Below are positions 1 to 64,000 of a stretch of DNA of 64,000 bases, in pieces. The position numbers and the translations under genes are program-made. Numbering within the stretch: the first letter of the stretch is position 1; each line of letters opens with the position of its first letter. This DNA is from Candidatus Binatia bacterium (GTDB lineage: Bacteria > Desulfobacterota > Binatia > Bin18). Location: assembly GCA_963664395.2 (NCBI GenBank), contig OY761159.2, positions 768,001 to 832,000 on the forward strand, read 5' to 3'. The notes under the pieces are model-generated. The model had not been told where the DNA came from. It ran no database searches and saw only the letters and a list, made by a program, of their open reading frames with translations.

Positions 1-90
1 ATCACGCTCTTTGAGGATGACAGCATCATCCGTTTCTTCTAACCGCTCAATACAATGCTGCTTCAGAATAGTCTCCAGTTGAGCAATCAA
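1..90 (-). CDS. 5' part of a hypothetical protein running off the window edge; probable partner of the upstream ATPase
   Basis: Open frame from TTG at 90 (or in-frame GTG at 96): MIAQLETILKQHCIERLEETDDAVILKERD. It starts just after the ATPase stop, with GGTGGAG upstream. Confidence 0.5.
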   Translation of the reverse strand, partial: MIAQLETILKQHCIERLEETDDAVILKERD

Positions 91-97
91 CTCCACC

Positions 98-1468
98 TCA
101 CTTTTCCCCCTTATGCTTCAGTCGGAATCCGAGTTCATTGGAAACCTTATTGATCTCGTGAATCGTCGTGTCAAAGACCGGCATATCAATGCCGTATTTT
201 TCAATCGTACACCGGGTCAGGCTGTTGTTTTCCGCTACATATGCCCGAACCGAATCGGGTTTCAGAAAGTCGTGCTCTGAATACTTGTATTTTTTCAGCA
301 CCTTGGGTTTGTCTTTGAAGGACTCGCTCAGCATGAGCAGGTTGTTGATTTCCTTGACGATGTAGTCGCTGTGGGTCGTAATCAGGACTTTCAGCCCGGC
401 GTGTACTGCGTGCGCTAATAGGCGCGTGAACTGAATCTGATTGGCTGTGTCCAGATGGCTTTCCGGCTCGTCTATGATGAGAAGCTGATTCTCCTCCGCG
501 ACGTGGCGCAGAAAGAAGTATAAATCGGACAGGCCACGGACTGAGGAAGACGCGATATGCAGAGGAATATCAAAGCCGCCTTTCCGTGCCTTTGACTTGA
601 AGCGGATATCGTCATCGGAGGCCGTATAAGAGCCTCCCAGCATATCTCTAATATCGTTGAACAATTTAGAATCGTATATTTTACTTCGGTTCTTTTTCAA
701 ATCGGGAATGCTTCTGGTGTAGTCGATATTGTCCTTGATCGGCAGAGCATATCGACTGGCCATCTTGTCGATTATCGAGAATGGAAGGAACCTATCCCTT
801 TCCCTGTCTTTTCCGATTTCCTGAAGTGCCTCCACCAAGCGATTCTTTGTAAAGTCGAGCTCCTTATAGAAGAGCGAGATGCCAAAACGCTCGGTAGAGA
901 GAATGAACGGTTCGAGAAATTCTGGAAAAAGAAACGAAAAATAAAAATGTGATAAAGCCAGGGAAAGGAGATTCTTGGGAAGAGGTTTTCTGCCTCCCTT
1001 GATTCTCTCTATAAACATATTACTGCCGATATATTTTAGCGCAAATTCATCTTCCGTAATAAATTCGAGAGTTTTACTCGGTAATTCGAGAAATCTGTCT
1101 TCGATCACGACTTCAATGGACGCGTCTTCAAAGTCATCGGAAGAAGAGCTGAACACTTCCGGCAAGACTTCTTTTGAGAATGCCTGAGCCACTTTAGGAG
1201 TCATTTCTCGACGTATCTCGTTAATCATCTCTTGATTCATGGGCGATATCGCCCGGTCATTTTCTACGACCGTCTTGGCAAGCTCTTCCATTCCCTCTTC
1301 CGCCCCTGGAGGGTGGAGCCGCCCTAACGACCACGCCCTAAGAAACCCATACAACGCATACGCCACATACGTCTTACCGGTGTTATTCCGACCGGCAATG
1401 ATCGTCAGATCGCCCAATTCCAATTCGGCTTCGTTTATGGGGCCGAGATTCTTGAATATGAACTTCAT
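98..1468 (-). CDS. ABC/AAA_15-AAA_21-type ATPase (AbiEii/OLD-like)
   Basis: N-terminal KNLGPI, Walker A GRNNTGKT, signature-like ASSSVR, Walker B IIDEPESHL, H-loop TTHS. Start trimmed to ATG 1468 with GGAG upstream. AT-richer than its flanks. Confidence 0.85.
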   Translation of the reverse strand: MKFIFKNLGPINEAELELGDLTIIAGRNNTGKTYVAYALYGFLRAWSLGRLHPPGAEEGMEELAKTVVENDRAISPMNQEMINEIRREMTPKVAQAFSKEVLPEVFSSSSDDFEDASIEVVIEDRFLELPSKTLEFITEDEFALKYIGSNMFIERIKGGRKPLPKNLLSLALSHFYFSFLFPEFLEPFILSTERFGISLFYKELDFTKNRLVEALQEIGKDRERDRFLPFSIIDKMASRYALPIKDNIDYTRSIPDLKKNRSKIYDSKLFNDIRDMLGGSYTASDDDIRFKSKARKGGFDIPLHIASSSVRGLSDLYFFLRHVAEENQLLIIDEPESHLDTANQIQFTRLLAHAVHAGLKVLITTHSDYIVKEINNLLMLSESFKDKPKVLKKYKYSEHDFLKPDSVRAYVAENNSLTRCTIEKYGIDMPVFDTTIHEINKVSNELGFRLKHKGEK

Positions 1469-1518
1469 GGTGGTATCTCCACGGTGTAGTTTGCGTGTTT
1501 CCCTCTCTCTAAGGAAGA

Positions 1519-1552
1519 CCCTCACCCTAGCCCTCTCCCAGAGGAAGAGGGG
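1519..1552. repeat. REP-like palindromic element
   Basis: CCCTCACCCTAGCCCTCTCCCAGAGGAAGAGGGG. The first 21 bp are the exact reverse complement of 29092-29112. Confidence 0.7.
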
Positions 1553-1651
1553 ATAGGAGCCTAGTTTCAATCTACCGAGCGTACAGAACAAGCTTCTCTC
1601 TTGGCCCCAGCGACCCAAGATGCTATGGCCCAAGAAAAAGGAGGATACTGT

Positions 1652-2044
1652 ATGAGCGCATCTGACGCGGCCTCAGCGGCACGAGTGGCTACGAGTTCGT
1701 ACGCCGAAGCCGACCCGCAACTGTACGCCTTTCTCGACTGGATGGAGCAGCAAGACCCCGACTATGCCAAGGCGTTCCGAGCCTATGGCGAGAAGGGCAC
1801 CGGCGAGGGTCAGGCCCTTGCGGTCAAATACCGTGAAATGGTCATGACCGCCATTCTGGTGTTCGCGGGCCGCAAGGAAGGAGCCGTGGCCCATCTCAAA
1901 CGGGCCATCGAACACGGAGCCACAAAGCGTGAACTGTTCGAGGCCGGCCAATCCGCGGCCATTCCCGGCGGCGGCATCACCTTGGGCCTGTGGATGCAAA
2001 TCCTCACCCAACTCGATAGCGAAGGCGCTTTTATCAACGGCTAG
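1652..2044 (+). CDS. carboxymuconolactone decarboxylase/AhpD-like protein
   Basis: KYREMVMTAIL...HLKRAIEHGATKRELFEA pattern. GGAGG RBS before ATG 1652. Confidence 0.8.
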   Translation: MSASDAASAARVATSSYAEADPQLYAFLDWMEQQDPDYAKAFRAYGEKGTGEGQALAVKYREMVMTAILVFAGRKEGAVAHLKRAIEHGATKRELFEAGQSAAIPGGGITLGLWMQILTQLDSEGAFING

Positions 2045-2060
2045 GTAAGGAGGGAGTCCT

Positions 2061-2576
2061 ATGGCACAAGCAGTGACAGCACCGTCCGAGCCGGTCCACC
2101 CCCAGACCCGCATCGGCCATATTCATCTGACGGTGACCGACCTGGAGCGCTCCTTAGCCTTTTACCGCGATCTGTTGGGCTTTGAGGAGACCATGCGTTA
2201 CAAGGATTCGGCCGTGTTTCTGTCCGCCGGCGGCTATCATCACCACCTGGCGCTGAATACCTGGGCCGGACCGGAGGCCAGCCCACCCCCGCCCGGACAT
2301 ACCGGGCTGTACCACTTTGCCATTCTCTACCCCAGCCGTCGGGAACTGGCCCGGGCGGTAAAGGCGCTGCAACAGGCTGACTACCCGCTGCAAAATACCT
2401 CCGACCACGGCGTATCCGAGTCCGTCTACCTGGCTGACCCGGACGGCAATGGGGTGGAACTGTCGGTTGACCGGCCGCCCGAGACCTGGCCCCGCGACAC
2501 GCAGGGCAATATTCAGGCCGGTCGCGGGAAGGTAGACCTGGACGCCTTACTGGCCGAGCTGGAAGAAAGGGCCTAG
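2061..2576 (+). CDS. VOC/glyoxalase family protein (CatE-like)
   Basis: IGHIHLTVTDL, GGYHHHLALNTW, GLYHFAIL, DHGVSESVYLADPDGNGVEL. Confidence 0.88.
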   Translation: MAQAVTAPSEPVHPQTRIGHIHLTVTDLERSLAFYRDLLGFEETMRYKDSAVFLSAGGYHHHLALNTWAGPEASPPPPGHTGLYHFAILYPSRRELARAVKALQQADYPLQNTSDHGVSESVYLADPDGNGVELSVDRPPETWPRDTQGNIQAGRGKVDLDALLAELEERA

Positions 2577-2578
2577 GC

Positions 2579-3766
2579 ATGGATTTCAAATTCAGCCCGG
2601 AAGACGAAGCCTTTCGGCAGGAATGCAGAAGCTGGCTCGAACACAACATCCCCCACGACTGGCGGGACGACGAGGAATTACACGACCCCGACACCAGGGA
2701 AGAATTCGAGCGTCGCCGTGCCTGGCATCGTCAGTTATATGACGACGGCTGGATGTGTATTCACTGGCCCCAAGAGTATGGCGGACGCGGCGCCAGCCTC
2801 ATCCAGCAAGTCATTTACAATCAGGAACTCGACCGCGCCAAGGCGCCGCCCACGGTCAATTTTCAGGGCATCGCGCGGGTGGGACCGACGCTGATGCAGT
2901 GGGGCACGCCGGAACAGAAGCAGCGCTATATCCCCAGGATTCCGCCGGCTGAAGAAATCTGGTGCCAGGGCCTGTCCGAGCCCGACCACGGCTCCGACCT
3001 GGCCGCGGTGGAGACGCGGGCGGTTGACCGGGGCGACCACTTCCTGGTCAACGGTTCCAAGGTCTGGACCTCCAACGCTCACCGCGCCGACTTCACCACC
3101 CTGCTGTGTCGGACCGATCCCGACGCGCCCAAGCATAAGGGCCTCAGCTATCTGCTGGTCGATATGAAAAGCCCCGGCATCACCGTGCGGCCGCTGGTCC
3201 AGATGACCGGCGAGAGCGGCTTCAACCAGGTGTTTTTTGATGATGTCCAGGTCCCGATGGCCAATCTCGTCGGCGAGAAGAACCGGGGCTGGATGGTCGC
3301 CATGACCAATATGATGTTCGAGCGCACGATACACGGCGGGCGCACCGACATGATGGTCGAGGTCAGACAGCTCACCGAACTGGCAAAAAAAGTAGACCGG
3401 GGCGGTCGCCCGGCCTGGCAGGATAGCTATGTGCGGCAACGCCTGGCCGGCTTCGCCTGCGAGGCCGCCGCGCTCAAGTACACCAGTTTCCGGCAGCTCA
3501 CCAGCCAGCTCAAAGGGCTGCCGCCCGGGCCGGAAGGCTCGATGATGAAGCTCGGCACGAGCGGCCTGAACCTGCGCATGCAGGACTTTGCCATGGAGCT
3601 GCTGGGCCCCTATAGCCAGCTCGAATATCAGGCCAGCGGCGCTATTGACCGCGGCAAATGGTCACATCGCATGCTGGCGGCGCGGCGCGGCACCATCGCG
3701 GCCGGGACCAATGAAATTCAGCACAACATCATCGGCGAGCGGGTGCTCGGGCTGCCCAAGGGCTGA
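2579..3766 (+). CDS. acyl-CoA dehydrogenase
   Basis: WCQGLSEPDHGSDLA, NGSKVWTS, FNQVFFDDV, AGTNEIQHNIIGERVLGLP. Confidence 0.93.
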   Translation: MDFKFSPEDEAFRQECRSWLEHNIPHDWRDDEELHDPDTREEFERRRAWHRQLYDDGWMCIHWPQEYGGRGASLIQQVIYNQELDRAKAPPTVNFQGIARVGPTLMQWGTPEQKQRYIPRIPPAEEIWCQGLSEPDHGSDLAAVETRAVDRGDHFLVNGSKVWTSNAHRADFTTLLCRTDPDAPKHKGLSYLLVDMKSPGITVRPLVQMTGESGFNQVFFDDVQVPMANLVGEKNRGWMVAMTNMMFERTIHGGRTDMMVEVRQLTELAKKVDRGGRPAWQDSYVRQRLAGFACEAAALKYTSFRQLTSQLKGLPPGPEGSMMKLGTSGLNLRMQDFAMELLGPYSQLEYQASGAIDRGKWSHRMLAARRGTIAAGTNEIQHNIIGERVLGLPKG

Positions 3767-3856
3767 CTTGCCCCCTACTCCCGTGATGACAGAGGTGATA
3801 CCACACAACAGCCTGAGCAGCGATGAAAAAGCAGCACAAATCGGAGGGAGCTGACT

Positions 3857-4975
3857 ATGCGTGACGGATATAAAATTGTTGATACCGATTCTCATATGAT
3901 GGAGCCGGACTGGCTGTGGGAGCGGCATATGGAAGACGCGTATAAGTCCGAGGCGCCCCGGATGGGTGATGCGCCAGGGTCGGGACGCCGCACCTTTCTG
4001 GTTGAAGGCGAGTCGTTTACGCGCGAAAAGGGCAAATACCCGATGGCCGCCAAGGCGTTTCTGAAGGCGGCGTATAAGGCCATGGATCGCTTTGAGCGCG
4101 CCAAAGACACCGGCTTTAGCGCCAAAAGCCGGATCATGGACATGGACGAGCAAGGCGTAGATGTCCAGATTCTCTACCCGACCTATACCGGCCAGATGCT
4201 TGGCCGCGAGTTCCGCGACACCAAACTGCTGGCGGCCTGCTGCCGGGCCTATAATAACTGGGCCGCCGACTACACCTCCGAAGCGCCCGAGCGCCTGCGC
4301 TGGGCCGCGGCCCTGCCCATGCAGGAGCCGGAGGAGGCGATCAAAGAGGCCGAACGCGCCGCGGCAAACGGCTGCGTCAGTTATTATATGCGGCCCAACC
4401 CGGTCGGCGGCCGCACCCTGTGGCATGAGGACTATCATCCGCTGTGGGCAACCATCGAAAGGCTGGGCCGCCCGCTCTCAACCCATGACTCGGCTTCGGC
4501 CTCGGTGCCCTCGTTTGGCGATCGCATGGACACGCATACCAGCGGCCATATTTTATCCCATCCGTTTGAGGCCATGGCGGCCATGGCCGGTCTGATCTGG
4601 TTCGGTATCTTTGAAAAATTCCCCCAACTCAAAGTCATCCACGTTGAGGGCGACGGCGGCTGGACCCCGTACTGGCTGCAACGCATGGAGCAGCACTGGG
4701 AATTCAGCGGCAACGCTGAACATGAATATCTCACCCGGCCGCCGACGGAGTATTTTCGCAGCAATGTCTGCGTGGGCTTCCGGGGCGACGAGCCGACCAT
4801 GAAAGCCGCGGTCGAGCTGGTCGGCGACGATAATTTTACCTGGGACTCCGACTATCCACACCCGGACGGCACCTATCCCTGGGGCGTGCAAGCCATGCTC
4901 GATCAGCCCATTCCCGAAGAGTCGAAGCGCAAGATGTTCTGGGATAATGGGGCGCGCATTTTTAATTTAGCGTAG
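3857..4975 (+). CDS. amidohydrolase family protein (Amidohydro_2)
   Basis: VDTDSH metal motif, DMDEQGVD, RAYNNW, SDYPH. Confidence 0.9.
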   Translation: MRDGYKIVDTDSHMMEPDWLWERHMEDAYKSEAPRMGDAPGSGRRTFLVEGESFTREKGKYPMAAKAFLKAAYKAMDRFERAKDTGFSAKSRIMDMDEQGVDVQILYPTYTGQMLGREFRDTKLLAACCRAYNNWAADYTSEAPERLRWAAALPMQEPEEAIKEAERAAANGCVSYYMRPNPVGGRTLWHEDYHPLWATIERLGRPLSTHDSASASVPSFGDRMDTHTSGHILSHPFEAMAAMAGLIWFGIFEKFPQLKVIHVEGDGGWTPYWLQRMEQHWEFSGNAEHEYLTRPPTEYFRSNVCVGFRGDEPTMKAAVELVGDDNFTWDSDYPHPDGTYPWGVQAMLDQPIPEESKRKMFWDNGARIFNLA

Positions 4976-4997
4976 CGGCTGCTGAGGAGAAATACAC

Positions 4998-5801
4998 ATG
5001 GATTTTAGCGGTAAAGTCGGACTGGTGACGGGCGCGGCCTCGGGCATTGGACGCGCGACCGCACTGGGATTTGCCCAGCGTGGCGGTGCGGTTGCGGTCG
5101 CGGACATCAACGAAGAGAACGCCAACGCGGTGGTTGCCGAGATCACGGCAGCGGGCGGAAGGGCCATGGCGGTTATCGCCGATGTGACCCAACAGGCCGA
5201 CCTCGACCGGATGATTGCGACCACGACGGATGCCTTTGGCCGGCTCGATTTTCTGCATAATAATGCCTTTGGGCTGCCCGCGGCCCGGCCTGACAGTACG
5301 GTCATGGCCCGCACAGCCGACCTGGAAGATCGCGTCTGGGACAATACGATAGACCTGGGTTTGTCGTCGGTCTTTCACGCCATGAAGAAGGCGATTCCGG
5401 TCATGCGCCAGAACGGCGGCGGGGCCATCGTCAACACCGCCTCCATCTCGGGTCTGCGGGCCGATTACGGCATTGCCGCGTATAATGCCGCCAAGGCCGG
5501 CGTGATCAATCTCACCCGGGTGGTTGCCGTTGAGTATGCCCGCCACGGCATTCGGGCGAATTGCATTTGCCCAGGCGTCATCGATACCCCGCTGAATGCG
5601 TCTATGTTGGAACAGCCAGGATTTGCGGCGCGATTCAAGGCGGCTATTCCGCTGGGCCGACTTGGTACGCCGGAAGAAATGGCGAACGTTATTTTGTTCC
5701 TGGCCTCCGACTTGGCCTCGTTTGTGACGGGCGCGGCGTTTGTCGCCGACGGAGGGCAGACGGCAAAGACGGGCAGTCCATCGTTTCTGCCGGAGGGATG
5801 A
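4998..5801 (+). CDS. SDR family NAD(P)-dependent oxidoreductase
   Basis: TGAASGIG, NNA, YNAAK catalytic motif. Confidence 0.93.
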   Translation: MDFSGKVGLVTGAASGIGRATALGFAQRGGAVAVADINEENANAVVAEITAAGGRAMAVIADVTQQADLDRMIATTTDAFGRLDFLHNNAFGLPAARPDSTVMARTADLEDRVWDNTIDLGLSSVFHAMKKAIPVMRQNGGGAIVNTASISGLRADYGIAAYNAAKAGVINLTRVVAVEYARHGIRANCICPGVIDTPLNASMLEQPGFAARFKAAIPLGRLGTPEEMANVILFLASDLASFVTGAAFVADGGQTAKTGSPSFLPEG

Positions 5802-5852
5802 AAAAGCCCTGGCCCTCGCCCAAAAAAGGAAGGAATAAAAAAGGAGGACAAC

Positions 5853-6290
5853 ATGGCAGACAAGAGTATTGAGGCGCAGATGCAGGACATGATAGACCGC
5901 GAGGCGATTCGCAACCTGCCCTTGCAGTATTGTCACTGCGTGTGGCAACAGGATTTGGACGGGTACGTCAATCTCTTTACCGCAGACGGCTCGTTCTCGA
6001 TCGACGACCCCAGCCTGCCGGGCGCACAGGGCCACGCTGGCTTGCGCACCATGATCCAGGGTGGCCTGGCGATGCAGCCCCGGCCCTTCATCCATAACCA
6101 CGTCATTGAGCTGAGTGGGCCGGATCAGGCCACGGGGACGTGTTATGTAGAAGTCCACATGAACCGCGAGGGCAAAAAGTGGGAAATGAAGGGCTGGTAT
6201 AACGACGAGTACGCCAAGGTTGACGGCGAGTGGAAGTTCAAGTCGCGCCGGATCACGACCGACTCCTTTGGCCCCAAAGACGCAGCCTAG
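5853..6290 (+). CDS. SnoaL-like/NTF2 family protein
   Basis: DREAIRNL..QY...LFTADG...YNDEYAKVDGEWKFKSR. Confidence 0.85.
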   Translation: MADKSIEAQMQDMIDREAIRNLPLQYCHCVWQQDLDGYVNLFTADGSFSIDDPSLPGAQGHAGLRTMIQGGLAMQPRPFIHNHVIELSGPDQATGTCYVEVHMNREGKKWEMKGWYNDEYAKVDGEWKFKSRRITTDSFGPKDAA

Positions 6291-6303
6291 CGGAATCGAC
6301 AGC

Positions 6304-7137
6304 TCAGTCTCTGGGCACCTCAGCATACACGCGCTGCATGGTGTCCAGATGACCCTGCGCATCCAGACCGCCCCCGAGCGTGCGTAAACATATATGGCTC
6401 AGGCCGGCCCGTCGCCACCCGGACACCCGGTCGCGCCATTCCGCCTCTCGGGGACCGACCACAGCCACGCCGGCTTCGGTGCCGATATCCTGCGGACTCC
6501 GGCCGGCCGTCTCGGCGGCGCGCAGAATATCGGCCTGTATGGCCGGGAACTCTTCCGGCGTACACAGCACAAACCAACCATCGGCCAGACATCCGACCCG
6601 ACGCCGAATGCGCGGGATGGGCACACTCTGCGCGCCTATCCAGAGCGGGATCGGCCTTTGAATCGGCAACGGATTCAGACCGGCCCCTGACACTGTGTCC
6701 CAACGTCCGTCAAAGTCTACCGTGGGTTGCGTCCAGAGTTGCTTGAGGAGGGTCATCTGCTCCTCGCAGCGAGCCCCCCGCGTCTGAAAGTCCGCACCCA
6801 GGGCGCGGTATTCCTCAGCGCTGGGACCGACGCCTATCCCGAGACGCAGACGGCCGCCGGACAGCACGTCCAACTCCGCGGCCTGCTTGGCGACCAGCAC
6901 GGTTTGGCGCGAGGGCAGAACTATAACCGAAGGCACCAACTCGATCTTCTGCGTGATGGCCGCAACATAGGCCAGCAGCGTCAGCGGCTCATGCACATAG
7001 CCGCTATCGGGCCGGAGAACCTGATCCGGGACGCGCAAATGGGTGTAGCCCAACTCGTCGGCAGTCTGGGCAAATGCCTTGATCGCTCCTAAATCTCCCT
7101 GAAGTTCTCTTACCGGCAGTGAAATCCCAATCCGCAT
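6304..7137 (-). CDS. LLM-class (probably F420-dependent) oxidoreductase
   Basis: HEPLTLLAYVAA, AKQAAELDVLSGGRLRLGIGVG, PIPLWIG. Confidence 0.88.
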   Translation of the reverse strand: MRIGISLPVRELQGDLGAIKAFAQTADELGYTHLRVPDQVLRPDSGYVHEPLTLLAYVAAITQKIELVPSVIVLPSRQTVLVAKQAAELDVLSGGRLRLGIGVGPSAEEYRALGADFQTRGARCEEQMTLLKQLWTQPTVDFDGRWDTVSGAGLNPLPIQRPIPLWIGAQSVPIPRIRRRVGCLADGWFVLCTPEEFPAIQADILRAAETAGRSPQDIGTEAGVAVVGPREAEWRDRVSGWRRAGLSHICLRTLGGGLDAQGHLDTMQRVYAEVPRD

Positions 7138-7161
7138 AGCTCTCTCCTACGCATTCAACAC

Positions 7162-7579
7162 TTATAGACACAATTCCGCCAGGACGCGCAGGGCTTCAAC
7201 CTGATTCGTGCCAATAATCATGGTCGTAACGGGTGACGCTTTCCAGCGTGTGAGCTGCTCGGCGATACGCTCCTTGGGGCCGACCAGGGCGACGGCATCA
7301 ACCAGCTCATCGGGCACGGCCTCTTGCGCTTCTGCCTTCCGGCCCGAGAGATACAAATCTTGTAGTGATGTCGCCAGATCCGCATACCCAAAGTTCCGTA
7401 TATAGCTATTATAGAAATTCTTGCTGCGCGCCAACAAAGGCCAGAAAAGAGACGACATCCGACCCCCAGGCCTCACCGGTCCGGACCGAGTCAAACCCGA
7501 GCCGTTCGGCTTCAAGGACCACCTCCATGGTGTGTTGCATCTTCGGGCCTGAGTATCCGGTGACTAATCCGAGTCGCAT
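7162..7579 (-). pseudogene. internally deleted F420-dependent LLM oxidoreductase
   Basis: ATG 7579 gives MRLGLVTGYSGP...AERLGFDSVRTGEAWGSD. Near 7430 this joins out of frame to a C-terminus ARSKNFYN...IQDLYL-like...VPDELVDAVALVGP. The central part of the barrel is missing. Confidence 0.8.
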
Positions 7580-7653
7580 CGCACTCCCTCCTGTGGGTTC
7601 GGACTATAGCGTTCACCCGCCGAAGAGACAAAGGGAGACTGTGGAGAGACTAC

Positions 7654-8517
7654 TTACACCCGTACGTCTTCGACCGTGCTGCGGCGCAACTCACGCCGCT
7701 GGGAAAGATCGTAACGGCGGCCGCGATGCAGCACAGCCCGGTTGTCCCAGATCACCAAATCGCCCGGACGCCAGGTATGGCGATACACAAATTGACGTTG
7801 CGTCGCATGCTCTAAAAGATCAGCGAGTAAGAGCCGCCCTTCCGGGACGGGCCGTTCCAGAATGCGAGCGGCATGCGCCCCGATAAAGAGTGTCTTCCGC
7901 CGGGAGCCCGGATGAGTACGGACGACGGGCCATTCCACGCTCGGATACTTGGCCAGATCTTCCGGCGTGTATTGCCGGTCGCCGAGCCGGACACGCGAAT
8001 GAAAGGCGGAGTGTTCGGCTATAAGCCCCTCGATCTCAGCCGTGACCTCGTCCGGCAAAGCAGCGTAGGCCGCACGCATATCAGCGAACTCGGTTTCGCC
8101 TCCTTGTTCGGGGAGGATACAAGCCAACAAGAGCGAATACTTCGCGGATGGTTGCTTGAACGAGCTGTCGCTGTGCCAGAGCTGATTGGCAAGCATAGTA
8201 ATCAGGCGAGGATCGTCCCGCGCCAGGATTTGGCTTTCGAGATCAACGTTGGAGATGTCGATCATTCCGGCCTCTTTGAATCGACTCCGCCGCTGCAACA
8301 CCTTGAGCAGCCCCATATCAACGGGACCGAGCGCGCGGGTAAACGCCATCTGCTGGGATTCATCCAGGACTTGATCGCGGAAGACCAGAACAGCGAACTC
8401 ATCCATGGCAGCCTCTATCTCGGCTGCTAAGTCTGCATCAGTTGGTTGCCGCAGGTCCAGCCCTTGGGCTTCAGCAACGAACAGTGGATGCAATGGAGAC
8501 AAGGTTAGGGTTTGCAT
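7654..8517 (-). CDS. TauD/TfdA family 2-oxoglutarate-dependent dioxygenase
   Basis: WHSDSSF (HxD), GGETEFAD, WDNRAVLHR, RELRR. Confidence 0.92.
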   Translation of the reverse strand: MQTLTLSPLHPLFVAEAQGLDLRQPTDADLAAEIEAAMDEFAVLVFRDQVLDESQQMAFTRALGPVDMGLLKVLQRRSRFKEAGMIDISNVDLESQILARDDPRLITMLANQLWHSDSSFKQPSAKYSLLLACILPEQGGETEFADMRAAYAALPDEVTAEIEGLIAEHSAFHSRVRLGDRQYTPEDLAKYPSVEWPVVRTHPGSRRKTLFIGAHAARILERPVPEGRLLLADLLEHATQRQFVYRHTWRPGDLVIWDNRAVLHRGRRYDLSQRRELRRSTVEDVRV

Positions 8518-8625
8518 GGGATTCCCCTCCTGAAGAACACCCGGCCCTGCCTGGTGGGGTCCGGGGCCGCCTTTTGCCCGACCAGGTCGAGTATGCCCGC
8601 CCGAGATCGGTTTGAGAAGCGGTCC

Positions 8626-11600
8626 CTACTCCACGTCCGTGATGACAAAATTCTGTTTATTCTGTTGCCACTCCAGTGTGACCGTCTCGCCCAGCATGGG
8701 GAAGTCCTCGACCACACATTCCCCCTCAGCGTCCAGCACAAACTCCTGTCCCAGCGTCGTCACCCGTACCGTGGCCCGGCCTAACTCTTCGCCATCCACG
8801 AACGCCACCACCTCATGTTCCCCCTCGCCCAACAGGTTCCAGTTGAACAACAGCCCAAAGCCGTTGGCCGTGTCCCCACACGCACCTTGGGTATCCAGCC
8901 GCTCGGTGCCATACGCCGCCACCTGTCGCCCGGCGGTCCCAATCGCAAGCTCGACCGTGTCGGCGTCACACACCCAGCCCGACAGCACCCCGATGCCGCT
9001 CTGAAACGAGTTCGGCCCCGGGTTTTCCAGATAGCCCTCGCCGGGGGTGCCCATCCGGTTGGTGGGGCCGGCAGGAGCCGGACCGTCCACAATCACAAAG
9101 CTCTGTTGTGTCTGTTGCCACACCAGCGTGACCGTCTCGTCCATGGTCGGGAAATCCGCGGCGGTACACGTGCCCGTCACGTCGCGCAGAAACTCCGTCC
9201 CCAACGTCGTGACCATCACGGTCGCCCGGTCGAGTTCGACTCCATCGACCAGGGCCACCACCTCATGCTCCCCGTCGCTCAACAGATTCCAGTTGAACAG
9301 CAACCCAAAGCCGTTGTCCGTGTCGCCGCATACGCTGGCTGTGTCCAGCCGCTCCGTCCCATACGCCGCCTCCTGCGGCATCCCGTTCAACTCAATCTCC
9401 ACCACCTCCGCCTCACACACCCAGCCCGAGAGAATGCCCACACCACTTTGAAACGAATCAGCGCCGGGGTTCTCCAGATAGCCCTGCACGAAGGTGATCT
9501 CGATGGCATACGTCCCCGTCGCTCCCCCCTGCCCTTGCACGGCTACGACGACTGGGCCGGCCTGCACGCGGGCACCGAGGCGCTCGTTCTGCTGTCCCCC
9601 CGTGGAGCCGGACGCCAAGGCCACGTCGTTCTGCCAGATGCTCCCGCGGGTTTGCACGCCGCCGGTGGTGTCCACAAAGACGAGACCTTGGCCGGGGGCG
9701 GTGACGGTAAAATAATCCACGTCGGCGGCCGGACAGATGGCCCCAGCAGTCACCGCAGACAACGCACTGTCAGTGGCTTGTGCAGCGGTGTCGGCGTGCA
9801 CGTCATCCTGCATACAGGCGGGAGCACCCCCGCCACCACCACCGCCGCCGCCACCGCCACGACCAGGCGGAGGCGGCGGGGGTGGCGGCTGGTCCGAGAC
9901 CGTCCCGGTCGTGTCTCTCACGACCGGCTCCGTCTTGGCCGTCTCCTGCTTGTCGGTATAGAGTGCCGTGGCCCGCAGATAGTGGCCGAGATCGGTATCC
10001 ACTGGCGTGTAGGTCGCCGTCGTGGTCAGGCTGGTAGAGAGGCAGGTCTCAGTGGTATCCGGCGAGGAGGGAAAGTCTCGGAAGGGAGACCGCGCCCAGC
10101 ACCACCGGGTAACTTCCTTCACCCCGTCCACCTGGTCGCTCACCGTCGCGGTCAGCGATGACCCGACTCGGGGCCGCGACGAGGACAGCCTCACCTCGCC
10201 CAGGGCATCCCGCACCGTGACGGTGACAGTTCGTTCACCTGTGAGGGTCTCGCCGGGAATACTCGTTGTGTCGGCGGCTTGCACCGTCACCTGATAGTCC
10301 TTGTCCGCCCTCGCCTCGTAGTCCGGTGAGTTCCGGAAGTGTAGCGCCACCCTGGTCCGGTCGATCCGGTCAATCCGGAACAGGGTGGCATCCGGCCCGG
10401 CCAGCAACCACTCCAGCTGGACATCGGCCGGATTCGTCGCCGTGTACTCGGCCACCGGCCTCGTGTCGCCCTCCGTGTAATCTTTTTGAGTATCACCACT
10501 CACCTCGGGTGGGTCGTCATCGGTGATGGTCAGCTGCACCTGCGCGGGGCTCCGGCTACCCGAAAGGTTGATCACCCGTCCACTCACCGTCACCGGCTGG
10601 TGCGCCCCGTCCACCGCGTTCCCCACTGCGGTCAGCGTCACCGTCCCGCTCGGTTCCTCTGCCGGGATCGTCAGCTCCCGCTGGCTGAGCCTGACCGCTG
10701 CCGCCCCCACCGGCACTGTCAGCCCGACCACCGTCTCGCTGCTCGACGGATGACTCAGCGTCACTGTCACGGTGGCCTCCCCGCCATCCTCAAGGATCGG
10801 GATCGAAGCATTCAACACATCCAGTCGCGTTACCGTCGGCGGACCGTCGGTGTCCGTGATGGTCAGCGTCGCCGGGGTCACCGTCAGACCCGTCACCTCG
10901 CCGCGCACCGTCACCGTCTCGGCCGGCTCATATATGTTGTCGCCCTTCGTCGTCAGGGTGAAGTCCGCCGTCCCGCTCTTCGCCCCCGCCGGGATCGTCA
11001 GCTCGGTGATGTTCGCCACCGTAAAGTCCGTATCCAGCGTGGCCGTATCCGCCGTGACCGTCACGGTCACCACAACGTCATTCTGATCACTATTCGGGTC
11101 CGGCGAGGGTTGAAACGGCGCCCCATTGAGCGTGCCGGTCACCCCCACGACCGTCCCACTACTGCTCTCTCGCACCGTCTTCGGACTCACACTCAGGGTC
11201 ACGGCCGTGGACGGACTCTCGTCATCGGTCACGGTCACGGCTACCGTCGCCGTCTCCCCATCGTAATCCCCCCCGCGTGCCGTGTGGGTCAGGGTCACGC
11301 GGTCATCCGCGTCGTCCGCGTCGTCCGCCGTGCTGACCGTCACCTTCTGCGTCGTGTTCCAGTTGGTCGGTGTGAACGTCAGGGTGGCCGAGGACGGGGT
11401 CAGGGTCACGTCCGTGCCCGCGTGCCCGGTGACCGTCAGCGTCACATTCGCCGTCGGCTCTGAGTTTAATTTTACCTCGTATTCGTCCGTGTCCTCCTCC
11501 CGGATTGACAGCGTGGCCTCACTCACCCTCACCCCGCGTTCATCGTCGTCCGTGATCGTCAGTGTGACCGGGTCTGGGGCTATCATTAGGGTATTGGTCG

Positions 11601-14600
11601 TCGTCCCCGTCACCGTCACTTCTTTGGTCTCCGGTCCGTCCACCTTGTTGTCCTTGGCCGTCAGCGTTACCTCGTTGCTCTCTGTGCCTCCCGGCGGGAT
11701 CGTCAGCGTGGTTCCGCTCAGCGTGTAGTGCGCCGGCATCTCTGTGAGCCGTACCTCTACTGTCCCGACACCGGCCCCACCCTGCAGTGCGGCCGTCACC
11801 TGAAGCGTCTCGCCCTCACTGATCGAATGATCCGTATCCGACAGCCGCAGCGTCACCTTTGGCGCCGCCCGCACCACGGCGGTCGTGGTCGCCGACGCCT
11901 CCTTCTCCATATCGTGGCCGTCGGTGTAGGAGGCGGTCGCCCGTAAATACTGCCCCACGTCGTCTGTCTCCGGCGTGTAGCGCGCCGTCGCTGCGCCGCT
12001 GGACGCCGCCTCAGTGATCTCGGTCCCGAGATCGGTGCGGGTGGCGGACCGGAACCACTGCCAGGAAATCTCGCTCAGGTGCCCATCGGGATCGCTCAGC
12101 GTAGCCGTCAGTGCCTGTTTTTCCTGCGGTGTGCTCGACGGCAGCAGCTCGACCATGCCCGCTTCGTCCACGTTGACGACATCGATCATTACGCGGAGGG
12201 TGGCGTCCGCCGTGGAGTCTTCTACGCCAGCGGCATTCTTGCCGTCACTGACCGACACCTCCACCTGATAGGAATGAGGCTGGCTCTCGTAGTCCAGGGC
12301 CTTCCGGAGTATCAATTCCCCGGTTCCAGGCTCAAGGAAGAACACCTCAGACCCGCGCAGGCTGTAGGTCAGGCCGGAGTAGTCCGGCGTCAGGGTGTCC
12401 GGGTCCGTGGCGGAAAAGTCGCCGAGGACCCGACCCGTCGGGGTGTCCTCGTCCACGTTGAGGCTGACCGGCCCGGTCACAGAGAACATCGGCGGCTCGT
12501 TCACGTCGGTGACGGTGATGGTCACGTCGATGGTGGCGTCGGCGTCCTCATCCATGTCATCCGCGTTGTTCACGTTCTTGCCGTCCCGGACCGACACGGT
12601 GACGTTGTAGGTGCTCCGGTCTTCGTAGTTCAGCGCGGTATTCGTCCGTAACTGGCCGGTGCTTTCGGTGATGGTAAAGACGGCCGCACTCGCGGCGTCC
12701 AGGCTGTAGTACAAGGTGCGGTCGTCGGGGTCGGGGGCCGTCACCGGGTTGCCGATGTTCCCCGTCTTGTTCTCCGCGATGGTACGCGTGGTCCTGGCGT
12801 CGTCGAACGCCGGCGGCTGGTTGGGCGCGGTCACCGTCACCAGCTCGCTACGCGTCGCTTCGCCACCGTCAACCACCGCTGCCACTTGATAGGTGTATCT
12901 GATGCTGCGGGTCACGGCGCGGTCGGTGTACTCACGGTCGGGGGGGTCTTCCGCAATGGCCTCCACGGTTGAGCCGGTGTTGCGGTAGACGGTGTAGGTC
13001 ACGTCCGGCGGGGGCGTCCAATGGGGCGTCACTGCCGGCCAACTCAGCTCGACGAGGCCCGTATCGGTCGCCACCGTCAGGGTCGGCCCGACTCTGAGCT
13101 GAGAGCCGAACTCCTGCCAGGTCGCCGCCCCTTGGCCGTCGAAGTCCGCCTTCAGCACCGGATACTGGCTGCTCATGCCGAAGTCCCAGGGATCATTGCC
13201 CATTGGATCGCCGTCCGGGTCCACGTTCCAGTCCGCATAAATGCTGCCGGTGGTATAGTCGGTGGGGGTTTGTAACTCCCTGGTAATCTTCGCGGTCCCC
13301 CCGGCGCTACTCGTCTGGCCCGAGGTGCGCGTGTCCCAGTAGCTGGCGGTGAACGTCGTGCTAGCCAGGTTTTCCCCGACCAAGCCTCCAAAAGCACTCC
13401 CTCTGCTTGATACTCGCCTTGATACTCGCCCCGTGGCGTAACTGGCGCGAATCGTGCCGCCAGCGAGGGACCCAAGCAGCCCCCCGGCATGGTTGTTGCC
13501 CGACACGTGTCCAGTAGCGTAGCTGGCCGTGATGTCGCCGTTCTCACCCATACGGCCGACCAGCCCGCCAATCCCGCTCGTTCCCGACACTCGCCCAGTG
13601 GCATAGCTGGTGTATATGCCACCGTTGTTCAAGCCGACTAGCCCTCCGGCATGGAAGCCACCTATGACCCGTCCCGTGGTGTAACTGGCGTGAATCTTGC
13701 CTCCGATGCCGTTGCCACCGATCAAACCCCCGACCCAGGCGGCTCCTTCTACCCGCCCGGTCGCATAGCTCCCTGTGATATCGCTATCGCTCAACCCGAC
13801 CAGCCCGCCGACATAGCGAGCCCCCGTCACTCTGATATCAAGCAGCCCGACGCGGCTGATGGCACTGGACACGCCCGCAAGGCCGAACAGGCCCACCTTG
13901 TTGGTGCTGCTCCGATCAACGAACAGATTGCTGATGGTGTAGCCGTTGCCCTCGAAGGTCGTTTCGAACCAGTTTGATCCAGCCCCGATGGGCATCCAGC
14001 CGGCCCCGGCGTTCCAGTAGGTCGTGTTATCTTCCGCATCGACCCGCCCGTCTCCGTTGGTATCGTCGTTCGTATCGACCTGACCGTCCCCGTTGGTCCC
14101 GTTGGTATCGAAGAAGTCCAGGTCCGCCATCAGCTCATACCCCTCGCACTCCCCGTTGCTACGAGCGCCGCACACCACCCGCGTCACATTGCGAAACACG
14201 GCGGCATACGCCGGCGCCCCGTCGGTTGTCGGACGGCCATCGCCGTTCAGGTCGTGCCGCATCGCATCGAGCTGCGCCAGGGTCGAAATCTCAATCAGCC
14301 CGTCATCGTCCGTGTCGTAGATCGGCATTGGGGTATTGTTCGTCAGGGTCCGGCTGGAGAGGTCGGCGGCTGCGTTACCAGCCACGTCCTGAAGCGGCGG
14401 GGTCCCTGATAGTGGTGAGTAGGCCAGGGTAACGACCAGATCGTGGGTGATATTGGAGACCAGTGTCAGTGTCACCACCGACCCGGACACCTGGACGAAG
14501 GTAATCAACGCCGTCGCGCCACCTGCCGTCACCGTGAACGCGTTCGCCCGCGGAATCGAGGTCTCGTCCAGTGCCTTGTCATACGTCAGCGTCACGGTGT

Positions 14601-16311
14601 CGGCGTCCACGACCGCGCCCGACATGGCCAGCAACTCCGGCGTGTCGCCATCCACGGTGTGGCCGCTGTTGGCTGCCACGGCAGCATGGGTAAAGTCCGT
14701 GGCGGGTCGGTTATCGGCGTCCTGGATCGTCCCGCCGTTCGGATTCAGGCTGTTCGCGGCGATGCTGACCCCGTCGGTGTCACTCTCGTCAGCCACCACG
14801 GTGTAGGTGCACGTCAGTACCTCGCTCGCGACGGTTTGACAAAGCGCCTGCCGCGTGTTCGCACCGACCATCAGCTCGATGCTGGGCGTGCCAGTCACCA
14901 TTATGGGCTTGGTGAAAACCACCGCTACCTTGATCTCCTCGCCTGCCGCATAGGCCACCCCTGGGTCCGAGATGATCGCCACCGTGCTGACGCTCGGTAC
15001 GCTCGCACGGTGTAAGTCTGCGTCGTTGGCGGTCAGGGTCACCGTGGCCGTGGCCTGACTGCCCACCGTCACCCCTGCGGGCAGCGGTGCGCCAAAACCC
15101 AGGATCACCGTCTCTTCGCCCTCTTGGCGGGTGTCCTGCACGGCCCTGAAGGTGAAGGTTTTTGAGGTCTGACCCGCCCCAAATGTTATGCTCGCCGGGA
15201 GGGTATAGTCGCCGGGCCAGGCGCCGTCCGTACTCGTCGCGGTGAGTGGAATGGGCATGTCGAGAGTGCGACCCGGTGCGGCATCCAGCCGCACCGTGAC
15301 CGTCACCGACCCGCCTTCGTTCACCATGTATGGCCCTACATCGAAGGCCACCTGCACGGCCCGGCCCTGCCGAAAGTTCGCCACGGTCGTGCGGGTTTCG
15401 TTGAGGGTCCGCGCCGCGTCGGCTGGCCCGTCCACATCGGTTGTGTTCTGGGTGCCGGACTTGCCCATGGGATCGCCGGTAGTGGGATCGGGATAGCGTT
15501 GGTTCGGATTCGAGAAACGGAGCAGGGCCGTGCCGCAGGGCGACAAGCCAGCATCGTTGCACTGATTAAAGTACGCCATAACCGTGCGCCAGCGTGCGGT
15601 CGCCGGCGCATCCGGATCGGCCGTTGTGGACCCCTCCGGGTCAAACATCTTCTGGTTTACATAGCCATACGCGTAGGGCTTCACCGTAGTGGGACATTGA
15701 GGACTGTCGGTATCGTGCTTGCAGTTTGCATACCGGTCGTGGGCAAGCCCCATGATGTGGCCCATTTCATGGGCAAAAAGGCCGGCGTGGACGGTAGAAA
15801 CGCCGAAGGCGCCGACGGCGAAGTCCGCCGACAGCACCGTCATCCTGAACGCTTGCCCACCGCCCTCCGAACGGAGGAGCATGACGATGTCCGCCCCGAC
15901 TCGGTCACGGAAGGTGTGGACGTCGTCCATATAGCCGTCCGACGGTTTCCTGAGACGATCAAGGTCTATATTCTTCCCGGTCCTATTTGCCGTGGCCGTC
16001 GCCTGGATGTATCCCTCCACCTCCTCCACGGCCACCAGTTTAATGGTCTGATTCACATCGCTGTTCGTGTAGGCCAGGTTGGTCTCCGTGACCAGGGCTT
16101 CGATCGCGGCCTCGGCCTGCTGTTTGCTGGTCCAGCCGTTGGCGGTTTTGGCCTGGGGCGTGTAGAAGACGGCCACGTCAATCACCGAGGGGTCGGTCGC
16201 CGACTGCGCGTGTACGCTCCCCCCAAACAAAAAGGGCAAAAGCGCCAGTACGGAGAGCAGCAAGCGCCGGATGGGTGGAGAGAGACTCCAGGACTCTGGC
16301 GGAGACATCAC
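8626..16311 (-). CDS. giant secreted M12/reprolysin-like zinc metalloprotease-adhesin (Calx-beta, GLUG-like, FN3, cadherin-like repeats; duplicated C-terminal domain)
   Basis: Signal peptide (RRLLLSVLALLPFLFGGSVHA), zinc motif HEMGHIMGLAH, Met-turn TVMAY, VGGLVG repeats, LNYE/LDYE cadherin motifs, P/G-rich linker, two GYLENPG..SFQSG..SGWVC repeats. Start is GTG 16311 or ATG 16308. Confidence 0.85.
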   Translation of the reverse strand: MMSPPESWSLSPPIRRLLLSVLALLPFLFGGSVHAQSATDPSVIDVAVFYTPQAKTANGWTSKQQAEAAIEALVTETNLAYTNSDVNQTIKLVAVEEVEGYIQATATANRTGKNIDLDRLRKPSDGYMDDVHTFRDRVGADIVMLLRSEGGGQAFRMTVLSADFAVGAFGVSTVHAGLFAHEMGHIMGLAHDRYANCKHDTDSPQCPTTVKPYAYGYVNQKMFDPEGSTTADPDAPATARWRTVMAYFNQCNDAGLSPCGTALLRFSNPNQRYPDPTTGDPMGKSGTQNTTDVDGPADAARTLNETRTTVANFRQGRAVQVAFDVGPYMVNEGGSVTVTVRLDAAPGRTLDMPIPLTATSTDGAWPGDYTLPASITFGAGQTSKTFTFRAVQDTRQEGEETVILGFGAPLPAGVTVGSQATATVTLTANDADLHRASVPSVSTVAIISDPGVAYAAGEEIKVAVVFTKPIMVTGTPSIELMVGANTRQALCQTVASEVLTCTYTVVADESDTDGVSIAANSLNPNGGTIQDADNRPATDFTHAAVAANSGHTVDGDTPELLAMSGAVVDADTVTLTYDKALDETSIPRANAFTVTAGGATALITFVQVSGSVVTLTLVSNITHDLVVTLAYSPLSGTPPLQDVAGNAAADLSSRTLTNNTPMPIYDTDDDGLIEISTLAQLDAMRHDLNGDGRPTTDGAPAYAAVFRNVTRVVCGARSNGECEGYELMADLDFFDTNGTNGDGQVDTNDDTNGDGRVDAEDNTTYWNAGAGWMPIGAGSNWFETTFEGNGYTISNLFVDRSSTNKVGLFGLAGVSSAISRVGLLDIRVTGARYVGGLVGLSDSDITGSYATGRVEGAAWVGGLIGGNGIGGKIHASYTTGRVIGGFHAGGLVGLNNGGIYTSYATGRVSGTSGIGGLVGRMGENGDITASYATGHVSGNNHAGGLLGSLAGGTIRASYATGRVSRRVSSRGSAFGGLVGENLASTTFTASYWDTRTSGQTSSAGGTAKITRELQTPTDYTTGSIYADWNVDPDGDPMGNDPWDFGMSSQYPVLKADFDGQGAATWQEFGSQLRVGPTLTVATDTGLVELSWPAVTPHWTPPPDVTYTVYRNTGSTVEAIAEDPPDREYTDRAVTRSIRYTYQVAAVVDGGEATRSELVTVTAPNQPPAFDDARTTRTIAENKTGNIGNPVTAPDPDDRTLYYSLDAASAAVFTITESTGQLRTNTALNYEDRSTYNVTVSVRDGKNVNNADDMDEDADATIDVTITVTDVNEPPMFSVTGPVSLNVDEDTPTGRVLGDFSATDPDTLTPDYSGLTYSLRGSEVFFLEPGTGELILRKALDYESQPHSYQVEVSVSDGKNAAGVEDSTADATLRVMIDVVNVDEAGMVELLPSSTPQEKQALTATLSDPDGHLSEISWQWFRSATRTDLGTEITEAASSGAATARYTPETDDVGQYLRATASYTDGHDMEKEASATTTAVVRAAPKVTLRLSDTDHSISEGETLQVTAALQGGAGVGTVEVRLTEMPAHYTLSGTTLTIPPGGTESNEVTLTAKDNKVDGPETKEVTVTGTTTNTLMIAPDPVTLTITDDDERGVRVSEATLSIREEDTDEYEVKLNSEPTANVTLTVTGHAGTDVTLTPSSATLTFTPTNWNTTQKVTVSTADDADDADDRVTLTHTARGGDYDGETATVAVTVTDDESPSTAVTLSVSPKTVRESSSGTVVGVTGTLNGAPFQPSPDPNSDQNDVVVTVTVTADTATLDTDFTVANITELTIPAGAKSGTADFTLTTKGDNIYEPAETVTVRGEVTGLTVTPATLTITDTDGPPTVTRLDVLNASIPILEDGGEATVTVTLSHPSSSETVVGLTVPVGAAAVRLSQRELTIPAEEPSGTVTLTAVGNAVDGAHQPVTVSGRVINLSGSRSPAQVQLTITDDDPPEVSGDTQKDYTEGDTRPVAEYTATNPADVQLEWLLAGPDATLFRIDRIDRTRVALHFRNSPDYEARADKDYQVTVQAADTTSIPGETLTGERTVTVTVRDALGEVRLSSSRPRVGSSLTATVSDQVDGVKEVTRWCWARSPFRDFPSSPDTTETCLSTSLTTTATYTPVDTDLGHYLRATALYTDKQETAKTEPVVRDTTGTVSDQPPPPPPPPGRGGGGGGGGGGGAPACMQDDVHADTAAQATDSALSAVTAGAICPAADVDYFTVTAPGQGLVFVDTTGGVQTRGSIWQNDVALASGSTGGQQNERLGARVQAGPVVVAVQGQGGATGTYAIEITFVQGYLENPGADSFQSGVGILSGWVCEAEVVEIELNGMPQEAAYGTERLDTASVCGDTDNGFGLLFNWNLLSDGEHEVVALVDGVELDRATVMVTTLGTEFLRDVTGTCTAADFPTMDETVTLVWQQTQQSFVIVDGPAPAGPTNRMGTPGEGYLENPGPNSFQSGIGVLSGWVCDADTVELAIGTAGRQVAAYGTERLDTQGACGDTANGFGLLFNWNLLGEGEHEVVAFVDGEELGRATVRVTTLGQEFVLDAEGECVVEDFPMLGETVTLEWQQNKQNFVITDVE
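8629..9485 (-). repeat. tandem duplication of a ~140-aa C-terminal domain inside the giant protein
   Basis: Two copies of GYLENPG.SFQSG.G.LSGWVC...AAYGTERLDT...CGDT.NGFGLLFNWNLL..GEHEVVA.VDG.EL.RATV.VTTLG.EF...C...DFP...ETVTL.WQQ..Q.FVI. Confidence 0.85.
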
Positions 16312-16916
16312 TGCTGGTGGTCCATCTCGGTATGGGGCTCCTCAACCCCACAGTTAAGCGGCGGCTCTTCCACCTCGCTGATGGCATACAGGCCGTCACC
16401 CACGGAGCGAATGTGATACACCTCTCCCAACGTCCGCACCGTGCCGGCCACGGCCTCCCCGTTGACCACCAGCGTCATCGTGCCGAGCGGCTCTTCGACC
16501 AGATGGCCCGCCACGGAATAGCCGCCTGAAAACGTCGGCGCGGTCTGTTCGACAATGCCCGTGACCACGACGTCGTCGAACAGATTAAAGGTCAGGGTCG
16601 TGCCCGGCGGGGGGGCCGTACTGGACTTGTCCCGGCGGGCGGACACATCTCTGGTGTGAACGCGCTGGCCGGGGGACTCCACCGCCGCCCGCGCCTGCTG
16701 GACTTGCCCCAGGTCCATGGCCACCACCCGGCTACGCAGCGTCAGCTCGGCGGCGGGGAGGGATGCCGGGGGCGGTTCAGCGACCGGCGTAAAGAGGTCG
16801 GCGGCCTGCGCGCTGCCCGACAGGCCGACCACGATCAGTAGCCAGAGCGTGACGGTGGGGCGCCACCGGGGGGCGGCGGCCCAGTGGGCTCCCAGAATGT
16901 CATCAATCCTATACAT
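16308..16916 (-). CDS. secreted protein resembling the propeptide of M12/reprolysin-like metalloproteases
   Basis: Signal peptide (LWLLIVVGLSGSAQA), then LRSRVVAMD, LTFNLFDD, GTVRT...YHIR and a terminal PLNCG. Its TGA overlaps the start of the protease gene. Confidence 0.7.
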   Translation of the reverse strand: MYRIDDILGAHWAAAPRWRPTVTLWLLIVVGLSGSAQAADLFTPVAEPPPASLPAAELTLRSRVVAMDLGQVQQARAAVESPGQRVHTRDVSARRDKSSTAPPPGTTLTFNLFDDVVVTGIVEQTAPTFSGGYSVAGHLVEEPLGTMTLVVNGEAVAGTVRTLGEVYHIRSVGDGLYAISEVEEPPLNCGVEEPHTEMDHQQ

Positions 16917-17191
16917 TGCTTCCCTCGCCGCCTGGGACCATACACCATTGCGTCGCGTCATATACCTCCAAAATGGGAGGAAATTTACATATAGGCGGCA
17001 GGTTCCACGGGAGGGGAGTCCCGTGGCGCGGCGGGCACGTGCGCGGGGAGACGCTCCGCGTGTCACCGCGCTACCAGGCAGGCCCCGCTCATCCGACGCA
17101 ACGTATTGATTCTTCCTGCCTCAGCGTTTACGATTCGGACACATTTTTTCCGCTGTAGCCCTGCATAACCATTTCGCAAAGGAGTGAACTC

Positions 17192-19117
17192 ATGGCGACC
17201 GCCAGCCGCATTGATGCCATCCCCCTGCCACCGCTGGAGGTCTCTTTCGACCCCATCACTTTCAGTGTGATCCGCAACCGTTTTGAAGCCATCGGTCAGG
17301 AGATGACCCTGGCGATGGAGCAGACGGCCTGGACCTCGGTCATCGCCCTGGCGCGCGACTACTCGTGCATGATCTACGACGCCCATTCGAGCGGTCCGCG
17401 GCAGGTCACCATGGCCGATTGCCTGCCCATCCACTGCAACAGCATTCGGACCCTGCTGATGGAAATCGTCGCCGTATTCAAAGACGAAATCCACGACGGC
17501 GACGTGTATATGTCGAACGATCCCTATCGGGGCAACACCCACATCCCGGACCTGGTAACGGCCCAGCCGGTCTTCGTTGACGGCGAGCAGGTGTTCTGGA
17601 CGGTGGCGCGCGGCCATCAGCTCGATACCGGTGCCATCGAAGCGTCGAGCATCGTGCCTGCGGCAAAGACCATCTTCCAGGAAGGCATCGTCATTCCGCC
17701 GACCAAGCTGATCGACCGCGGCGTCGAACGCCACGATATCGTCGAGCTGTATCTCTCCAATGTACGCTACCGGGACGCGCTGCACGGAGACCTGCGCGCC
17801 CAACTCGGCGCCTGCGGCGTGGCCCGCAAGGGCCTGATCGAACTGTGCCAGCAGTACGGTCGCGATGAGGTGATGCGCTATAGCGACGGTCTCATGGACT
17901 ACGCCGACCAGCGCGCGACAGAGGAGTTTCTGAAAATTCCCGACGGCGTCTACCACGGCGAGACCTGGACGGACACCGACGGCAACGGCGCCACGGACAT
18001 TCCGATTCGAGCCACGATCACCAAGAAGGGCGCGGATATCCACGTGCACTACAGCGGCGGGCCGCCGTCCACCGGCTCGTTCAACGGGACCTATGCGGTC
18101 ATGATGGCGACCTCGACCATCCCCTTCCTGTACTACATTGATTCGGACATTCCGCATAACCACGGCGTGCTACAACACATCAGCGCCGACGCCGACGACA
18201 ACACCATCTGCCTGGCCAAGTGGCCGGCTGCGGTTGCAGGCGCAACCCAGAATCCGGCCGACCCCATGCACGACGTCATCAATATCGCCATGGCCGAAGC
18301 CATTCCCGATCGTGTTCCTGCCGGCGGGGCGCATACCGCCCACATCCCGAACTTCAACGGGGTCGATTCGAGAACCGGCAAGGAGTGGGGCTGCATGCTG
18401 TTCAACAGCGGCGGCGGCCAGGGCGCGGCAAAGGACGCCGATGGCTGGCCGGTCCTGTGTACCATTGCCGGCATGGGCGGGCTCACCTCGGCCTCGGTCG
18501 AGCAGTTGGAGCTGCTGTATCCGCTCCGCGTCGATCAGAATGAAATCGAGACCGACGCCCTGGGCATGGGGAAATGGATCGGCGGCCCCGGACTGCGCAC
18601 CTGCTATCGCCCGATCGCCGGAGATATGGAATGCGTCGGCTTTGGCGAGGGCTTGAAGAACCCGCCGCACGGGGTGAACGGCGGCACCATGAGCCCAGGC
18701 GGCGGCATTTATATCGAGCACGCGGACGGCCGGCGGACCTTTACCTCTTCCGCGGGACAGCTTCTGATTCGCGAAGGCGAGACCTGGAATGGCGTGTCCG
18801 CGGGCGGCGGCGGCTGGGGCAATCCGCTCGACCGCGACCCGGAACAAGTGCGCCGCGACCTGCGGGACGAGTGGATCAGCGCTGACGCCGCCCGCAATGT
18901 GTTCGGCATAGTCGTCAAGGACGATCTTGAGCGCAGCCTCGACGTTGCCGCAACCGAGCAACTCCGAGCCGAACTGCGCAAGACCGAGCGCCCGATGATC
19001 GAACCGACCATCCCCGCCGCGGGGACCTGGACCAAGGAGAACATGCGCCCCGGCGACCGCTATCTCGAAGCCCCGACTATCGCCCGGAACTTCAGCGACA
19101 TGCCGAAGGAGGCGTAA
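17192..19117 (+). CDS. hydantoinase B/oxoprolinase family subunit
   Basis: DPITFSVI, NDPYRGNTHIPD, HQLDTG, FQEG, GGGGWGNPLDRD. Confidence 0.9.
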   Translation: MATASRIDAIPLPPLEVSFDPITFSVIRNRFEAIGQEMTLAMEQTAWTSVIALARDYSCMIYDAHSSGPRQVTMADCLPIHCNSIRTLLMEIVAVFKDEIHDGDVYMSNDPYRGNTHIPDLVTAQPVFVDGEQVFWTVARGHQLDTGAIEASSIVPAAKTIFQEGIVIPPTKLIDRGVERHDIVELYLSNVRYRDALHGDLRAQLGACGVARKGLIELCQQYGRDEVMRYSDGLMDYADQRATEEFLKIPDGVYHGETWTDTDGNGATDIPIRATITKKGADIHVHYSGGPPSTGSFNGTYAVMMATSTIPFLYYIDSDIPHNHGVLQHISADADDNTICLAKWPAAVAGATQNPADPMHDVINIAMAEAIPDRVPAGGAHTAHIPNFNGVDSRTGKEWGCMLFNSGGGQGAAKDADGWPVLCTIAGMGGLTSASVEQLELLYPLRVDQNEIETDALGMGKWIGGPGLRTCYRPIAGDMECVGFGEGLKNPPHGVNGGTMSPGGGIYIEHADGRRTFTSSAGQLLIREGETWNGVSAGGGGWGNPLDRDPEQVRRDLRDEWISADAARNVFGIVVKDDLERSLDVAATEQLRAELRKTERPMIEPTIPAAGTWTKENMRPGDRYLEAPTIARNFSDMPKEA

Positions 19118-19119
19118 AC

Positions 19120-21186
19120 ATGGGGCATCGAGTCGGCATCGATATCGGCGGCACCTTCACAGATGTAGTCCTGCTGCGCGACGACGGGACATTCCATGTC
19201 TATAAAGAAGACTCGACTCCCGACCAGCCGCTGCTGGCAATTACGCGGGGGCTCAGCGGGCTGGCCGAGGAAGCCGGGACCACGGTCGCAGAGCTTTTGC
19301 GCGAGACGGAATTTCTGGTCCATGGCCAGACCATGGCAACCAATGCGCTGATCCAGCGCAACGGTCCGGTCATCGGACTGCTGTGCACCCAGGGCTTTCG
19401 CGACATCATGTATCTGGGCCGCGGCGGCAAGCCCGAGCGGTTCAACATCCATCTCCAGAAGCCCGAGGACTTTATTCCCCGCTATTTGCGCCTGGGCATT
19501 CCCGAACGCATCAGCGCGGACGGCTCCGAAATCCTGCCGCTCGACGAAGAGGCCATTCGCAACGCGGCCCGGCGCTTCGGTGCCCACGGCGTCAAAGCGG
19601 TTGCCGTTGCGTACTTGTGGTCCATCGTCGATTCGAGCCACGAAAAGCGCACCGCCGAGATCGTGCGCGAGGAGCTGCCCGGCGTCGATGTGCTGTGCTC
19701 CTGTGATGTCCTGCCCGAGATTCGGGAATGGGAGCGCACCTCGGCAACCGTACTGTCGGCCTATATCGCGCCCATCATCGGCGACTATCTGCGCGCCTTT
19801 GAAAAAGAGATGGCAGCCGGCGGCCTGCCCCACCCGCCGCAGATCATGCAGGTCAACGGCGGCTGTGCCTCGGTTGAGGACCTTTTGGCGCGGCCTGTCA
19901 ACGCGGTGGCCTCGGGTCCCGCGGCTGGCCCGGCGGCGGGTGCGCACTACGCCTCGGATACCAAAGCCCCCGACCGGCTGATCATTATCGACATGGGCGG
20001 AACCAGCTTCGACGTTTGCATGCTGCGCGACAGCGAACCGGTCATGTCAACCGATATTCGGGTCGCACATCAGCCCATCGGGGTGAACGGGGTCGAGGTG
20101 CTGTCGATCGGCGCCGGCGGCGGCTCCATTGCCTGGCTCGACAGCGGCAAGGCGCTGCGGGTCGGGCCGCAGAGCGCGGGTTCCCAGCCGGGGCCGGCCT
20201 GTTACGGCCGGGGTGGTCGTGCGCCCGCAGTCACCGACGCCAACCTGGCCGTCGGGCGAATGTCGTCCGGGGCGTTTCTGGGCGGGCGGCGTTCTCTCAG
20301 CGAGCACCTGGCGCAGCGAGCCATTGCCGAGCATATTGCCACGCCGCTGGGGCTGTCGGTCCGCGAGGCCGCGGCCGGTATCCTGACCATTGTGAACTCG
20401 AATATGGCCTCGGCCATCCGGGCGGTCTCGATTGAGCGCGGCATCGATCCCCGCGACTATGTCATGGTCGCGGGCGGTGGGGCCGGTGGCCTGCACGCGG
20501 CCGAGCTGGCCCGTATGCTTGAGATCGGCGAGGTGCTGATTCCGCGTTCCGCGGGCGGCCTGTGCGCGTTCGGCATGGCGGTCACCCCGGTGCGGCACGA
20601 CTACGTGCGCCTGCACCACTGCTATACAAATCGGCCGGACGCGGCCACGAGCATCGCTCAGGTGTTTGACGAGCTGATCGCCCAGGGTGGCTCCCATCTT
20701 AAGGAGGAGGGCTTCAAGCCCGAGGAGATTCGTTTTGCCCGGCATCTTGAAGGACGCTATCCGGGTCAGGTGCACAACCTGACTGTGCCGCTGCCCGAAG
20801 GACCGATTGACGCCGATCTCTTGCGGCGACTCGAAGCCGACTTTCATGACGAGCACGAGCGGCGCTTTACCTATTCGATGCGCGACCAGCCCATCGAGTG
20901 CCTGCACTGGCGCATCGCCGCCACGGGCAACCGACCTGCTCCTGAAGGACGGCTGGCCACGCAGTCCGGGGGTGGGTCAAAATCCACCAGCCGGCGCAGG
21001 GCCTATATGGCCGGGGTCAATGCCGAGGTGGAAACCGAGATTTATCAGGGCGACGCGCTGGCGGCGGGTGACCGGCTGACCGGCCCGGCCATCGTTGAGT
21101 TCGCCACAACCACGGTGGTCGTCAATCCGGATGACCGACTGACCGTCCAGGCCGACGGCAGCTCTCTGCTGACGATTGCCCTCTAA
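19120..21186 (+). CDS. hydantoinase A/oxoprolinase family subunit (ATP-binding)
   Basis: DIGGTFTD, SGPAAG, DMGGTSFD, GAGGGSI, PGPACYG. Confidence 0.92.
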   Translation: MGHRVGIDIGGTFTDVVLLRDDGTFHVYKEDSTPDQPLLAITRGLSGLAEEAGTTVAELLRETEFLVHGQTMATNALIQRNGPVIGLLCTQGFRDIMYLGRGGKPERFNIHLQKPEDFIPRYLRLGIPERISADGSEILPLDEEAIRNAARRFGAHGVKAVAVAYLWSIVDSSHEKRTAEIVREELPGVDVLCSCDVLPEIREWERTSATVLSAYIAPIIGDYLRAFEKEMAAGGLPHPPQIMQVNGGCASVEDLLARPVNAVASGPAAGPAAGAHYASDTKAPDRLIIIDMGGTSFDVCMLRDSEPVMSTDIRVAHQPIGVNGVEVLSIGAGGGSIAWLDSGKALRVGPQSAGSQPGPACYGRGGRAPAVTDANLAVGRMSSGAFLGGRRSLSEHLAQRAIAEHIATPLGLSVREAAAGILTIVNSNMASAIRAVSIERGIDPRDYVMVAGGGAGGLHAAELARMLEIGEVLIPRSAGGLCAFGMAVTPVRHDYVRLHHCYTNRPDAATSIAQVFDELIAQGGSHLKEEGFKPEEIRFARHLEGRYPGQVHNLTVPLPEGPIDADLLRRLEADFHDEHERRFTYSMRDQPIECLHWRIAATGNRPAPEGRLATQSGGGSKSTSRRRAYMAGVNAEVETEIYQGDALAAGDRLTGPAIVEFATTTVVVNPDDRLTVQADGSSLLTIAL

Positions 21187-21216
21187 CAATTTTTCTCTAA
21201 CAAAAGGAGAGCCTGC

Positions 21217-21963
21217 ATGTCGGGTGTCATGATCGTGACGGGAGGCAGTCGCGGCATTGGAGCCGCTATTGCACGCCGGGCGGCGCGGGCCGGGTTTGAC
21301 GTGTGCGTCAATTATGCGCGCGCCAAAGACCGGGCCGAAGAGGTGGTCCACGACGTGATACAGGCCGGGCAACGGGCTATTGCCGTGCAGGCCGACGCGG
21401 GAACGGAAGCCGGTGTCGTTGAGCTGTTTCGCCGAACCGATGCCGAGCTCGGCCCGGTCACCGCCCTGGTGAATAATGCCGCGATCGATTATGAGACCGC
21501 GGTCGTCGACGCCGAGTTGGAGCGCGTCCGGGGCGTTTTTGATCTCAATATCTTTGGCGTGTTCGTGAGCGCCCGCGAGGCCATCAAGCGCATGTCCACC
21601 AAACGCGGTGGCACCGGCGGCGTGATCGTCAACGTCGGCTCCGTTTCCTCGCGCTACGGCGGGCTGCCCGGCGACGTGGTCTACGCCTCAAGCAAGGGCG
21701 CGCTTGATTCCTTTACCCTGGGCCTGTCCAGAGAAGTCGGGCCTGAGGGGATTCGGGTCTGTTGCGTGCGGCCTGGGATTACCCGGACGGAAATTTTTGA
21801 GGCGAGTATCGGCATTGAACGCGCCGAAGCCATCGCCAAGGCACAGACGGTCCTGGGACGCATCTGCGAACCCGAAGAGGTGGCTAATCTGGTGGTCTGG
21901 ATCTGCACGGATGAGGCCTCGTACGTCACCACGACGATCTACGATATTTCGGGCGGACGCTGA
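21217..21963 (+). CDS. SDR family oxidoreductase
   Basis: TGGSRGIG, NNA, YASSK. Confidence 0.92.
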   Translation: MSGVMIVTGGSRGIGAAIARRAARAGFDVCVNYARAKDRAEEVVHDVIQAGQRAIAVQADAGTEAGVVELFRRTDAELGPVTALVNNAAIDYETAVVDAELERVRGVFDLNIFGVFVSAREAIKRMSTKRGGTGGVIVNVGSVSSRYGGLPGDVVYASSKGALDSFTLGLSREVGPEGIRVCCVRPGITRTEIFEASIGIERAEAIAKAQTVLGRICEPEEVANLVVWICTDEASYVTTTIYDISGGR

Positions 21964-21994
21964 ACAGGTCACGTTAATATAAGGAGAAACCAGC

Positions 21995-23944
21995 ATGACC
22001 AGCGCCATACAGGACATACAGGCAGACCACGCGCAGACCCTCCCGACGCATCCCCTGGAGCCGCTGAGCCGGAGCGAGATTGAGCGCGGCGTGGCCATCC
22101 TCAGCGGCTCGGGCGAGCTGAGCGGCCAGCTCGCCTTCTCCAGCGTCAGTCTGGTCGAGCCGCCCAAAGATGAGGTCAAGACCTTTACCCCAGGCGCGCC
22201 GTTTACTCGGGTGCTGCGCTTTCTGGGGGTGGACGAATCTGCCAACGGGAGGCAGGCGGGCAGTTTTGACGCACGGGTCAATATCACGACCGGAGAGCTG
22301 CTTGAGGTGCAGCGCCTTAGCGGCGGACAGGCCCCATTTGGGGGGCGAGACTTGGTGCAATCGATCAAGCTCACCAAAGCCGACCCGGCCTGGCAGGCCG
22401 CGGTCAGACGGCGCGGCGTCGAGGATATGGGCCGGGTGCAAATCGATATGTGGCCGGGCAGCGGTCCCCTGCCCGACGGCGTGGACGCCACCCACCGTCT
22501 GGCCCGGACGATTGCTTTTGTGCGCGAAGACAAGACCGACAACGGCTATGCCCGCCCGCTCCAGGGTCTGATTGCCCATGTGGATTTGACCGAAGGACGG
22601 GTGGCTCATCTGGAAGATCATGGCGTGACAGCCATACCGCCGGAGAGCGGACGCTACGAGGCCACTCATCAGCCTGCGCTGCGGACCGATTTGAAACCGA
22701 TTGCCATTACCCAGCCCGAGGGGCCGAGTTTCCGCGTCGATGGGCACGCGGTGGAATGGCAGAAGTGGTCGTTCCGGGTCGGCATGCACCCCCAGCACGG
22801 CCTGGTCCTGCATACCCTGAGTTATGACGATGCCGGGCAGCGGCGGTCGATCCTGTATCGCGCCTCGCTGGCGGACATGGTGGTGCCCTATGGCGACCGC
22901 GACCCCATGCACACCTGGAAACACGTGCTGGATGCCAGCGAGGCGAGTGTGGGCAATCTGGCCAATTCGCTCAGCCTGGGCTGCGATTGTCTGGGCGAAA
23001 TCCATTATTTTGATATGCCCACACTGCTGGCCGACGGGTCCGTCTATACAATCGAAAACGCCATCTGCATGCATGAAGAAGATTACGGCGTGCTGTGGAA
23101 GCATCGCGACCTGCTGTCCGCGACCACGGAAGTCCGGCGCTCGCGGCGTTTGGTGGTCAGCTCGTTCTTTACGGTCGGGAATTATGAGTATGGCTTCTTC
23201 TGGTATTTATACCTGGACGGCACGATTCAGATGGAGGTCAAGCTGACCGGCATCGTCGGCGTCAGCGCGGTTGAAACCGGGGCCGAGCAGCCCGAGTTCG
23301 CTCCGCTCATTGCGCCCAACCTGGCCTCCCCGATTCACCAGCATCTGTTCTGTTTCCGGCTCGATTTCGATGTGGACGGTGAGAACAACTCGGTCTACGA
23401 GGTCGAGGTCGAACCCGTGCCGCACGGGCCGGACAATCCGCACGGGACGCAGTTCCGGGCCAAGACCACGCTCTTAGCATCCGAGGATGTCGCCCGGCGG
23501 AACATTAACCCGCAGGCCGGCCGGAGCTGGAAGATCGTCAACCCACAGCGGACCAACCGGCTGGGGGTGCCGGTCGGCTATAAGCTGCTTGCCGGCGCAA
23601 CACCGACCCTGTTTGCCCAGGCGGACTCCTATGTGGGGCAACGGGCCGGGTTTGGCCAGCATAATCTATGGGTCACCGCGTTTACGCCGGACGAACTCAG
23701 CGCGGCTGGCGACATCACGCTCCAGAGTCCCGGCGGAGAGGGCCTGCTACGCTATTCACGCGGACGCGATATCGAGAACACCGACATCGTTGTCTGGCAT
23801 ACCTTTGGCCTCACGCATATTCCGCGGCCTGAAGATTGGCCGGTGATGCCGGTCGAGTATGCCGGCTTCAGCCTGATGCCGGTCGGCTTTTTTGAACGCA
23901 ACCCCGCCCTGGACGTGCCGCCCAGTCCGCACGCGTGCAAATAA
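21995..23944 (+). CDS. tynA: copper-containing primary amine oxidase (TPQ-dependent)
   Basis: HPLEPL, LGCDCLG, TPQ consensus NYEY, copper ligands HQH and THIPRPEDWPVMP. Confidence 0.92.
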   Translation: MTSAIQDIQADHAQTLPTHPLEPLSRSEIERGVAILSGSGELSGQLAFSSVSLVEPPKDEVKTFTPGAPFTRVLRFLGVDESANGRQAGSFDARVNITTGELLEVQRLSGGQAPFGGRDLVQSIKLTKADPAWQAAVRRRGVEDMGRVQIDMWPGSGPLPDGVDATHRLARTIAFVREDKTDNGYARPLQGLIAHVDLTEGRVAHLEDHGVTAIPPESGRYEATHQPALRTDLKPIAITQPEGPSFRVDGHAVEWQKWSFRVGMHPQHGLVLHTLSYDDAGQRRSILYRASLADMVVPYGDRDPMHTWKHVLDASEASVGNLANSLSLGCDCLGEIHYFDMPTLLADGSVYTIENAICMHEEDYGVLWKHRDLLSATTEVRRSRRLVVSSFFTVGNYEYGFFWYLYLDGTIQMEVKLTGIVGVSAVETGAEQPEFAPLIAPNLASPIHQHLFCFRLDFDVDGENNSVYEVEVEPVPHGPDNPHGTQFRAKTTLLASEDVARRNINPQAGRSWKIVNPQRTNRLGVPVGYKLLAGATPTLFAQADSYVGQRAGFGQHNLWVTAFTPDELSAAGDITLQSPGGEGLLRYSRGRDIENTDIVVWHTFGLTHIPRPEDWPVMPVEYAGFSLMPVGFFERNPALDVPPSPHACK

Positions 23945-24094
23945 GAGGGAGCAGAAAACTATCCCCTCTTGGGAGGGAATTATATACAATTTTACCCGCC
24001 GCAAGGGGGCGGCCCCTATCTTCTCCCCGCTCGCACCTCTTCAAGCGCAACCAGGATTTGGCGCGTTACCAGTTCTTCCATAGGGAGGAGAATA

Positions 24095-24122
24095 AAAAAG
24101 CCCGGCTGATTGACCGGGCTTT
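24095..24122 (-). terminator. Rho-independent terminator
   Basis: Minus strand AAAGCCCGG-TCAATCAG-CCGGGCTTTTTT, about 30 nt downstream of the last cassette ORF. Confidence 0.75.
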
Positions 24123-24151
24123 AGACAGGGACGGATTATCGGACTACTTGA

Positions 24152-24319
24152 TTAAATTAGGCCCTTCTTATGCATCTCTTTTACTAAGCTGACCATTTCT
24201 TCAGCAGAATCTGCCGCCTCCTCCAGTCCTTTTCTCATGTTAGTCGTTTCATTCTTGAGGTCTTCAAAACTCTTGTCTGTTTCCAATTCAAGTGAGGAAA
24301 TTTCCCTTATTGTGCTCAT
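24152..24319 (-). CDS. 55-aa hypothetical protein (below ORF-track cutoff)
   Basis: MSTIREISSLELETDKSFEDLKNETTNMRKGLEEAADSAEEMVSLVKEMHKKGLI. ATGA overlap with the upstream ORF stop, followed by the terminator. Confidence 0.55.
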   Translation of the reverse strand: MSTIREISSLELETDKSFEDLKNETTNMRKGLEEAADSAEEMVSLVKEMHKKGLI

Positions 24320-24620
24320 ATAGGACCTCCTGCCTGATTGACGTATCCTTTCAATAGTCCCGTAACCTCTCCGAGGGCATTATTCATTCTAAGAATGTTG
24401 TCATTGGCCTTTCTAAGGTCATCTCGGACTTCATCAATCCGCTCGTTCAGTCTCTTCTCGATAGCTTCTATCCGTTCTTTTTGTTGTTTCTCAGTGGCTT
24501 CATTCGCTTGGTGCATTTCACGCCGATAGTTAGCCATAATTCTCCAAAACAACCCGCCCCCGGAATTAGTAATGCAATGATAGGAATCGCCCAGTCTGCG
24601 AGAAGATCACCACCTGTCAT
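24316..24620 (-). pseudogene. small N-terminal TM + coiled-coil protein with an apparent 1-nt frameshift
   Basis: ATG 24620 gives MTGGDLLADWAIPIIALLI. After a shift in the G-rich tract near 24555-24562 it continues as GGGLFWRIMANYRREMH...LNERIDEVRDDLRK. Confidence 0.55.
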
Positions 24621-24788
24621 GTTTTTACTTCTTCATACCGCCACTGCTTCTTAGGTGGTCCCATCATAGCAGCGCGGGCTATATTCTCCGGTGTGTCCAG
24701 GATAGGATCAGGCATGGGTCGGGCAGGACGCCCACCCACATTAGACGCAGGGGGTACGCTTGTGTGGCTCCTTTTTTTGAGTTTTCAT
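24617..24788 (-). CDS. small proline-rich hypothetical protein (possible frameshift in A7 run, or internal start)
   Basis: GGAGG RBS then ATG 24788. The other frame after the A7 tract reads VGGRPARPMPDPILDTPENIARAAMMGPPKKQWRYEEVKT*. Its TGA overlaps the next ATG. Confidence 0.45.
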
Positions 24789-25268
24789 TTTACACCTCCA
24801 AAAATAGCTGTAGCTATTTCTAGCATCGACATTAGCGCAAGCTGTTGGGAATTACAATTCCTGCTGAAGGAAGTGGGAAAGCCGGGAAAATTGGAAGAAT
24901 GGCAAGCGGAGACGTATGGGTGCGCATCTCCGTAGAGTGGGTAAAATTGTATATAATTCCCTCAGCGGCGGGGTGGGTTGTCCCCCGCCTGGCGGCCACC
25001 GCGCGTCTGGCGAGCGCGGGTTCCTGGGAATGTGCATCACACGTCCCAGGAGGGGAAGCGGAGAGCGCCTGGCGTACCGCTTCTGGCTCTCGGTCGATAA
25101 CGACCAGATGACGTTTTGCCTCCTCTTTATAAGCCGAAGCAATTTCCGCCGAGATGGCTCGCAGTTCATTCCGTTCGTCCTCGTCCGTCACACTCCTATG
25201 CTTGACAGACGATTTGTGGTCTTTCAAGCTATGCGGGAAAGCGTGTTTCCGAGGAAAAAGGAGACGGC

Positions 25269-25742
25269 ATGATTGCACTGACCGTGAACGGAACGGAACA
25301 CCGCGTAGATGTCAGCTCAGACATGCGGCTGCTGTGGGTTTTACGTGACATCCTGGGGCTGACCGGGACGAAATTCGGCTGCGGCATGTCCTTGTGTGGG
25401 GCCTGCACCGTCCATCTGGATGGCGAACCGGTACGCTCGTGCGTTATGCCGGTCTCCATTGCCGCGGGCAAGAAAATTACGACTATAGAAGGGCTCTCCC
25501 CAGACGGCAGCCACCCTTTACAGCAGGCCTGGGTTGCTCATCAAGTGCCGCAGTGCGGGTATTGTCAGACAGGTATGATTATGTCGGCCGCCGCGCTGCT
25601 GAAAAAAAAGCCACACCCAACCGATGCCGACATCAACGAAGCCGTGACGAATATTTGCCGGTGTGGGACGTATACGCGTATTCGGGCCGCCATTCATACG
25701 GCCGCCAAAAAATCCGGCTCGAACGACGGGATGAAGGGATAA
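25269..25742 (+). CDS. (2Fe-2S) small subunit, isoquinoline/aldehyde oxidoreductase (IorA-like)
   Basis: [29 protein letters not shown]. Confidence 0.93.
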
Positions 25743-25752
25743 GGACACGCCG

Positions 25753-27933
25753 ATGAAACAGACAGCGAATATATCCCGTCGTTCGTTTTTGTTGCGCTCG
25801 GCTGCGGTCGGGGGCGGACTGATGTTGGAGGTGACGCTCCCGAAGTCTCGTGTGGCCGCGGCGGAACAGGCGAGTCCCGCGGACACCAGCCCTGAGGTGA
25901 CCGCCTGGGTCCTGATTCGGCCGGATGACACCATCGTCATCCGCGTTGCGCGGGTGGAAATGGGCCAAGGCAGTTTTACCGGTCTGCCCATGCTGGTTGC
26001 CGAAGAACTAGGCTGTGACTGGAGCAAAGTGCAGGCCGAGTATGCTTCAACGAGCGAACACCTGAGGCGCAATCGTATTTTTCGCACCATGCTCACCGGC
26101 GGCAGCCGGTCGATCCGTGACAGCCAGGAGTACTTACGCACGGCAGGGGCCGCGGCCCGCCTGATGCTCACCACCGCGGCCGCGCGGCGCTGGGGCGTGC
26201 CGGTCGCGGAATGTGTCGCTGCAAACAGCCTCATCACCCATACCCCAACCGAGCGACAGCTCAGCTTTGGAGCGGTAGCGGCTGAGGCGGCCGCGCTCGA
26301 CATCCCCGAAAATCCGCCGCTCAAAGACCCCGCGGACTGGACCATTTTGGGCCAACCGGCCGCCCGGTTTGACATCCCGGATAAGGTGACGGGCAAGACC
26401 GCCTTTGCCATTGATACCCGGCTGCCCGGCATGGTCTATGCCGCGATTGCCCAGTGCCCGGTGTTCGGCGGCAGCCTGAAAAGCGTAGACGCAAAAAAAA
26501 TTGCCGACATGCGTGGGGTGGTCAAGGTTGTGCGCCTGGAAGACGCGGTCGTCGTCGTTGCCAAAGAAAGCTGGTGGAACGCGCAGCAGGCTGTCCGCGC
26601 ATTACCGATTGAGTGGGATTTTGGGGAGCACGCGAACGTCAGCAGCGACAGCATCATGGAGTTTTTACGTGAGGGCATACAACTCGAAAAGGCGCCGGTC
26701 TCGCGCCATGAGGGCGATATCGACAGCGCGTTTGCCGGCGCGGCCACAACCATTGAAGCCGACTATTACGCCCCCTATCTTGAGCACGCCACCATGGAAC
26801 CCCAGAACTGCACGGCGCTGTATACGGAGCAGCGGGTGGATGTCTGGGCACCGGCCCAGAACAGCGAGGCCACCGCGGCCGTGACCGCTGAGACCGCGGA
26901 CGTGCCGGTGAGTCGGGTCGAGGTCCACAAAGTCCATCTGGGGGGGGGCTTTGGGCGGCGTGGGCTGTATATTGAGTTTGTGCGCCAGGCTGTCAGGATT
27001 GCCAAGACTATGCCCGGCACGCCGGTGCAATTGATCTGGTCCAGAGAAGAGGATATTCAGCACGGCCGCTATCGGCCGGTGGCTTTGGTCCGCATGAGAG
27101 CCGCGCTCAACGCCTCCGGGGAACCAACCGCCTGGTCCGTGCGCCAGGCCGAGCAGTCGATTTTCAGTGCAGTCCGCCCCCATCTGATTCGGGACGGGGT
27201 TGATATCGTCGGGGTGCGGACCTTTGTCGACGCGCCGTACGCCTTTCCAAACATGCATATGGAATACGCCATGCGCAACACCCACGTGCCGCCAGGGCCG
27301 TGGCGGGCGGTGGCGCATACTCATAATCCGTTCTTTCGGGAGAGCTTCATTGACGAGTTGGCCCACGCTGCCGGGCAGGACCCGTATCAGTTTCGACGCA
27401 CACTCTTGCAGGAACCCCAGGCGTCGAAGGACCTGGCCATTCTGGACGCGGTCGCCGAGGCTGCCGGATGGGATAGCCCGCTGCCGGAAGGCGTCCACCG
27501 TGGGATTGCCGTACAGGACGCCTACGGGAGCTATACTGCGGCGGTGATTGAAGCGTCAGTTAATGGTGAAGGTGAGTTGACTATCCAGCGCGTGGTTGTT
27601 GGTATTGATTGCGGCTATGTAGCCAACCCCGATTCGGTCCGGGCTCAGCTCGAAGGCAGCGTCGTCTACGGTCTGACCGCCGCGTTGTACGGGGAGATCA
27701 CCATTAAGGCGGGCCGGGTTGAACAGTCGAATTTCCATGACTACCAGATGATGCGGCTGGCCGAGATGCCCACGGTTGAGGTTGTCCTCAGGCCGACAGG
27801 CGGTTTTTGGGGCGGCGCGGGTGAGCCCGGCATGGCCCCGCTTGCGCCGGCGCTGTGTAATGCCATCTTTGCAGCAACCGGCAAACGTATTCGTTCGTTG
27901 CCGTTAAAGAACCATGATTTACGCCCGGCCTAA
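25753..27933 (+). CDS. xanthine-oxidase-family molybdopterin subunit (IorB-like), Tat-exported
   Basis: SRRSFL Tat motif, EMGQG, TGGSRS, HATMEP, GGGFGRR, GAGEPG, ATGKRIRSLP. Confidence 0.92.
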   Translation: MKQTANISRRSFLLRSAAVGGGLMLEVTLPKSRVAAAEQASPADTSPEVTAWVLIRPDDTIVIRVARVEMGQGSFTGLPMLVAEELGCDWSKVQAEYASTSEHLRRNRIFRTMLTGGSRSIRDSQEYLRTAGAAARLMLTTAAARRWGVPVAECVAANSLITHTPTERQLSFGAVAAEAAALDIPENPPLKDPADWTILGQPAARFDIPDKVTGKTAFAIDTRLPGMVYAAIAQCPVFGGSLKSVDAKKIADMRGVVKVVRLEDAVVVVAKESWWNAQQAVRALPIEWDFGEHANVSSDSIMEFLREGIQLEKAPVSRHEGDIDSAFAGAATTIEADYYAPYLEHATMEPQNCTALYTEQRVDVWAPAQNSEATAAVTAETADVPVSRVEVHKVHLGGGFGRRGLYIEFVRQAVRIAKTMPGTPVQLIWSREEDIQHGRYRPVALVRMRAALNASGEPTAWSVRQAEQSIFSAVRPHLIRDGVDIVGVRTFVDAPYAFPNMHMEYAMRNTHVPPGPWRAVAHTHNPFFRESFIDELAHAAGQDPYQFRRTLLQEPQASKDLAILDAVAEAAGWDSPLPEGVHRGIAVQDAYGSYTAAVIEASVNGEGELTIQRVVVGIDCGYVANPDSVRAQLEGSVVYGLTAALYGEITIKAGRVEQSNFHDYQMMRLAEMPTVEVVLRPTGGFWGGAGEPGMAPLAPALCNAIFAATGKRIRSLPLKNHDLRPA

Positions 27934-28405
27934 TCGCCTGTCACGGCGGCGACTGCTCGTCGGCCTGCTCAGCTGCCTGGGCGGCCTGGGCTCTATGGTT
28001 GCGCCGCTCAGGAAGGCGCGCCCGGCAGACGCACTTCCCGAGAAACTCGCGCCGCTCATTCGCCAGGCAACCGGAGGGGTCATGCCCCAGGTCGGCCGTG
28101 TCACGCTCACGCTGCCAACCCTGGCCGAGAGCGGCAATTCCGTGCGGCTTCAGGTCCGGGTCGAGAGCCCGATGACGCCGGAAGCCCATGTAAAGCAGAT
28201 TCATATTTTTTCAGAAAAGAACCCCAGACCAGTTATTGCCCGCTTCTCGCTGGGGCCGCGCGCCGGACGGGCCGAAATACACACCCGGATTCGACTGGCC
28301 GGCACCCAGCAGGTTGTGGCGGTTGCGGTCATGAACGACGGTACGGCCTGGATGGCGAGCGCGGAAGTCGTTGTCACGGCCGCAGCCTGTGTTGAGGGAA
28401 GCTGA
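27914..28405 (+). CDS. SoxY paralog with AAC(V/I)E-type C-terminal arm
   Basis: SRRRLL Tat motif, LAESGNSV, EKNPRP, TRIRLAGTQ. Ends VTAAACVEGS rather than GGCGG. Confidence 0.85.
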   Translation: MIYARPNRLSRRRLLVGLLSCLGGLGSMVAPLRKARPADALPEKLAPLIRQATGGVMPQVGRVTLTLPTLAESGNSVRLQVRVESPMTPEAHVKQIHIFSEKNPRPVIARFSLGPRAGRAEIHTRIRLAGTQQVVAVAVMNDGTAWMASAEVVVTAAACVEGS

Positions 28406-28421
28406 CGCGACTGGAATCGGG

Positions 28422-28745
28422 ATGGCCAAAGCGAGAATCAAAGTCCCTGAGGTTGTCACACGCGGAGCGGTCTTTGAGGTGCGTTTGCTCATCCGTCATC
28501 CCATGGAAACCGGCTTCCGGTATAACAACGTGGGACAGAAGATTCCCAAAAACATCGTGCATACCGTTCGGTGTGTGTATAACGGGGCGGAGGTTTTCCA
28601 TGCGGAGTTATTTCCCGGTATTGCTGCCAACCCGTATTTTTCGTTTTTCACCACAGCGGAAGTGTCGAGTGAGTTGGAGTGTGTGTGGACAGACGACACT
28701 GGGGTCACGACATCCGAGCGCGTCGCGCTCACGGTCAGCGAATGA
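28422..28745 (+). CDS. soxZ: SoxZ-like sulfur carrier subunit
   Basis: LIRHPMETGFR, IAANPYFSF, WTDDTG. Confidence 0.85.
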   Translation: MAKARIKVPEVVTRGAVFEVRLLIRHPMETGFRYNNVGQKIPKNIVHTVRCVYNGAEVFHAELFPGIAANPYFSFFTTAEVSSELECVWTDDTGVTTSERVALTVSE

Positions 28746-29047
28746 AACGTTTTGTTGTTCTGCTTGCCAGCCTGCTGGCGGTCCCGGCCCTCGCGAGCGC
28801 GGCCCCCATCACGGCAGGCGGCCCGGCATTGGCCCAGGCGTGTGCGGCCTGTCATGGTCCCGGCGGGCGTAGTCAGGGAGCAATTCCGTCACTCGATAGG
28901 CTGCCACCTGAGGATTTCAGGGCAGCCATGCAGGCGTTTCGGACCGAAGAACGTCGGGGGACTGTGATGAATTATATTGCCAGGGGGCTGAGTGAGGCGA
29001 GTATTGAGGCAGTGGCGGCGTATTTCGCAGGGGCGCAGGCACGTTGA
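28742..29047 (+). CDS. monoheme cytochrome c (FccA/SoxE-like)
   Basis: Signal peptide, CAACH, TVMNYIARG axial Met. ATGA overlap with soxZ. Confidence 0.85.
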   Translation: MKRFVVLLASLLAVPALASAAPITAGGPALAQACAACHGPGGRSQGAIPSLDRLPPEDFRAAMQAFRTEERRGTVMNYIARGLSEASIEAVAAYFAGAQAR

Positions 29048-29074
29048 AATGGGGACTTGTGTTCATATCCTTTT

Positions 29075-29171
29075 CCCCCTCGCCCCCTTGGGGGAGAGGG
29101 CTAGGGTGAGGGGGAATCTTCGTATCGAACAACGCCCCTCACCCCGCCCCTCTCCCTAGCCTGGGAGAGGG
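29075..29171. repeat. inverted pair of REP-like palindromic elements
   Basis: CCCCCTCGCCCCCTTGGGGGAGAGGGCTAGGGTGAGGGG, a ~20-bp spacer, then CCCCTCACCCCGCCCCTCTCCCTAGCCTGGGAGAGGG. Confidence 0.75.
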
Positions 29172-29182
29172 AGCAAAAATAT

Positions 29183-30460
29183 ATGTCTCGGTATGTAACC
29201 CGCCGTCAATTCTTCAGCTTGGCCGGGAGTCTCTCTTTTGCCAGTGTGCTGACGCGCCGGGTGCGAGCGAATACACGCGCCAGGGTAGTCGTCGTTGGCG
29301 GTGGTTTTGGCGGGGCGACCTGCGCAAAGTATTTACGCCTGGCCGACCCCAGCCTTGAGGTCACGCTGGTGACACCGCAGCGTCAGTTTATCACCTGTCC
29401 ATTCAGCAACGCGGCCCTGGTCGGGCTTCGTCCGCTCACCTCGTTGACCCATACCTACCAACGGCTCCGGGAAGGCTATGGCGTGCAGATTATCCAGGCG
29501 CAGGCAGACCAACTCGATCCGACCACGCAGAGGATCACACTCAGTGATGGGTGTACTTTGGCCTATGACAAACTTGTTTTATCCCCTGGTGTTGAACTGC
29601 GCTGGGACGCGATAGCGGGCTACGATGCTGAAGCCTGTGCAGTGTTCCCGCACGCCTGGCAGGCCGGTTCACAAACGCGGCTGCTACGTCGCCAACTGGA
29701 ATCTATGGAAGACGGCGGGCTGGTGGTGATCAGCGCGCCGGAGACGCCCTACCGCTGTCCGCCGGGGCCGTACGAGCGGGCCAGTTTGATCGCCCACTAT
29801 CTCAAAACCCATAAGCCAAAATCAAAAGTCTTGCTGCTCGATGCCAAGGACAGCTTTACCAAGGACAAGCTGTTTCTAGCCGCGTGGGAGCGGCTGTATC
29901 CCGGCCTGCTCGAATGGGTGTCGGGCGCGCAGGGCGGGCGGGTCACCCAGGTCGATACACGGACCGGCATCGTTCGCACGGAGTTTGACGAGTATAAACC
30001 AGCCGTGGCCAATATCATTGCCCCACAGCGCGCGGCGGCGATTGCGCGGGCGGGCGGCATCGATGCCGGCACGGGCTGGTGCCCCGTATACGGCGGCACA
30101 TTCGAATCCCGCGTACACCCCAACATTCACATTATTGGCGACGCAGCGATCGCCAGCCCCATGCCCAAATCCGCCTTTAGCGCCAATAATCAGGCCAAGG
30201 TCTGCGCCGCGGCCATTGTGGCACTGCTCCGGGGCGAGCCGGTTGCACAGCCAGCGTTGATGAATACCTGTTACAGTCTGGTCGCGCCCGATTACGGCAT
30301 CTCTATTAGTGCTGTGTATTCCGTTGAAAACGACGCGATTCAGGTTGTTCCAGGGTCGAGCGGCACGAGCCCGCTTGACGCGCCGGAGACAACGCGCGCG
30401 CTCGAAGCAGCCTATGCGCGCTCGTGGTACGCCAATATTACCGCCGATACGTTTGGGTAA
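29183..30460 (+). CDS. fccB: flavocytochrome c sulfide dehydrogenase flavoprotein (FccB/SoxF-like)
   Basis: Tat TRRQF, GGGFGG, TCPFSN, YRCPPGPYERAS, MPKSAFSAN, NTCYSL. Confidence 0.88.
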   Translation: MSRYVTRRQFFSLAGSLSFASVLTRRVRANTRARVVVVGGGFGGATCAKYLRLADPSLEVTLVTPQRQFITCPFSNAALVGLRPLTSLTHTYQRLREGYGVQIIQAQADQLDPTTQRITLSDGCTLAYDKLVLSPGVELRWDAIAGYDAEACAVFPHAWQAGSQTRLLRRQLESMEDGGLVVISAPETPYRCPPGPYERASLIAHYLKTHKPKSKVLLLDAKDSFTKDKLFLAAWERLYPGLLEWVSGAQGGRVTQVDTRTGIVRTEFDEYKPAVANIIAPQRAAAIARAGGIDAGTGWCPVYGGTFESRVHPNIHIIGDAAIASPMPKSAFSANNQAKVCAAAIVALLRGEPVAQPALMNTCYSLVAPDYGISISAVYSVENDAIQVVPGSSGTSPLDAPETTRALEAAYARSWYANITADTFG

Positions 30461-30473
30461 AGGCGACGCTACG

Positions 30474-31712
30474 ATGCACGGAAGCTATTGGAAAGCTCTT
30501 GTCATTCAGGTGTGGGTCGGACTTCTGGTGCTGAGCGATCTCTGCGCCCAGGGGAATCAGCAACTCGACGATTCGCAGACCCGGCATGAAGGGATTCCCA
30601 CCCCGTTGACCGACCAGCCCGGTGATGCGGAGCGGGGGCGGCATATTGTGCTCGACCGGGAGCGCGGCGATTGTGTGGTATGTCATGCCCTGCCACTGCC
30701 CGAACGTCGGTTCCACGGTACGGTGGGGCTGCCCTTGGACAACGTTGGGAGTCGCTATACCGCCGCGGAGTTGCGCCTGCGGCTGCTAGACCCCAAAGCG
30801 CCAAATCCCCACTCCATCATGCCGGCGTATCATACGGTGGAAGGTCGGCATTCCGTACTCGAAGCCTACCGGGGCAAGCCGATCCTCACCGCGCAGGAAA
30901 TCGAAGATGTTGTGGCTTATCTCTTGACCCTTCGTCAGGACGCTCCACAGGCTGCACAGGCTCTCCAAACTCCGAGCAGTTCGCAGCACGAGACTTCCCC
31001 ATACAGCGTCGAAGGCCGTCGCTCCGGCTATACCTATCTGTCGGAGGAACACAGACAGTTACAGGACGACGTGTTTGGCAATCCGGGGATGTTATGGGTC
31101 GAACGCGGTCGCGCGTTATGGGACCAGCCCCAGGGCGACCGCCAACAGGCCTGCGCCAGTTGTCATGGAGACGCGGCAACCAGCCTGCGCGGGGTGCGTA
31201 CCCGCTATCCGCAATTCGATCCACGCACAAAAAAACTCATCAATCTGGAGCAACGGATTAACCACTGCCGCACCGAGCAGCTCCGGGTCGAAGCCTACCC
31301 GTATGAATCCGAAGCCCTGTTGGCGCTCAGCACCTTTGTAAGTTTTCAGTCACGCGGGATGCCGCTTAGCGTAGATATCAAGGGACCGGCCGCACCGTTT
31401 TTCGAGGCGGGCAAAGCGTTCTTCATGCGCCGCCGCGGCCAACTCGACATGGCGTGTAGCCATTGCCATGATGAGTACGCCGGGCAACGCCTGCGGGGTG
31501 AGGTCGTCAGCCAGGGACAGACCAACGGTTTCCCTGTCTATCGGCTGAGCTGGCAAACGCTGGGATCAACGCACCGCATGTTTGCCCGGTGCAACACCGC
31601 AATCCGTGCCCAACCCCTGGCCTACGGGGCGGACGACTACGTGAATCTGGAATTGTATATGGCCTGGCGTGGTCGTGGCTTGCCGGTAGAAACACCGGGC
31701 GTGCGCCGGTAA
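30474..31712 (+). CDS. fused SoxX-SoxA c-type cytochrome
   Basis: SoxX half: GDAERGR, CVVCH, SIMPAY. SoxA half: NPGMLWV, CASCH, LEQRINHC, CSHCH, FPVYRLSWQ, RMFARC, ETPGVRR. One continuous frame. Confidence 0.87.
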   Translation: MHGSYWKALVIQVWVGLLVLSDLCAQGNQQLDDSQTRHEGIPTPLTDQPGDAERGRHIVLDRERGDCVVCHALPLPERRFHGTVGLPLDNVGSRYTAAELRLRLLDPKAPNPHSIMPAYHTVEGRHSVLEAYRGKPILTAQEIEDVVAYLLTLRQDAPQAAQALQTPSSSQHETSPYSVEGRRSGYTYLSEEHRQLQDDVFGNPGMLWVERGRALWDQPQGDRQQACASCHGDAATSLRGVRTRYPQFDPRTKKLINLEQRINHCRTEQLRVEAYPYESEALLALSTFVSFQSRGMPLSVDIKGPAAPFFEAGKAFFMRRRGQLDMACSHCHDEYAGQRLRGEVVSQGQTNGFPVYRLSWQTLGSTHRMFARCNTAIRAQPLAYGADDYVNLELYMAWRGRGLPVETPGVRR

Positions 31713-31798
31713 AGGAAGGAACGGGGAAAGGTATTAAGCTTACCTAACCTACTGCGATAGAGCCATGACCCTTTATCTCTCGCTATCTCTATTCAGAG

Positions 31799-32419
31799 TT
31801 AGCCTTTTATGACTGCAAGTAGGATGATTCGCGTCGTTCGACAAAACCGTTCCAATAGAAGCGGTGAGAAACGACTGGACAGCAACATTTTCCCGGGTGT
31901 TATGGCGTTAACATTCGCCCCATAGTACTTGCGCACCACTTCATCGAACCTGCGTCTTGTCCCAGTATTACCGTGAGCGATGTGATTCCTCACTTTTCTC
32001 AAATTGGAGATGAATTGCCCATGCCTAATAACCGTATCAATAAAGTGTTCATTCGTTGGGAATAAGTACTCAAGATTCTTCTTGATTTCTCCCGCCCCAC
32101 CCCATCGAAGTCGCAATTTTTCTTTTTCTGAGGCCGGACGCCCGAAAGTACGCATCGCGTCTCGGGCACGCTCAAAGCTCCGTGTCGGGTTGGGTCTCTG
32201 TAGCAGAGGAGAGGAGCCATCACAGTACTTCGCCCCACAAATTAATCGGCAGGCTGAGTCCTCAATAATTGCTTCAAATAGGGAGTAGAGACGAACAGCT
32301 ATCATTTCAGCAACATACAGACGTGGAAGATCATCAACGGACTGGAGACCTGACACCAAGGTTAGCGCTGTTGCTGTGGTACGGTGAATTTGATCGGCCT
32401 GCGGAAGCAATGTCGACAT
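31799..32419 (-). CDS. HEPN-domain putative ribonuclease
   Basis: N-terminal RLYSLFE helix and the Rx4H motif RNHIAH. AT-richer. Start is 2 nt downstream of the DUF262 gene stop. Confidence 0.7.
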   Translation of the reverse strand: MSTLLPQADQIHRTTATALTLVSGLQSVDDLPRLYVAEMIAVRLYSLFEAIIEDSACRLICGAKYCDGSSPLLQRPNPTRSFERARDAMRTFGRPASEKEKLRLRWGGAGEIKKNLEYLFPTNEHFIDTVIRHGQFISNLRKVRNHIAHGNTGTRRRFDEVVRKYYGANVNAITPGKMLLSSRFSPLLLERFCRTTRIILLAVIKG

Positions 32420-32421
32420 CG

Positions 32422-33426
32422 CTAGTTCAGAAACTTGCTAATATAGCGCCTACGTATTTTCCGATTGGCAATACGCTGCGTGCTTGCACGACATGCTTCG
32501 TAGAATTCACTATCCGTTCTAGGGCGTTCATTCGGAGGCTTGTCAGAATTGAACCGCTCGTCAACCTCACGAAGCGCGTCTTCGAGTTTCCTTCCACTAA
32601 CATGAGGATTCTCGTCAAGAACAAGCACCAAGGAGAAAAACACTGGACTCCTGGAGAAAATCGTTTCACGGATTGTTTCTGCCGATAGCGATGCGATACG
32701 AGAAAGTACGGAATCAAGCCTCTTCTTGATGTCCGACGCTTCCTGAAAACTTTCTTCGTTATCGGCATAAATTTTATTAAGCCTTGAGCTTGAGAAGTCC
32801 GATAATCCCTTCAGCATGTTCAAGACAATATCGGAGATAAATTCGATTTCTTGCATTCTGGCAATATCGTTTGCAGTGAATATCTTTAGATCTCTCCACA
32901 ACGAGACACGGGAAGCAGCCTCACGGAGGCAGAACTGTTTAAATTCTCCACTGAAAGCCGCGTTACGCTTCTCTTGAGAGTTGAGTGTTTTCGCAACTGA
33001 ATTCAAGCGTCCGAAAACTTCGATCACATCCTCATCTGTTGCCCCCAGAAGCCAACCACCAGAAAGTTTTGTTTCGCGAAAACTTCGCTTCTGGGCTGAG
33101 GAAAGTTGATTGTATGTCACTTTTCTCCCGTAAACCGGGTGGAAGGCGGAAAAGCCCTCTTTGGCATATTCAAGGATTGCTCGGATTCGTTGCTGCCCAT
33201 CGACAACCTCTCTAAGACTCTTATCTTGCTCAAGATCGACGTTGTGGCGAAAGTAAAGCGTTGGTACAGGGTTTTGCTCGAACAGAGTGTTGAGAAGGTA
33301 TGATTTCTGTGGTTGAGTCCATACGGAGCGGCGCTGGTACCAGGGATTTAACTTGAGTTCTTGATGTTTTTCCCAGTTAATTAAGTCTTGGACGATAAGA
33401 GATTCATAGTCGACACGGTCCATCAT
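32422..33426 (-). CDS. DUF262 (ParB-like/GmrS-like) domain protein
   Basis: YQRRSVW, VVDGQQR, VFGRLNS, LNSQEKRNA. Confidence 0.87.
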   Translation of the reverse strand: MMDRVDYESLIVQDLINWEKHQELKLNPWYQRRSVWTQPQKSYLLNTLFEQNPVPTLYFRHNVDLEQDKSLREVVDGQQRIRAILEYAKEGFSAFHPVYGRKVTYNQLSSAQKRSFRETKLSGGWLLGATDEDVIEVFGRLNSVAKTLNSQEKRNAAFSGEFKQFCLREAASRVSLWRDLKIFTANDIARMQEIEFISDIVLNMLKGLSDFSSSRLNKIYADNEESFQEASDIKKRLDSVLSRIASLSAETIRETIFSRSPVFFSLVLVLDENPHVSGRKLEDALREVDERFNSDKPPNERPRTDSEFYEACRASTQRIANRKIRRRYISKFLN

Positions 33427-33715
33427 CTACTCCCTTCGACACTCACCAGCGAAGTTGGAGAGAAGTCGGTCTCTACTTTGCTTCAGTCAATTTACAGGTG
33501 GGGAAGCTCAATATCCTCGTGAGCCTTTAGATTCAAGTATAAAAACTTATTCCTCATCTCCACCTCTATTTTACGCCTGCCCTACACCTCTCCCCGCGGT
33601 ACCGGGACACCCGGAATCTTCACCCGCATCCTACCCATCTCACCAAACGTGGTGATAAACAAAGTCTTCCAGTCATCGCCCCGCCCAGCGGTGGGGGCGT
33701 CATAGCTCAGCCCTA

Positions 33716-34516
33716 TTACCGGCCGTTCGCAGCATGAAGCGCACTGCGGATTATCACCCCCTCACGGGTCAGGGCCTCTCGAAGTGTCTGCAGTATCTCC
33801 GGAGCCTGCATCAACTCGCCCGATATGGCAATGCTTTCTGCGTCAAGCGCGAGCTCTTTGCCACCCGTGGTCGTGACCTTCCCCTCGGTGACAACTCTCA
33901 TGACGAGTCGTACTGCTTCTTCCACACTGTCCTCGCCGTGCCCGTACGTCAGGTCTCCGTCGTCCTTGTATCCTAACCCTGGGTAGAACTCTTTGACGAC
34001 CCGCATCCCCAGTTGCTCGGCGACTTCCAGGACGGGATAGCGCGGAAGCGCTGGGAGGTAGGCCACGATGTCCGAGTTCACCGCTTGAAATCCCTCAAGC
34101 ATCGCTCGGGTATTCTCCTCGCTGAGCTGCGCCCACACGTAAAACGCACTATGTGGCTTGGCCGCCTCAAGCCGCAATCCTGCTGCTTCGGCAAAGGCTT
34201 TCAGCGCCCCGAGTTGATACACAACATAATCCTTGCCCTCTTGGGGAGTGATGTGCATGAGTCTCCGGCCGAAACCCAGCATGTCGGGAAAGCCCGGATG
34301 GCCCCCGACTGTCACACCGTACTTCTTGGCACTCTCGACAGAGCGACGGACCCAGCTGGGATCACCTGCGTGAAAGCCACACGCGATGTTGGCGTGACTA
34401 ATCCCTCGCATCACCTCCTCAGGCCGCCCCAGCACATAGTTACCAAAGGATTCACCCACATCGCTGTTGAGATCAATCCAAGTTCTGGTGGTTCTGGTGG
34501 TTCTCGTGGTTCTCAT
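33716..34516 (-). CDS. LamB/YcsF (PxpA-like) protein, divergent
   Basis: DLNSDVGESFG, ANIACGFHAGDP, HPGFPDMLGFGRR. KPHSAFY and ISGE differ from the usual KPHGALY and HGD. Confidence 0.8.
   Translation of the reverse strand: MRTTRTTRTTRTWIDLNSDVGESFGNYVLGRPEEVMRGISHANIACGFHAGDPSWVRRSVESAKKYGVTVGGHPGFPDMLGFGRRLMHITPQEGKDYVVYQLGALKAFAEAAGLRLEAAKPHSAFYVWAQLSEENTRAMLEGFQAVNSDIVAYLPALPRYPVLEVAEQLGMRVVKEFYPGLGYKDDGDLTYGHGEDSVEEAVRLVMRVVTEGKVTTTGGKELALDAESIAISGELMQAPEILQTLREALTREGVIIRSALHAANGR
34482..34516. repeat. 9-bp in-frame tandem repeat (~4 copies)
   Basis: GTTCTGGTG GTTCTGGTG GTTCTCGTG GTTCTCAT, encoding MRTTRTTRTTRT. Confidence 0.8.
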
Positions 34517-34602
34517 GCTCAAACCTCCTCACCCGTCTGAGAAAAATCGGACGTTCCGTTTTGTCACGCCTGCCCACACTCGCTACGCCGCCCGGCCAGA
34601 AG

Positions 34603-35004
34603 TCACTCGAACTCCGAAGCTCCGGTTGCGGGTGGATATTCGTTCCACCACTCCCGGAATACGCGACACTGGCCACTCTCGGTCAGGGTGATCAAAAAGA
34701 TCCCTTCCATTTTGACGGCTTGGCCCGTCTGCACGGATTCCATCGATGCCCACCAGCGCGCGAGGTAGCGCCCGTCTTCGGTCATCGCCAGGGGTTCATA
34801 ACCGAACGTAATCCCGGCCTGGTTCCCCTGGGTAGCCGTCTCCCAGGCGCGTCGGATCGCCGGCTGACCTGTGATCGGCTCGGCAAACGGACCCCAGACG
34901 TAGGTCCCGTCCTCGGTGAAGAGTGCTGCCGCGGCGGACGGGTCCTGGTTCTCCCAGGCCCTGCCGTAGGCATCCAGCCAGACGTTGAGCGCCTCGAAAC
35001 CCAT
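34603..35004 (-). CDS. SnoaL-like/NTF2 family protein
   Basis: WLDAYGRAWENQD...LFTED...CRVFREWW. Start trimmed to ATG 35004. Confidence 0.8.
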   Translation of the reverse strand: MGFEALNVWLDAYGRAWENQDPSAAAALFTEDGTYVWGPFAEPITGQPAIRRAWETATQGNQAGITFGYEPLAMTEDGRYLARWWASMESVQTGQAVKMEGIFLITLTESGQCRVFREWWNEYPPATGASEFE

Positions 35005-35185
35005 AGGAAGCTCCTTTCCTCGTTTTGTACGGTTGAAGCCCATACATAGCGCCCAACGGCGGATTGTCCAGAGGCGGCACTGCCTGTTCGTCTGCGTGGC
35101 TTGACAGCGGCATGATAAGCATTCCACAGTTGGGGCTACGCCCTGCGGGGCGTGTATTCGGAGCAGAGAGTGGGGAGGGCTGGCC

Positions 35186-35998
35186 ATGCGAGATTTCGCA
35201 ACCCTGGGCAAACGCAAAGCCGTGTTGGGCATGATTCACCTGCAACCGCTGCCCGGCACCGTGTTTTACGCGGACGGCAGTTTCAACCAAACCCTTGAGA
35301 CGGCGGTCGAGTCGGCCCGGGCGCTCCACCACGGCGGGGCGGACGGGTGTCTGGTGCAGACCGTCGATCGTATTTATAGCGTAAAAGACGAATCCGACCC
35401 GGCGCGTACGGCCGCCATGGGCCTCATTGTGCATGCCATTGTCCAGGCCACAGGCGCAGACTTCCAGGTCGGGGTGCAGTTGATGCGGAATGCGCTCAAA
35501 GCCTCGTTGGCAGTGGCAAAGGTGGCAGGGGGAAGTTTTATTCGGGCCGGCGCGCTGGTGGGCACGACGCTGACCGCGCACGGCATGGTCGAAGCGAATC
35601 CGCTCGACGTGATGGAATATCGCAAAAAGATCAACGCCTGGGATGTCAAAGTCATTGCCGAAGTCGACTCCATGCAATTCAAGTGGTTTGGCGAGCCTAA
35701 GCCGACCGCAGAGATCGCCCGGGGCGCAAAATATGTTGGGGCGGACGCGGTGTCGTTGGGCGCACCCGACGAAAACAGAACGCTGGAGATGATCGCCTCG
35801 GTACGGAAAGCCGTGCCGGGCCTGCCCATCATTTTGGCGGGCTACACCAACCACGATAACGCGGCACGGTTGCTGGCCGCAGCGGACGGAGCGTTTGTCG
35901 GCACCTGTCTGGAACGCGGCGGCTGGGGCGGGCAGATTGATGTCGAGCGGGTGAAGACCTATGTCGACATCGTGCGGGGACTGGAAGGAAAGGGATAG
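35186..35998 (+). CDS. BtpA/SgcQ family protein
   Basis: GMIHLQPLPG, GVQLMRN, GADAV, ADGAFVGT, IDVERV. Confidence 0.85.
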   Translation: MRDFATLGKRKAVLGMIHLQPLPGTVFYADGSFNQTLETAVESARALHHGGADGCLVQTVDRIYSVKDESDPARTAAMGLIVHAIVQATGADFQVGVQLMRNALKASLAVAKVAGGSFIRAGALVGTTLTAHGMVEANPLDVMEYRKKINAWDVKVIAEVDSMQFKWFGEPKPTAEIARGAKYVGADAVSLGAPDENRTLEMIASVRKAVPGLPIILAGYTNHDNAARLLAAADGAFVGTCLERGGWGGQIDVERVKTYVDIVRGLEGKG

Positions 35999-36002
35999 AA
36001 CC

Positions 36003-37142
36003 ATGGAGCCACTCAAACCGGAGGTGATGTTCGGGCAGGTCGCAGGCTTAGCAGACGATTTACGCCAGTTGACCCGCCCGTTTGAGCAGCAAGTGCGGGC
36101 GGTTCTCACGCCATCGGAATGGCAGGCGGTGAAAAAAGTCTACCTCACCGGAGACGGGGATTCCTACCATGCCTCATGTGCCGCTGAGATGGCCTTTCAG
36201 GTCATTGCCGACGTGGCCTGCGAACCGCTGAGCGCGCAGCGTTTTCTGGATTATGGGGCGGCCTGGATGCGCCCCGCTGCGCCGCCGCACACCCTGGTGA
36301 TTGCAACCTCGGCCTCAGGCGGTACCGAGCGCGTCGTGCAGGCGATTGAACGTGCCAAAGAGTACGGCGCACTCACCGTGGCCTTAACCGGAACACCCAA
36401 CAGTGCAGTCACCCAAGTGGCGGACCGGAGCGTCGTGGTCGAACTGCCCCATAAAGAACGCTCTCCAGGGATTCGCACCTACCAGGCCAGCCTGGTGGGC
36501 ATGCTGTTAGTTGCGATACAGTTGGCTGAACGGCAAGGCAGGTACGCGCAAGAAGAAACAGACCGTCTGCGCCAAGAGCTCATTGCGCTCGCCGATGTCG
36601 TGGACGCGACCACGAACGCGATTCAGGCAGGCTGTCGAGAGGTGGCGGACCTGATTGCCGCCAGCCCCATTGTGGTCATGCTGGGCAGTGGGCCGAGTTA
36701 TGGCACCGCCCTCTACAGCGCGGCAAAGCTGGTCGAAGCCGCGGGTGTTTTTACGCTGGGGCAGGACTTGGAAGAGTGGTGGCATGTTGAACGATTTGCC
36801 TACCCGCTGGACATGCCGGTTTTTGTGATCGCCCCGCCGGGTCGCTCGCACTGGCGGGCGCAGAGCGTGGCAGCAACGGCGCACGGCTTGGGCCGCCGGG
36901 TCATTGCCGTGACGCACACAGACGATACCGAGGTCACCCGCCATGCTCACATGGTGTTACCCGTCCAGGGCGAGGTGCGCGAGGAGTTTTCGCCTCTGCT
37001 CTACCCTCTCTTTGCCGGCTATGTGGCGGCCCATGTCGCCGAGCGTTTAGGCCGCTGTCCCTTCCAAAGCGACCGGCCCGAATTACTCCGGTCGGTAAAC
37101 GAATACTTCGCCAGCCAGCGACAGGATGCGGGGAGGGATTAG
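36003..37142 (+). CDS. double-SIS domain protein (GlmS C-terminal/FrlB/AgaS-like)
   Basis: GDGDSYH, SASGGT, ALTG, GSGPSYG, EEWWH. Confidence 0.85.
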   Translation: MEPLKPEVMFGQVAGLADDLRQLTRPFEQQVRAVLTPSEWQAVKKVYLTGDGDSYHASCAAEMAFQVIADVACEPLSAQRFLDYGAAWMRPAAPPHTLVIATSASGGTERVVQAIERAKEYGALTVALTGTPNSAVTQVADRSVVVELPHKERSPGIRTYQASLVGMLLVAIQLAERQGRYAQEETDRLRQELIALADVVDATTNAIQAGCREVADLIAASPIVVMLGSGPSYGTALYSAAKLVEAAGVFTLGQDLEEWWHVERFAYPLDMPVFVIAPPGRSHWRAQSVAATAHGLGRRVIAVTHTDDTEVTRHAHMVLPVQGEVREEFSPLLYPLFAGYVAAHVAERLGRCPFQSDRPELLRSVNEYFASQRQDAGRD

Positions 37143-37150
37143 ACGAATCT

Positions 37151-37412
37151 TTAGCTACTCTTATAGACGTGACGGCGATGACCTATTTTGACGACCGTGA
37201 TGATGAGCTCGGTGTCCCTGATTTCATAAATGATGCGGTACACCTTGGCGAACTCGGAATCTTTCCTGGCCTGATAGTTTCTCGCACCCCTCGGGTCGAG
37301 GGTTCCCGGCCAGTGCTTCAATGCGCTTGAGAATGCGGGCAACATCCCGCTTTGGGATTGAACGTAAATCCTTGGCAACAGACTTCCTGAAAATCAGCCT
37401 ATAGTTTGCCAT
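37151..37412 (-). pseudogene. RelE/ParE family toxin, frameshifted
   Basis: MANYRLIFRKSVAKDL...NPRPEGCEKLSGQERFRVRQG, then a frame change near 37240 to YRIIYEIRD...VVKIGHRRHVY. Confidence 0.82.
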
Positions 37413-37632
37413 GCGCCTGTAAGTCGTTCAGGAGTTCTTCGTAGCTCAGGGTGGGCTCGGTTGCGCGCTGCTGGAACGCAGCCAGGTCTTCTTGATCTTC
37501 CGCAAGTGCTGCGCGAACCGCCTCATTGACAATGGCGGATACCGAACATTGCGAGTGGGCCGCCTTGAGTCGTAACGCTGCATGAAGCTGAGGATCAAAA
37601 TAGATCGTAGAACGTTTGGATGCTTCACCCAT
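37399..37632 (-). CDS. CopG/RHH-type antitoxin
   Basis: KRSTIYFD...ALRLKAA...SVSAIVNEAVR plus an acidic tail. Overlaps the toxin start. Confidence 0.85.
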   Translation of the reverse strand: MGEASKRSTIYFDPQLHAALRLKAAHSQCSVSAIVNEAVRAALAEDQEDLAAFQQRATEPTLSYEELLNDLQAHGKL

Positions 37633-37649
37633 GACACAAAACCTCCTTG

Positions 37650-37691
37650 TGTGACGGTAGCGTCACAGCGTCACGGCGTCACGGCATCACG
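37650..37691. promoter_or_regulatory. putative TA operator (palindrome plus 8-bp direct repeats)
   Basis: TGTGACG-gtag-CGTCACA palindrome overlapping GCGTCACA GCGTCACG GCGTCACG GCATCACG, just upstream of the antitoxin RBS. Confidence 0.6.
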
Positions 37692-37756
37692 GCAGCTGTG
37701 GCGTTGGAGTATAAATCCGCAGGACAGGTCAGCGGAGCGTTATCGGGTCTGCATCT

Positions 37757-38959
37757 TCACTCCGCCGCACTCGCAGCGGCCAGACTCGACAGGGCCACCC
37801 GCCGGCGGGCTTCACGGATGTCGTGCCGGTCGAACCCGTTGGTCAGAAAGCCGAGCGAGATACCCGTGGCCGGATCGGCCCAGCCGCTCTGGCCGCCAAA
37901 GCCCGGATGGCCGAACGACTCCGCGGAATTGGTGCGCCCGAAGCCGCGCATATTGGCCTTGCCGTCTCCGCCGGCAACAGCAATCCCCAAGGCCCGATTG
38001 GCCCGGTGGCCGAGAAAGGGATCGCGCAGCTCTCCGGTGCGAATACGCCGCGCCTCTTGCAGCATGTCGGGCTGCCAGACCGGCGTCCCGTCGTGGGCGC
38101 GGCCGTCGTTCAGCAGGGCTTGATAGAACAACGCGATATCACCAGCCGTGGTAATGCAGCCGGCCGACGGCGAGCCGGCTTCTCGGGTGACCGTTTCGTT
38201 CAGCTCCAAGACTCCGTCTTCATTGATGGCGTTGGTCGTGGCGTTAAAGCCTTTGACCCCCATTTTTTCGTACTCTGCGGCGGTCGGGGCGGCGCCCACC
38301 CACTCCACATCGGCGACATCGGCGTTCCCGGCAGGCGGCAGCCCGAAGCGCAAATCGGGCAGCCCCAGCGGCTCGGCAATCCGCGTCCGCACAAAATCGC
38401 TCAGGCGCTGACCGCTGAGGTGTTCGACAATAGCGGCGACCGGCCAGAAATTCGCCGACACATGATAGACAAACTTCTCGCCTGGCGTATGGTCTGGCTT
38501 CCACTGGGCAAAGCGGTTTAAGCGCTTGTCGTGATCGGCCCATTCTTTTTGCCAGTGCGGGGCATAGGGGATAGCCGACGTGTGAATGAGCAACTGCTCA
38601 ACCGTCACCACGTCTTTGCCGTTCGTCCCAAACTCGGGGATATACTCGACCACACGATCTTCGGGGCGGAGTTGGCCCTCTTGCATCAGAATCCAGGCCG
38701 CGGCTGAGGTGAACGCCTTGGTCGAAGACATAATGACAAACCGGGTGTCATCCGTCGCCGGTTTTTCCGTCCCGCCCTGGACCGCCTTGCCAAAGGTCTG
38801 CATGGCACCGATTTTTCCATTGCGTGCAATCGCAATCTGGCTGGCCGGCAGCAGGCCGGATTTGACCTCTCGCTCGGCCCGCTCAAACAGGGCCTGGACT
38901 TTTTCCGGGTCGAGACCGACCTCTTCAAGATTCTGGGCAAAAAAATGTGCGGCTGGCAT
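37757..38959 (-). CDS. serine hydrolase, beta-lactamase/esterase family
   Basis: SSTK (SxxK), LLIHTS, PGEKFVYH, FGHPGFGG, WADP. Confidence 0.88.
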   Translation of the reverse strand: MPAAHFFAQNLEEVGLDPEKVQALFERAEREVKSGLLPASQIAIARNGKIGAMQTFGKAVQGGTEKPATDDTRFVIMSSTKAFTSAAAWILMQEGQLRPEDRVVEYIPEFGTNGKDVVTVEQLLIHTSAIPYAPHWQKEWADHDKRLNRFAQWKPDHTPGEKFVYHVSANFWPVAAIVEHLSGQRLSDFVRTRIAEPLGLPDLRFGLPPAGNADVADVEWVGAAPTAAEYEKMGVKGFNATTNAINEDGVLELNETVTREAGSPSAGCITTAGDIALFYQALLNDGRAHDGTPVWQPDMLQEARRIRTGELRDPFLGHRANRALGIAVAGGDGKANMRGFGRTNSAESFGHPGFGGQSGWADPATGISLGFLTNGFDRHDIREARRRVALSSLAAASAAE

Positions 38960-39117
38960 ACGGCTTCCCCTCCTGATTCTCGATTTGCGGCTCCCTCTCT
39001 TGAATTCCCCTCCACTCCTTGCCACTTTATGGGGTTCGGATCAAGGTAAATGAAAGTGTATCCACCCTCGGTCCGATTCTCGCCCGCCAACGGGCGAGGA
39101 AGAAAATAAGGAAACCC

Positions 39118-40062
39118 ATGCCCTCGGGACTCATTCTGCATCATTACGATTTCTCCAATTACTCTGAAAAAGTCCGGCTCGTCCTGGGTCTCAAGGGCCT
39201 GACTTGGCGCTCGGTCGAGATTCCCCCTACCCTGCCCAAGCCCGACTATATCCCCCTCACAGGCGGATACCGCCGTGCGCCGGCCCTCCAGATTGGCGCC
39301 GACGTTTTTTGTGATACCGCGCGGATTATCGAAGAACTTGAACGTCGTTTTCCAGAACCCACTATTTATCCAGGACCGGATTCGGTCGCCCAACGGGCAT
39401 TCACTGCCGGCCTGGAGCGCTGGACGGACGCGACCCTGACACGCAATACGATCAATTACATTTCCTGCGAGCATTCCGACGCCGATCGTTTCACACCGGA
39501 ATTTCTGGCCGACCGCGCCGCTTTACTCGGCAAACCCGAACCGGGGCTCGCCCACCGGAAGGCCGCGGCAATCAAAAACCTCACCCAGTTGCGTCCGCAG
39601 TTGAGCTGGATCAGCGACATCCTGCACGACGGACGGACGTATATCTATGGCGAAGCACCATCCCTGGCCGACTGCGTGATCTACCATCCGCTGTGGGTCA
39701 TGGATCAGCTTGCCGGCGAGCGCGCGGCCGTTATTCCAGCCGTCATCCGTCAATGGATGGAGCGCGTGGCCGCGCACGGCCATGGCAATCCGACCTCGAT
39801 GACCGCGCACCAAGCGCTCGATATCGCGGCTACCAGCGACCCGTTGCCGCCCCTCCCAAGTCAGACGCTGGACGGAGACCCGGCTCTTGGCGATACCGTC
39901 TCCATTACGCCCACTGACTATGGCCGGGCTAATCCCAGCGTCGGCACGCTCGTTTTCATCGACGCCCAGCGCCTGGCGCTTCAGCACCGAAACGAGCGCA
40001 CCGGACGCGTCACGGTGCATTTCCCCCGCTTTGGTTATAGCGTCCGTACTCTTGACGGTTAG
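39118..40062 (+). CDS. glutathione S-transferase family protein
   Basis: SNYSEKVRLVLG, LTGGYRRAPALQIGAD.FCDT, VHFPRFGY. Confidence 0.88.
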   Translation: MPSGLILHHYDFSNYSEKVRLVLGLKGLTWRSVEIPPTLPKPDYIPLTGGYRRAPALQIGADVFCDTARIIEELERRFPEPTIYPGPDSVAQRAFTAGLERWTDATLTRNTINYISCEHSDADRFTPEFLADRAALLGKPEPGLAHRKAAAIKNLTQLRPQLSWISDILHDGRTYIYGEAPSLADCVIYHPLWVMDQLAGERAAVIPAVIRQWMERVAAHGHGNPTSMTAHQALDIAATSDPLPPLPSQTLDGDPALGDTVSITPTDYGRANPSVGTLVFIDAQRLALQHRNERTGRVTVHFPRFGYSVRTLDG

Positions 40063-40086
40063 AAGACGCGTGGAGGCATCCGGATC

Positions 40087-43000
40087 ATGAATGCGCAGGC
40101 TACAACTCCGCACGACCACAAGTGGCAGATTTGGATCGACCGTGGCGGAACTTTTACCGATCTGGTGGCGCGTCGTCCTGACAGCAGCCTGGTAACGCAT
40201 AAATTGCTGTCGGCCAATCCTGAACGCTATCAGGATGCGGCGGTCCAGGGCATTCGCGATTTACTCGGAGTGGCTGGTGACGCGGCCATTCCGCCCGATA
40301 CGATTGCTCTGGTGAAGATGGGCACCACGGTCGCGACCAATGCCCTGCTGGAACGCACGGGCGACCGGACCGTGTTCGTGACCACCCAGGGGTTTGGGGA
40401 CGCCTTACGGATCGGCTATCAGAACCGCCCCGACCTGTTTGCCCGGCATATTGTCCTGCCGGAAATGCTGTACGAACGAGTGATCGAAGTCAGAGAGCGG
40501 ATTGACGCCCAGGGCGCGCTCGTCACCCCCCTGGATGAAGACGGCGCGCGGCGCAGCCTTCAGGCCGCCTATGCTGCCGGCATTCGCGCCGTGGCCATTG
40601 CCTTTGTGCATGGCTATCGGTACGCGGCGCATGAGGCCCGAGTCGCCGCCATTGCCACTGAGATCGGCTTTCAGCAAGTCTCGGTCTCACACGTGGTCAG
40701 CCCGTTGATGAAGCTGGTCTCACGCGGCGACACCACGGTGGTCGATGCCTATCTGTCACCGCTGCTGCGGCGCTATGTCGATCAGGTCGCGGGAGAACTG
40801 GAGGCGGAGCGCCAGTCCGGTCCCAGGCTGATGTTCATGCAGTCGAACGGCGGCCTGACCGATGCCCACCTGTTTCAGGGCAAGGACAGTATTTTATCCG
40901 GACCGGCCGGTGGGGTGATCGGCATGGTCCGGACCGCGTCGATGGCGGATTTTCGCAAAGTTATCGGCTTCGATATGGGCGGCACCTCGACCGATGTGTC
41001 GCACTATGACGGCGAATATGAGCGGACATTTGAGACCCTGGTCGCTGGCGTCCGCATGCGCGCCCCGATGATGCATATCCACACCGTCGCCGCGGGCGGA
41101 GGGTCTATCCTGCACTTTGATGGCGCCCGTTTTCGGGTTGGCCCGGACTCAGCCGGTGCAGACCCCGGGCCCGCGTGCTATCAGCGCGGCGGCCCACTCA
41201 CCGTGACCGACTGCAACGTCATGCTGGGCAAGCTGCAAGCGGCCTTCTTTCCCGCAGTGTTTGGCCCGAACGCGGATCAAGCTTTGGATGCGCAAATCGT
41301 TCGAGAACAGTTTGTGTCCTTGGCAGCAGAAATCGCCAGTGCCACGGACAATGCGGTCCAGTCGCCTGAGGCTGTAGCCGCCGGTTTTCTGCGCATCGCG
41401 GTGGAAAATATGGCGAATGCCATCAAGAAAATTTCCGTTCAGCGCGGCTACGATGTGACGGAATATACCCTGAACTGCTTTGGTGGGGCCGCCGGCCAGC
41501 ACGCCTGTCTGGTCGCAGACGCGCTGGGCATGAAGACCGTCTTTCTGCATCCCTTTGCCGGGGTGTTGTCGGCCTATGGGATGGGTCTGGCAGACGTGCG
41601 GGCGCTGCGCGAGCGGCAGATCGAACAGCCGCTCGCGGCCACCGCCATACCCGTATTGGAAACGGCCTGTGCGGAACTCGGCGACGAGGCCGGCGACGAG
41701 ATTCTGGCGCAAGGGATATCTGCCGATCGACTCAGCCTGCATAAACGAGTCCATCTGCGCTACCAGGGAACTGACACCGCCCTCCAGGTGGACTTGGCTG
41801 ACCTCGGCGGCATGCGGGCCGCGTTTGAGGCCACCCACAAGCAGCGCTTTGGCTTTATCGTCACAGCACGACAACTGGTCGCCGAGGCGGTCTCGGTCGA
41901 AGCGGTCGGCACAACGGAGCCTGTTGACGACGCCGAGCTGCCGGCGGCTGAGGGCCAGGCCGCGCAGCCGCTGCAGCAGGTCCGGGCGTATATGGACGAC
42001 GCCTGGCGGGACACGCCGGTATTCCGGCGCGCGCAGCTCCAACCGGGCCAGCGTATTCCCGGCCCGGCCATTATTTGTGAGCCCACGGCAACGACAGTGG
42101 TTGAACCGGAGTGGCAAGCCGAGCTGAACCGCTATGGCCATCTGCTCCTCACCCGTCTGAAACCGCCATCACACCGGGTGGCGATTGGCACTAAGCCTGC
42201 CCTGAGCACGGGCGAAGGGGCCGACCCGGTCATGCTGGAGGTGTTCAACAACCTCTTTATGTCGATCGCCGAGCAGATGGGCGCGACGCTGGCCAATACC
42301 GCCTACTCGGTGAATATCAAGGAACGGCTGGATTTCTCGTGCGCCATTTTCGCACCGGACGGGAGCCTGGTCGCCAATGCCCCCCACGTGCCTGTCCATC
42401 TTGGTTCCATGGGCGAGTCGATTAAAACCGTCATCAAGGCCAACCAGGGCACAATGCGGTCAGGCGATGTCTATGTCCTCAACGCGCCCTATAACGGCGG
42501 TACGCATTTGCCTGATGTCACGGTCATTACGCCCGTATTTGACACCGGTGCAGACCGAATTTTGTTTTATGTTGGCGCACGTGGGCATCATGCCGATATC
42601 GGCGGACGCACCCCCGGCTCAGCCCCACCGGATAGTACAACCATTCACCAAGAGGGCGTACTGATCGACAACTTCCTCTTCGTCCGCCAGGGCCGCCTGC
42701 GCGAACAGGAGATGCGGCAACTGCTGGGTTCCGGCAGGTATCCTTGCCGGAATGTTGACCAGAACATGGCCGACCTGCGCGCCCAGCTCGCGGCCAACGA
42801 AACCGGGGTGCAGGAACTCAGGAAAATGGTCAAGCACTTTGGCATCGAGGTCGTGCACGCCTATATGCAGCACGTCCAGGACAACGCCGAAGAGTCCGTG
42901 CGCCGCGTGCTCGACGTCCTGACCGATGGCGCGTTCACTTACCCCATGGACAACGGCTGTCAGATTCGGGTCAGTATTCGGGTGGACAAAGCGGCCCGCC

Positions 43001-43761
43001 GGGCAACTATAGATTTCAGCGGCACCTCTTCCCAACACAGTGGCAACTACAATGCACCCGCAGCCGTGTGTAAAGCCGCCGCCCTGTATGTTTTTCGGAC
43101 ATTAGTGGATGACGCCATTCCGCTGAATGAAGGCTGTCTGAAACCGCTCGATATCATCATTCCGCCGCGCTCCATCATCAGCCCGGAATACCCGGCCGCG
43201 GTGATCGCCGGCAATACGGAGGTCTCGCAAGGGGTCACGGACGCCCTGTATGGCGCGCTCGGGGTGCTCGCCTCGTCACAGGGCACGGTCAACAATTTTG
43301 TGTATGGCAACGAGCAGTACCAAAACTACGAAACCATCTGCGGCGGCACCGGGGCCGGCCCTGACCATCCGGGCTGCGACGCGGTCCACAGCCATATGAC
43401 CAACACGCGCATGACCGACCCCGAGGTATTGGAGTGGCGCTTTCCGGTCCGGGTTGAGAGTTTTGCCATCCGCCCCGGTTCAGGCGGCGCAGGTCGGCAG
43501 CCGGGCGGCGCGGGGATTACCCGGCGGCTGCGGTTTTTAGAATCCATGATCGTCACCACCTTATGCAGCCACCGCCTGACCGAACCGTATGGACTGGCCG
43601 GCGGGCAGGCCGGGGAGCGGGGTCGCGATACGGTCGAGCGTGCAGATGGAAGCATTGAAGAACTCGCCGGCAACGCGGAAACGCTGATGCAGCCGGACGA
43701 CGTATTTGTCATGCATACGCCGGGCGGGGGCGGTTTTGGGCCGCCGGATGAAGCCGAGTAG
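40087..43761 (+). CDS. oplA: ATP-dependent 5-oxoprolinase (fused hydantoinase A/B)
   Basis: IDRGGTFTD, SGPAGG, DMGGTSTDVS, NIKERLDFSCA, PVHLGSM, GGTHLPD, HMTNTR, TPGGGG. Confidence 0.9.
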   Translation: MNAQATTPHDHKWQIWIDRGGTFTDLVARRPDSSLVTHKLLSANPERYQDAAVQGIRDLLGVAGDAAIPPDTIALVKMGTTVATNALLERTGDRTVFVTTQGFGDALRIGYQNRPDLFARHIVLPEMLYERVIEVRERIDAQGALVTPLDEDGARRSLQAAYAAGIRAVAIAFVHGYRYAAHEARVAAIATEIGFQQVSVSHVVSPLMKLVSRGDTTVVDAYLSPLLRRYVDQVAGELEAERQSGPRLMFMQSNGGLTDAHLFQGKDSILSGPAGGVIGMVRTASMADFRKVIGFDMGGTSTDVSHYDGEYERTFETLVAGVRMRAPMMHIHTVAAGGGSILHFDGARFRVGPDSAGADPGPACYQRGGPLTVTDCNVMLGKLQAAFFPAVFGPNADQALDAQIVREQFVSLAAEIASATDNAVQSPEAVAAGFLRIAVENMANAIKKISVQRGYDVTEYTLNCFGGAAGQHACLVADALGMKTVFLHPFAGVLSAYGMGLADVRALRERQIEQPLAATAIPVLETACAELGDEAGDEILAQGISADRLSLHKRVHLRYQGTDTALQVDLADLGGMRAAFEATHKQRFGFIVTARQLVAEAVSVEAVGTTEPVDDAELPAAEGQAAQPLQQVRAYMDDAWRDTPVFRRAQLQPGQRIPGPAIICEPTATTVVEPEWQAELNRYGHLLLTRLKPPSHRVAIGTKPALSTGEGADPVMLEVFNNLFMSIAEQMGATLANTAYSVNIKERLDFSCAIFAPDGSLVANAPHVPVHLGSMGESIKTVIKANQGTMRSGDVYVLNAPYNGGTHLPDVTVITPVFDTGADRILFYVGARGHHADIGGRTPGSAPPDSTTIHQEGVLIDNFLFVRQGRLREQEMRQLLGSGRYPCRNVDQNMADLRAQLAANETGVQELRKMVKHFGIEVVHAYMQHVQDNAEESVRRVLDVLTDGAFTYPMDNGCQIRVSIRVDKAARRATIDFSGTSSQHSGNYNAPAAVCKAAALYVFRTLVDDAIPLNEGCLKPLDIIIPPRSIISPEYPAAVIAGNTEVSQGVTDALYGALGVLASSQGTVNNFVYGNEQYQNYETICGGTGAGPDHPGCDAVHSHMTNTRMTDPEVLEWRFPVRVESFAIRPGSGGAGRQPGGAGITRRLRFLESMIVTTLCSHRLTEPYGLAGGQAGERGRDTVERADGSIEELAGNAETLMQPDDVFVMHTPGGGGFGPPDEAE

Positions 43762-43814
43762 CTATTCCAAGGCCAGTGTGGTTGGCGTACGAGGCAGAGA
43801 CGCGGTACGGTGCG

Positions 43815-44246
43815 TCAGGACGGATTGTCTCCCTCTGGGACCTCGGCGACGGTGAGGGCAACTTCTTGTCCATGGGCGATTTCAAGGGTGTGCCCGTCCG
43901 GGTCGGCCAGAAAGGCCCAATAGCCGATCGGATAGCCTGAATCTGTCGGCCCCGAGCGCAAACAGCCGGCCTGCCGGGCGTGTTCACATAGAGCATCGAC
44001 TTCCTGGCGGGTAGCACAGCCCACCCCGAGATGGGCCAGGGGCAGCAAGGGAGCATCCACCCGAGGCGACTGGATGAGGACGATCACAAAGGGACGGGTG
44101 CGGTCACTCAGCCACACGACCTGTGTTCCATCCGGATCGGTCCGGCGGTGGACGACCTGCATATGGGCATATGTCGCATAGAAGGCAAGACTCTCCTCCA
44201 TGTTGGTGACTGGAAGTGCGATATGAGTCAGTCCGATATCAGACAT
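43815..44246 (-). CDS. VOC family protein
   Basis: LTHIALPV, HLGV, DPDGHTLE. Confidence 0.85.
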   Translation of the reverse strand: MSDIGLTHIALPVTNMEESLAFYATYAHMQVVHRRTDPDGTQVVWLSDRTRPFVIVLIQSPRVDAPLLPLAHLGVGCATRQEVDALCEHARQAGCLRSGPTDSGYPIGYWAFLADPDGHTLEIAHGQEVALTVAEVPEGDNPS

Positions 44247-44358
44247 AGTGATACTCCTTCTTGAGTCACCCTCCTGCATGAGAAAAGATTGTACGCCAGT
44301 TGGAGGAAGGGGAGCGAGCTGCTAATAATTCCGTACCATCAAGAGAGAGGAGATTTCT

Positions 44359-45543
44359 ATGAGAGAAGCTGTCATCGTATCGACTGCCCGGACGCCAATT
44401 GGGAAAGCCTATCGTGGCGCATTCAATGACACCACGACCCCGACCATGGCCGCGCCGGTGATTCAGGAAGCAATTCATCGTGCTCAGGTAGAGGTCGGTG
44501 AGATTGACGACCTGATTATGGGCGCCGCGCTCCAGGAAGGCACCCAGGGGTATAACGTAGCTCGGCAGTGCGGCATCGCTGCGGGGTTGCCGATGAGCGT
44601 CTCCGGCCAAACCATTGATCGTCAATGCTCTTCAGGGCTGATGAGCATTTCCATGGCGGCTAAACAGATTATTGCCGATGGCATGCAGACCGTTGTGGCC
44701 GGCGGCTTGGAGTCCATCAGCCTGGTCCAGAACGACCATCAGAACGAATACCGGAATGAAGATTCTGTGGCCCTGGAGAAGGCCCCGGACCTGTATATGG
44801 CCATGATAGACACCGCCGAGGTGGTCTCAAAGCGCTACAATATCTCCCGTGAAGCGCAGGATGAGTACGCACTCCAGAGTCAGCAGCGCACGGCCGACGC
44901 GCAGCAGGCCGGACGGTTCGACGACGAGATCATTCCGAGCACTGTTACCAAGCTGTTCACGGATAAAGAGACGGGCGAGACCACGCGCCAGGAAATGACC
45001 CTTGCGCGGGACGAATGCAACCGTCCGGGTACTAATGCGGCCGGTTTGGCCGCGCTGCGGCCGGTCATGGGAGAAGGCGGCTTCATTACTGCCGGTAATG
45101 CCAGCCAGTTGTCGGACGGCGTATCGGTCTGCGTCCTTATGGAACGCAAGCAGGCTGAACAACGTGGCCTCCAGCCCTTGGGCGTGTATCGTGGCATGGC
45201 CGTTGCCGGTTGCGAGCCGGACGAGATGGGCATTGGTCCGGTCTTTGCCGTGCCCAAGCTGCTCGAACGCAACGGCTTGACCATGGACGATATCGACCTG
45301 TGGGAACTGAACGAAGCCTTCGCCTGCCAAGTGCTCTATTGCCGTGACCAACTCGGCATTCCCAACGAACGGCTGAACGTGAACGGCGGGGCGATCTCGA
45401 TTGGCCATCCCTATGGCATGAGCGGCTCACGCATGGTCGGCCATGCGCTCATAGAGGGCAAACGGCGCGGCGTGAAGAACGTCGTCATCACCATGTGTGT
45501 CGGTGGCGGTATGGGTGCGGCAGGACTGTTTGAGGTCGCGTGA
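44359..45543 (+). CDS. acetyl-CoA C-acyltransferase (thiolase)
   Basis: [24 protein letters not shown]. Confidence 0.94.
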
Positions 45544-45565
45544 GCCCCGATTCAGACTCTTCCTA

Positions 45566-45583
45566 TCCCCTCCTTGGAGGGGA
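45566..45583. repeat. REP-like hairpin
   Basis: ATCCCCTCCTTGGAGGGG(AT). Related copies at 23961-23977 and ~57230-57248. Confidence 0.55.
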
Positions 45584-45612
45584 TTTTACTCTACTCAGCC
45601 AAGGAGGAAGTT

Positions 45613-45939
45613 ATGGCACAAGAACCAGTCGCAACCATGCGCGAAAAAGCCCGGAAAGTGGCGCCCAAGCTGATTGACCTGACCGAGAAAGTCTTATTTG
45701 GCGACGTGTGGGAACGCTCGGGTTTATCCAAACGCGACCGCAGCCTCATCACCGTGGCGGCGCTCATGTCCACCTACCGTCCCGAGCAACTCCGTCCGCA
45801 TCTTCAGCGCGCCTTGGACAACGGCGTCACCCAGGAAGAAATCGGAGAACTCATTACACACTTGGCGTTTTACTCCGGCTGGCCAACCGCCATGACGGCC
45901 GCCGGCATTGCCAATGATGTTTTTGAGCAGCAGGAATAG
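45613..45939 (+). CDS. carboxymuconolactone decarboxylase family protein
   Basis: LFGDVWER.GLSKRDRSLIT, HLAFYSGWP. Confidence 0.9.
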   Translation: MAQEPVATMREKARKVAPKLIDLTEKVLFGDVWERSGLSKRDRSLITVAALMSTYRPEQLRPHLQRALDNGVTQEEIGELITHLAFYSGWPTAMTAAGIANDVFEQQE

Positions 45940-45946
45940 TCCGGCT

Positions 45947-46972
45947 TCATCGCGGTCGCGGCCAGATGCCTGGGACCGCGGTCGCAAGCCATTTCACTAA
46001 AGCGGCGTTGACTTCCGTCGGTTTTTCCTGGGCCATCCAGTGGCCGGAGCGGATCGTCTCTTCAGACAGCTTCCGGCAGTAGGTGCGCATGGGCTCGGCC
46101 AGGCGCGAGTGGACGCACTCACACACGAAGTCGTATTGGGCGGTCAGGAACAACACCGGCATATCGAGATAGCCGTCGTTATGGGCGGTCTCGACGTAGG
46201 CCGTATTGACCGGGTGATTCATATACCACGAAGAGGGACCGAAGAAGCCGTTGCGTTCGAGCGCAGAGGCATAGATGCGCAGGTCTTCTTCAGTGACCAC
46301 ATCGACATCACGCGGCAAATCGGGGATCTCGGCCATACCAAGCATACTATGATCGCGACGTGCGGTTGAGGTGATGGCCGGCTGGCCCTCGCCTTCGGGG
46401 TTGCCTTTCCGAAACAGTAGTTTGACGAATCGATAGGCCTGGGCATCCATCGGGGCGATGGCCTCGGGAAAACTCTCTTCGTAGTAGCGCATATAATCCC
46501 ACTGGCCGGCAGGATAGGTATCCTCAGGATAGAGGTCGCGGTCCACCAGGGCCAGCGTATGCTCAAGCCCGCGCTCAAGGGTGTAGTAGGGGACACACAG
46601 ATTTGCGACCGCATGACACCGGTCCGGATGATGACTGGCCATGTTCCACACCACCGGACTGCCCCAATCATGACCGACCCAGACGGCTTTCTCCCGCCCC
46701 AACGAGTCTAACAATTCCAGCATGTCACATATGATATGCTCTTGCGCATAATCGCTGTGTTGCGCATACACAGACGAACGGCCATAGCCGCGCATGTCCG
46801 GTGCTATGGCCCGAAAACCCAGCGCAGCCAAAGCCGGCAGTTGGTGGCGCCAGCTTATGGACAGCTCAGGCCAGCCGTGAGCGAAGATGACAAGCGGCCC
46901 CTCTTCGGGACCGGCGGCGAGATAAAAAGTCGTATGTCTGTCAGTTTTGACGGTATGTTCGGTAATGGTCAT
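45947..46972 (-). CDS. alpha/beta hydrolase, epoxide hydrolase-like
   Basis: HGWPE, PDMRGYG, GHDWG nucleophile motif, GHWMAQE. Confidence 0.9.
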   Translation of the reverse strand: MTITEHTVKTDRHTTFYLAAGPEEGPLVIFAHGWPELSISWRHQLPALAALGFRAIAPDMRGYGRSSVYAQHSDYAQEHIICDMLELLDSLGREKAVWVGHDWGSPVVWNMASHHPDRCHAVANLCVPYYTLERGLEHTLALVDRDLYPEDTYPAGQWDYMRYYEESFPEAIAPMDAQAYRFVKLLFRKGNPEGEGQPAITSTARRDHSMLGMAEIPDLPRDVDVVTEEDLRIYASALERNGFFGPSSWYMNHPVNTAYVETAHNDGYLDMPVLFLTAQYDFVCECVHSRLAEPMRTYCRKLSEETIRSGHWMAQEKPTEVNAALVKWLATAVPGIWPRPR

Positions 46973-47188
46973 ATATGCTCTCCTTTATGCTCTCCTTGAT
47001 ACTTCGATACTTCGCTGTGCATCCCACGGTTGAAAAGATAAACGAAGAATTGATAATGACCAAGCCTTCTACAGGCAGCAGTAAACGAGGAGCGAATCGT
47101 AGCGTATGATTCTACCCTTGAGATGAGTGGAGAGTAGATTCATCAGTATTCAATCACAGCACAAAACACGAGCCAGATTGGAGAAGAC

Positions 47189-48196
47189 ATGGAGTACGCA
47201 AAGCTTGGCAATACGGGGATGACTATTTCGCGCATCTGTATGGGATGTATGAGCTATGGGGATGGCAAATGGCGTGAGTGGACCATTGGGGAAGACGAGG
47301 CGCGTGAACACTTCGCTCTCGCCCTTGAATCGGGCATTACCTTTTTCGATACCGCGGATGTCTATTCGATTGGCGTGAGCGAAGAGATTACCGGCAAATG
47401 GCTGGGTGAGATGGCCTCGCGCGACGATATTGTCTTGGCGACCAAGGTCAACGGGCCCATGGGCGATGGCCCGAACCGACGGGGGCTGAGCCGTAAACAT
47501 ATCATCGAGGCCTGCGAGTATTCCCTGCGCCGACTCAAAATGGACTATATCGACCTGTATCAGATTCACCGCTGGGACTTTTCCACGCCGATTGAAGAAA
47601 CGCTGGAAGCGCTTGATAGCCTCGTCCGCACCGGCAAAGTACGCTACCTCGGAGCCAGCAGCATGGCCGCCTGGCAGTTCTCCAAGGCGCTCTACGCGGC
47701 CAAAGAGCATGGCTGGCATCGTTTTGTCTCGATGCAGAACCACTACAACCTGATCTACCGCGAAGAAGAACGCGAAATGAATCCGCTGTGTATCGACCAG
47801 GGCGTTGCGCTCATTCCGTGGAGCCCGCTCGCACGTGGCTATTTTGCCGGTAACCGCACAAAAGTAGAGGGAGAAGGCCCGACAAAGCGGGCGCAAACCG
47901 ACCTGATGACACGCCGGATGTACTTCAACGACAGCGACGAAGAAGTGGCCGCCGCCGTGCAAAAAGTCGCCCAAGAGCGGGGCGTGTCACCGACTCAGAT
48001 TGCCTGCGCCTGGGTGCTTCAGTCACCGGGGGTGGCAGCCCCTATCATCGGTGCAACCAAGGCGCATCACCTCAAGGAAATCTTTGAGACGGTTGATATC
48101 AAACTCAGCCCTGAGGAAGTGGCGGCCATGGAAGAGCCCTACCGGCCGCATCCGATTCTGGGCCATACGCAACCCGACCCCAAGCGGATGGGGTAG
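47189..48196 (+). CDS. aldo/keto reductase
   Basis: FDTADVY, LATK, DLYQIHR, QNHYNL, IPWSPLARG. Confidence 0.93.
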   Translation: MEYAKLGNTGMTISRICMGCMSYGDGKWREWTIGEDEAREHFALALESGITFFDTADVYSIGVSEEITGKWLGEMASRDDIVLATKVNGPMGDGPNRRGLSRKHIIEACEYSLRRLKMDYIDLYQIHRWDFSTPIEETLEALDSLVRTGKVRYLGASSMAAWQFSKALYAAKEHGWHRFVSMQNHYNLIYREEEREMNPLCIDQGVALIPWSPLARGYFAGNRTKVEGEGPTKRAQTDLMTRRMYFNDSDEEVAAAVQKVAQERGVSPTQIACAWVLQSPGVAAPIIGATKAHHLKEIFETVDIKLSPEEVAAMEEPYRPHPILGHTQPDPKRMG

Positions 48197-48211
48197 GAGC
48201 GATCAGTACGG

Positions 48212-49801
48212 TCAGGCCCCTCCTTCCTTCTCAAACCCACACCCCAAGCCCGTTCTGCCAACTTTGCGTCGGACTTCGTCGAGCGAGAGACGGAAATACA
48301 CAGGACGGTTGTGGGCGCAGGCGTGGGGGTTGGTCGTTTGGGTCCAGGCGTTGAGGAGACGGCCTTGCGCTTCGCGGTCGAGGAGCTGGCCGGCTTTGAT
48401 TGCCCCCAGACACGACAGCGATTGATGCATGTCTTCTTTTTGATTGCGCACGCGCGTGACAAGTCGTGAGAAGGTCAGCCCGGACGTTCTGGGATCAAGA
48501 AAGTCGGGGATCGCACGCAGAGCCAGTACGTGCGGGCCAAAGAGTTCGGCGCTAAAGCCGCCCGCTGCAAACGCTTCAGCCTGGTCGTCAAAGAACGCAT
48601 GTTCTTCGGCTGAGAGCTGGACGACTTGAGGCGAGATGAGGGATCGACTCTGAACCTGTCCGTTTTGAAGCCGTTCGTACAGCACGCGCTCTTCGGCGGC
48701 GTGCTGGTCCAGCAGATACAAATGTCCTTCAGACAAGGTCAGTAAAAACGTGTCTTCTATTTGACCAACGAGAGAGAAGCCGTTGTTCTGGTCTTCTCCA
48801 TATGACACCCCATCTTCGGCAACATATGGCGTCGAGAGCCAGCTTGGGACGGATCGACGTTGGAGGCCACCTCGGACCAGATCATACACACTTGGATCGT
48901 CTCGAAAACGCACTTCAGCCTTGGCGGGATGGATATTCACATTAAGTTGGGACGGGTGCAATTCGACAAACAGACACACCATGCCGCCGTCGTTCCCCGA
49001 GGTATCCCGCACAACGCGATAGAGCGTAGCATTGCGCACTGAACGTCGATTGACAAAAAAGTAGTAGCGACGGCGCCAGGCTTCCTCTTGCGTCACAAGA
49101 AATCCCCACGCGCGTCCATTCAGACCCGTGTTCTCAAACTCCTCCATGCGGGAGGCTGTTTCGTGGCCAAAGCAAGCAGCCACACGCTCCTGGAGCGAGA
49201 CAGACGGGAAGTTGTAGACCTCGCGGCCATCAAAGGAGAGCGAGAGGGTTTTTTCGGGAAACGCCAGGGCAAAGCGCGTGAACACCCCCATGATGTGGCC
49301 GTACTCAGTCCGCAAACTGCGCATGAACTGGAGCCGGACGGGCGTATTGTAAAACAGGTCATAGACCTCGACACTGGTCCCAACTGGTGCTCCGGCCTCT
49401 TGAACGGGACTGAGTTCGCCGCCTTCACTCTTTACCTCAGCTCCCAACGTCGCATTGTGTGGACGACTCAGAATCCGTACCCGCGAGATCGCGGCAATGC
49501 TGGGTAACGCCTCCCCACGAAAGCCAAAGGTCTGTACGCGCGCAAGGTCTTGGTCATGCTGAATCTTACTTGTGGCAAACCGCTCACACGCCAGTGCCAC
49601 TTCGTCTGCCGCCAAGCCGGCACCATTATCAATCACCCGAATCAGCCGCCGCCCGGCCTCCTCAACCTCCACCCTGACGGTGCTTGCCCCCGCATCAAGG
49701 GCATTCTCCATGAGTTCTTTAACAACACTGGCGGGCCGCTCAATAACCTCACCAGCGGCGATCTTTTGCTGTACATCAGGGGGAAGGATACGGATAGGCA
49801 T
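48212..49801 (-). CDS. mutL: DNA mismatch repair endonuclease MutL (compact)
   Basis: IAAGEVIERPASVVKELMENALDAGA, GFRGEAL, NIHPAK, DQHAAEER, CAHNRP. Confidence 0.92.
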   Translation of the reverse strand: MPIRILPPDVQQKIAAGEVIERPASVVKELMENALDAGASTVRVEVEEAGRRLIRVIDNGAGLAADEVALACERFATSKIQHDQDLARVQTFGFRGEALPSIAAISRVRILSRPHNATLGAEVKSEGGELSPVQEAGAPVGTSVEVYDLFYNTPVRLQFMRSLRTEYGHIMGVFTRFALAFPEKTLSLSFDGREVYNFPSVSLQERVAACFGHETASRMEEFENTGLNGRAWGFLVTQEEAWRRRYYFFVNRRSVRNATLYRVVRDTSGNDGGMVCLFVELHPSQLNVNIHPAKAEVRFRDDPSVYDLVRGGLQRRSVPSWLSTPYVAEDGVSYGEDQNNGFSLVGQIEDTFLLTLSEGHLYLLDQHAAEERVLYERLQNGQVQSRSLISPQVVQLSAEEHAFFDDQAEAFAAGGFSAELFGPHVLALRAIPDFLDPRTSGLTFSRLVTRVRNQKEDMHQSLSCLGAIKAGQLLDREAQGRLLNAWTQTTNPHACAHNRPVYFRLSLDEVRRKVGRTGLGCGFEKEGGA

Positions 49802-49868
49802 GATTATGGTTCTACAAATTGAGGCATGGGATACACCCGATAAAAGAGCCGGAGCGGGTATGGAACGC

Positions 49869-52490
49869 CTACTCTTTGTCCTCTCCCCCCTCAGCCACCC
49901 GCTGTAATTCGGCCACCAACAGCAGCGCATCAATTGGGGTTGTCCGCAGTGGGTCAACCTGGGCCAGACGATCTAATACGGCCTGGCCGAGTTGCGGCCG
50001 GGGCCGTCGTATGTGTTCCGATATCTGTTGCTGGCCACTGGAAGGGGGCTGCTGCGCTTCAAGCCCGGCGACTGCTTCAAACTCAGCTACCAGGGTCTTG
50101 GCCCGCTCAACAACATTGGGCGGCAGACCTGCGAGCTTTGCCACATAGAGGCCATAGCTCTTTTGGGCTGCTCCGGGCACGACCTTGTACAGAAAGGTGA
50201 CCTCGTCCTGCTTCTCACGCACGTCAAGCCGCGCGTTGGCCACTCCGGGCAAAGCGTCTGCAATCGGCGCCAGCTCATGATAATGGGTTGTGAACAGGGT
50301 CTTGGCTTGGAGGCGCGTGGCGAGTTCTTCCGCCACAGCCTGTGCAATGGCACGGCCATCCGTTGTCCCGGTCCCCCGGCCGACTTCATCAAGAATCACC
50401 AGACTCCGCTCGGTTGCATGTTTGAGGATATTCGCGGTCTCCATCATTTCGACCATAAAGGTGGATAACCCCTGGGCCAGAAAATCCGCCGCCCCGACAC
50501 GGGTAAAGATGCGGTCCACGACCCCAATGGTGGCAGCCTGAGCGGGAATGAAGCTGCCCATCTGGGCCAACAGGACAAGCAGGGCGGCCTGGCGCGCATA
50601 GGTACTTTTTCCGGCGGCATTCGGGCCAGTCAGGATCAGGACGTGCCGGCTTGCATCTAATCGCAGATCATTCGGCACGAATTGCGCGTCGCGCATGTCA
50701 AGGACCGGGTGGCGGCCCTCTTCTATGATCAGCGCGTACTCGTCGTTGACGGCAGGGCGAATCCAGCCGTTCTTCGCGGCCAGCTCCGCCAGGGAAACCA
50801 GCGCGTCGATTGTGCCCATAATGGTCGCTGTGAGCCGGAGCCGCTCAGCCTGGGCGGCCACGTGCTGTCTGAGTTGAGCGAAGAGTTCATACTCTAATTG
50901 ATTGCCACGGTCTGTCGCGGACAACACCTTGGATTCAAAGGCGCGCAGTTCATCCGTGACAAAGCGTTCGGCATTGACTAAGGTTTGGCGGCGGATGTAG
51001 TTTTCGGGAACACGACTGAGCACAGCCTTGGTCACTTCCACGTAATACCCAAAAACTTTATTAAAACCGACCTTGAGGTTGGGAATCTGAGAGCGTGCCC
51101 GCTCTCGTTGTTCATACTCGGCCAGCCAGTCTGTTCCATCGGCCTGAATTGCCCGCAGTTCATCCAGCTCGGCGGAGACGCCGGCCCGAATAAGCCCGCC
51201 CTCTTTGGCAATTGGTTTTGGCTCGTCGACAAGGGTGTGAGTAATCTCAGCGGTCACATCATCCAGCAGGTCGATTTCTTCACAGTACGTCGTCAGCAGA
51301 CGGCTCCCGGTCACAGTCAGTGCAGCGTGGAGTTCCGGTACGCGCACCAGGGCGGATTTCAGCCCTGCCAGGTCTCGCGGGTTGGCAATCGCAGACGTAA
51401 TCCGCGAGGTCAGACGTTCGAGGTCCGGGAGGCCGGAGAGTACACGCCGTAGCTCTGCCCGCACGCCATGCCGGCGGCTCAGTTCGGCAATCGCATCCTG
51501 GCGGGTGTGAATTTCATTGACCGCGCGCAAAGGATGCAGGACCCAGCGCCGCAAGCGCCGCTTGCCCATACGGGTTGTGGTGTGATCCAGCACGGCCAGT
51601 ACGGTTCCATTGGGAGTGCCCTCGAACACATTCTCCACCAGTTCGAGGTTGCGCTGCGTCTGCGGGTCGAGCACGACAAAGGCATCGTGCCGGTACGGCT
51701 CGGGCGCACGTATATGGGGCAGAAACGCGCGCTGCGTTTCCCGCGCATAGGCAAATAACGCTCCGGCCGCGCACAGGGCATGCCGATGGGAGAAAACGAG
51801 ATCGTCAATGCGCTTGCGACTGAATTGCTTGCTGAGTACGGTACGCGCCTGCTCAAAACGAAAAGACGCGGCCGGACGTTCGGTGCGACAGACGTTACGA
51901 CTCCAGCCGTTGTCAGAAGACTCGCCGGCCACACAGACCAATTCTTGCGGTTGGAGCTTCTCCAGCAGGCTGGGCAAATCAGAGACATTCGTTTCGGCAA
52001 CCAGAAACTCAGCCGTCGCCAGGTCCAGACTGGCGACGCCGACGGCATCTTTCTCGGACAACAGGGCAACCAGTGTGCGTTCCTGGCTCTCGGATTCAAA
52101 CAACGTCCCCGGCGTGACAATGCGAACAACATCGCGCGGAATAATACCCTTTCCCTTTTGGGACTCCTCGAGCTGTTCACACACCGCAACCTTATAGCCT
52201 TTCTCGACCAGCCTGGTGAGATACGGCTCCAGGCGATAATGCGGCACCCCGCACATGGGGACCTTTTCGCTCCCTTTCCCATGCGGGCGGGCGGTCAGGA
52301 CAATGTCCAATTCACGTGCCGCCACTGCCGCGTCGTCAAAAAACATCTCGTAGAAGTCACCGAAACGGTAGAACAGGAGTTCATCTTTGTACTGTTCCTT
52401 GACCTGCCAATACTGCTCCATCATGTCGGTTTCTCGTGCTGCCGCTCGTGGGGTAGATGGAGAAGGGTGAGAGGTATTCTTTTTTGCCAT
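49869..52490 (-). CDS. mutS: DNA mismatch repair protein MutS
   Basis: GDFYEMF, PMCGVP, TPGT, GPNAAGKS, STFMVEM, DEVGRGT, THYHEL, SYGLYVA. Confidence 0.95.
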   Translation of the reverse strand: MAKKNTSHPSPSTPRAAARETDMMEQYWQVKEQYKDELLFYRFGDFYEMFFDDAAVAARELDIVLTARPHGKGSEKVPMCGVPHYRLEPYLTRLVEKGYKVAVCEQLEESQKGKGIIPRDVVRIVTPGTLFESESQERTLVALLSEKDAVGVASLDLATAEFLVAETNVSDLPSLLEKLQPQELVCVAGESSDNGWSRNVCRTERPAASFRFEQARTVLSKQFSRKRIDDLVFSHRHALCAAGALFAYARETQRAFLPHIRAPEPYRHDAFVVLDPQTQRNLELVENVFEGTPNGTVLAVLDHTTTRMGKRRLRRWVLHPLRAVNEIHTRQDAIAELSRRHGVRAELRRVLSGLPDLERLTSRITSAIANPRDLAGLKSALVRVPELHAALTVTGSRLLTTYCEEIDLLDDVTAEITHTLVDEPKPIAKEGGLIRAGVSAELDELRAIQADGTDWLAEYEQRERARSQIPNLKVGFNKVFGYYVEVTKAVLSRVPENYIRRQTLVNAERFVTDELRAFESKVLSATDRGNQLEYELFAQLRQHVAAQAERLRLTATIMGTIDALVSLAELAAKNGWIRPAVNDEYALIIEEGRHPVLDMRDAQFVPNDLRLDASRHVLILTGPNAAGKSTYARQAALLVLLAQMGSFIPAQAATIGVVDRIFTRVGAADFLAQGLSTFMVEMMETANILKHATERSLVILDEVGRGTGTTDGRAIAQAVAEELATRLQAKTLFTTHYHELAPIADALPGVANARLDVREKQDEVTFLYKVVPGAAQKSYGLYVAKLAGLPPNVVERAKTLVAEFEAVAGLEAQQPPSSGQQQISEHIRRPRPQLGQAVLDRLAQVDPLRTTPIDALLLVAELQRVAEGGEDKE

Positions 52491-52803
52491 TGTGTCCGCC
52501 GGTTCCTCCTTCGAAAGCAGGCCCTCGACTCTACCACAGGTTTCTGCACCCGTCGTCTGCACGTCGTTGCTCCCCCGACCTTCCCGAGCGTCAGGTAAAG
52601 TGTGGAGTGGATGAACATTCAGCTTCTGTATGAAACAAAAAACCGGATTGTTTTGGAAAAACAACGCTTTCCGTCACCTATGTGACACCCGTCATCTTGT
52701 ACATCCTTGTCACGCCTCCTATCGTGACCGCTGGAATCGATACTCACCTACACTTCTCTTTCCCCACCCTGTCGGGACCAGCTCATAGAAGGAGGGCGTT
52801 CGC

Positions 52804-53205
52804 ATGGACAAAACTGAAGGGACACAGAATTTTGATCCGCTCCGGACCTGGCGCGAATGGTACCAAAAGTCGGAGAAGCAATGGAGCGACGCGTTGTCGG
52901 GTATCCTGGGCAATGATCAGTTTGCCCAAACCACGGGCAAGTATGTCCAAGAAGCCATGCACCTGCATCGCATGTTCACCGAATCCATGGCCCAATACTT
53001 GGCCGCCCTCAACCTCCCATCCCGCACAGATATCACCGCGTTGAGCGACCGGGTCGGCGAACTCGAAGATACCGTGGCCGGACTCCAAGTTGAGGTCCGG
53101 CATGTACGCCGCTCGCTAGCGGAGCACGATGGCGCGGTTCAAGCTGACGGCGCGCCCGTCCGTCCGAAACGCACCAAGCAGCCCCACACGTGCGAAACCA
53201 ACTAG
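52804..53205 (+). CDS. PHA synthase small subunit (short PhaE/PhaR-like)
   Basis: FDP...WREWY, LAALNLPSRTDI..L..R...LED coiled coil. Directly upstream of phaC. Confidence 0.72.
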   Translation: MDKTEGTQNFDPLRTWREWYQKSEKQWSDALSGILGNDQFAQTTGKYVQEAMHLHRMFTESMAQYLAALNLPSRTDITALSDRVGELEDTVAGLQVEVRHVRRSLAEHDGAVQADGAPVRPKRTKQPHTCETN

Positions 53206-53222
53206 GCAAAAGGACTCAGCCC

Positions 53223-54305
53223 ATGCAACAGGCACAGCAGCTGTCACGCGAAGAGGTTGCAGCAAAGGCGCGGGAAACGGTTGCCCGCGCCATTCAGCGT
53301 AATATCCCCGACCTGCCGTCTCCGGTCGAACTCGACCGTGAGGTCGGCCCTACCCCAAAGGACGTCGTGCACTCAAGGGGCACGATGAAGCTGTATCGCT
53401 ATCGTCCCCTCAGCGATGAGGTGTACCGCGTGCCGGTATTGGTCGTCATGTCCCTGGTCAGCCGGTCGTATATTCTCGATTTGGCCAAGGGCCAGAGCTT
53501 TATCGAATATCTGCTCCTGCAGGGCTTTGACGTCTATCAGATCGACTGGGGTGTGCCGCGGCGTGAACATAAAAATCTCAAGCTGGACGATTATGTGGCC
53601 ACTTCCATCCCTGAGTGTGTCGATGTCGTACGCGAGGATTCAGGTGAGCCCGATGTCTCCATGATTGGCTATTGCTTGGGTGGATTTCTTGCGGTGCTAT
53701 ACGCGGCCCTCTACCCTGACGGTCCACTCAAAAATCTGGTCTGCTTTACCACGCCCATTAATTCAGACGGTATGCCACTCTACCGCACGTGGACCGACCC
53801 GGCCCACTTTGATATCGACCAGATGATCGATAGTCTGGGCAATATCCCCTCCGAACTCATGGATGCCTCGATTCAGATGCTGCGTCCGTTTCAGAAAAGC
53901 GCCGGGCAGATGAAGCTGCTCAACAACGTTGAGAATGAAGCCTTTGTCACTGCCCATTTGCGTTTCGACCGCTGGGCGGCGGATCATATTCCGTTTCCTG
54001 GAGAGACTGCTCGTCAGTTGGTCAACGACTTCATGCGTGGGAATAAAATTGTCCGCAAGGAGCTCGAACTTGATGGCCGCACGGTTGATTTGGCTCAAGT
54101 CAAAATCCCGTTCCTTCATGTTACAGCCCAATTTGACCATATTGTTCCTGCGGCTGCCTCACAGGATCTCGTGAAGTTAGTCGGCAGTGAAGATAAGTCC
54201 GAAATTATTATCAAAGGTGGCCATGTGAGCCTCGTCGCAGGCGGGAATGCGGTCTATCGCTTGTGGCCAAAGCTGGATACCTGGCTGTCGGAGCGTTCAG
54301 TCTGA
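53223..54305 (+). CDS. phaC: class III/IV poly(3-hydroxyalkanoate) synthase subunit PhaC
   Basis: GPTPKDVV, YILDL, IDWG, GYCLGG, DHIVP, GGHVS. Confidence 0.87.
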   Translation: MQQAQQLSREEVAAKARETVARAIQRNIPDLPSPVELDREVGPTPKDVVHSRGTMKLYRYRPLSDEVYRVPVLVVMSLVSRSYILDLAKGQSFIEYLLLQGFDVYQIDWGVPRREHKNLKLDDYVATSIPECVDVVREDSGEPDVSMIGYCLGGFLAVLYAALYPDGPLKNLVCFTTPINSDGMPLYRTWTDPAHFDIDQMIDSLGNIPSELMDASIQMLRPFQKSAGQMKLLNNVENEAFVTAHLRFDRWAADHIPFPGETARQLVNDFMRGNKIVRKELELDGRTVDLAQVKIPFLHVTAQFDHIVPAAASQDLVKLVGSEDKSEIIIKGGHVSLVAGGNAVYRLWPKLDTWLSERSV

Positions 54306-54344
54306 AATCCGGATACACCCCAAAGCCGCACAGAGGAGGAGAGC

Positions 54345-54917
54345 GTGGAAGGTTTTCCCAAAACGGTTACCGTCAGAGATACATCTCTCACCCTGCGTAT
54401 GATGGGCGCGGACGATGGTCCGCTGATGCTCGATTTTGCCCAACAGCTTCCCTACCACGATCTCATGTTTTTACGCCGGGACATCACCAAACAATCATCC
54501 GTAGACCGCTGGCTCAATGATATCGCAAGCGAAAAAATGTATACCCTGCTCGCAGAGAGCGAGACCCAACTCCTGGGCTATGCCACCCTGTATCGGAATG
54601 ACTTTGACTGGTCGCGCCATGTGGCTGAAATCCGTGTGCTGATTTCCCCAAACGCGCGAAAGATGGGGCTGGGCCGACTGCTGACCCGAGAAGCCTTCAA
54701 CGTTGCTCTCTCTTCGGGTATTCAAAAAGTCGCTGCCCGTATGACACTGGATCAAACCGGAGCGCGTACCGTGTTTGAAGAGCTGGGCTTCCGCGCTGAG
54801 GCGATTCTACGCGACGAGGTCAAGGACCGGGCCGGCAAGACGCACGATATTCTGCTCATGGCCAATGATGTTGCTGAATTCCTGGCCCGTGGCGAGGCAT
54901 ACGGATTGCCTCGATAA
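54345..54917 (+). CDS. GNAT family N-acetyltransferase
   Basis: HVAEIRVLISPNARKMGLGRLL, FEELGF. GTG start after GAGGAG. Confidence 0.85.
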   Translation: MEGFPKTVTVRDTSLTLRMMGADDGPLMLDFAQQLPYHDLMFLRRDITKQSSVDRWLNDIASEKMYTLLAESETQLLGYATLYRNDFDWSRHVAEIRVLISPNARKMGLGRLLTREAFNVALSSGIQKVAARMTLDQTGARTVFEELGFRAEAILRDEVKDRAGKTHDILLMANDVAEFLARGEAYGLPR

Positions 54918-55065
54918 GGCCCGAGCCAGTTCTCAAAGAACTCCATACTCCTGACCCAGCACAATTCCGATGCACTGTTTTTTATTATCAAAACCGACTG
55001 TACAAGAGTAGCCAGATCGCTATACTGCTGGGGAGTAATACCGAGTGACAGGGAAGGAGGACAGC

Positions 55066-55899
55066 GTGAAATCAGCATCACACGTAGACGCCCCAATGAA
55101 TTATCTGGATATCGACAGCATGCAGGAAAAGCCGGCCTATTACCTCTATACCCCGCCTACCGGTGTCCCCCAGCGCACTACCAAACAGATTAAACACACC
55201 GTGGCGATTCAGAATGCCCGCGAGCATATTGACGAGATTTCTCTCGATAAGCAGGGTATTACCTTTACCCAGCATGAAACCGCGGTAAAAAACTTCTACG
55301 ACGCTGAAGAAGTCAAGGCTGTCTATTACCCGGAAGTTGTCGAGCTGGTTCAAAAGATCACCGGCGCTGAGAAGGTCCACGTCTTTGATCACAACGTACG
55401 GTGCGCTCCCATGTGTGAACGTGGCGAGAATGGTGCCCGCGAGCCGGTCAAGTTCGCCCACAACGACTACACTATCAAGTCCGGCCCGCAGCGTGTGCGC
55501 GACCTGTTGCCGGAAGAAGAGGCCGAAGAGCGCCTCAAACATCGCTTCGCCGTTATCAACGTATGGCGACCCATCCAAGGTCCGGTGCAAGACACACCGC
55601 TGGCCGTATGTGATGCCGACAGCATGACGCAAGACGACTTTAATGAAACCGATCTGAAATACGAAGATCGGACCGGCGAGGTCTATTCGGTCTCTCACAA
55701 CCCGAACCACCGTTGGTTGTATTTTCCGAATATGGAGCGCGAAGAGGCCGTGCTGCTCAAGTGCTACGACTCGGCCACTGATGGCCGGGCGCGTTTCACC
55801 GCACATTCGGCGTTTGCAGACCCAACGTCTCCACCGGACGCTCCGGCTCGGGAGAGTATTGAGACGCGGACCCTGGTTTTCTTTCCACCTGAAGCCTAG
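55066..55899 (+). CDS. CmcJ/NvfI/AsaB-like oxidoreductase
   Basis: VYYPE, FDHNVR, HNDY, INVWRP, PLAVCD, HSAF, RESIETR. Confidence 0.82.
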   Translation: MKSASHVDAPMNYLDIDSMQEKPAYYLYTPPTGVPQRTTKQIKHTVAIQNAREHIDEISLDKQGITFTQHETAVKNFYDAEEVKAVYYPEVVELVQKITGAEKVHVFDHNVRCAPMCERGENGAREPVKFAHNDYTIKSGPQRVRDLLPEEEAEERLKHRFAVINVWRPIQGPVQDTPLAVCDADSMTQDDFNETDLKYEDRTGEVYSVSHNPNHRWLYFPNMEREEAVLLKCYDSATDGRARFTAHSAFADPTSPPDAPARESIETRTLVFFPPEA

Positions 55900-56016
55900 A
55901 AATCAGTTGACGAACAAAACAAGGGGATCTTCGGCCCCCCTCACTTTTTCAGCCTCCTCTTCTCAAGCTTCTCCACCGCCAGACACGACAAACCATTTTA
56001 CAGCAAGGAGGACTCT

Positions 56017-57219
56017 ATGGAATTTGGTGTTTTCTACCTTCCCGCGATTGGGAACAAGAGTGAACTGCAAGCAGGCATGGCTGGTCGGCGGACAGACCTG
56101 TACCAACGCATGCTGCGGAATCTGTCCGAACAGGCGCAGTATCTCGATGCGCACGGCTATTATGGCATTGGCTTCACCGAACACCACTTCCATATTGAAG
56201 GCGAAGAAGTTTCGACCAATCCCATCATGCTCGACATGTATCTCGGCATGCAGACCGAGAACATCCGTCTGGGACAACTCGGCCTAGTCCTCCCCTGCCA
56301 AAACCCTATTCGCGTGGCAGAAGACACCGCCATTCTCGACCAAGTGACAAAAGGCCGCGCCTTTGTCGGCTTCGCCCGTGGCTATCAGCCGCGCTGGGTC
56401 AATACCCTGGGTCAGCACTACGATATCCTGGCTGACAACAATACCGATCCGGAACGGTACGAAGAGCTCAAAAAGGAACTCTACCAAGAACATTTTGAGA
56501 TTATTATGAAGGCCTGGACCAACCCGACCTTCAGCCATTCGGGCAAGCACTGGCAGATTCCACCCAAGGATGTCTTCTGGCCGGCTCACAATGTAACCCG
56601 CGAATTTGGCCAAGGCGTAGATGACAAAGGTATTCTGACCGAGATTGGCACCGTGCCCGAACCGTATCAGAAACCGCACCCGCCCCTCTTTCAGCCTTTT
56701 AGCTTTTCAGAGTCCTCGGTTCGCTGGGCGGCCCAGCACAACGTCACTCCACTGACTATCGTCTGTGACCCGGATATCTGCGCGGGCCAGTTCCGAGCCT
56801 GTCAGGCGGGTGCGGCTGAAGTCGGCAAGAATTTAGACTTCGGTCAAGGCGTCGGCCTGGTACGTGAGGTCATCGTGGCGGACACGGACGAAGAAGCTAT
56901 AGCGCTTGGCAGAGAGAGCGGCTGTTTTATCTGGACCAAGTTCTTTGAGCCGTTCGGCTTTAACGCCGCCCTCATGCGGATCGACGAGGATTACCATACG
57001 ATCCCGAATACGTTCGAGTCCATGGTTGAGCGCGGTCTCACTATTTGTGGCAGCCCGGATACCGTGAACCGCACATTTGAGGCGCTCTTCAAAAAGTTAC
57101 CGGCCGAGTACTTCTGGCTCTACACCTATAATGAGCTCGTGCCGCACAAGAACGTCATGCGCAGCTTCGAGCTGCTGACCGACAAGGTCCTGCCGAATTT
57201 TACGGATAAAATTCAGTAG
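56017..57219 (+). CDS. LLM-class flavin-dependent oxidoreductase (luciferase-like)
   Basis: FTEHHF, NPIRVAED.A.LD, GFARGYQ, PYQKPHPP. Confidence 0.88.
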   Translation: MEFGVFYLPAIGNKSELQAGMAGRRTDLYQRMLRNLSEQAQYLDAHGYYGIGFTEHHFHIEGEEVSTNPIMLDMYLGMQTENIRLGQLGLVLPCQNPIRVAEDTAILDQVTKGRAFVGFARGYQPRWVNTLGQHYDILADNNTDPERYEELKKELYQEHFEIIMKAWTNPTFSHSGKHWQIPPKDVFWPAHNVTREFGQGVDDKGILTEIGTVPEPYQKPHPPLFQPFSFSESSVRWAAQHNVTPLTIVCDPDICAGQFRACQAGAAEVGKNLDFGQGVGLVREVIVADTDEEAIALGRESGCFIWTKFFEPFGFNAALMRIDEDYHTIPNTFESMVERGLTICGSPDTVNRTFEALFKKLPAEYFWLYTYNELVPHKNVMRSFELLTDKVLPNFTDKIQ

Positions 57220-57341
57220 GCAACGCCTGCCCCCTCCTTTGGAGGGGACAGCATATCGGATACCTCCCTACCCCCTCCACGCCTCCATCCCATTGACTGT
57301 ACCGTTCCGCGCCAGTAGTAAGGTTGCGGCGAGGAACAGTG

Positions 57342-57971
57342 ATGGCGCGCATCAATTGTCGGCATTCGTTACACCAGACTTCACACAAAAGGGACTTCCG
57401 GGGCCTCACTCGTCGAGCCCTGCTGACCTGCCTGTTTGGTCTGGGTCTGGGCTTGCCGATTTTTGATCGAGGGACGAACGCGGCGAGAAAAAAAGACCCG
57501 CGCCGTTCGCGGCTAACGCCCGGAGATCAACTGGTGTTTGCCTTTGGTGAGCGGGCCGGGCAGGCAATCACCCCACAAGACATCTCATTCGGCGAGCGCC
57601 CGGAGTTCGCCTATCCCAAGGACCCGGCAACCGACACCGTGCGCAGCCGGTTTCGGCTCAATCAGGTTCTCTTGATCCGGTTGAAGCCAGAAGAGCTGAG
57701 TGAAAAGACGCGCGAGCGCTCGCTGGATGGACTCGTGTGCTATTCGGCAGTGTGTACCCACACGGGTTGTGATGTGTCCGAATGGATCGGACCAACGCAG
57801 CAACTTGTCTGTCCGTGTCATGCCTCGTTCTTTGACCCGAAAAACCAGGGCCGCGTGGTCGGAGGCCCGGCCCCACGGCCATTGGCGACCCTTCCCCTGG
57901 AAGTGAGAGACGGGCTCCTGACTGTCAAAGGACCGTTTATCGGCAAAGTTGGCTTTAAGAAAAAGAAATAA
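57342..57971 (+). CDS. Rieske 2Fe-2S protein (QcrA/PetC-like), probable Tat export
   Basis: TRRALL, CTHTGC, CPCHAS, GGPAPRPL. Confidence 0.88.
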   Translation: MARINCRHSLHQTSHKRDFRGLTRRALLTCLFGLGLGLPIFDRGTNAARKKDPRRSRLTPGDQLVFAFGERAGQAITPQDISFGERPEFAYPKDPATDTVRSRFRLNQVLLIRLKPEELSEKTRERSLDGLVCYSAVCTHTGCDVSEWIGPTQQLVCPCHASFFDPKNQGRVVGGPAPRPLATLPLEVRDGLLTVKGPFIGKVGFKKKK

Positions 57972-57973
57972 GG

Positions 57974-59713
57974 ATGCGTCAGATGCGATACAGCACGTTT
58001 AGCTTCCTCACGAGTCTCCTCGTCAGTCTCTTCGGGTTTGCGCCCGTTCTAGTGGGTGCAGAGCAGCAGGACTATGCACCCGTGACCGCACAACGACTGC
58101 TACATCCCGAGCCTGAAAACTGGCTCATGTATCGCGGGACGTATAATAGCTGGGGCTATAGTCCCCTGGATCAGATTACTCCGGCCAATGTCGGCAAGCT
58201 CGTTCCGGTCTGGACCTTTTCGACCGGCGTGACGGAAGGCCACCAAGCCCCACCGATTGTGAACAACGGCGTCATGTTCGTCACCTCCCCCGAAAACCAG
58301 GTCTTTGCCTTTAATGCCAAGACGGGCGACCTGTTGTGGCGCTATGAGCGGGAGTTACCCGAAGACCTGTTCCAGTTACATCCGACCAATCGTGGCGTCG
58401 CCCTGTACGGTGACAAAGTCTATTTCGGGACGGTCGATACCTATGTGGTCGCCCTGGATGCGAAAACGGGCGCAGTGGTGTGGGAGGAAGAGCTTGAGGA
58501 CTATTTGTCCGGCTATTATATGACCCTGGCTCCCTTGGCGGTGAATGGCAAAATCATTGTCGGCATGTCGGGTGGAGAGTTTGGTATCCGTGGTTTTATC
58601 CAGGCCCTGGATGCCGAGAGCGGAAAATCCATCTGGAAAACCCATACCATTCCCGGTCCGGGAGAGCCCGGCCACGACAGTTGGGCGGGCGAGAGCTGGA
58701 AGACCGGCGGGGTGTCGATTTGGGTGACCGGTAGTTACGACCCAGACCTCAACCTCACCTTCTGGGGCACCGGGAATGCCGGCCCGTTTATGGGTGAGGC
58801 TCGACCGGGGAATAATCTCTACTCGACTTCGGTCATCGCCCTGGACGCAGACAGCGGGGAGCTGAAAGCTCACCATCAATACCACTGGAACGGTTCATGG
58901 GACTGGGATGAAGTATCCGCGCCACTGTTGATTGATGTCAAAAAGGGCGACCGGACCTTTAAGGGCTTAGTGCATCCTGCGCGTAACGGTTATCTGTGGA
59001 CGCTGGAGCGCAGTGCGGACACGATCACTTTTGTTGAAGCCCAGCCTTTTGTCCGCCAGAATGTCTTCAAAAGTGTTGATCCTAAAACGGGCCGGCCTGC
59101 ATACGACGCCACGAAAATTCCCGGTATCGGCCGTCGTGCTGAGTACTGCCCTTCCTCGTGGGGCGGCAAGGACTGGCCGCCGGCAGCGTATAATCCACAG
59201 ACCGGCCTACTCTATGTCCCAGCCAACGAGAACCTGTGCGGTGCACTGACCGGCCGAAAAGAGACCTATCGACCCGGCCAGCTCTACATGGGCGTCGCGT
59301 TTCCGGACGATTTTGAACTGCTGCCCCAGCCGGAGGCCAAAGACCATATTGGCGAGCTCCAGGCCTGGGATTTGAATGCGGGCAAGAAAGTCTGGACTTC
59401 AACGTTCAAGAGCCACAATTGGGGGCCGGTGCTCACCACCGGCGGCGGTCTTGTTTTTATGGGTGGTACTAATGATCGCTACTTTCGCGCCTTCGATGCC
59501 AAGACCGGCAAGGTCTTGTGGAAACAACGGACAAATTCCGGGGTGACAGGCGTCCCCACGACGTATCAAGTTGATGGAGTTCAGTACGTTGCCGTGCTGT
59601 CAGGCTGGGGTGTAGATGCAGAACGTAAACAAGAGATGCTGAATACCTTCTATGGGACAAAGACGCATGTCCCACAGGGTGGAGTGCTGTGGGTGTTCGC
59701 GGTTCGGGAGTAG
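57974..59713 (+). CDS. PQQ-dependent dehydrogenase, methanol/ethanol-like family
   Basis: Signal peptide, YSPLDQI, A.DAKTG..W repeats, GGEFG, GTGN, WDWDE, GVQYVAV. Confidence 0.9.
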   Translation: MRQMRYSTFSFLTSLLVSLFGFAPVLVGAEQQDYAPVTAQRLLHPEPENWLMYRGTYNSWGYSPLDQITPANVGKLVPVWTFSTGVTEGHQAPPIVNNGVMFVTSPENQVFAFNAKTGDLLWRYERELPEDLFQLHPTNRGVALYGDKVYFGTVDTYVVALDAKTGAVVWEEELEDYLSGYYMTLAPLAVNGKIIVGMSGGEFGIRGFIQALDAESGKSIWKTHTIPGPGEPGHDSWAGESWKTGGVSIWVTGSYDPDLNLTFWGTGNAGPFMGEARPGNNLYSTSVIALDADSGELKAHHQYHWNGSWDWDEVSAPLLIDVKKGDRTFKGLVHPARNGYLWTLERSADTITFVEAQPFVRQNVFKSVDPKTGRPAYDATKIPGIGRRAEYCPSSWGGKDWPPAAYNPQTGLLYVPANENLCGALTGRKETYRPGQLYMGVAFPDDFELLPQPEAKDHIGELQAWDLNAGKKVWTSTFKSHNWGPVLTTGGGLVFMGGTNDRYFRAFDAKTGKVLWKQRTNSGVTGVPTTYQVDGVQYVAVLSGWGVDAERKQEMLNTFYGTKTHVPQGGVLWVFAVRE

Positions 59714-59716
59714 CTC

Positions 59717-60559
59717 TCAACTGCTCGCATCAAAAAGCCGCTCACCGTTCCGCCAACGCAGGGTTGCGTCCGGCAGGTCAAGCGCGCGGAGTAAGGCCGC
59801 GTTGAGTTCATACGCTTCGCCATCAAGCTCGGCGTGCTGCGTGGCGTCACCCAGACCGTTCAACACCGCATTTCCCATAACAAAAGCGAAGGTATCAACC
59901 GGCACTTTCGTTATGGTCTCACTTTGCCCATAGGCATGTTCACACGCTTCAAGGCGAACGGAGTTCCAGCCTCGACACTTAAACGGGCGCGCTTCGTACG
60001 CCATGCATGTATTGTCCTGTAATAATGCACAGGGGAGTCGCTTCCGGTCTGGCGAGCCGGTCGCGCTCTGCTCGCACCGCGCTTTCAGCCGTTTCCGCAC
60101 GGCCGCCAACTCATCAGGCGTACAGTTAGCCCTCAGCCAGTCCGCCAGATAGACCACCTCGGCGGCGCTGGCCAACACAACCGGCAAATAACAACAAAAG
60201 GCGCAGCCCGCTTGGCAGGCACGCCGGTCACGCTCGGGCGCCTGGGCGATCCGGTCGTCCGCCCAGGCGTGCGCAGAGTTCACCAGGAGTGCTACGGACG
60301 CCGCCTTATCATCACTGTTCAGAGCAGCGAGCGCCTCATGATACTGCGCAGCATAGGCAATCAACTCTTCGCCGCCGGCCGGCGGCAGTCCGTGTTCGAG
60401 AAGTTGTCCGATAAACTGTTGCACTTCCTGAGGCGAAGCGGCCTGCTGGAGTTGGCTCTTAATCTGGGCAATATCCAACCGTGGAGCGGAGGTCTTCTCT
60501 TCTCCGACCGGATTCTTCTTTGTGGCTTTGGCTTGTCGTCGGCGTTCGGCGCGATTCAT
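59717..60559 (-). CDS. YkgJ-type cysteine-cluster protein
   Basis: CQAGCAFCC, CALL..NTC.AYEARPFKCR. Start at MNRAERRR. Confidence 0.8.
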   Translation of the reverse strand: MNRAERRRQAKATKKNPVGEEKTSAPRLDIAQIKSQLQQAASPQEVQQFIGQLLEHGLPPAGGEELIAYAAQYHEALAALNSDDKAASVALLVNSAHAWADDRIAQAPERDRRACQAGCAFCCYLPVVLASAAEVVYLADWLRANCTPDELAAVRKRLKARCEQSATGSPDRKRLPCALLQDNTCMAYEARPFKCRGWNSVRLEACEHAYGQSETITKVPVDTFAFVMGNAVLNGLGDATQHAELDGEAYELNAALLRALDLPDATLRWRNGERLFDASS

Positions 60560-60694
60560 GCAGTCTCCTACAGGCCTCTTGTCTTCTCGCCACCGTGATC
60601 TGTCGAAAATTGACTTATCCGGCTTCATCATAGCGTACTTATGATATATGAGGAGCCATCCAGGGAAAGAAGGACTTCTTACATAGGATGAAAT

Positions 60695-61612
60695 GTGAAA
60701 TACCGTGTCAACGTTGACTTGGCGAACCAAACAAAAGCGGAGTTCTCTGAGGTCATTGATGGTAAAGACGTGCGTCTGCTCAACACAGTTGGCGCCTTTT
60801 CCTCTCTGTTTTTACTGGACCTCAGCACCTACACCAATCCCGTCCTTGTGCTGAAAACAGAAGAGCCCGGCAGTAAACAGGTCCTCGCATTTGTGCATAA
60901 TCGCGTGGAGTCTGTCTGCCATGACATGATTAACCACCTCATCAATGACTGCATTGTCATGGGTGCGGAGCCGCTCGCCGTTCAAGACCTGATTGTATGT
61001 GGCAAACTCGACGGAGCTACAGCCAAGCGTATTGTTGCCGCCTGTGCTGCTGCCTGCGAAGCGCAAGGTTGCGTACTGACAGGTAGGGAAACGTCAGAAC
61101 AGCCGGGGATATTGGACGCAGACAAGTATATTCTCGGATCGAATATTGTTGGTATTGTCGAACGGGATCAGATTATTGACGGCTCTCACATGACTGTTGG
61201 TGACGTCGTTGTTGCCGTTCAATCGTCCGGTCCGCATACCAATGGCTATACCCTTATCCGGGATCTGATAGCCCAAAATCCTGAGCTCCTGACTCAACGG
61301 AGAGGAGGAATACAAGAGAATCTTAATCGCATCCTGCCGTCCGACTGTGACGCAGCAATTGATCTCTCCACCTATCAAGTCAATCCGGTATTTGGTGTGC
61401 TCAAACAGCACGGAGCGGTCCCTGATGAACATATGCTTCGGACGTTTAACCTGGGAGTGGGGATCGCTGTCGTGTGTCAGCAATCCCACGTCGCCGAGGT
61501 CGTAGCGCATATCCAGGGTTGCGGCGAGTATTCCTACCTTATTGAAGAGATCGTTCCAGGCCATGGCCAGGTCGTGTGTACGGGAGAGCTGCGGTATAGC
61601 ACGTGGGACTGA
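60695..61612 (+). pseudogene. degenerate PurM (AIR synthetase)-like gene with internal deletion
   Basis: INDCIVMGAEPL, GRETSEQPG (usually GGET), SSGPHTNGYTL, TFNLGVG. The segment carrying the HITGG motif is absent (ELLTQRRGGIQENL). Confidence 0.65.
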
Positions 61613-61703
61613 TGCCCTCGGCTGACACCCATATCCATATCGATCTGCTGAAAAGTAAGTTACAAGGCTTGAGGTTCGTAATAGATATTTAAGGAGAGAT
61701 GCT

Positions 61704-62150
61704 GTGAACGATACGTTTCAGGGCGGCTGTTACTGTGGCGATGTCCGGTTTGAAGTCTCAGACATTTTTGATGCGGGGTATTGTCATTGCTCGGTGTGTC
61801 GCCAGCTTAGCGGGGCACCGGCCATCGTTTGGGCGAGCGCCCCTACTCGCTCCTTTCGTCTTACTCAGGGCTCACCGTCAATGTTTCGTTCATCTGAGAA
61901 CTGGGAACGCTATTTCTGCTCAACCTGCGGCTGTGGCCTGTTCGGTCGTTATCGCCTTTCTCTAACGGACCAGCAGGACTTCGTCTCTTTTAACCCTTAT
62001 ATTCTTGACAATTCTGAGGCCGTTCGGCCAACAGTCCACATTTGGTACGACTCCAAGGCCTCGTATTTTGACGTAACAGATGACTTACCGCGTTTCCCCG
62101 AAGGAACGATAAGGCATCCCAGCAAACGCCCGTCGTGGCGTGCTCCGTGA
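61704..62150 (+). CDS. GFA/CENP-V family zinc-binding protein
   Basis: GGCYCG, CHCSVC, RYFCSTCG, HIW. Confidence 0.88.
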   Translation: MNDTFQGGCYCGDVRFEVSDIFDAGYCHCSVCRQLSGAPAIVWASAPTRSFRLTQGSPSMFRSSENWERYFCSTCGCGLFGRYRLSLTDQQDFVSFNPYILDNSEAVRPTVHIWYDSKASYFDVTDDLPRFPEGTIRHPSKRPSWRAP

Positions 62151-62160
62151 CGATGTACAA

Positions 62161-62662
62161 GTGAAACAGACCGACCCTGGCGACACTATTCGCCTCGCGA
62201 CGAATCGCGATCTGCCCCTCTTCAGGGAAATGTTATTCGAGGCGGCATATTGGAATCCTCATCGCGAGCACCCGACTCTGGAAGCAGGCCTTGCCCCACC
62301 AGAGTTGGCAAAGCTCCTGCACAACTGGGGGCGCAAGGGGGATACTGCTATTGTCACCGTCAACAGGGCAAAAGGAATCTATTAGAGCGGTCTGGTATCG
62401 GCTCTGGACCCCGGAAGACCACTCGTATGAATTTGTTGATGGTGAAACGCCAGAGCTTGGGGTCGGAGTTTGCCCAGAGCAACGAGGTCGGGGGATTGGC
62501 ACAAGGCTGTTGAAAGCCTTGCTTAAAGAAGCCCAACGCCAGCAGCTTCAGCACGTAAGTCTGAGTATGGAGTTTGAAAACCCAGCCCTACGCCTGTACG
62601 AGCGTTTGAGTTTTCAAAAAATTGGTATCGTCGACACAGCTTGGACCATGGTCGTTGACCTA
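62161..62662 (+). pseudogene. GNAT acetyltransferase, frameshifted, 3' end abutting an IS
   Basis: IRLAT..DLPLFREMLFEAA..WGRKGD in one frame; WYRLW..ETPELGVGV..RGRGIG..NPALRLYERL in the next. Shift lies at about 62355-62380. Confidence 0.78.
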
Positions 62663-63502
62663 GGTTGTGTACTCATAAGTCCGTAGCCACAGGCGGACGG
62701 TAGCGAGTTTAATAAACGCCAAGAAGTTGGAGGCGGTTTTTTCATAGCGGGTGGCGATCCGGCGATAGTGTTTGAGTTTGTTGAAGAACCGCTCAATGAG
62801 GTTGCGCTGTTTGTACAGGACGGGGTCGAAGGGCGGGCGCTGGCGCCGATGGGCCTTGGGCGGGATATTGGCGGTTGCCCCCGCCTTGGCAATCTGGGCT
62901 CTGACCGCATTACTATCGTCAGCCTTGTCGGCCAACACCGTACAGCCCGCGCCGAGGAGACTGAGCAGTTCCGCCGCGGCCTGCACGTCGTGCGTTTGCC
63001 CAGGCGACAATACAAACGCCAGGGCACGGCCGCGCCCATCCACGTGGGCGTTGATCTTGGTCGTTAGTCCGCCGCGCCCTCGGCCCATACACCGCTCTCC
63101 CGTGTTTTTTTGAAGTGGTGGCATGTTGATGGACTCGTATGATCGAACTGTCAATCATTTGCACCTCGCCCGCCAAGGTTTCGGCCACGGCTGCCATCAG
63201 CCGATCCCACACGCCCGCCTTACGCCAGGGATTGAACCGGTTGTAGCAAGTGGTGTACGGCCCGTAGCGGGGGGCAGGTCCCGCCACGGCGCCCCCGTGC
63301 GCAATACCCAGAAAATCCCGCTCAAAACCCGCCGGTCATCCACCTGCGGGACGCCGCGCGGCTTGTGCGGCAACACCGGCGCAATCACCCTCCATTCCTC
63401 CTCCGTTAGATCGTAGCGCCCGCGCATCAGCTACCTCCCTTCGGCCAGACGCTTGAATCACACTCCTGCCCCGATAGGTAGCCCGTTTATGAGTACACGC
63501 CC
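62663..63502 (-). mobile_element. IS5-family (IS427-like) insertion sequence, 840 bp, probably inactivated
   Basis: TIRs GGTTGTGTACTCATAA / GGGCGTGTACTCATAA (14/16 match), TA (CTAG) on both sides. Transposase is in three frames: a likely programmed shift at A7 near 63105 plus an extra shift near 63270. DDE-region motifs IDSS, ADKAD, RNLIERFFNKLK.YRRIATRY. Confidence 0.9.
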
Positions 63503-63504
63503 TA

Positions 63505-64000
63505 GGGTCAGGACTCATAAACGGGATTTTCTTGGCCAGGGAGTTATGATTCTCTCTCCGCCGTGGAGGGAAGAGGCGATGAGCAATCAGTTCTGGCTTT
63601 CCGAAGCGCAATTCGCCCGGCTCCAGCCGCTGTTGCCGCCGGACACGCGCGGGGTGCCGCGGGTGGACGACCGGCGGGTGATCTCGGGGATCGTCCAGAT
63701 GTTGCAGAGCGGCTGTCGGTGGCGCGATGCGCCGCGTGTCTATGGGCCGTCCAAGACCCTGTACAACCGGTTCGTCCGCTGGGCGCGGAAGGGGGTCTGG
63801 GAGCAAGTGTTCACGGAGCTTGCGGAGGCCAGCGGCCCGCCCGGGACGCTGATGCTGGATGCGACTCCGGTCAAGGCGCATCGGTCGGCGGCGGGCGGAA
63901 AAGGGGGGCGCAGCAGCAGGCGATTGGGCGGTCCCGTGGGGGGCGGACCACGAAAATCCATGCCGCGGTCGATGAAGCCGGCCGCCTACGACAGCGATGC
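63505..64000 (+). mobile_element. second IS5-family (IS427-like) element, truncated by the window end
   Basis: Related end GGGTCAGGACTCATAA. ATG 63579 gives MSNQFWLSEAQFARLQPLLP..RVDDRRVISGI..WRD..YG..TLYNRF..W, then AAAAGGGGGG slippery site and IGRSRGGRTTKIHA. Confidence 0.88.

Follow-up and report, generated by a model that had tools for sequence, protein, structure and literature searches.

The seven genes at positions 25269–31712 of the window (the whole 64,000-nucleotide stretch analyzed here) constitute a self-contained periplasmic module with a complete gene set: iorA, iorB, soxY, soxZ, a monohaem cytochrome c gene, fccB, and a fused soxXA. Its invariant core is IorA–IorB–SoxY–SoxZ; SoxXA is a frequent companion of this core and FccB a clade-specific one. 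Direct cooperation between IorAB and this SoxYZ is probable. Our best reading of the whole, which we hold tentatively and near the balance point, is that a SoxYZ-dedicated, FAD-less, Tat-exported molybdenum hydroxylase of the IorAB type oxidizes carrier-bound sulfur and that SoxB is not required; oxidation of carrier-bound sulfur, taken on its own as the chemistry, is somewhat doubtful.

The host is an uncultured, soil-type bacterium represented by a Candidatus Binatia MAG that is 95.9% complete. A first-pass annotation of this DNA had described seven co-oriented genes with overlaps or short gaps, most of them with Tat or Sec signals, and the arrangement is confirmed. The open reading frame coordinates, with gene starts refined from the translations, place all seven on the + strand, with overlaps of 20 bp (iorB/soxY) and 4 bp (soxZ/cytochrome c, ATGA) and remaining intergenic gaps of 10, 16, 135, and 13 bp. 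The translations display putative twin-arginine motifs in IorB (SRRSFL), SoxY (SRRRLL), and FccB (TRRQFF) and hydrophobic N-termini on the cytochrome c and SoxXA; IorA has no signal peptide and is therefore presumed to be exported together with IorB. Similarity to relatives' loci delimits a conserved leader 5' of iorA (approximately 25130–25268, + strand), a candidate promoter or 5' UTR, whose final 70–130 bases are 79–91% identical at the corresponding site in 10 relatives' loci; a search of this leader for a sigma-70 promoter gave no convincing match.

The small subunit of the xanthine-oxidase-family enzyme, with two [2Fe-2S] clusters, is encoded by iorA (25269–25742, + strand; Fer2_2, E-value 6.9e-30; Fer2, 2.4e-09), for which an NCBIfam search returned no equivalog model at its cut-off. 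The large, Mo-cofactor-binding subunit is encoded by iorB (25753–27933, + strand; MoCoBD_1, 1.3e-35; MoCoBD_2, 5.1e-30), and its GGGFGRR and GEP (Glu691) motifs are invariant in an alignment of 14 Sox-linked homologs. The nearest solved chain, 8gy3_C, the large subunit of a membrane-bound aldehyde dehydrogenase, matches IorB over its full length (E-value 1.6e-69). Like this enzyme and the periplasmic enzymes of the IorAB/PaoABC type, the window enzyme has two [2Fe-2S] clusters on the small subunit, Tat export, and a locus without an FAD subunit. Enzymes of the 8gy3 type have a multihaem cytochrome c subunit, whereas the window locus pairs the enzyme with SoxYZ, its sole cytochrome being a monohaem protein of 10 kDa.

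The carrier is formed by soxY (27914–28405, + strand; PF13501), a paralog with a Tat leader whose carrier residue Cys159 lies in the arm AAACVEGS (C-terminus ...VVVTAAACVEGS), and by its partner soxZ (28422–28745, + strand; PF08770, E-value 1.6e-26; TIGR04490, 79.8 bits, cut-off 76). SoxY had been assigned to a named but uncharacterized AACIE-arm family, and a comparison of paralog and true-SoxY profiles agrees: the best NCBIfam match is TIGR04487, "SoxY-related AACIE arm protein", a name to which no function is attached, at 168.5 bits, 3.5 bits below the curated cut-off of 172, as against 108.4 bits for true SoxY (TIGR04488, cut-off 125) and 61.3 bits for the quinoprotein-dehydrogenase-associated SoxYZ-like carrier (TIGR04557, cut-off 140). 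A beta-proteobacterial SoxY adjoining IorAB reaches 199.5 bits with TIGR04487.

Downstream lies a monohaem c-type cytochrome with a CAACH motif and a Sec-type leader (28742–29047, + strand; Cytochrom_C, E-value 1.2e-05), whose position is kept in 17 of 17 complete loci of relatives. It is likely an FccA/SoxE-like acceptor, and possibly the acceptor for IorAB too. It directly precedes fccB/soxF (29183–30460, + strand; FCSD_central, E-value 4.4e-46; FCSD-flav_bind), which has a Tat leader and codes for the flavoprotein of flavocytochrome c sulfide dehydrogenase; this gene order recalls the known enzymes (5n1t_A, 3vrd_B, 1fcd_A), which FccB matches with E-values from 3.9e-152 to 3.6e-130, all cysteines being aligned. 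The redox cysteines of FccB, previously noted as retained, are indeed so, since its three motifs (TCPFSN, RCPPGPYERAS, and NTCYSLV) align column for column with 5n1t_A (E-value 3.9e-152). Unlike those enzymes, the window FccB sits inside a Sox/Mo-enzyme operon. The last gene (30474–31712, + strand), with three CxxCH motifs and the distal Cys ligand kept, exceeds the cut-offs of both SoxX (TIGR04485, 72.5 bits, cut-off 61) and SoxA (TIGR04484, 230.4 bits, cut-off 110) and is therefore a fusion; it matches the solved chains 1h31_A (E-value 3.2e-57) and 1h31_B (2.9e-23). In its SoxA half, both CxxCH motifs and the distal Cys of HRMFARC align with the SoxA chains 1h31_A and 2c1d_A; the arginines flanking this Cys, reported earlier as the active-site cysteine of an RxxxxC motif, occupy columns other than those in 1h31_A.

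The linkage between the Mo enzyme and SoxY, proposed at first pass, proved on a co-occurrence check to be kept across phyla and across gene orders. Of 20 loci fetched from relatives, 17 contain all seven genes in the Binatia-type order iorA-iorB-soxY-soxZ-cyt-fccB-soxXA; two more are truncated by contig ends, and the last (G027) has soxYZ and fccB only. The gene set is widespread, and recurs rearranged in two alphaproteobacterial genomes, Pelagibacterium mangrovi WS-203 (soxA-soxX-iorB-iorA divergent from cyt-fccB-soxY-soxZ) and G329 (iorB-iorA divergent from cyt-fccB-soxX-Y-Z-A), and in yet another order in metagenome contigs (L138, L139, L141); the linkage thus persists over at least four gene orders and three phyla-level groups. 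In a sample of 401 Burkholderiales-order genomes, an IorB homolog lies within 4 kb of 63 of 73 TIGR04487-like SoxY matches and of 22 of the 25 SoxY above the TIGR04487 cut-off; conversely, 35 of 39 IorB homologs with at least 56% identity have a TIGR04487-like SoxY within 4 kb. One unpublished genome (G642) contributes one row per count, without which these become 62 of 72 SoxY and 34 of 38 IorB. IorB adjoins SoxY in 18 of 20 fetched Burkholderiales loci. The gene set had been presented as one system: IorAB and SoxYZ are constant across carriers, but FccB and SoxXA are not. SoxX and SoxA are both absent from 7 of the 18 Burkholderiales modules, and FccB from all but one; sulfide feeding is therefore not universal, which counts against our best reading. 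The minimal modules consist of IorAB and SoxYZ alone, tblastn finding no cytochrome in them. Also unfavorable to it, among 20 loci around close IorB homologs without a strong SoxY match, 10 had no SoxYZ whatever.

Complex prediction supports a direct contact between IorB and the arm-bearing face of SoxYZ. The SoxY + SoxZ + IorB model gave an ipSAE of 0.68 (median of 0.68, 0.67, and 0.75), the best of three controls giving 0.00, and thereby passed a calibration mark that 58 of 80 solved complexes had attained, as had 2 of 110 mismatched pairs; with self-built alignments and a three-chain model, these counts apply only roughly. The runs share at least 80% of contacts, with a partner pLDDT of ~90, and the predicted contacts ring the base of the arm (SoxY 68–72, 129, 153, and 155; SoxZ 32–40). 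We know of no solved complex of SoxYZ with a xanthine-oxidase-family enzyme, so the predictor is unlikely to have reproduced a structure it was trained on. Three features of the model count against our best reading: arm residues 156–163, including Cys159, are placed without confidence; IorB segment 469–482, part of the predicted interface, is deleted in the aligned alphaproteobacterial IorBs; and the IorB interface loops are not insertions special to the Sox-linked clade.

Under the sulfur-oxidation reading, the Binatia core would be loaded and fed by dedicated enzymes, the fused SoxXA and the flavocytochrome c sulfide dehydrogenase (cytochrome c plus FccB). Going by known family activities, FccB and the cytochrome may oxidize sulfide, and/or SoxXA may oxidatively link a sulfur nucleophile to SoxY Cys159. 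The arm-bearing face of SoxYZ would next dock on IorB, as modeled, and the Mo centre would oxidize the sulfane sulfur on the carrier, taking the oxygen from water, the job done elsewhere by SoxCD. This step would be without precedent in its family, for we know of no xanthine-oxidase-family sulfur oxidizer, which weighs against the reading. A four-electron oxidation would allow the product to be released as sulfite and the carrier thiol to be regenerated, which would make the SoxB hydrolase unnecessary. The IorA iron-sulfur clusters would relay the electrons to the small cytochrome c. It also counts against this scheme that a SorA-type sulfite dehydrogenase was not found in the window's genome (best SoxC-family match, 36.5 bits).

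The reading that the operon serves ordinary thiosulfate oxidation, with the SoxB and SoxCD genes at other loci of the same genome, is close to refuted. SoxXA and SoxZ do score above the "true" cut-offs, and a genome 95.9% complete could have lost a gene in assembly, but SoxY falls below the true-SoxY cut-off and has no GGCGG. Genome-wide searches extend the absence of SoxB and SoxCD noted earlier for the gene set: SoxB was found in none of the 28 searched genomes of the genus, the window's own included, of which 11 are single-contig, and the best SoxC match in the window's genome scored 36.5 bits against a cut-off of 420. Neither protein exceeded its cut-off in the distant carriers G025, G041, and G329. 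It is quite improbable that there is no direct partnership, co-location reflecting a shared cytochrome c acceptor or regulator, or the Sox genes being a redundant, functionless duplicate, a view suggested earlier for the second sox cluster of Starkeya novella (PMC3797975). In that paper, SoxAX and SoxYZ of this cluster were not detected, and growth on glucose, methanol, or thiosulfate yielded very few of its transcripts, which favors such a view and counts against ours, as does the full canonical Sox system found in four of four tested Burkholderiales carriers and present in most beta-proteobacterial ones. However, the linkage outlasts rearrangement across phyla-level groups, the docking score stands apart from its controls, the minimal modules cannot be held together by a shared cytochrome, tblastn having found none in them, and the Binatia genome, with a single SoxY (one PF13501 match) and a single SoxA, holds no other Sox set of which this one could be a duplicate.

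Two further explanations accept the partnership and change its chemistry. The carrier might hold an organic group, an aldehyde thiohemiacetal or an organosulfur mixed disulfide joined by SoxXA, on which IorAB would do its usual carbon chemistry. The aldehyde dehydrogenase kinship of IorB speaks for this, as do the modules without SoxXA and, in several same-genus relatives, a copper amine oxidase, an aldehyde producer, ending ~30 bp 5' of iorA; other SoxYZ-like carriers are catalogued near periplasmic alcohol dehydrogenases (title of TIGR04557) and SoxYZ fusions near PQQ alcohol/methanol dehydrogenases (PMC11237559), and the docking result fits equally well. We nevertheless consider it unlikely: most modules include SoxXA, a sulfur–sulfur bond former, and four lineages have FccB, the amine oxidase has no signal peptide and is unlinked to the module outside the genus, and the module has no conserved thioesterase-like or hydrolase gene. 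Alternatively, as the first-pass annotation had also proposed, SoxYZ might be a maintenance factor whose persulfide sulfur regenerates Mo=S once the enzyme is in the periplasm; this labile ligand is needed for activity in the xanthine-oxidase family and can be lost. A pairing that persists without SoxXA or FccB and the docking predicted near the enzyme would suit such a role, which we judge improbable all the same. IorB belongs to a very large family (4461 representatives at E-values up to 1e-30; homologs in 193 of the 401 Burkholderiales-order genomes) and many close members are without SoxYZ, so exported enzymes of this type generally need no such helper; repair would hardly call for a stoichiometric operon that includes its own SoxXA and sulfide dehydrogenase, and the alphaproteobacterial modules adjoin the usual cytoplasmic maturation genes (MocA-like and XdhC-like, assigned by reading open reading frames).

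The cluster is already known in kind, its SoxY family being named in NCBIfam (TIGR04487) and its gene set noted once in print, so the initial description of an undescribed system must be withdrawn: the second sox cluster recorded in S. novella in 2013, soxX2Y2Z2A2F2 (Snov_1982-1977) with the xanthine-oxidase-family Mo enzyme Snov_1975/1976, unites at a single locus, by its published gene content, a Mo enzyme with SoxX, SoxY, SoxZ, SoxA, and a SoxF-type flavocytochrome, SoxB and SoxCD being absent (PMC3797975). According to the same paper, S. novella additionally expresses a complete canonical Sox system at a high level, whereas the Binatia cluster, in a genus without SoxB, is the only Sox set and fuses SoxX to SoxA. 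With canonical Sox (SoxXA, SoxYZ, SoxB, SoxCD), which SoxF/FccB can accompany, the window shares SoxXA and SoxZ of canonical type and a carrier with a C-terminal Cys arm, but this arm is not GGCGG and a xanthine-oxidase-family enzyme stands in place of SoxB and SoxCD. By analogy, IorAB would resemble the SoxCD sulfane dehydrogenase as a periplasmic Mo enzyme acting on SoxY-Cys-bound sulfur and passing electrons to a c-type cytochrome; SoxCD, however, is a sulfite-oxidase-family Mo enzyme plus cytochrome, of an unrelated family and different cofactor chemistry. The TIGR04557 carriers and the SoxYZ fusions of PMC11237559 are likewise SoxYZ-like carriers that serve a particular periplasmic dehydrogenase and stand apart from thiosulfate oxidation, although, as described there, they are Y–Z fusions beside PQQ enzymes; that survey retained only sequences with a "GGC" motif, so the AACVE-arm SoxY clade was excluded from it. 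The operon teams an unusual carrier pair with a Mo enzyme in place of the usual sulfur-oxidation enzymes.

The operon at 25269-31712 on the plus strand had been described in the first-pass annotation as seven co-oriented genes, a description that proved correct in every particular that can be checked through open reading frames, domains and cysteine alignments. With gene starts refined from the translations, it is composed of iorA (25269-25742; two [2Fe-2S] domains, Fer2 and Fer2_2), iorB (25753-27933; a twin-arginine leader and the two Mo-cofactor-binding domains MoCoBD_1 and MoCoBD_2), a soxY paralogue (27914-28405; PF13501), soxZ (28422-28745; PF08770), a monohaem cytochrome c gene (28742-29047; Cytochrom_C), fccB (29183-30460; FCSD central and flavin-binding domains) and a fused soxX-soxA (30474-31712; SoxX and SoxA models), all on the plus strand. 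The iorB and soxY genes overlap by 20 bases, and soxZ and the cytochrome gene by 4 bases (ATGA). SoxZ, SoxX and SoxA all score above their 'true' NCBIfam cut-offs, the latter two within one fused protein (SoxX, 72.5 bits for a cut-off of 61; SoxA, 230.4 bits for a cut-off of 110). The haem motifs and the distal Cys ligand of SoxA, the active-site cysteine said to be kept, align with the solved chains 1h31_A and 2c1d_A. FccB displays all the features of a flavocytochrome c sulfide dehydrogenase that we considered, namely the domains and the cysteines reported as retained, which align with those of the solved flavocytochrome c chains 5n1t_A and 3vrd_B and which correspond to the covalent-FAD cysteine and the redox pair described for 1FCD. 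The solved chain nearest to IorB is 8gy3_C, the large subunit of a membrane aldehyde dehydrogenase (E-value 1.6e-69, full length). Residues G397-R403 (GGGFGxx loop) and E691 (GEP), presumably active-site motifs as in the rest of the family, are invariant in the 14 Sox-linked IorBs aligned. IorAB is therefore of the two-subunit IorAB/aldehyde-dehydrogenase type by its domains and active-site motifs, but reaches no named NCBIfam equivalog (isoquinoline oxidoreductase, PaoC, XdhA and others), the best being XdhA with 170.7 bits versus 780. Judging from the IorB, FccB and SoxXA alignments, the catalytic motifs are intact in all parts of the operon.

The translation also confirmed that the terminal cysteine of SoxY lies in AAACVEGS and not in GGCGG: the C-terminal arm, ...TAAACVEGS, is of the A-A-C-x-E form, and AAACVEGS is the C-terminal end in 66 of the best 120 homologues of this SoxY. 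Its assignment to the paralogue family rather than to true SoxY held only in part. TIGR04487, the 'SoxY-related AACIE arm protein' family, is the top-scoring family by 60 bits over true SoxY, and the latter (TIGR04488) fails its cut-off (108.4 bits for 125), but the TIGR04487 score itself, 168.5 bits, falls short of the curated cut-off of 172. The SoxYs of two relatives score 177.9 (genome G025) and 199.5 (locus L082) with TIGR04487.

We found SoxY in 18 of the 24 other genomes of the genus, and all seven genes in unchanged order in 17 of 20 loci fetched from relatives. Two of the remaining three are cut by contig ends and the last, from the class-level relative G027, contains soxYZ and fccB only; loci L047-L060 were left out of the scan of homologous loci and were mostly judged to be the same records as those already fetched. 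The same eight functions recur in distant lineages under other gene orders. In the cultured alphaproteobacterium Pelagibacterium mangrovi WS-203, soxA-soxX-iorB-iorA is divergent from cyt-fccB-soxY-soxZ; in another alphaproteobacterial genome (G329), iorB-iorA is divergent from cyt-fccB-soxX-soxY-soxZ-soxA; and three metagenome contigs (L138, L139 and L141) display a further, fully co-oriented arrangement. On a larger scale, a sample of 401 genomes of the Burkholderiales order yielded 73 TIGR04487 matches at an E-value of at most 1e-42, in 71 genomes and with 25 over the cut-off, while homologues of the window IorB at an E-value of at most 1e-130 were present in 193. Among the IorB homologues listed, one lies within 4 kb of SoxY for 63 of the 73 matches (62 of 72 without the unpublished genome G642) and for 22 of the 25 over the cut-off; for six of the ten SoxY matches with no IorB nearby, a contig end is about 2 kb away or less. 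Reciprocally, SoxY adjoins 35 of the 39 IorB homologues with at least 56% identity (34 of 38 without G642) and 26 of the 59 with 48-55.9% identity.

Direct inspection of 20 fetched loci around SoxYs over the cut-off showed IorB adjoining SoxY in 18, with IorA in 16 of these and a contig end where IorA would be in the other two. Both SoxX and SoxA were found in 11 of the 18 and neither in seven; FccB and the cytochrome were found in one only. Of 20 loci around IorB homologues without a strong SoxY match, half contained a more divergent SoxY-SoxZ pair and half none. Because SoxXA and FccB vary among the fetched loci in this way, IorA-IorB-SoxY-SoxZ is the constant core, to which SoxXA is a frequent addition and the sulfide dehydrogenase an addition seen in Binatia, in the alphaproteobacterial type, in L141 and in one beta-proteobacterial locus. 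The linkage initially reported between the Mo enzyme and a whole Sox set thus stands for SoxYZ and is variable for SoxXA and FccB. The rearranged distant loci, the Burkholderiales counts and the inspected loci together show a linkage that goes beyond inheritance and is far stronger than the first-pass annotation could foresee, so that the co-occurrence of the Mo subunit with this SoxY, proposed earlier as a check, is conserved across gene orders and lineages. For the large AACIE-arm SoxY family, the Mo hydroxylase is a much more regular companion than any of the Sox enzymes.

Several neighbouring forms were seen in the course of this survey. Four Burkholderiales-order loci (L186, L188, L191 and L192) are minimal iorA-iorB-soxY-soxZ modules, in which the arms end in ..TGCG, ..SSCT, ..TACGG or ..AGCGL, not AACxE, and whose IorBs, with 58-59% identity, resemble the window IorB most. 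A second locus of G329 (L136) begins, at the contig start, with another SoxY-SoxZ pair that belongs to this family but has an extended arm, ...GACEPTMITFPSMGGG; no IorAB, SoxXA or FccB was found in the following 10 kb. A sister SoxY type with a ...TACLD.. arm occurs in beta-proteobacterial MAG loci (L077-L090) as soxX-soxY-soxZ-soxA clusters without IorAB or FccB; canonical SoxB was present in the four genomes tested out of four, and most of the eight such loci read have a nearby gene of about 290 residues whose N-terminus resembles, by eye, a metallo-beta-lactamase fold.

The absence of SoxB and SoxCD, noted at first for the operon, extends to the whole genome (5.04 Mb, 14 contigs, 95.93% complete): a search for SoxB gave no match in it, and the best SoxC-family score, from which SoxCD was judged, was 36.5 bits for a cut-off of 420. 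Across the genus, 28 genomes, including 11 single-contig assemblies, likewise yielded no SoxB, so a SoxB encoded elsewhere is close to excluded. The genome encodes one SoxY and one SoxA only, and the operon is the sole Sox-type equipment of the organism. In P. mangrovi WS-203 and G329, too, no SoxB or SoxC match reached the cut-off. Whole lineages, namely the Binatia genus, P. mangrovi and one more alphaproteobacterial genome, carry the module without SoxB or SoxCD found over the cut-off.

The relationships of IorB were analysed with FastTree (midpoint root) on 159 leaves, the 14 Sox-linked IorBs and those of the 150 best representatives that are 600-800 residues long. Binatia IorBs were monophyletic, and all 14 Sox-linked IorBs fell inside a clade of 31 leaves, the gene context of the other 17 being unseen. 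A search for a multihaem subunit beside IorABs that lack SoxYZ gave CxxCH counts of zero everywhere, which are unreliable given the crude gene caller.

The structure of SoxY (residues 39-163), SoxZ and IorB (40-726) was predicted as a complex, using our own alignments and with IorB as the scored partner. The score was 0.68 (0.68, 0.67 and 0.75 in separate runs), and the best of three controls gave 0.00; of 80 solved complexes 58 attain the calibration mark, as do 2 of 110 mismatched pairs, counts that apply only roughly to this case because of the alignments used and the presence of three chains. The runs share at least 80% of contacts and the pLDDT of IorB is about 90. On the carrier, the confident contacts involve SoxY 68-72, 129, 153 and 155 and SoxZ 32-40, all on the face that surrounds the arm at its base; IorB contributes 104-114, 308-315, 370-386, 469-482 and 506-510, the last two of which, by bovine xanthine oxidase numbering, presumably correspond to loops lining the substrate channel. 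The structural test suggested in the first-pass annotation thus supports a docking of IorB on SoxYZ; since the arm (156-163) is placed without confidence, the model does not extend to Cys159 reaching the molybdenum. The deletion of segment 469-482 in alphaproteobacterial IorBs counts against the generality of the predicted interface. We also asked whether the Sox-linked clade has the loops of this interface as insertions of its own, and it does not.

The operon is matched in places by contigs assembled from RNA libraries of three studies; these include pieces that bridge iorA/iorB and iorB/soxY, some without differences. As these matches are contigs with small shares (0.05-0.16), and as low-depth coverage extends to the upstream non-coding stretch, DNA carry-over is possible and expression is not established. 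Rfam gave no match in the gap upstream of iorA, and promoter and terminator matches were no more numerous than in shuffles. A short, partly palindromic GC-rich repeat (29076-29160) lies in the spacer that separates the cytochrome c gene from fccB. Its 23-base core has 43 copies in the genome (at most 3 substitutions), and the window has a second copy, at about 1516 on the minus strand; in RNA-library contigs of four runs the repeat accumulates with both flanks unmatched, so it occurs in many other contexts.

On the upstream side, hydantoinase B, hydantoinase A, short-chain dehydrogenase and copper amine oxidase genes (17192-23944) are syntenic with the operon genus-wide; no signal peptide is visible in the amine oxidase, whose pairing with iorAB was not seen outside the genus. 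The 1.3 kb between this gene and iorA (23945-25268) contain no convincing gene, the amine oxidase gene ending about 30 bases before iorA in several relatives; G+C content is lower there (0.536 over 24001-26000), and a segment of about 100 bases (near 24959-25059) has copies with 84-93% identity at five or more further genome sites, like a small mobile repeat. Downstream, a gene pair on the minus strand (31799-33426; G+C 0.49) separates soxXA from a LamB/YcsF gene. One protein is weakly HEPN-like (RiboL-PSP, E-value 1.3e-4, below the cut-off) and the other has a GmrSD_N/DUF262 domain. The pair looks like an inserted defence-type island, because the LamB/YcsF gene begins within about 50 bases after soxXA in at least two relatives (L029 and L036). 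G+C content is about 0.49-0.50 over 1-2000 and 32001-34000, versus about 0.60-0.65 elsewhere.

Paralogues of SoxY with arms other than GGCGG are common and, to our knowledge, uncharacterised. The operon was initially put forward as an undescribed system, which does not hold: its SoxY family is named in NCBIfam, and the gene set is in print for Starkeya novella, whose second sox cluster matches it in gene content, with SoxX, SoxY, SoxZ, SoxA, a SoxF-type flavoprotein and a xanthine-oxidase-family Mo enzyme, and without SoxB or SoxCD (PMC3797975). SoxAX and SoxYZ from that cluster went undetected in the study and its transcripts were very low on glucose, methanol and thiosulfate; the authors considered it either functionless or active under conditions they had not tested (PMC3797975). 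A 2024 survey of SoxY diversity retained only sequences with a 'GGC' motif, and the AACIE-arm clade is therefore missing from it (PMC11237559). A SAR324 paper mentions FccB flanked by SoxYZ and, separately and unlinked, IorAB (PMC4782131). Apart from the S. novella cluster, our search of the literature found nothing tying SoxYZ to IorAB, the two names together leading only to the indolepyruvate IorAB. The cluster is thus of a catalogued, uncharacterised kind, to which this analysis adds a lineage with no other Sox set and with SoxX and SoxA fused, the identification of IorAB-SoxYZ as the core, a predicted docking for which the controls were clean, and a cultured SoxB-less carrier.

As the likeliest working scheme, still a tentative one, the Mo hydroxylase might be recruited to a protein-bound substrate and oxidize sulfane sulfur on a dedicated SoxYZ arm with water-derived oxygen, replacing SoxCD and SoxB. 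SoxXA, together with flavocytochrome c in Binatia, would load sulfur onto Cys159 of SoxY; the Mo centre would then oxidize this sulfur while it is on the carrier, as SoxCD does in canonical systems but here with the oxygen of water, the electrons passing from IorA to the small cytochrome; and the four-electron product would depart as sulfite, so that there would be no need for SoxB. Oxidation of carrier sulfur by IorAB would account for the missing SoxB and SoxCD, the bulkier arm and the sulfide dehydrogenase. Against it, we know of no xanthine-oxidase-family enzyme that oxidizes sulfur, many modules have neither SoxXA nor FccB, no SorA-type sulfite dehydrogenase was found in the genome, and the equivalent S. 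novella genes were nearly silent on thiosulfate.

The predicted docking on the carrier and the kinship of IorB with an aldehyde dehydrogenase may also be set beside a carrier-bound organic substrate, either an aldehyde or an organosulfur compound, which we regard as rather unlikely, and the modules reduced to IorAB and SoxYZ beside a repair of the Mo=S ligand of IorAB by SoxYZ, which seems doubtful. A mere co-location of IorAB and Sox genes is improbable in view of the rearranged loci of distant lineages. Finally, the operon shares SoxXA with canonical Sox systems but not the GGCGG arm, SoxB or SoxCD, and ordinary thiosulfate oxidation is hardly to be expected of it.

If oxidation of carrier-bound sulfur by IorAB is true, it would represent a new reaction type for the xanthine-oxidase family and a third, unrecognized way of oxidizing sulfur in the periplasm, which hundreds of species would have. 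Genome surveys in which soxXAYZ without soxB counts as an incomplete thiosulfate pathway would be misreading a different system. Since P. mangrovi WS-203 is cultured and SoxB-less, the question is open to bench experiments; S. novella and a Polynucleobacter are carriers that do have SoxB. For the sulfur cycle, the module would provide a new pathway in soils, fresh water and sea, and for Binatia the only pathway of Sox type.
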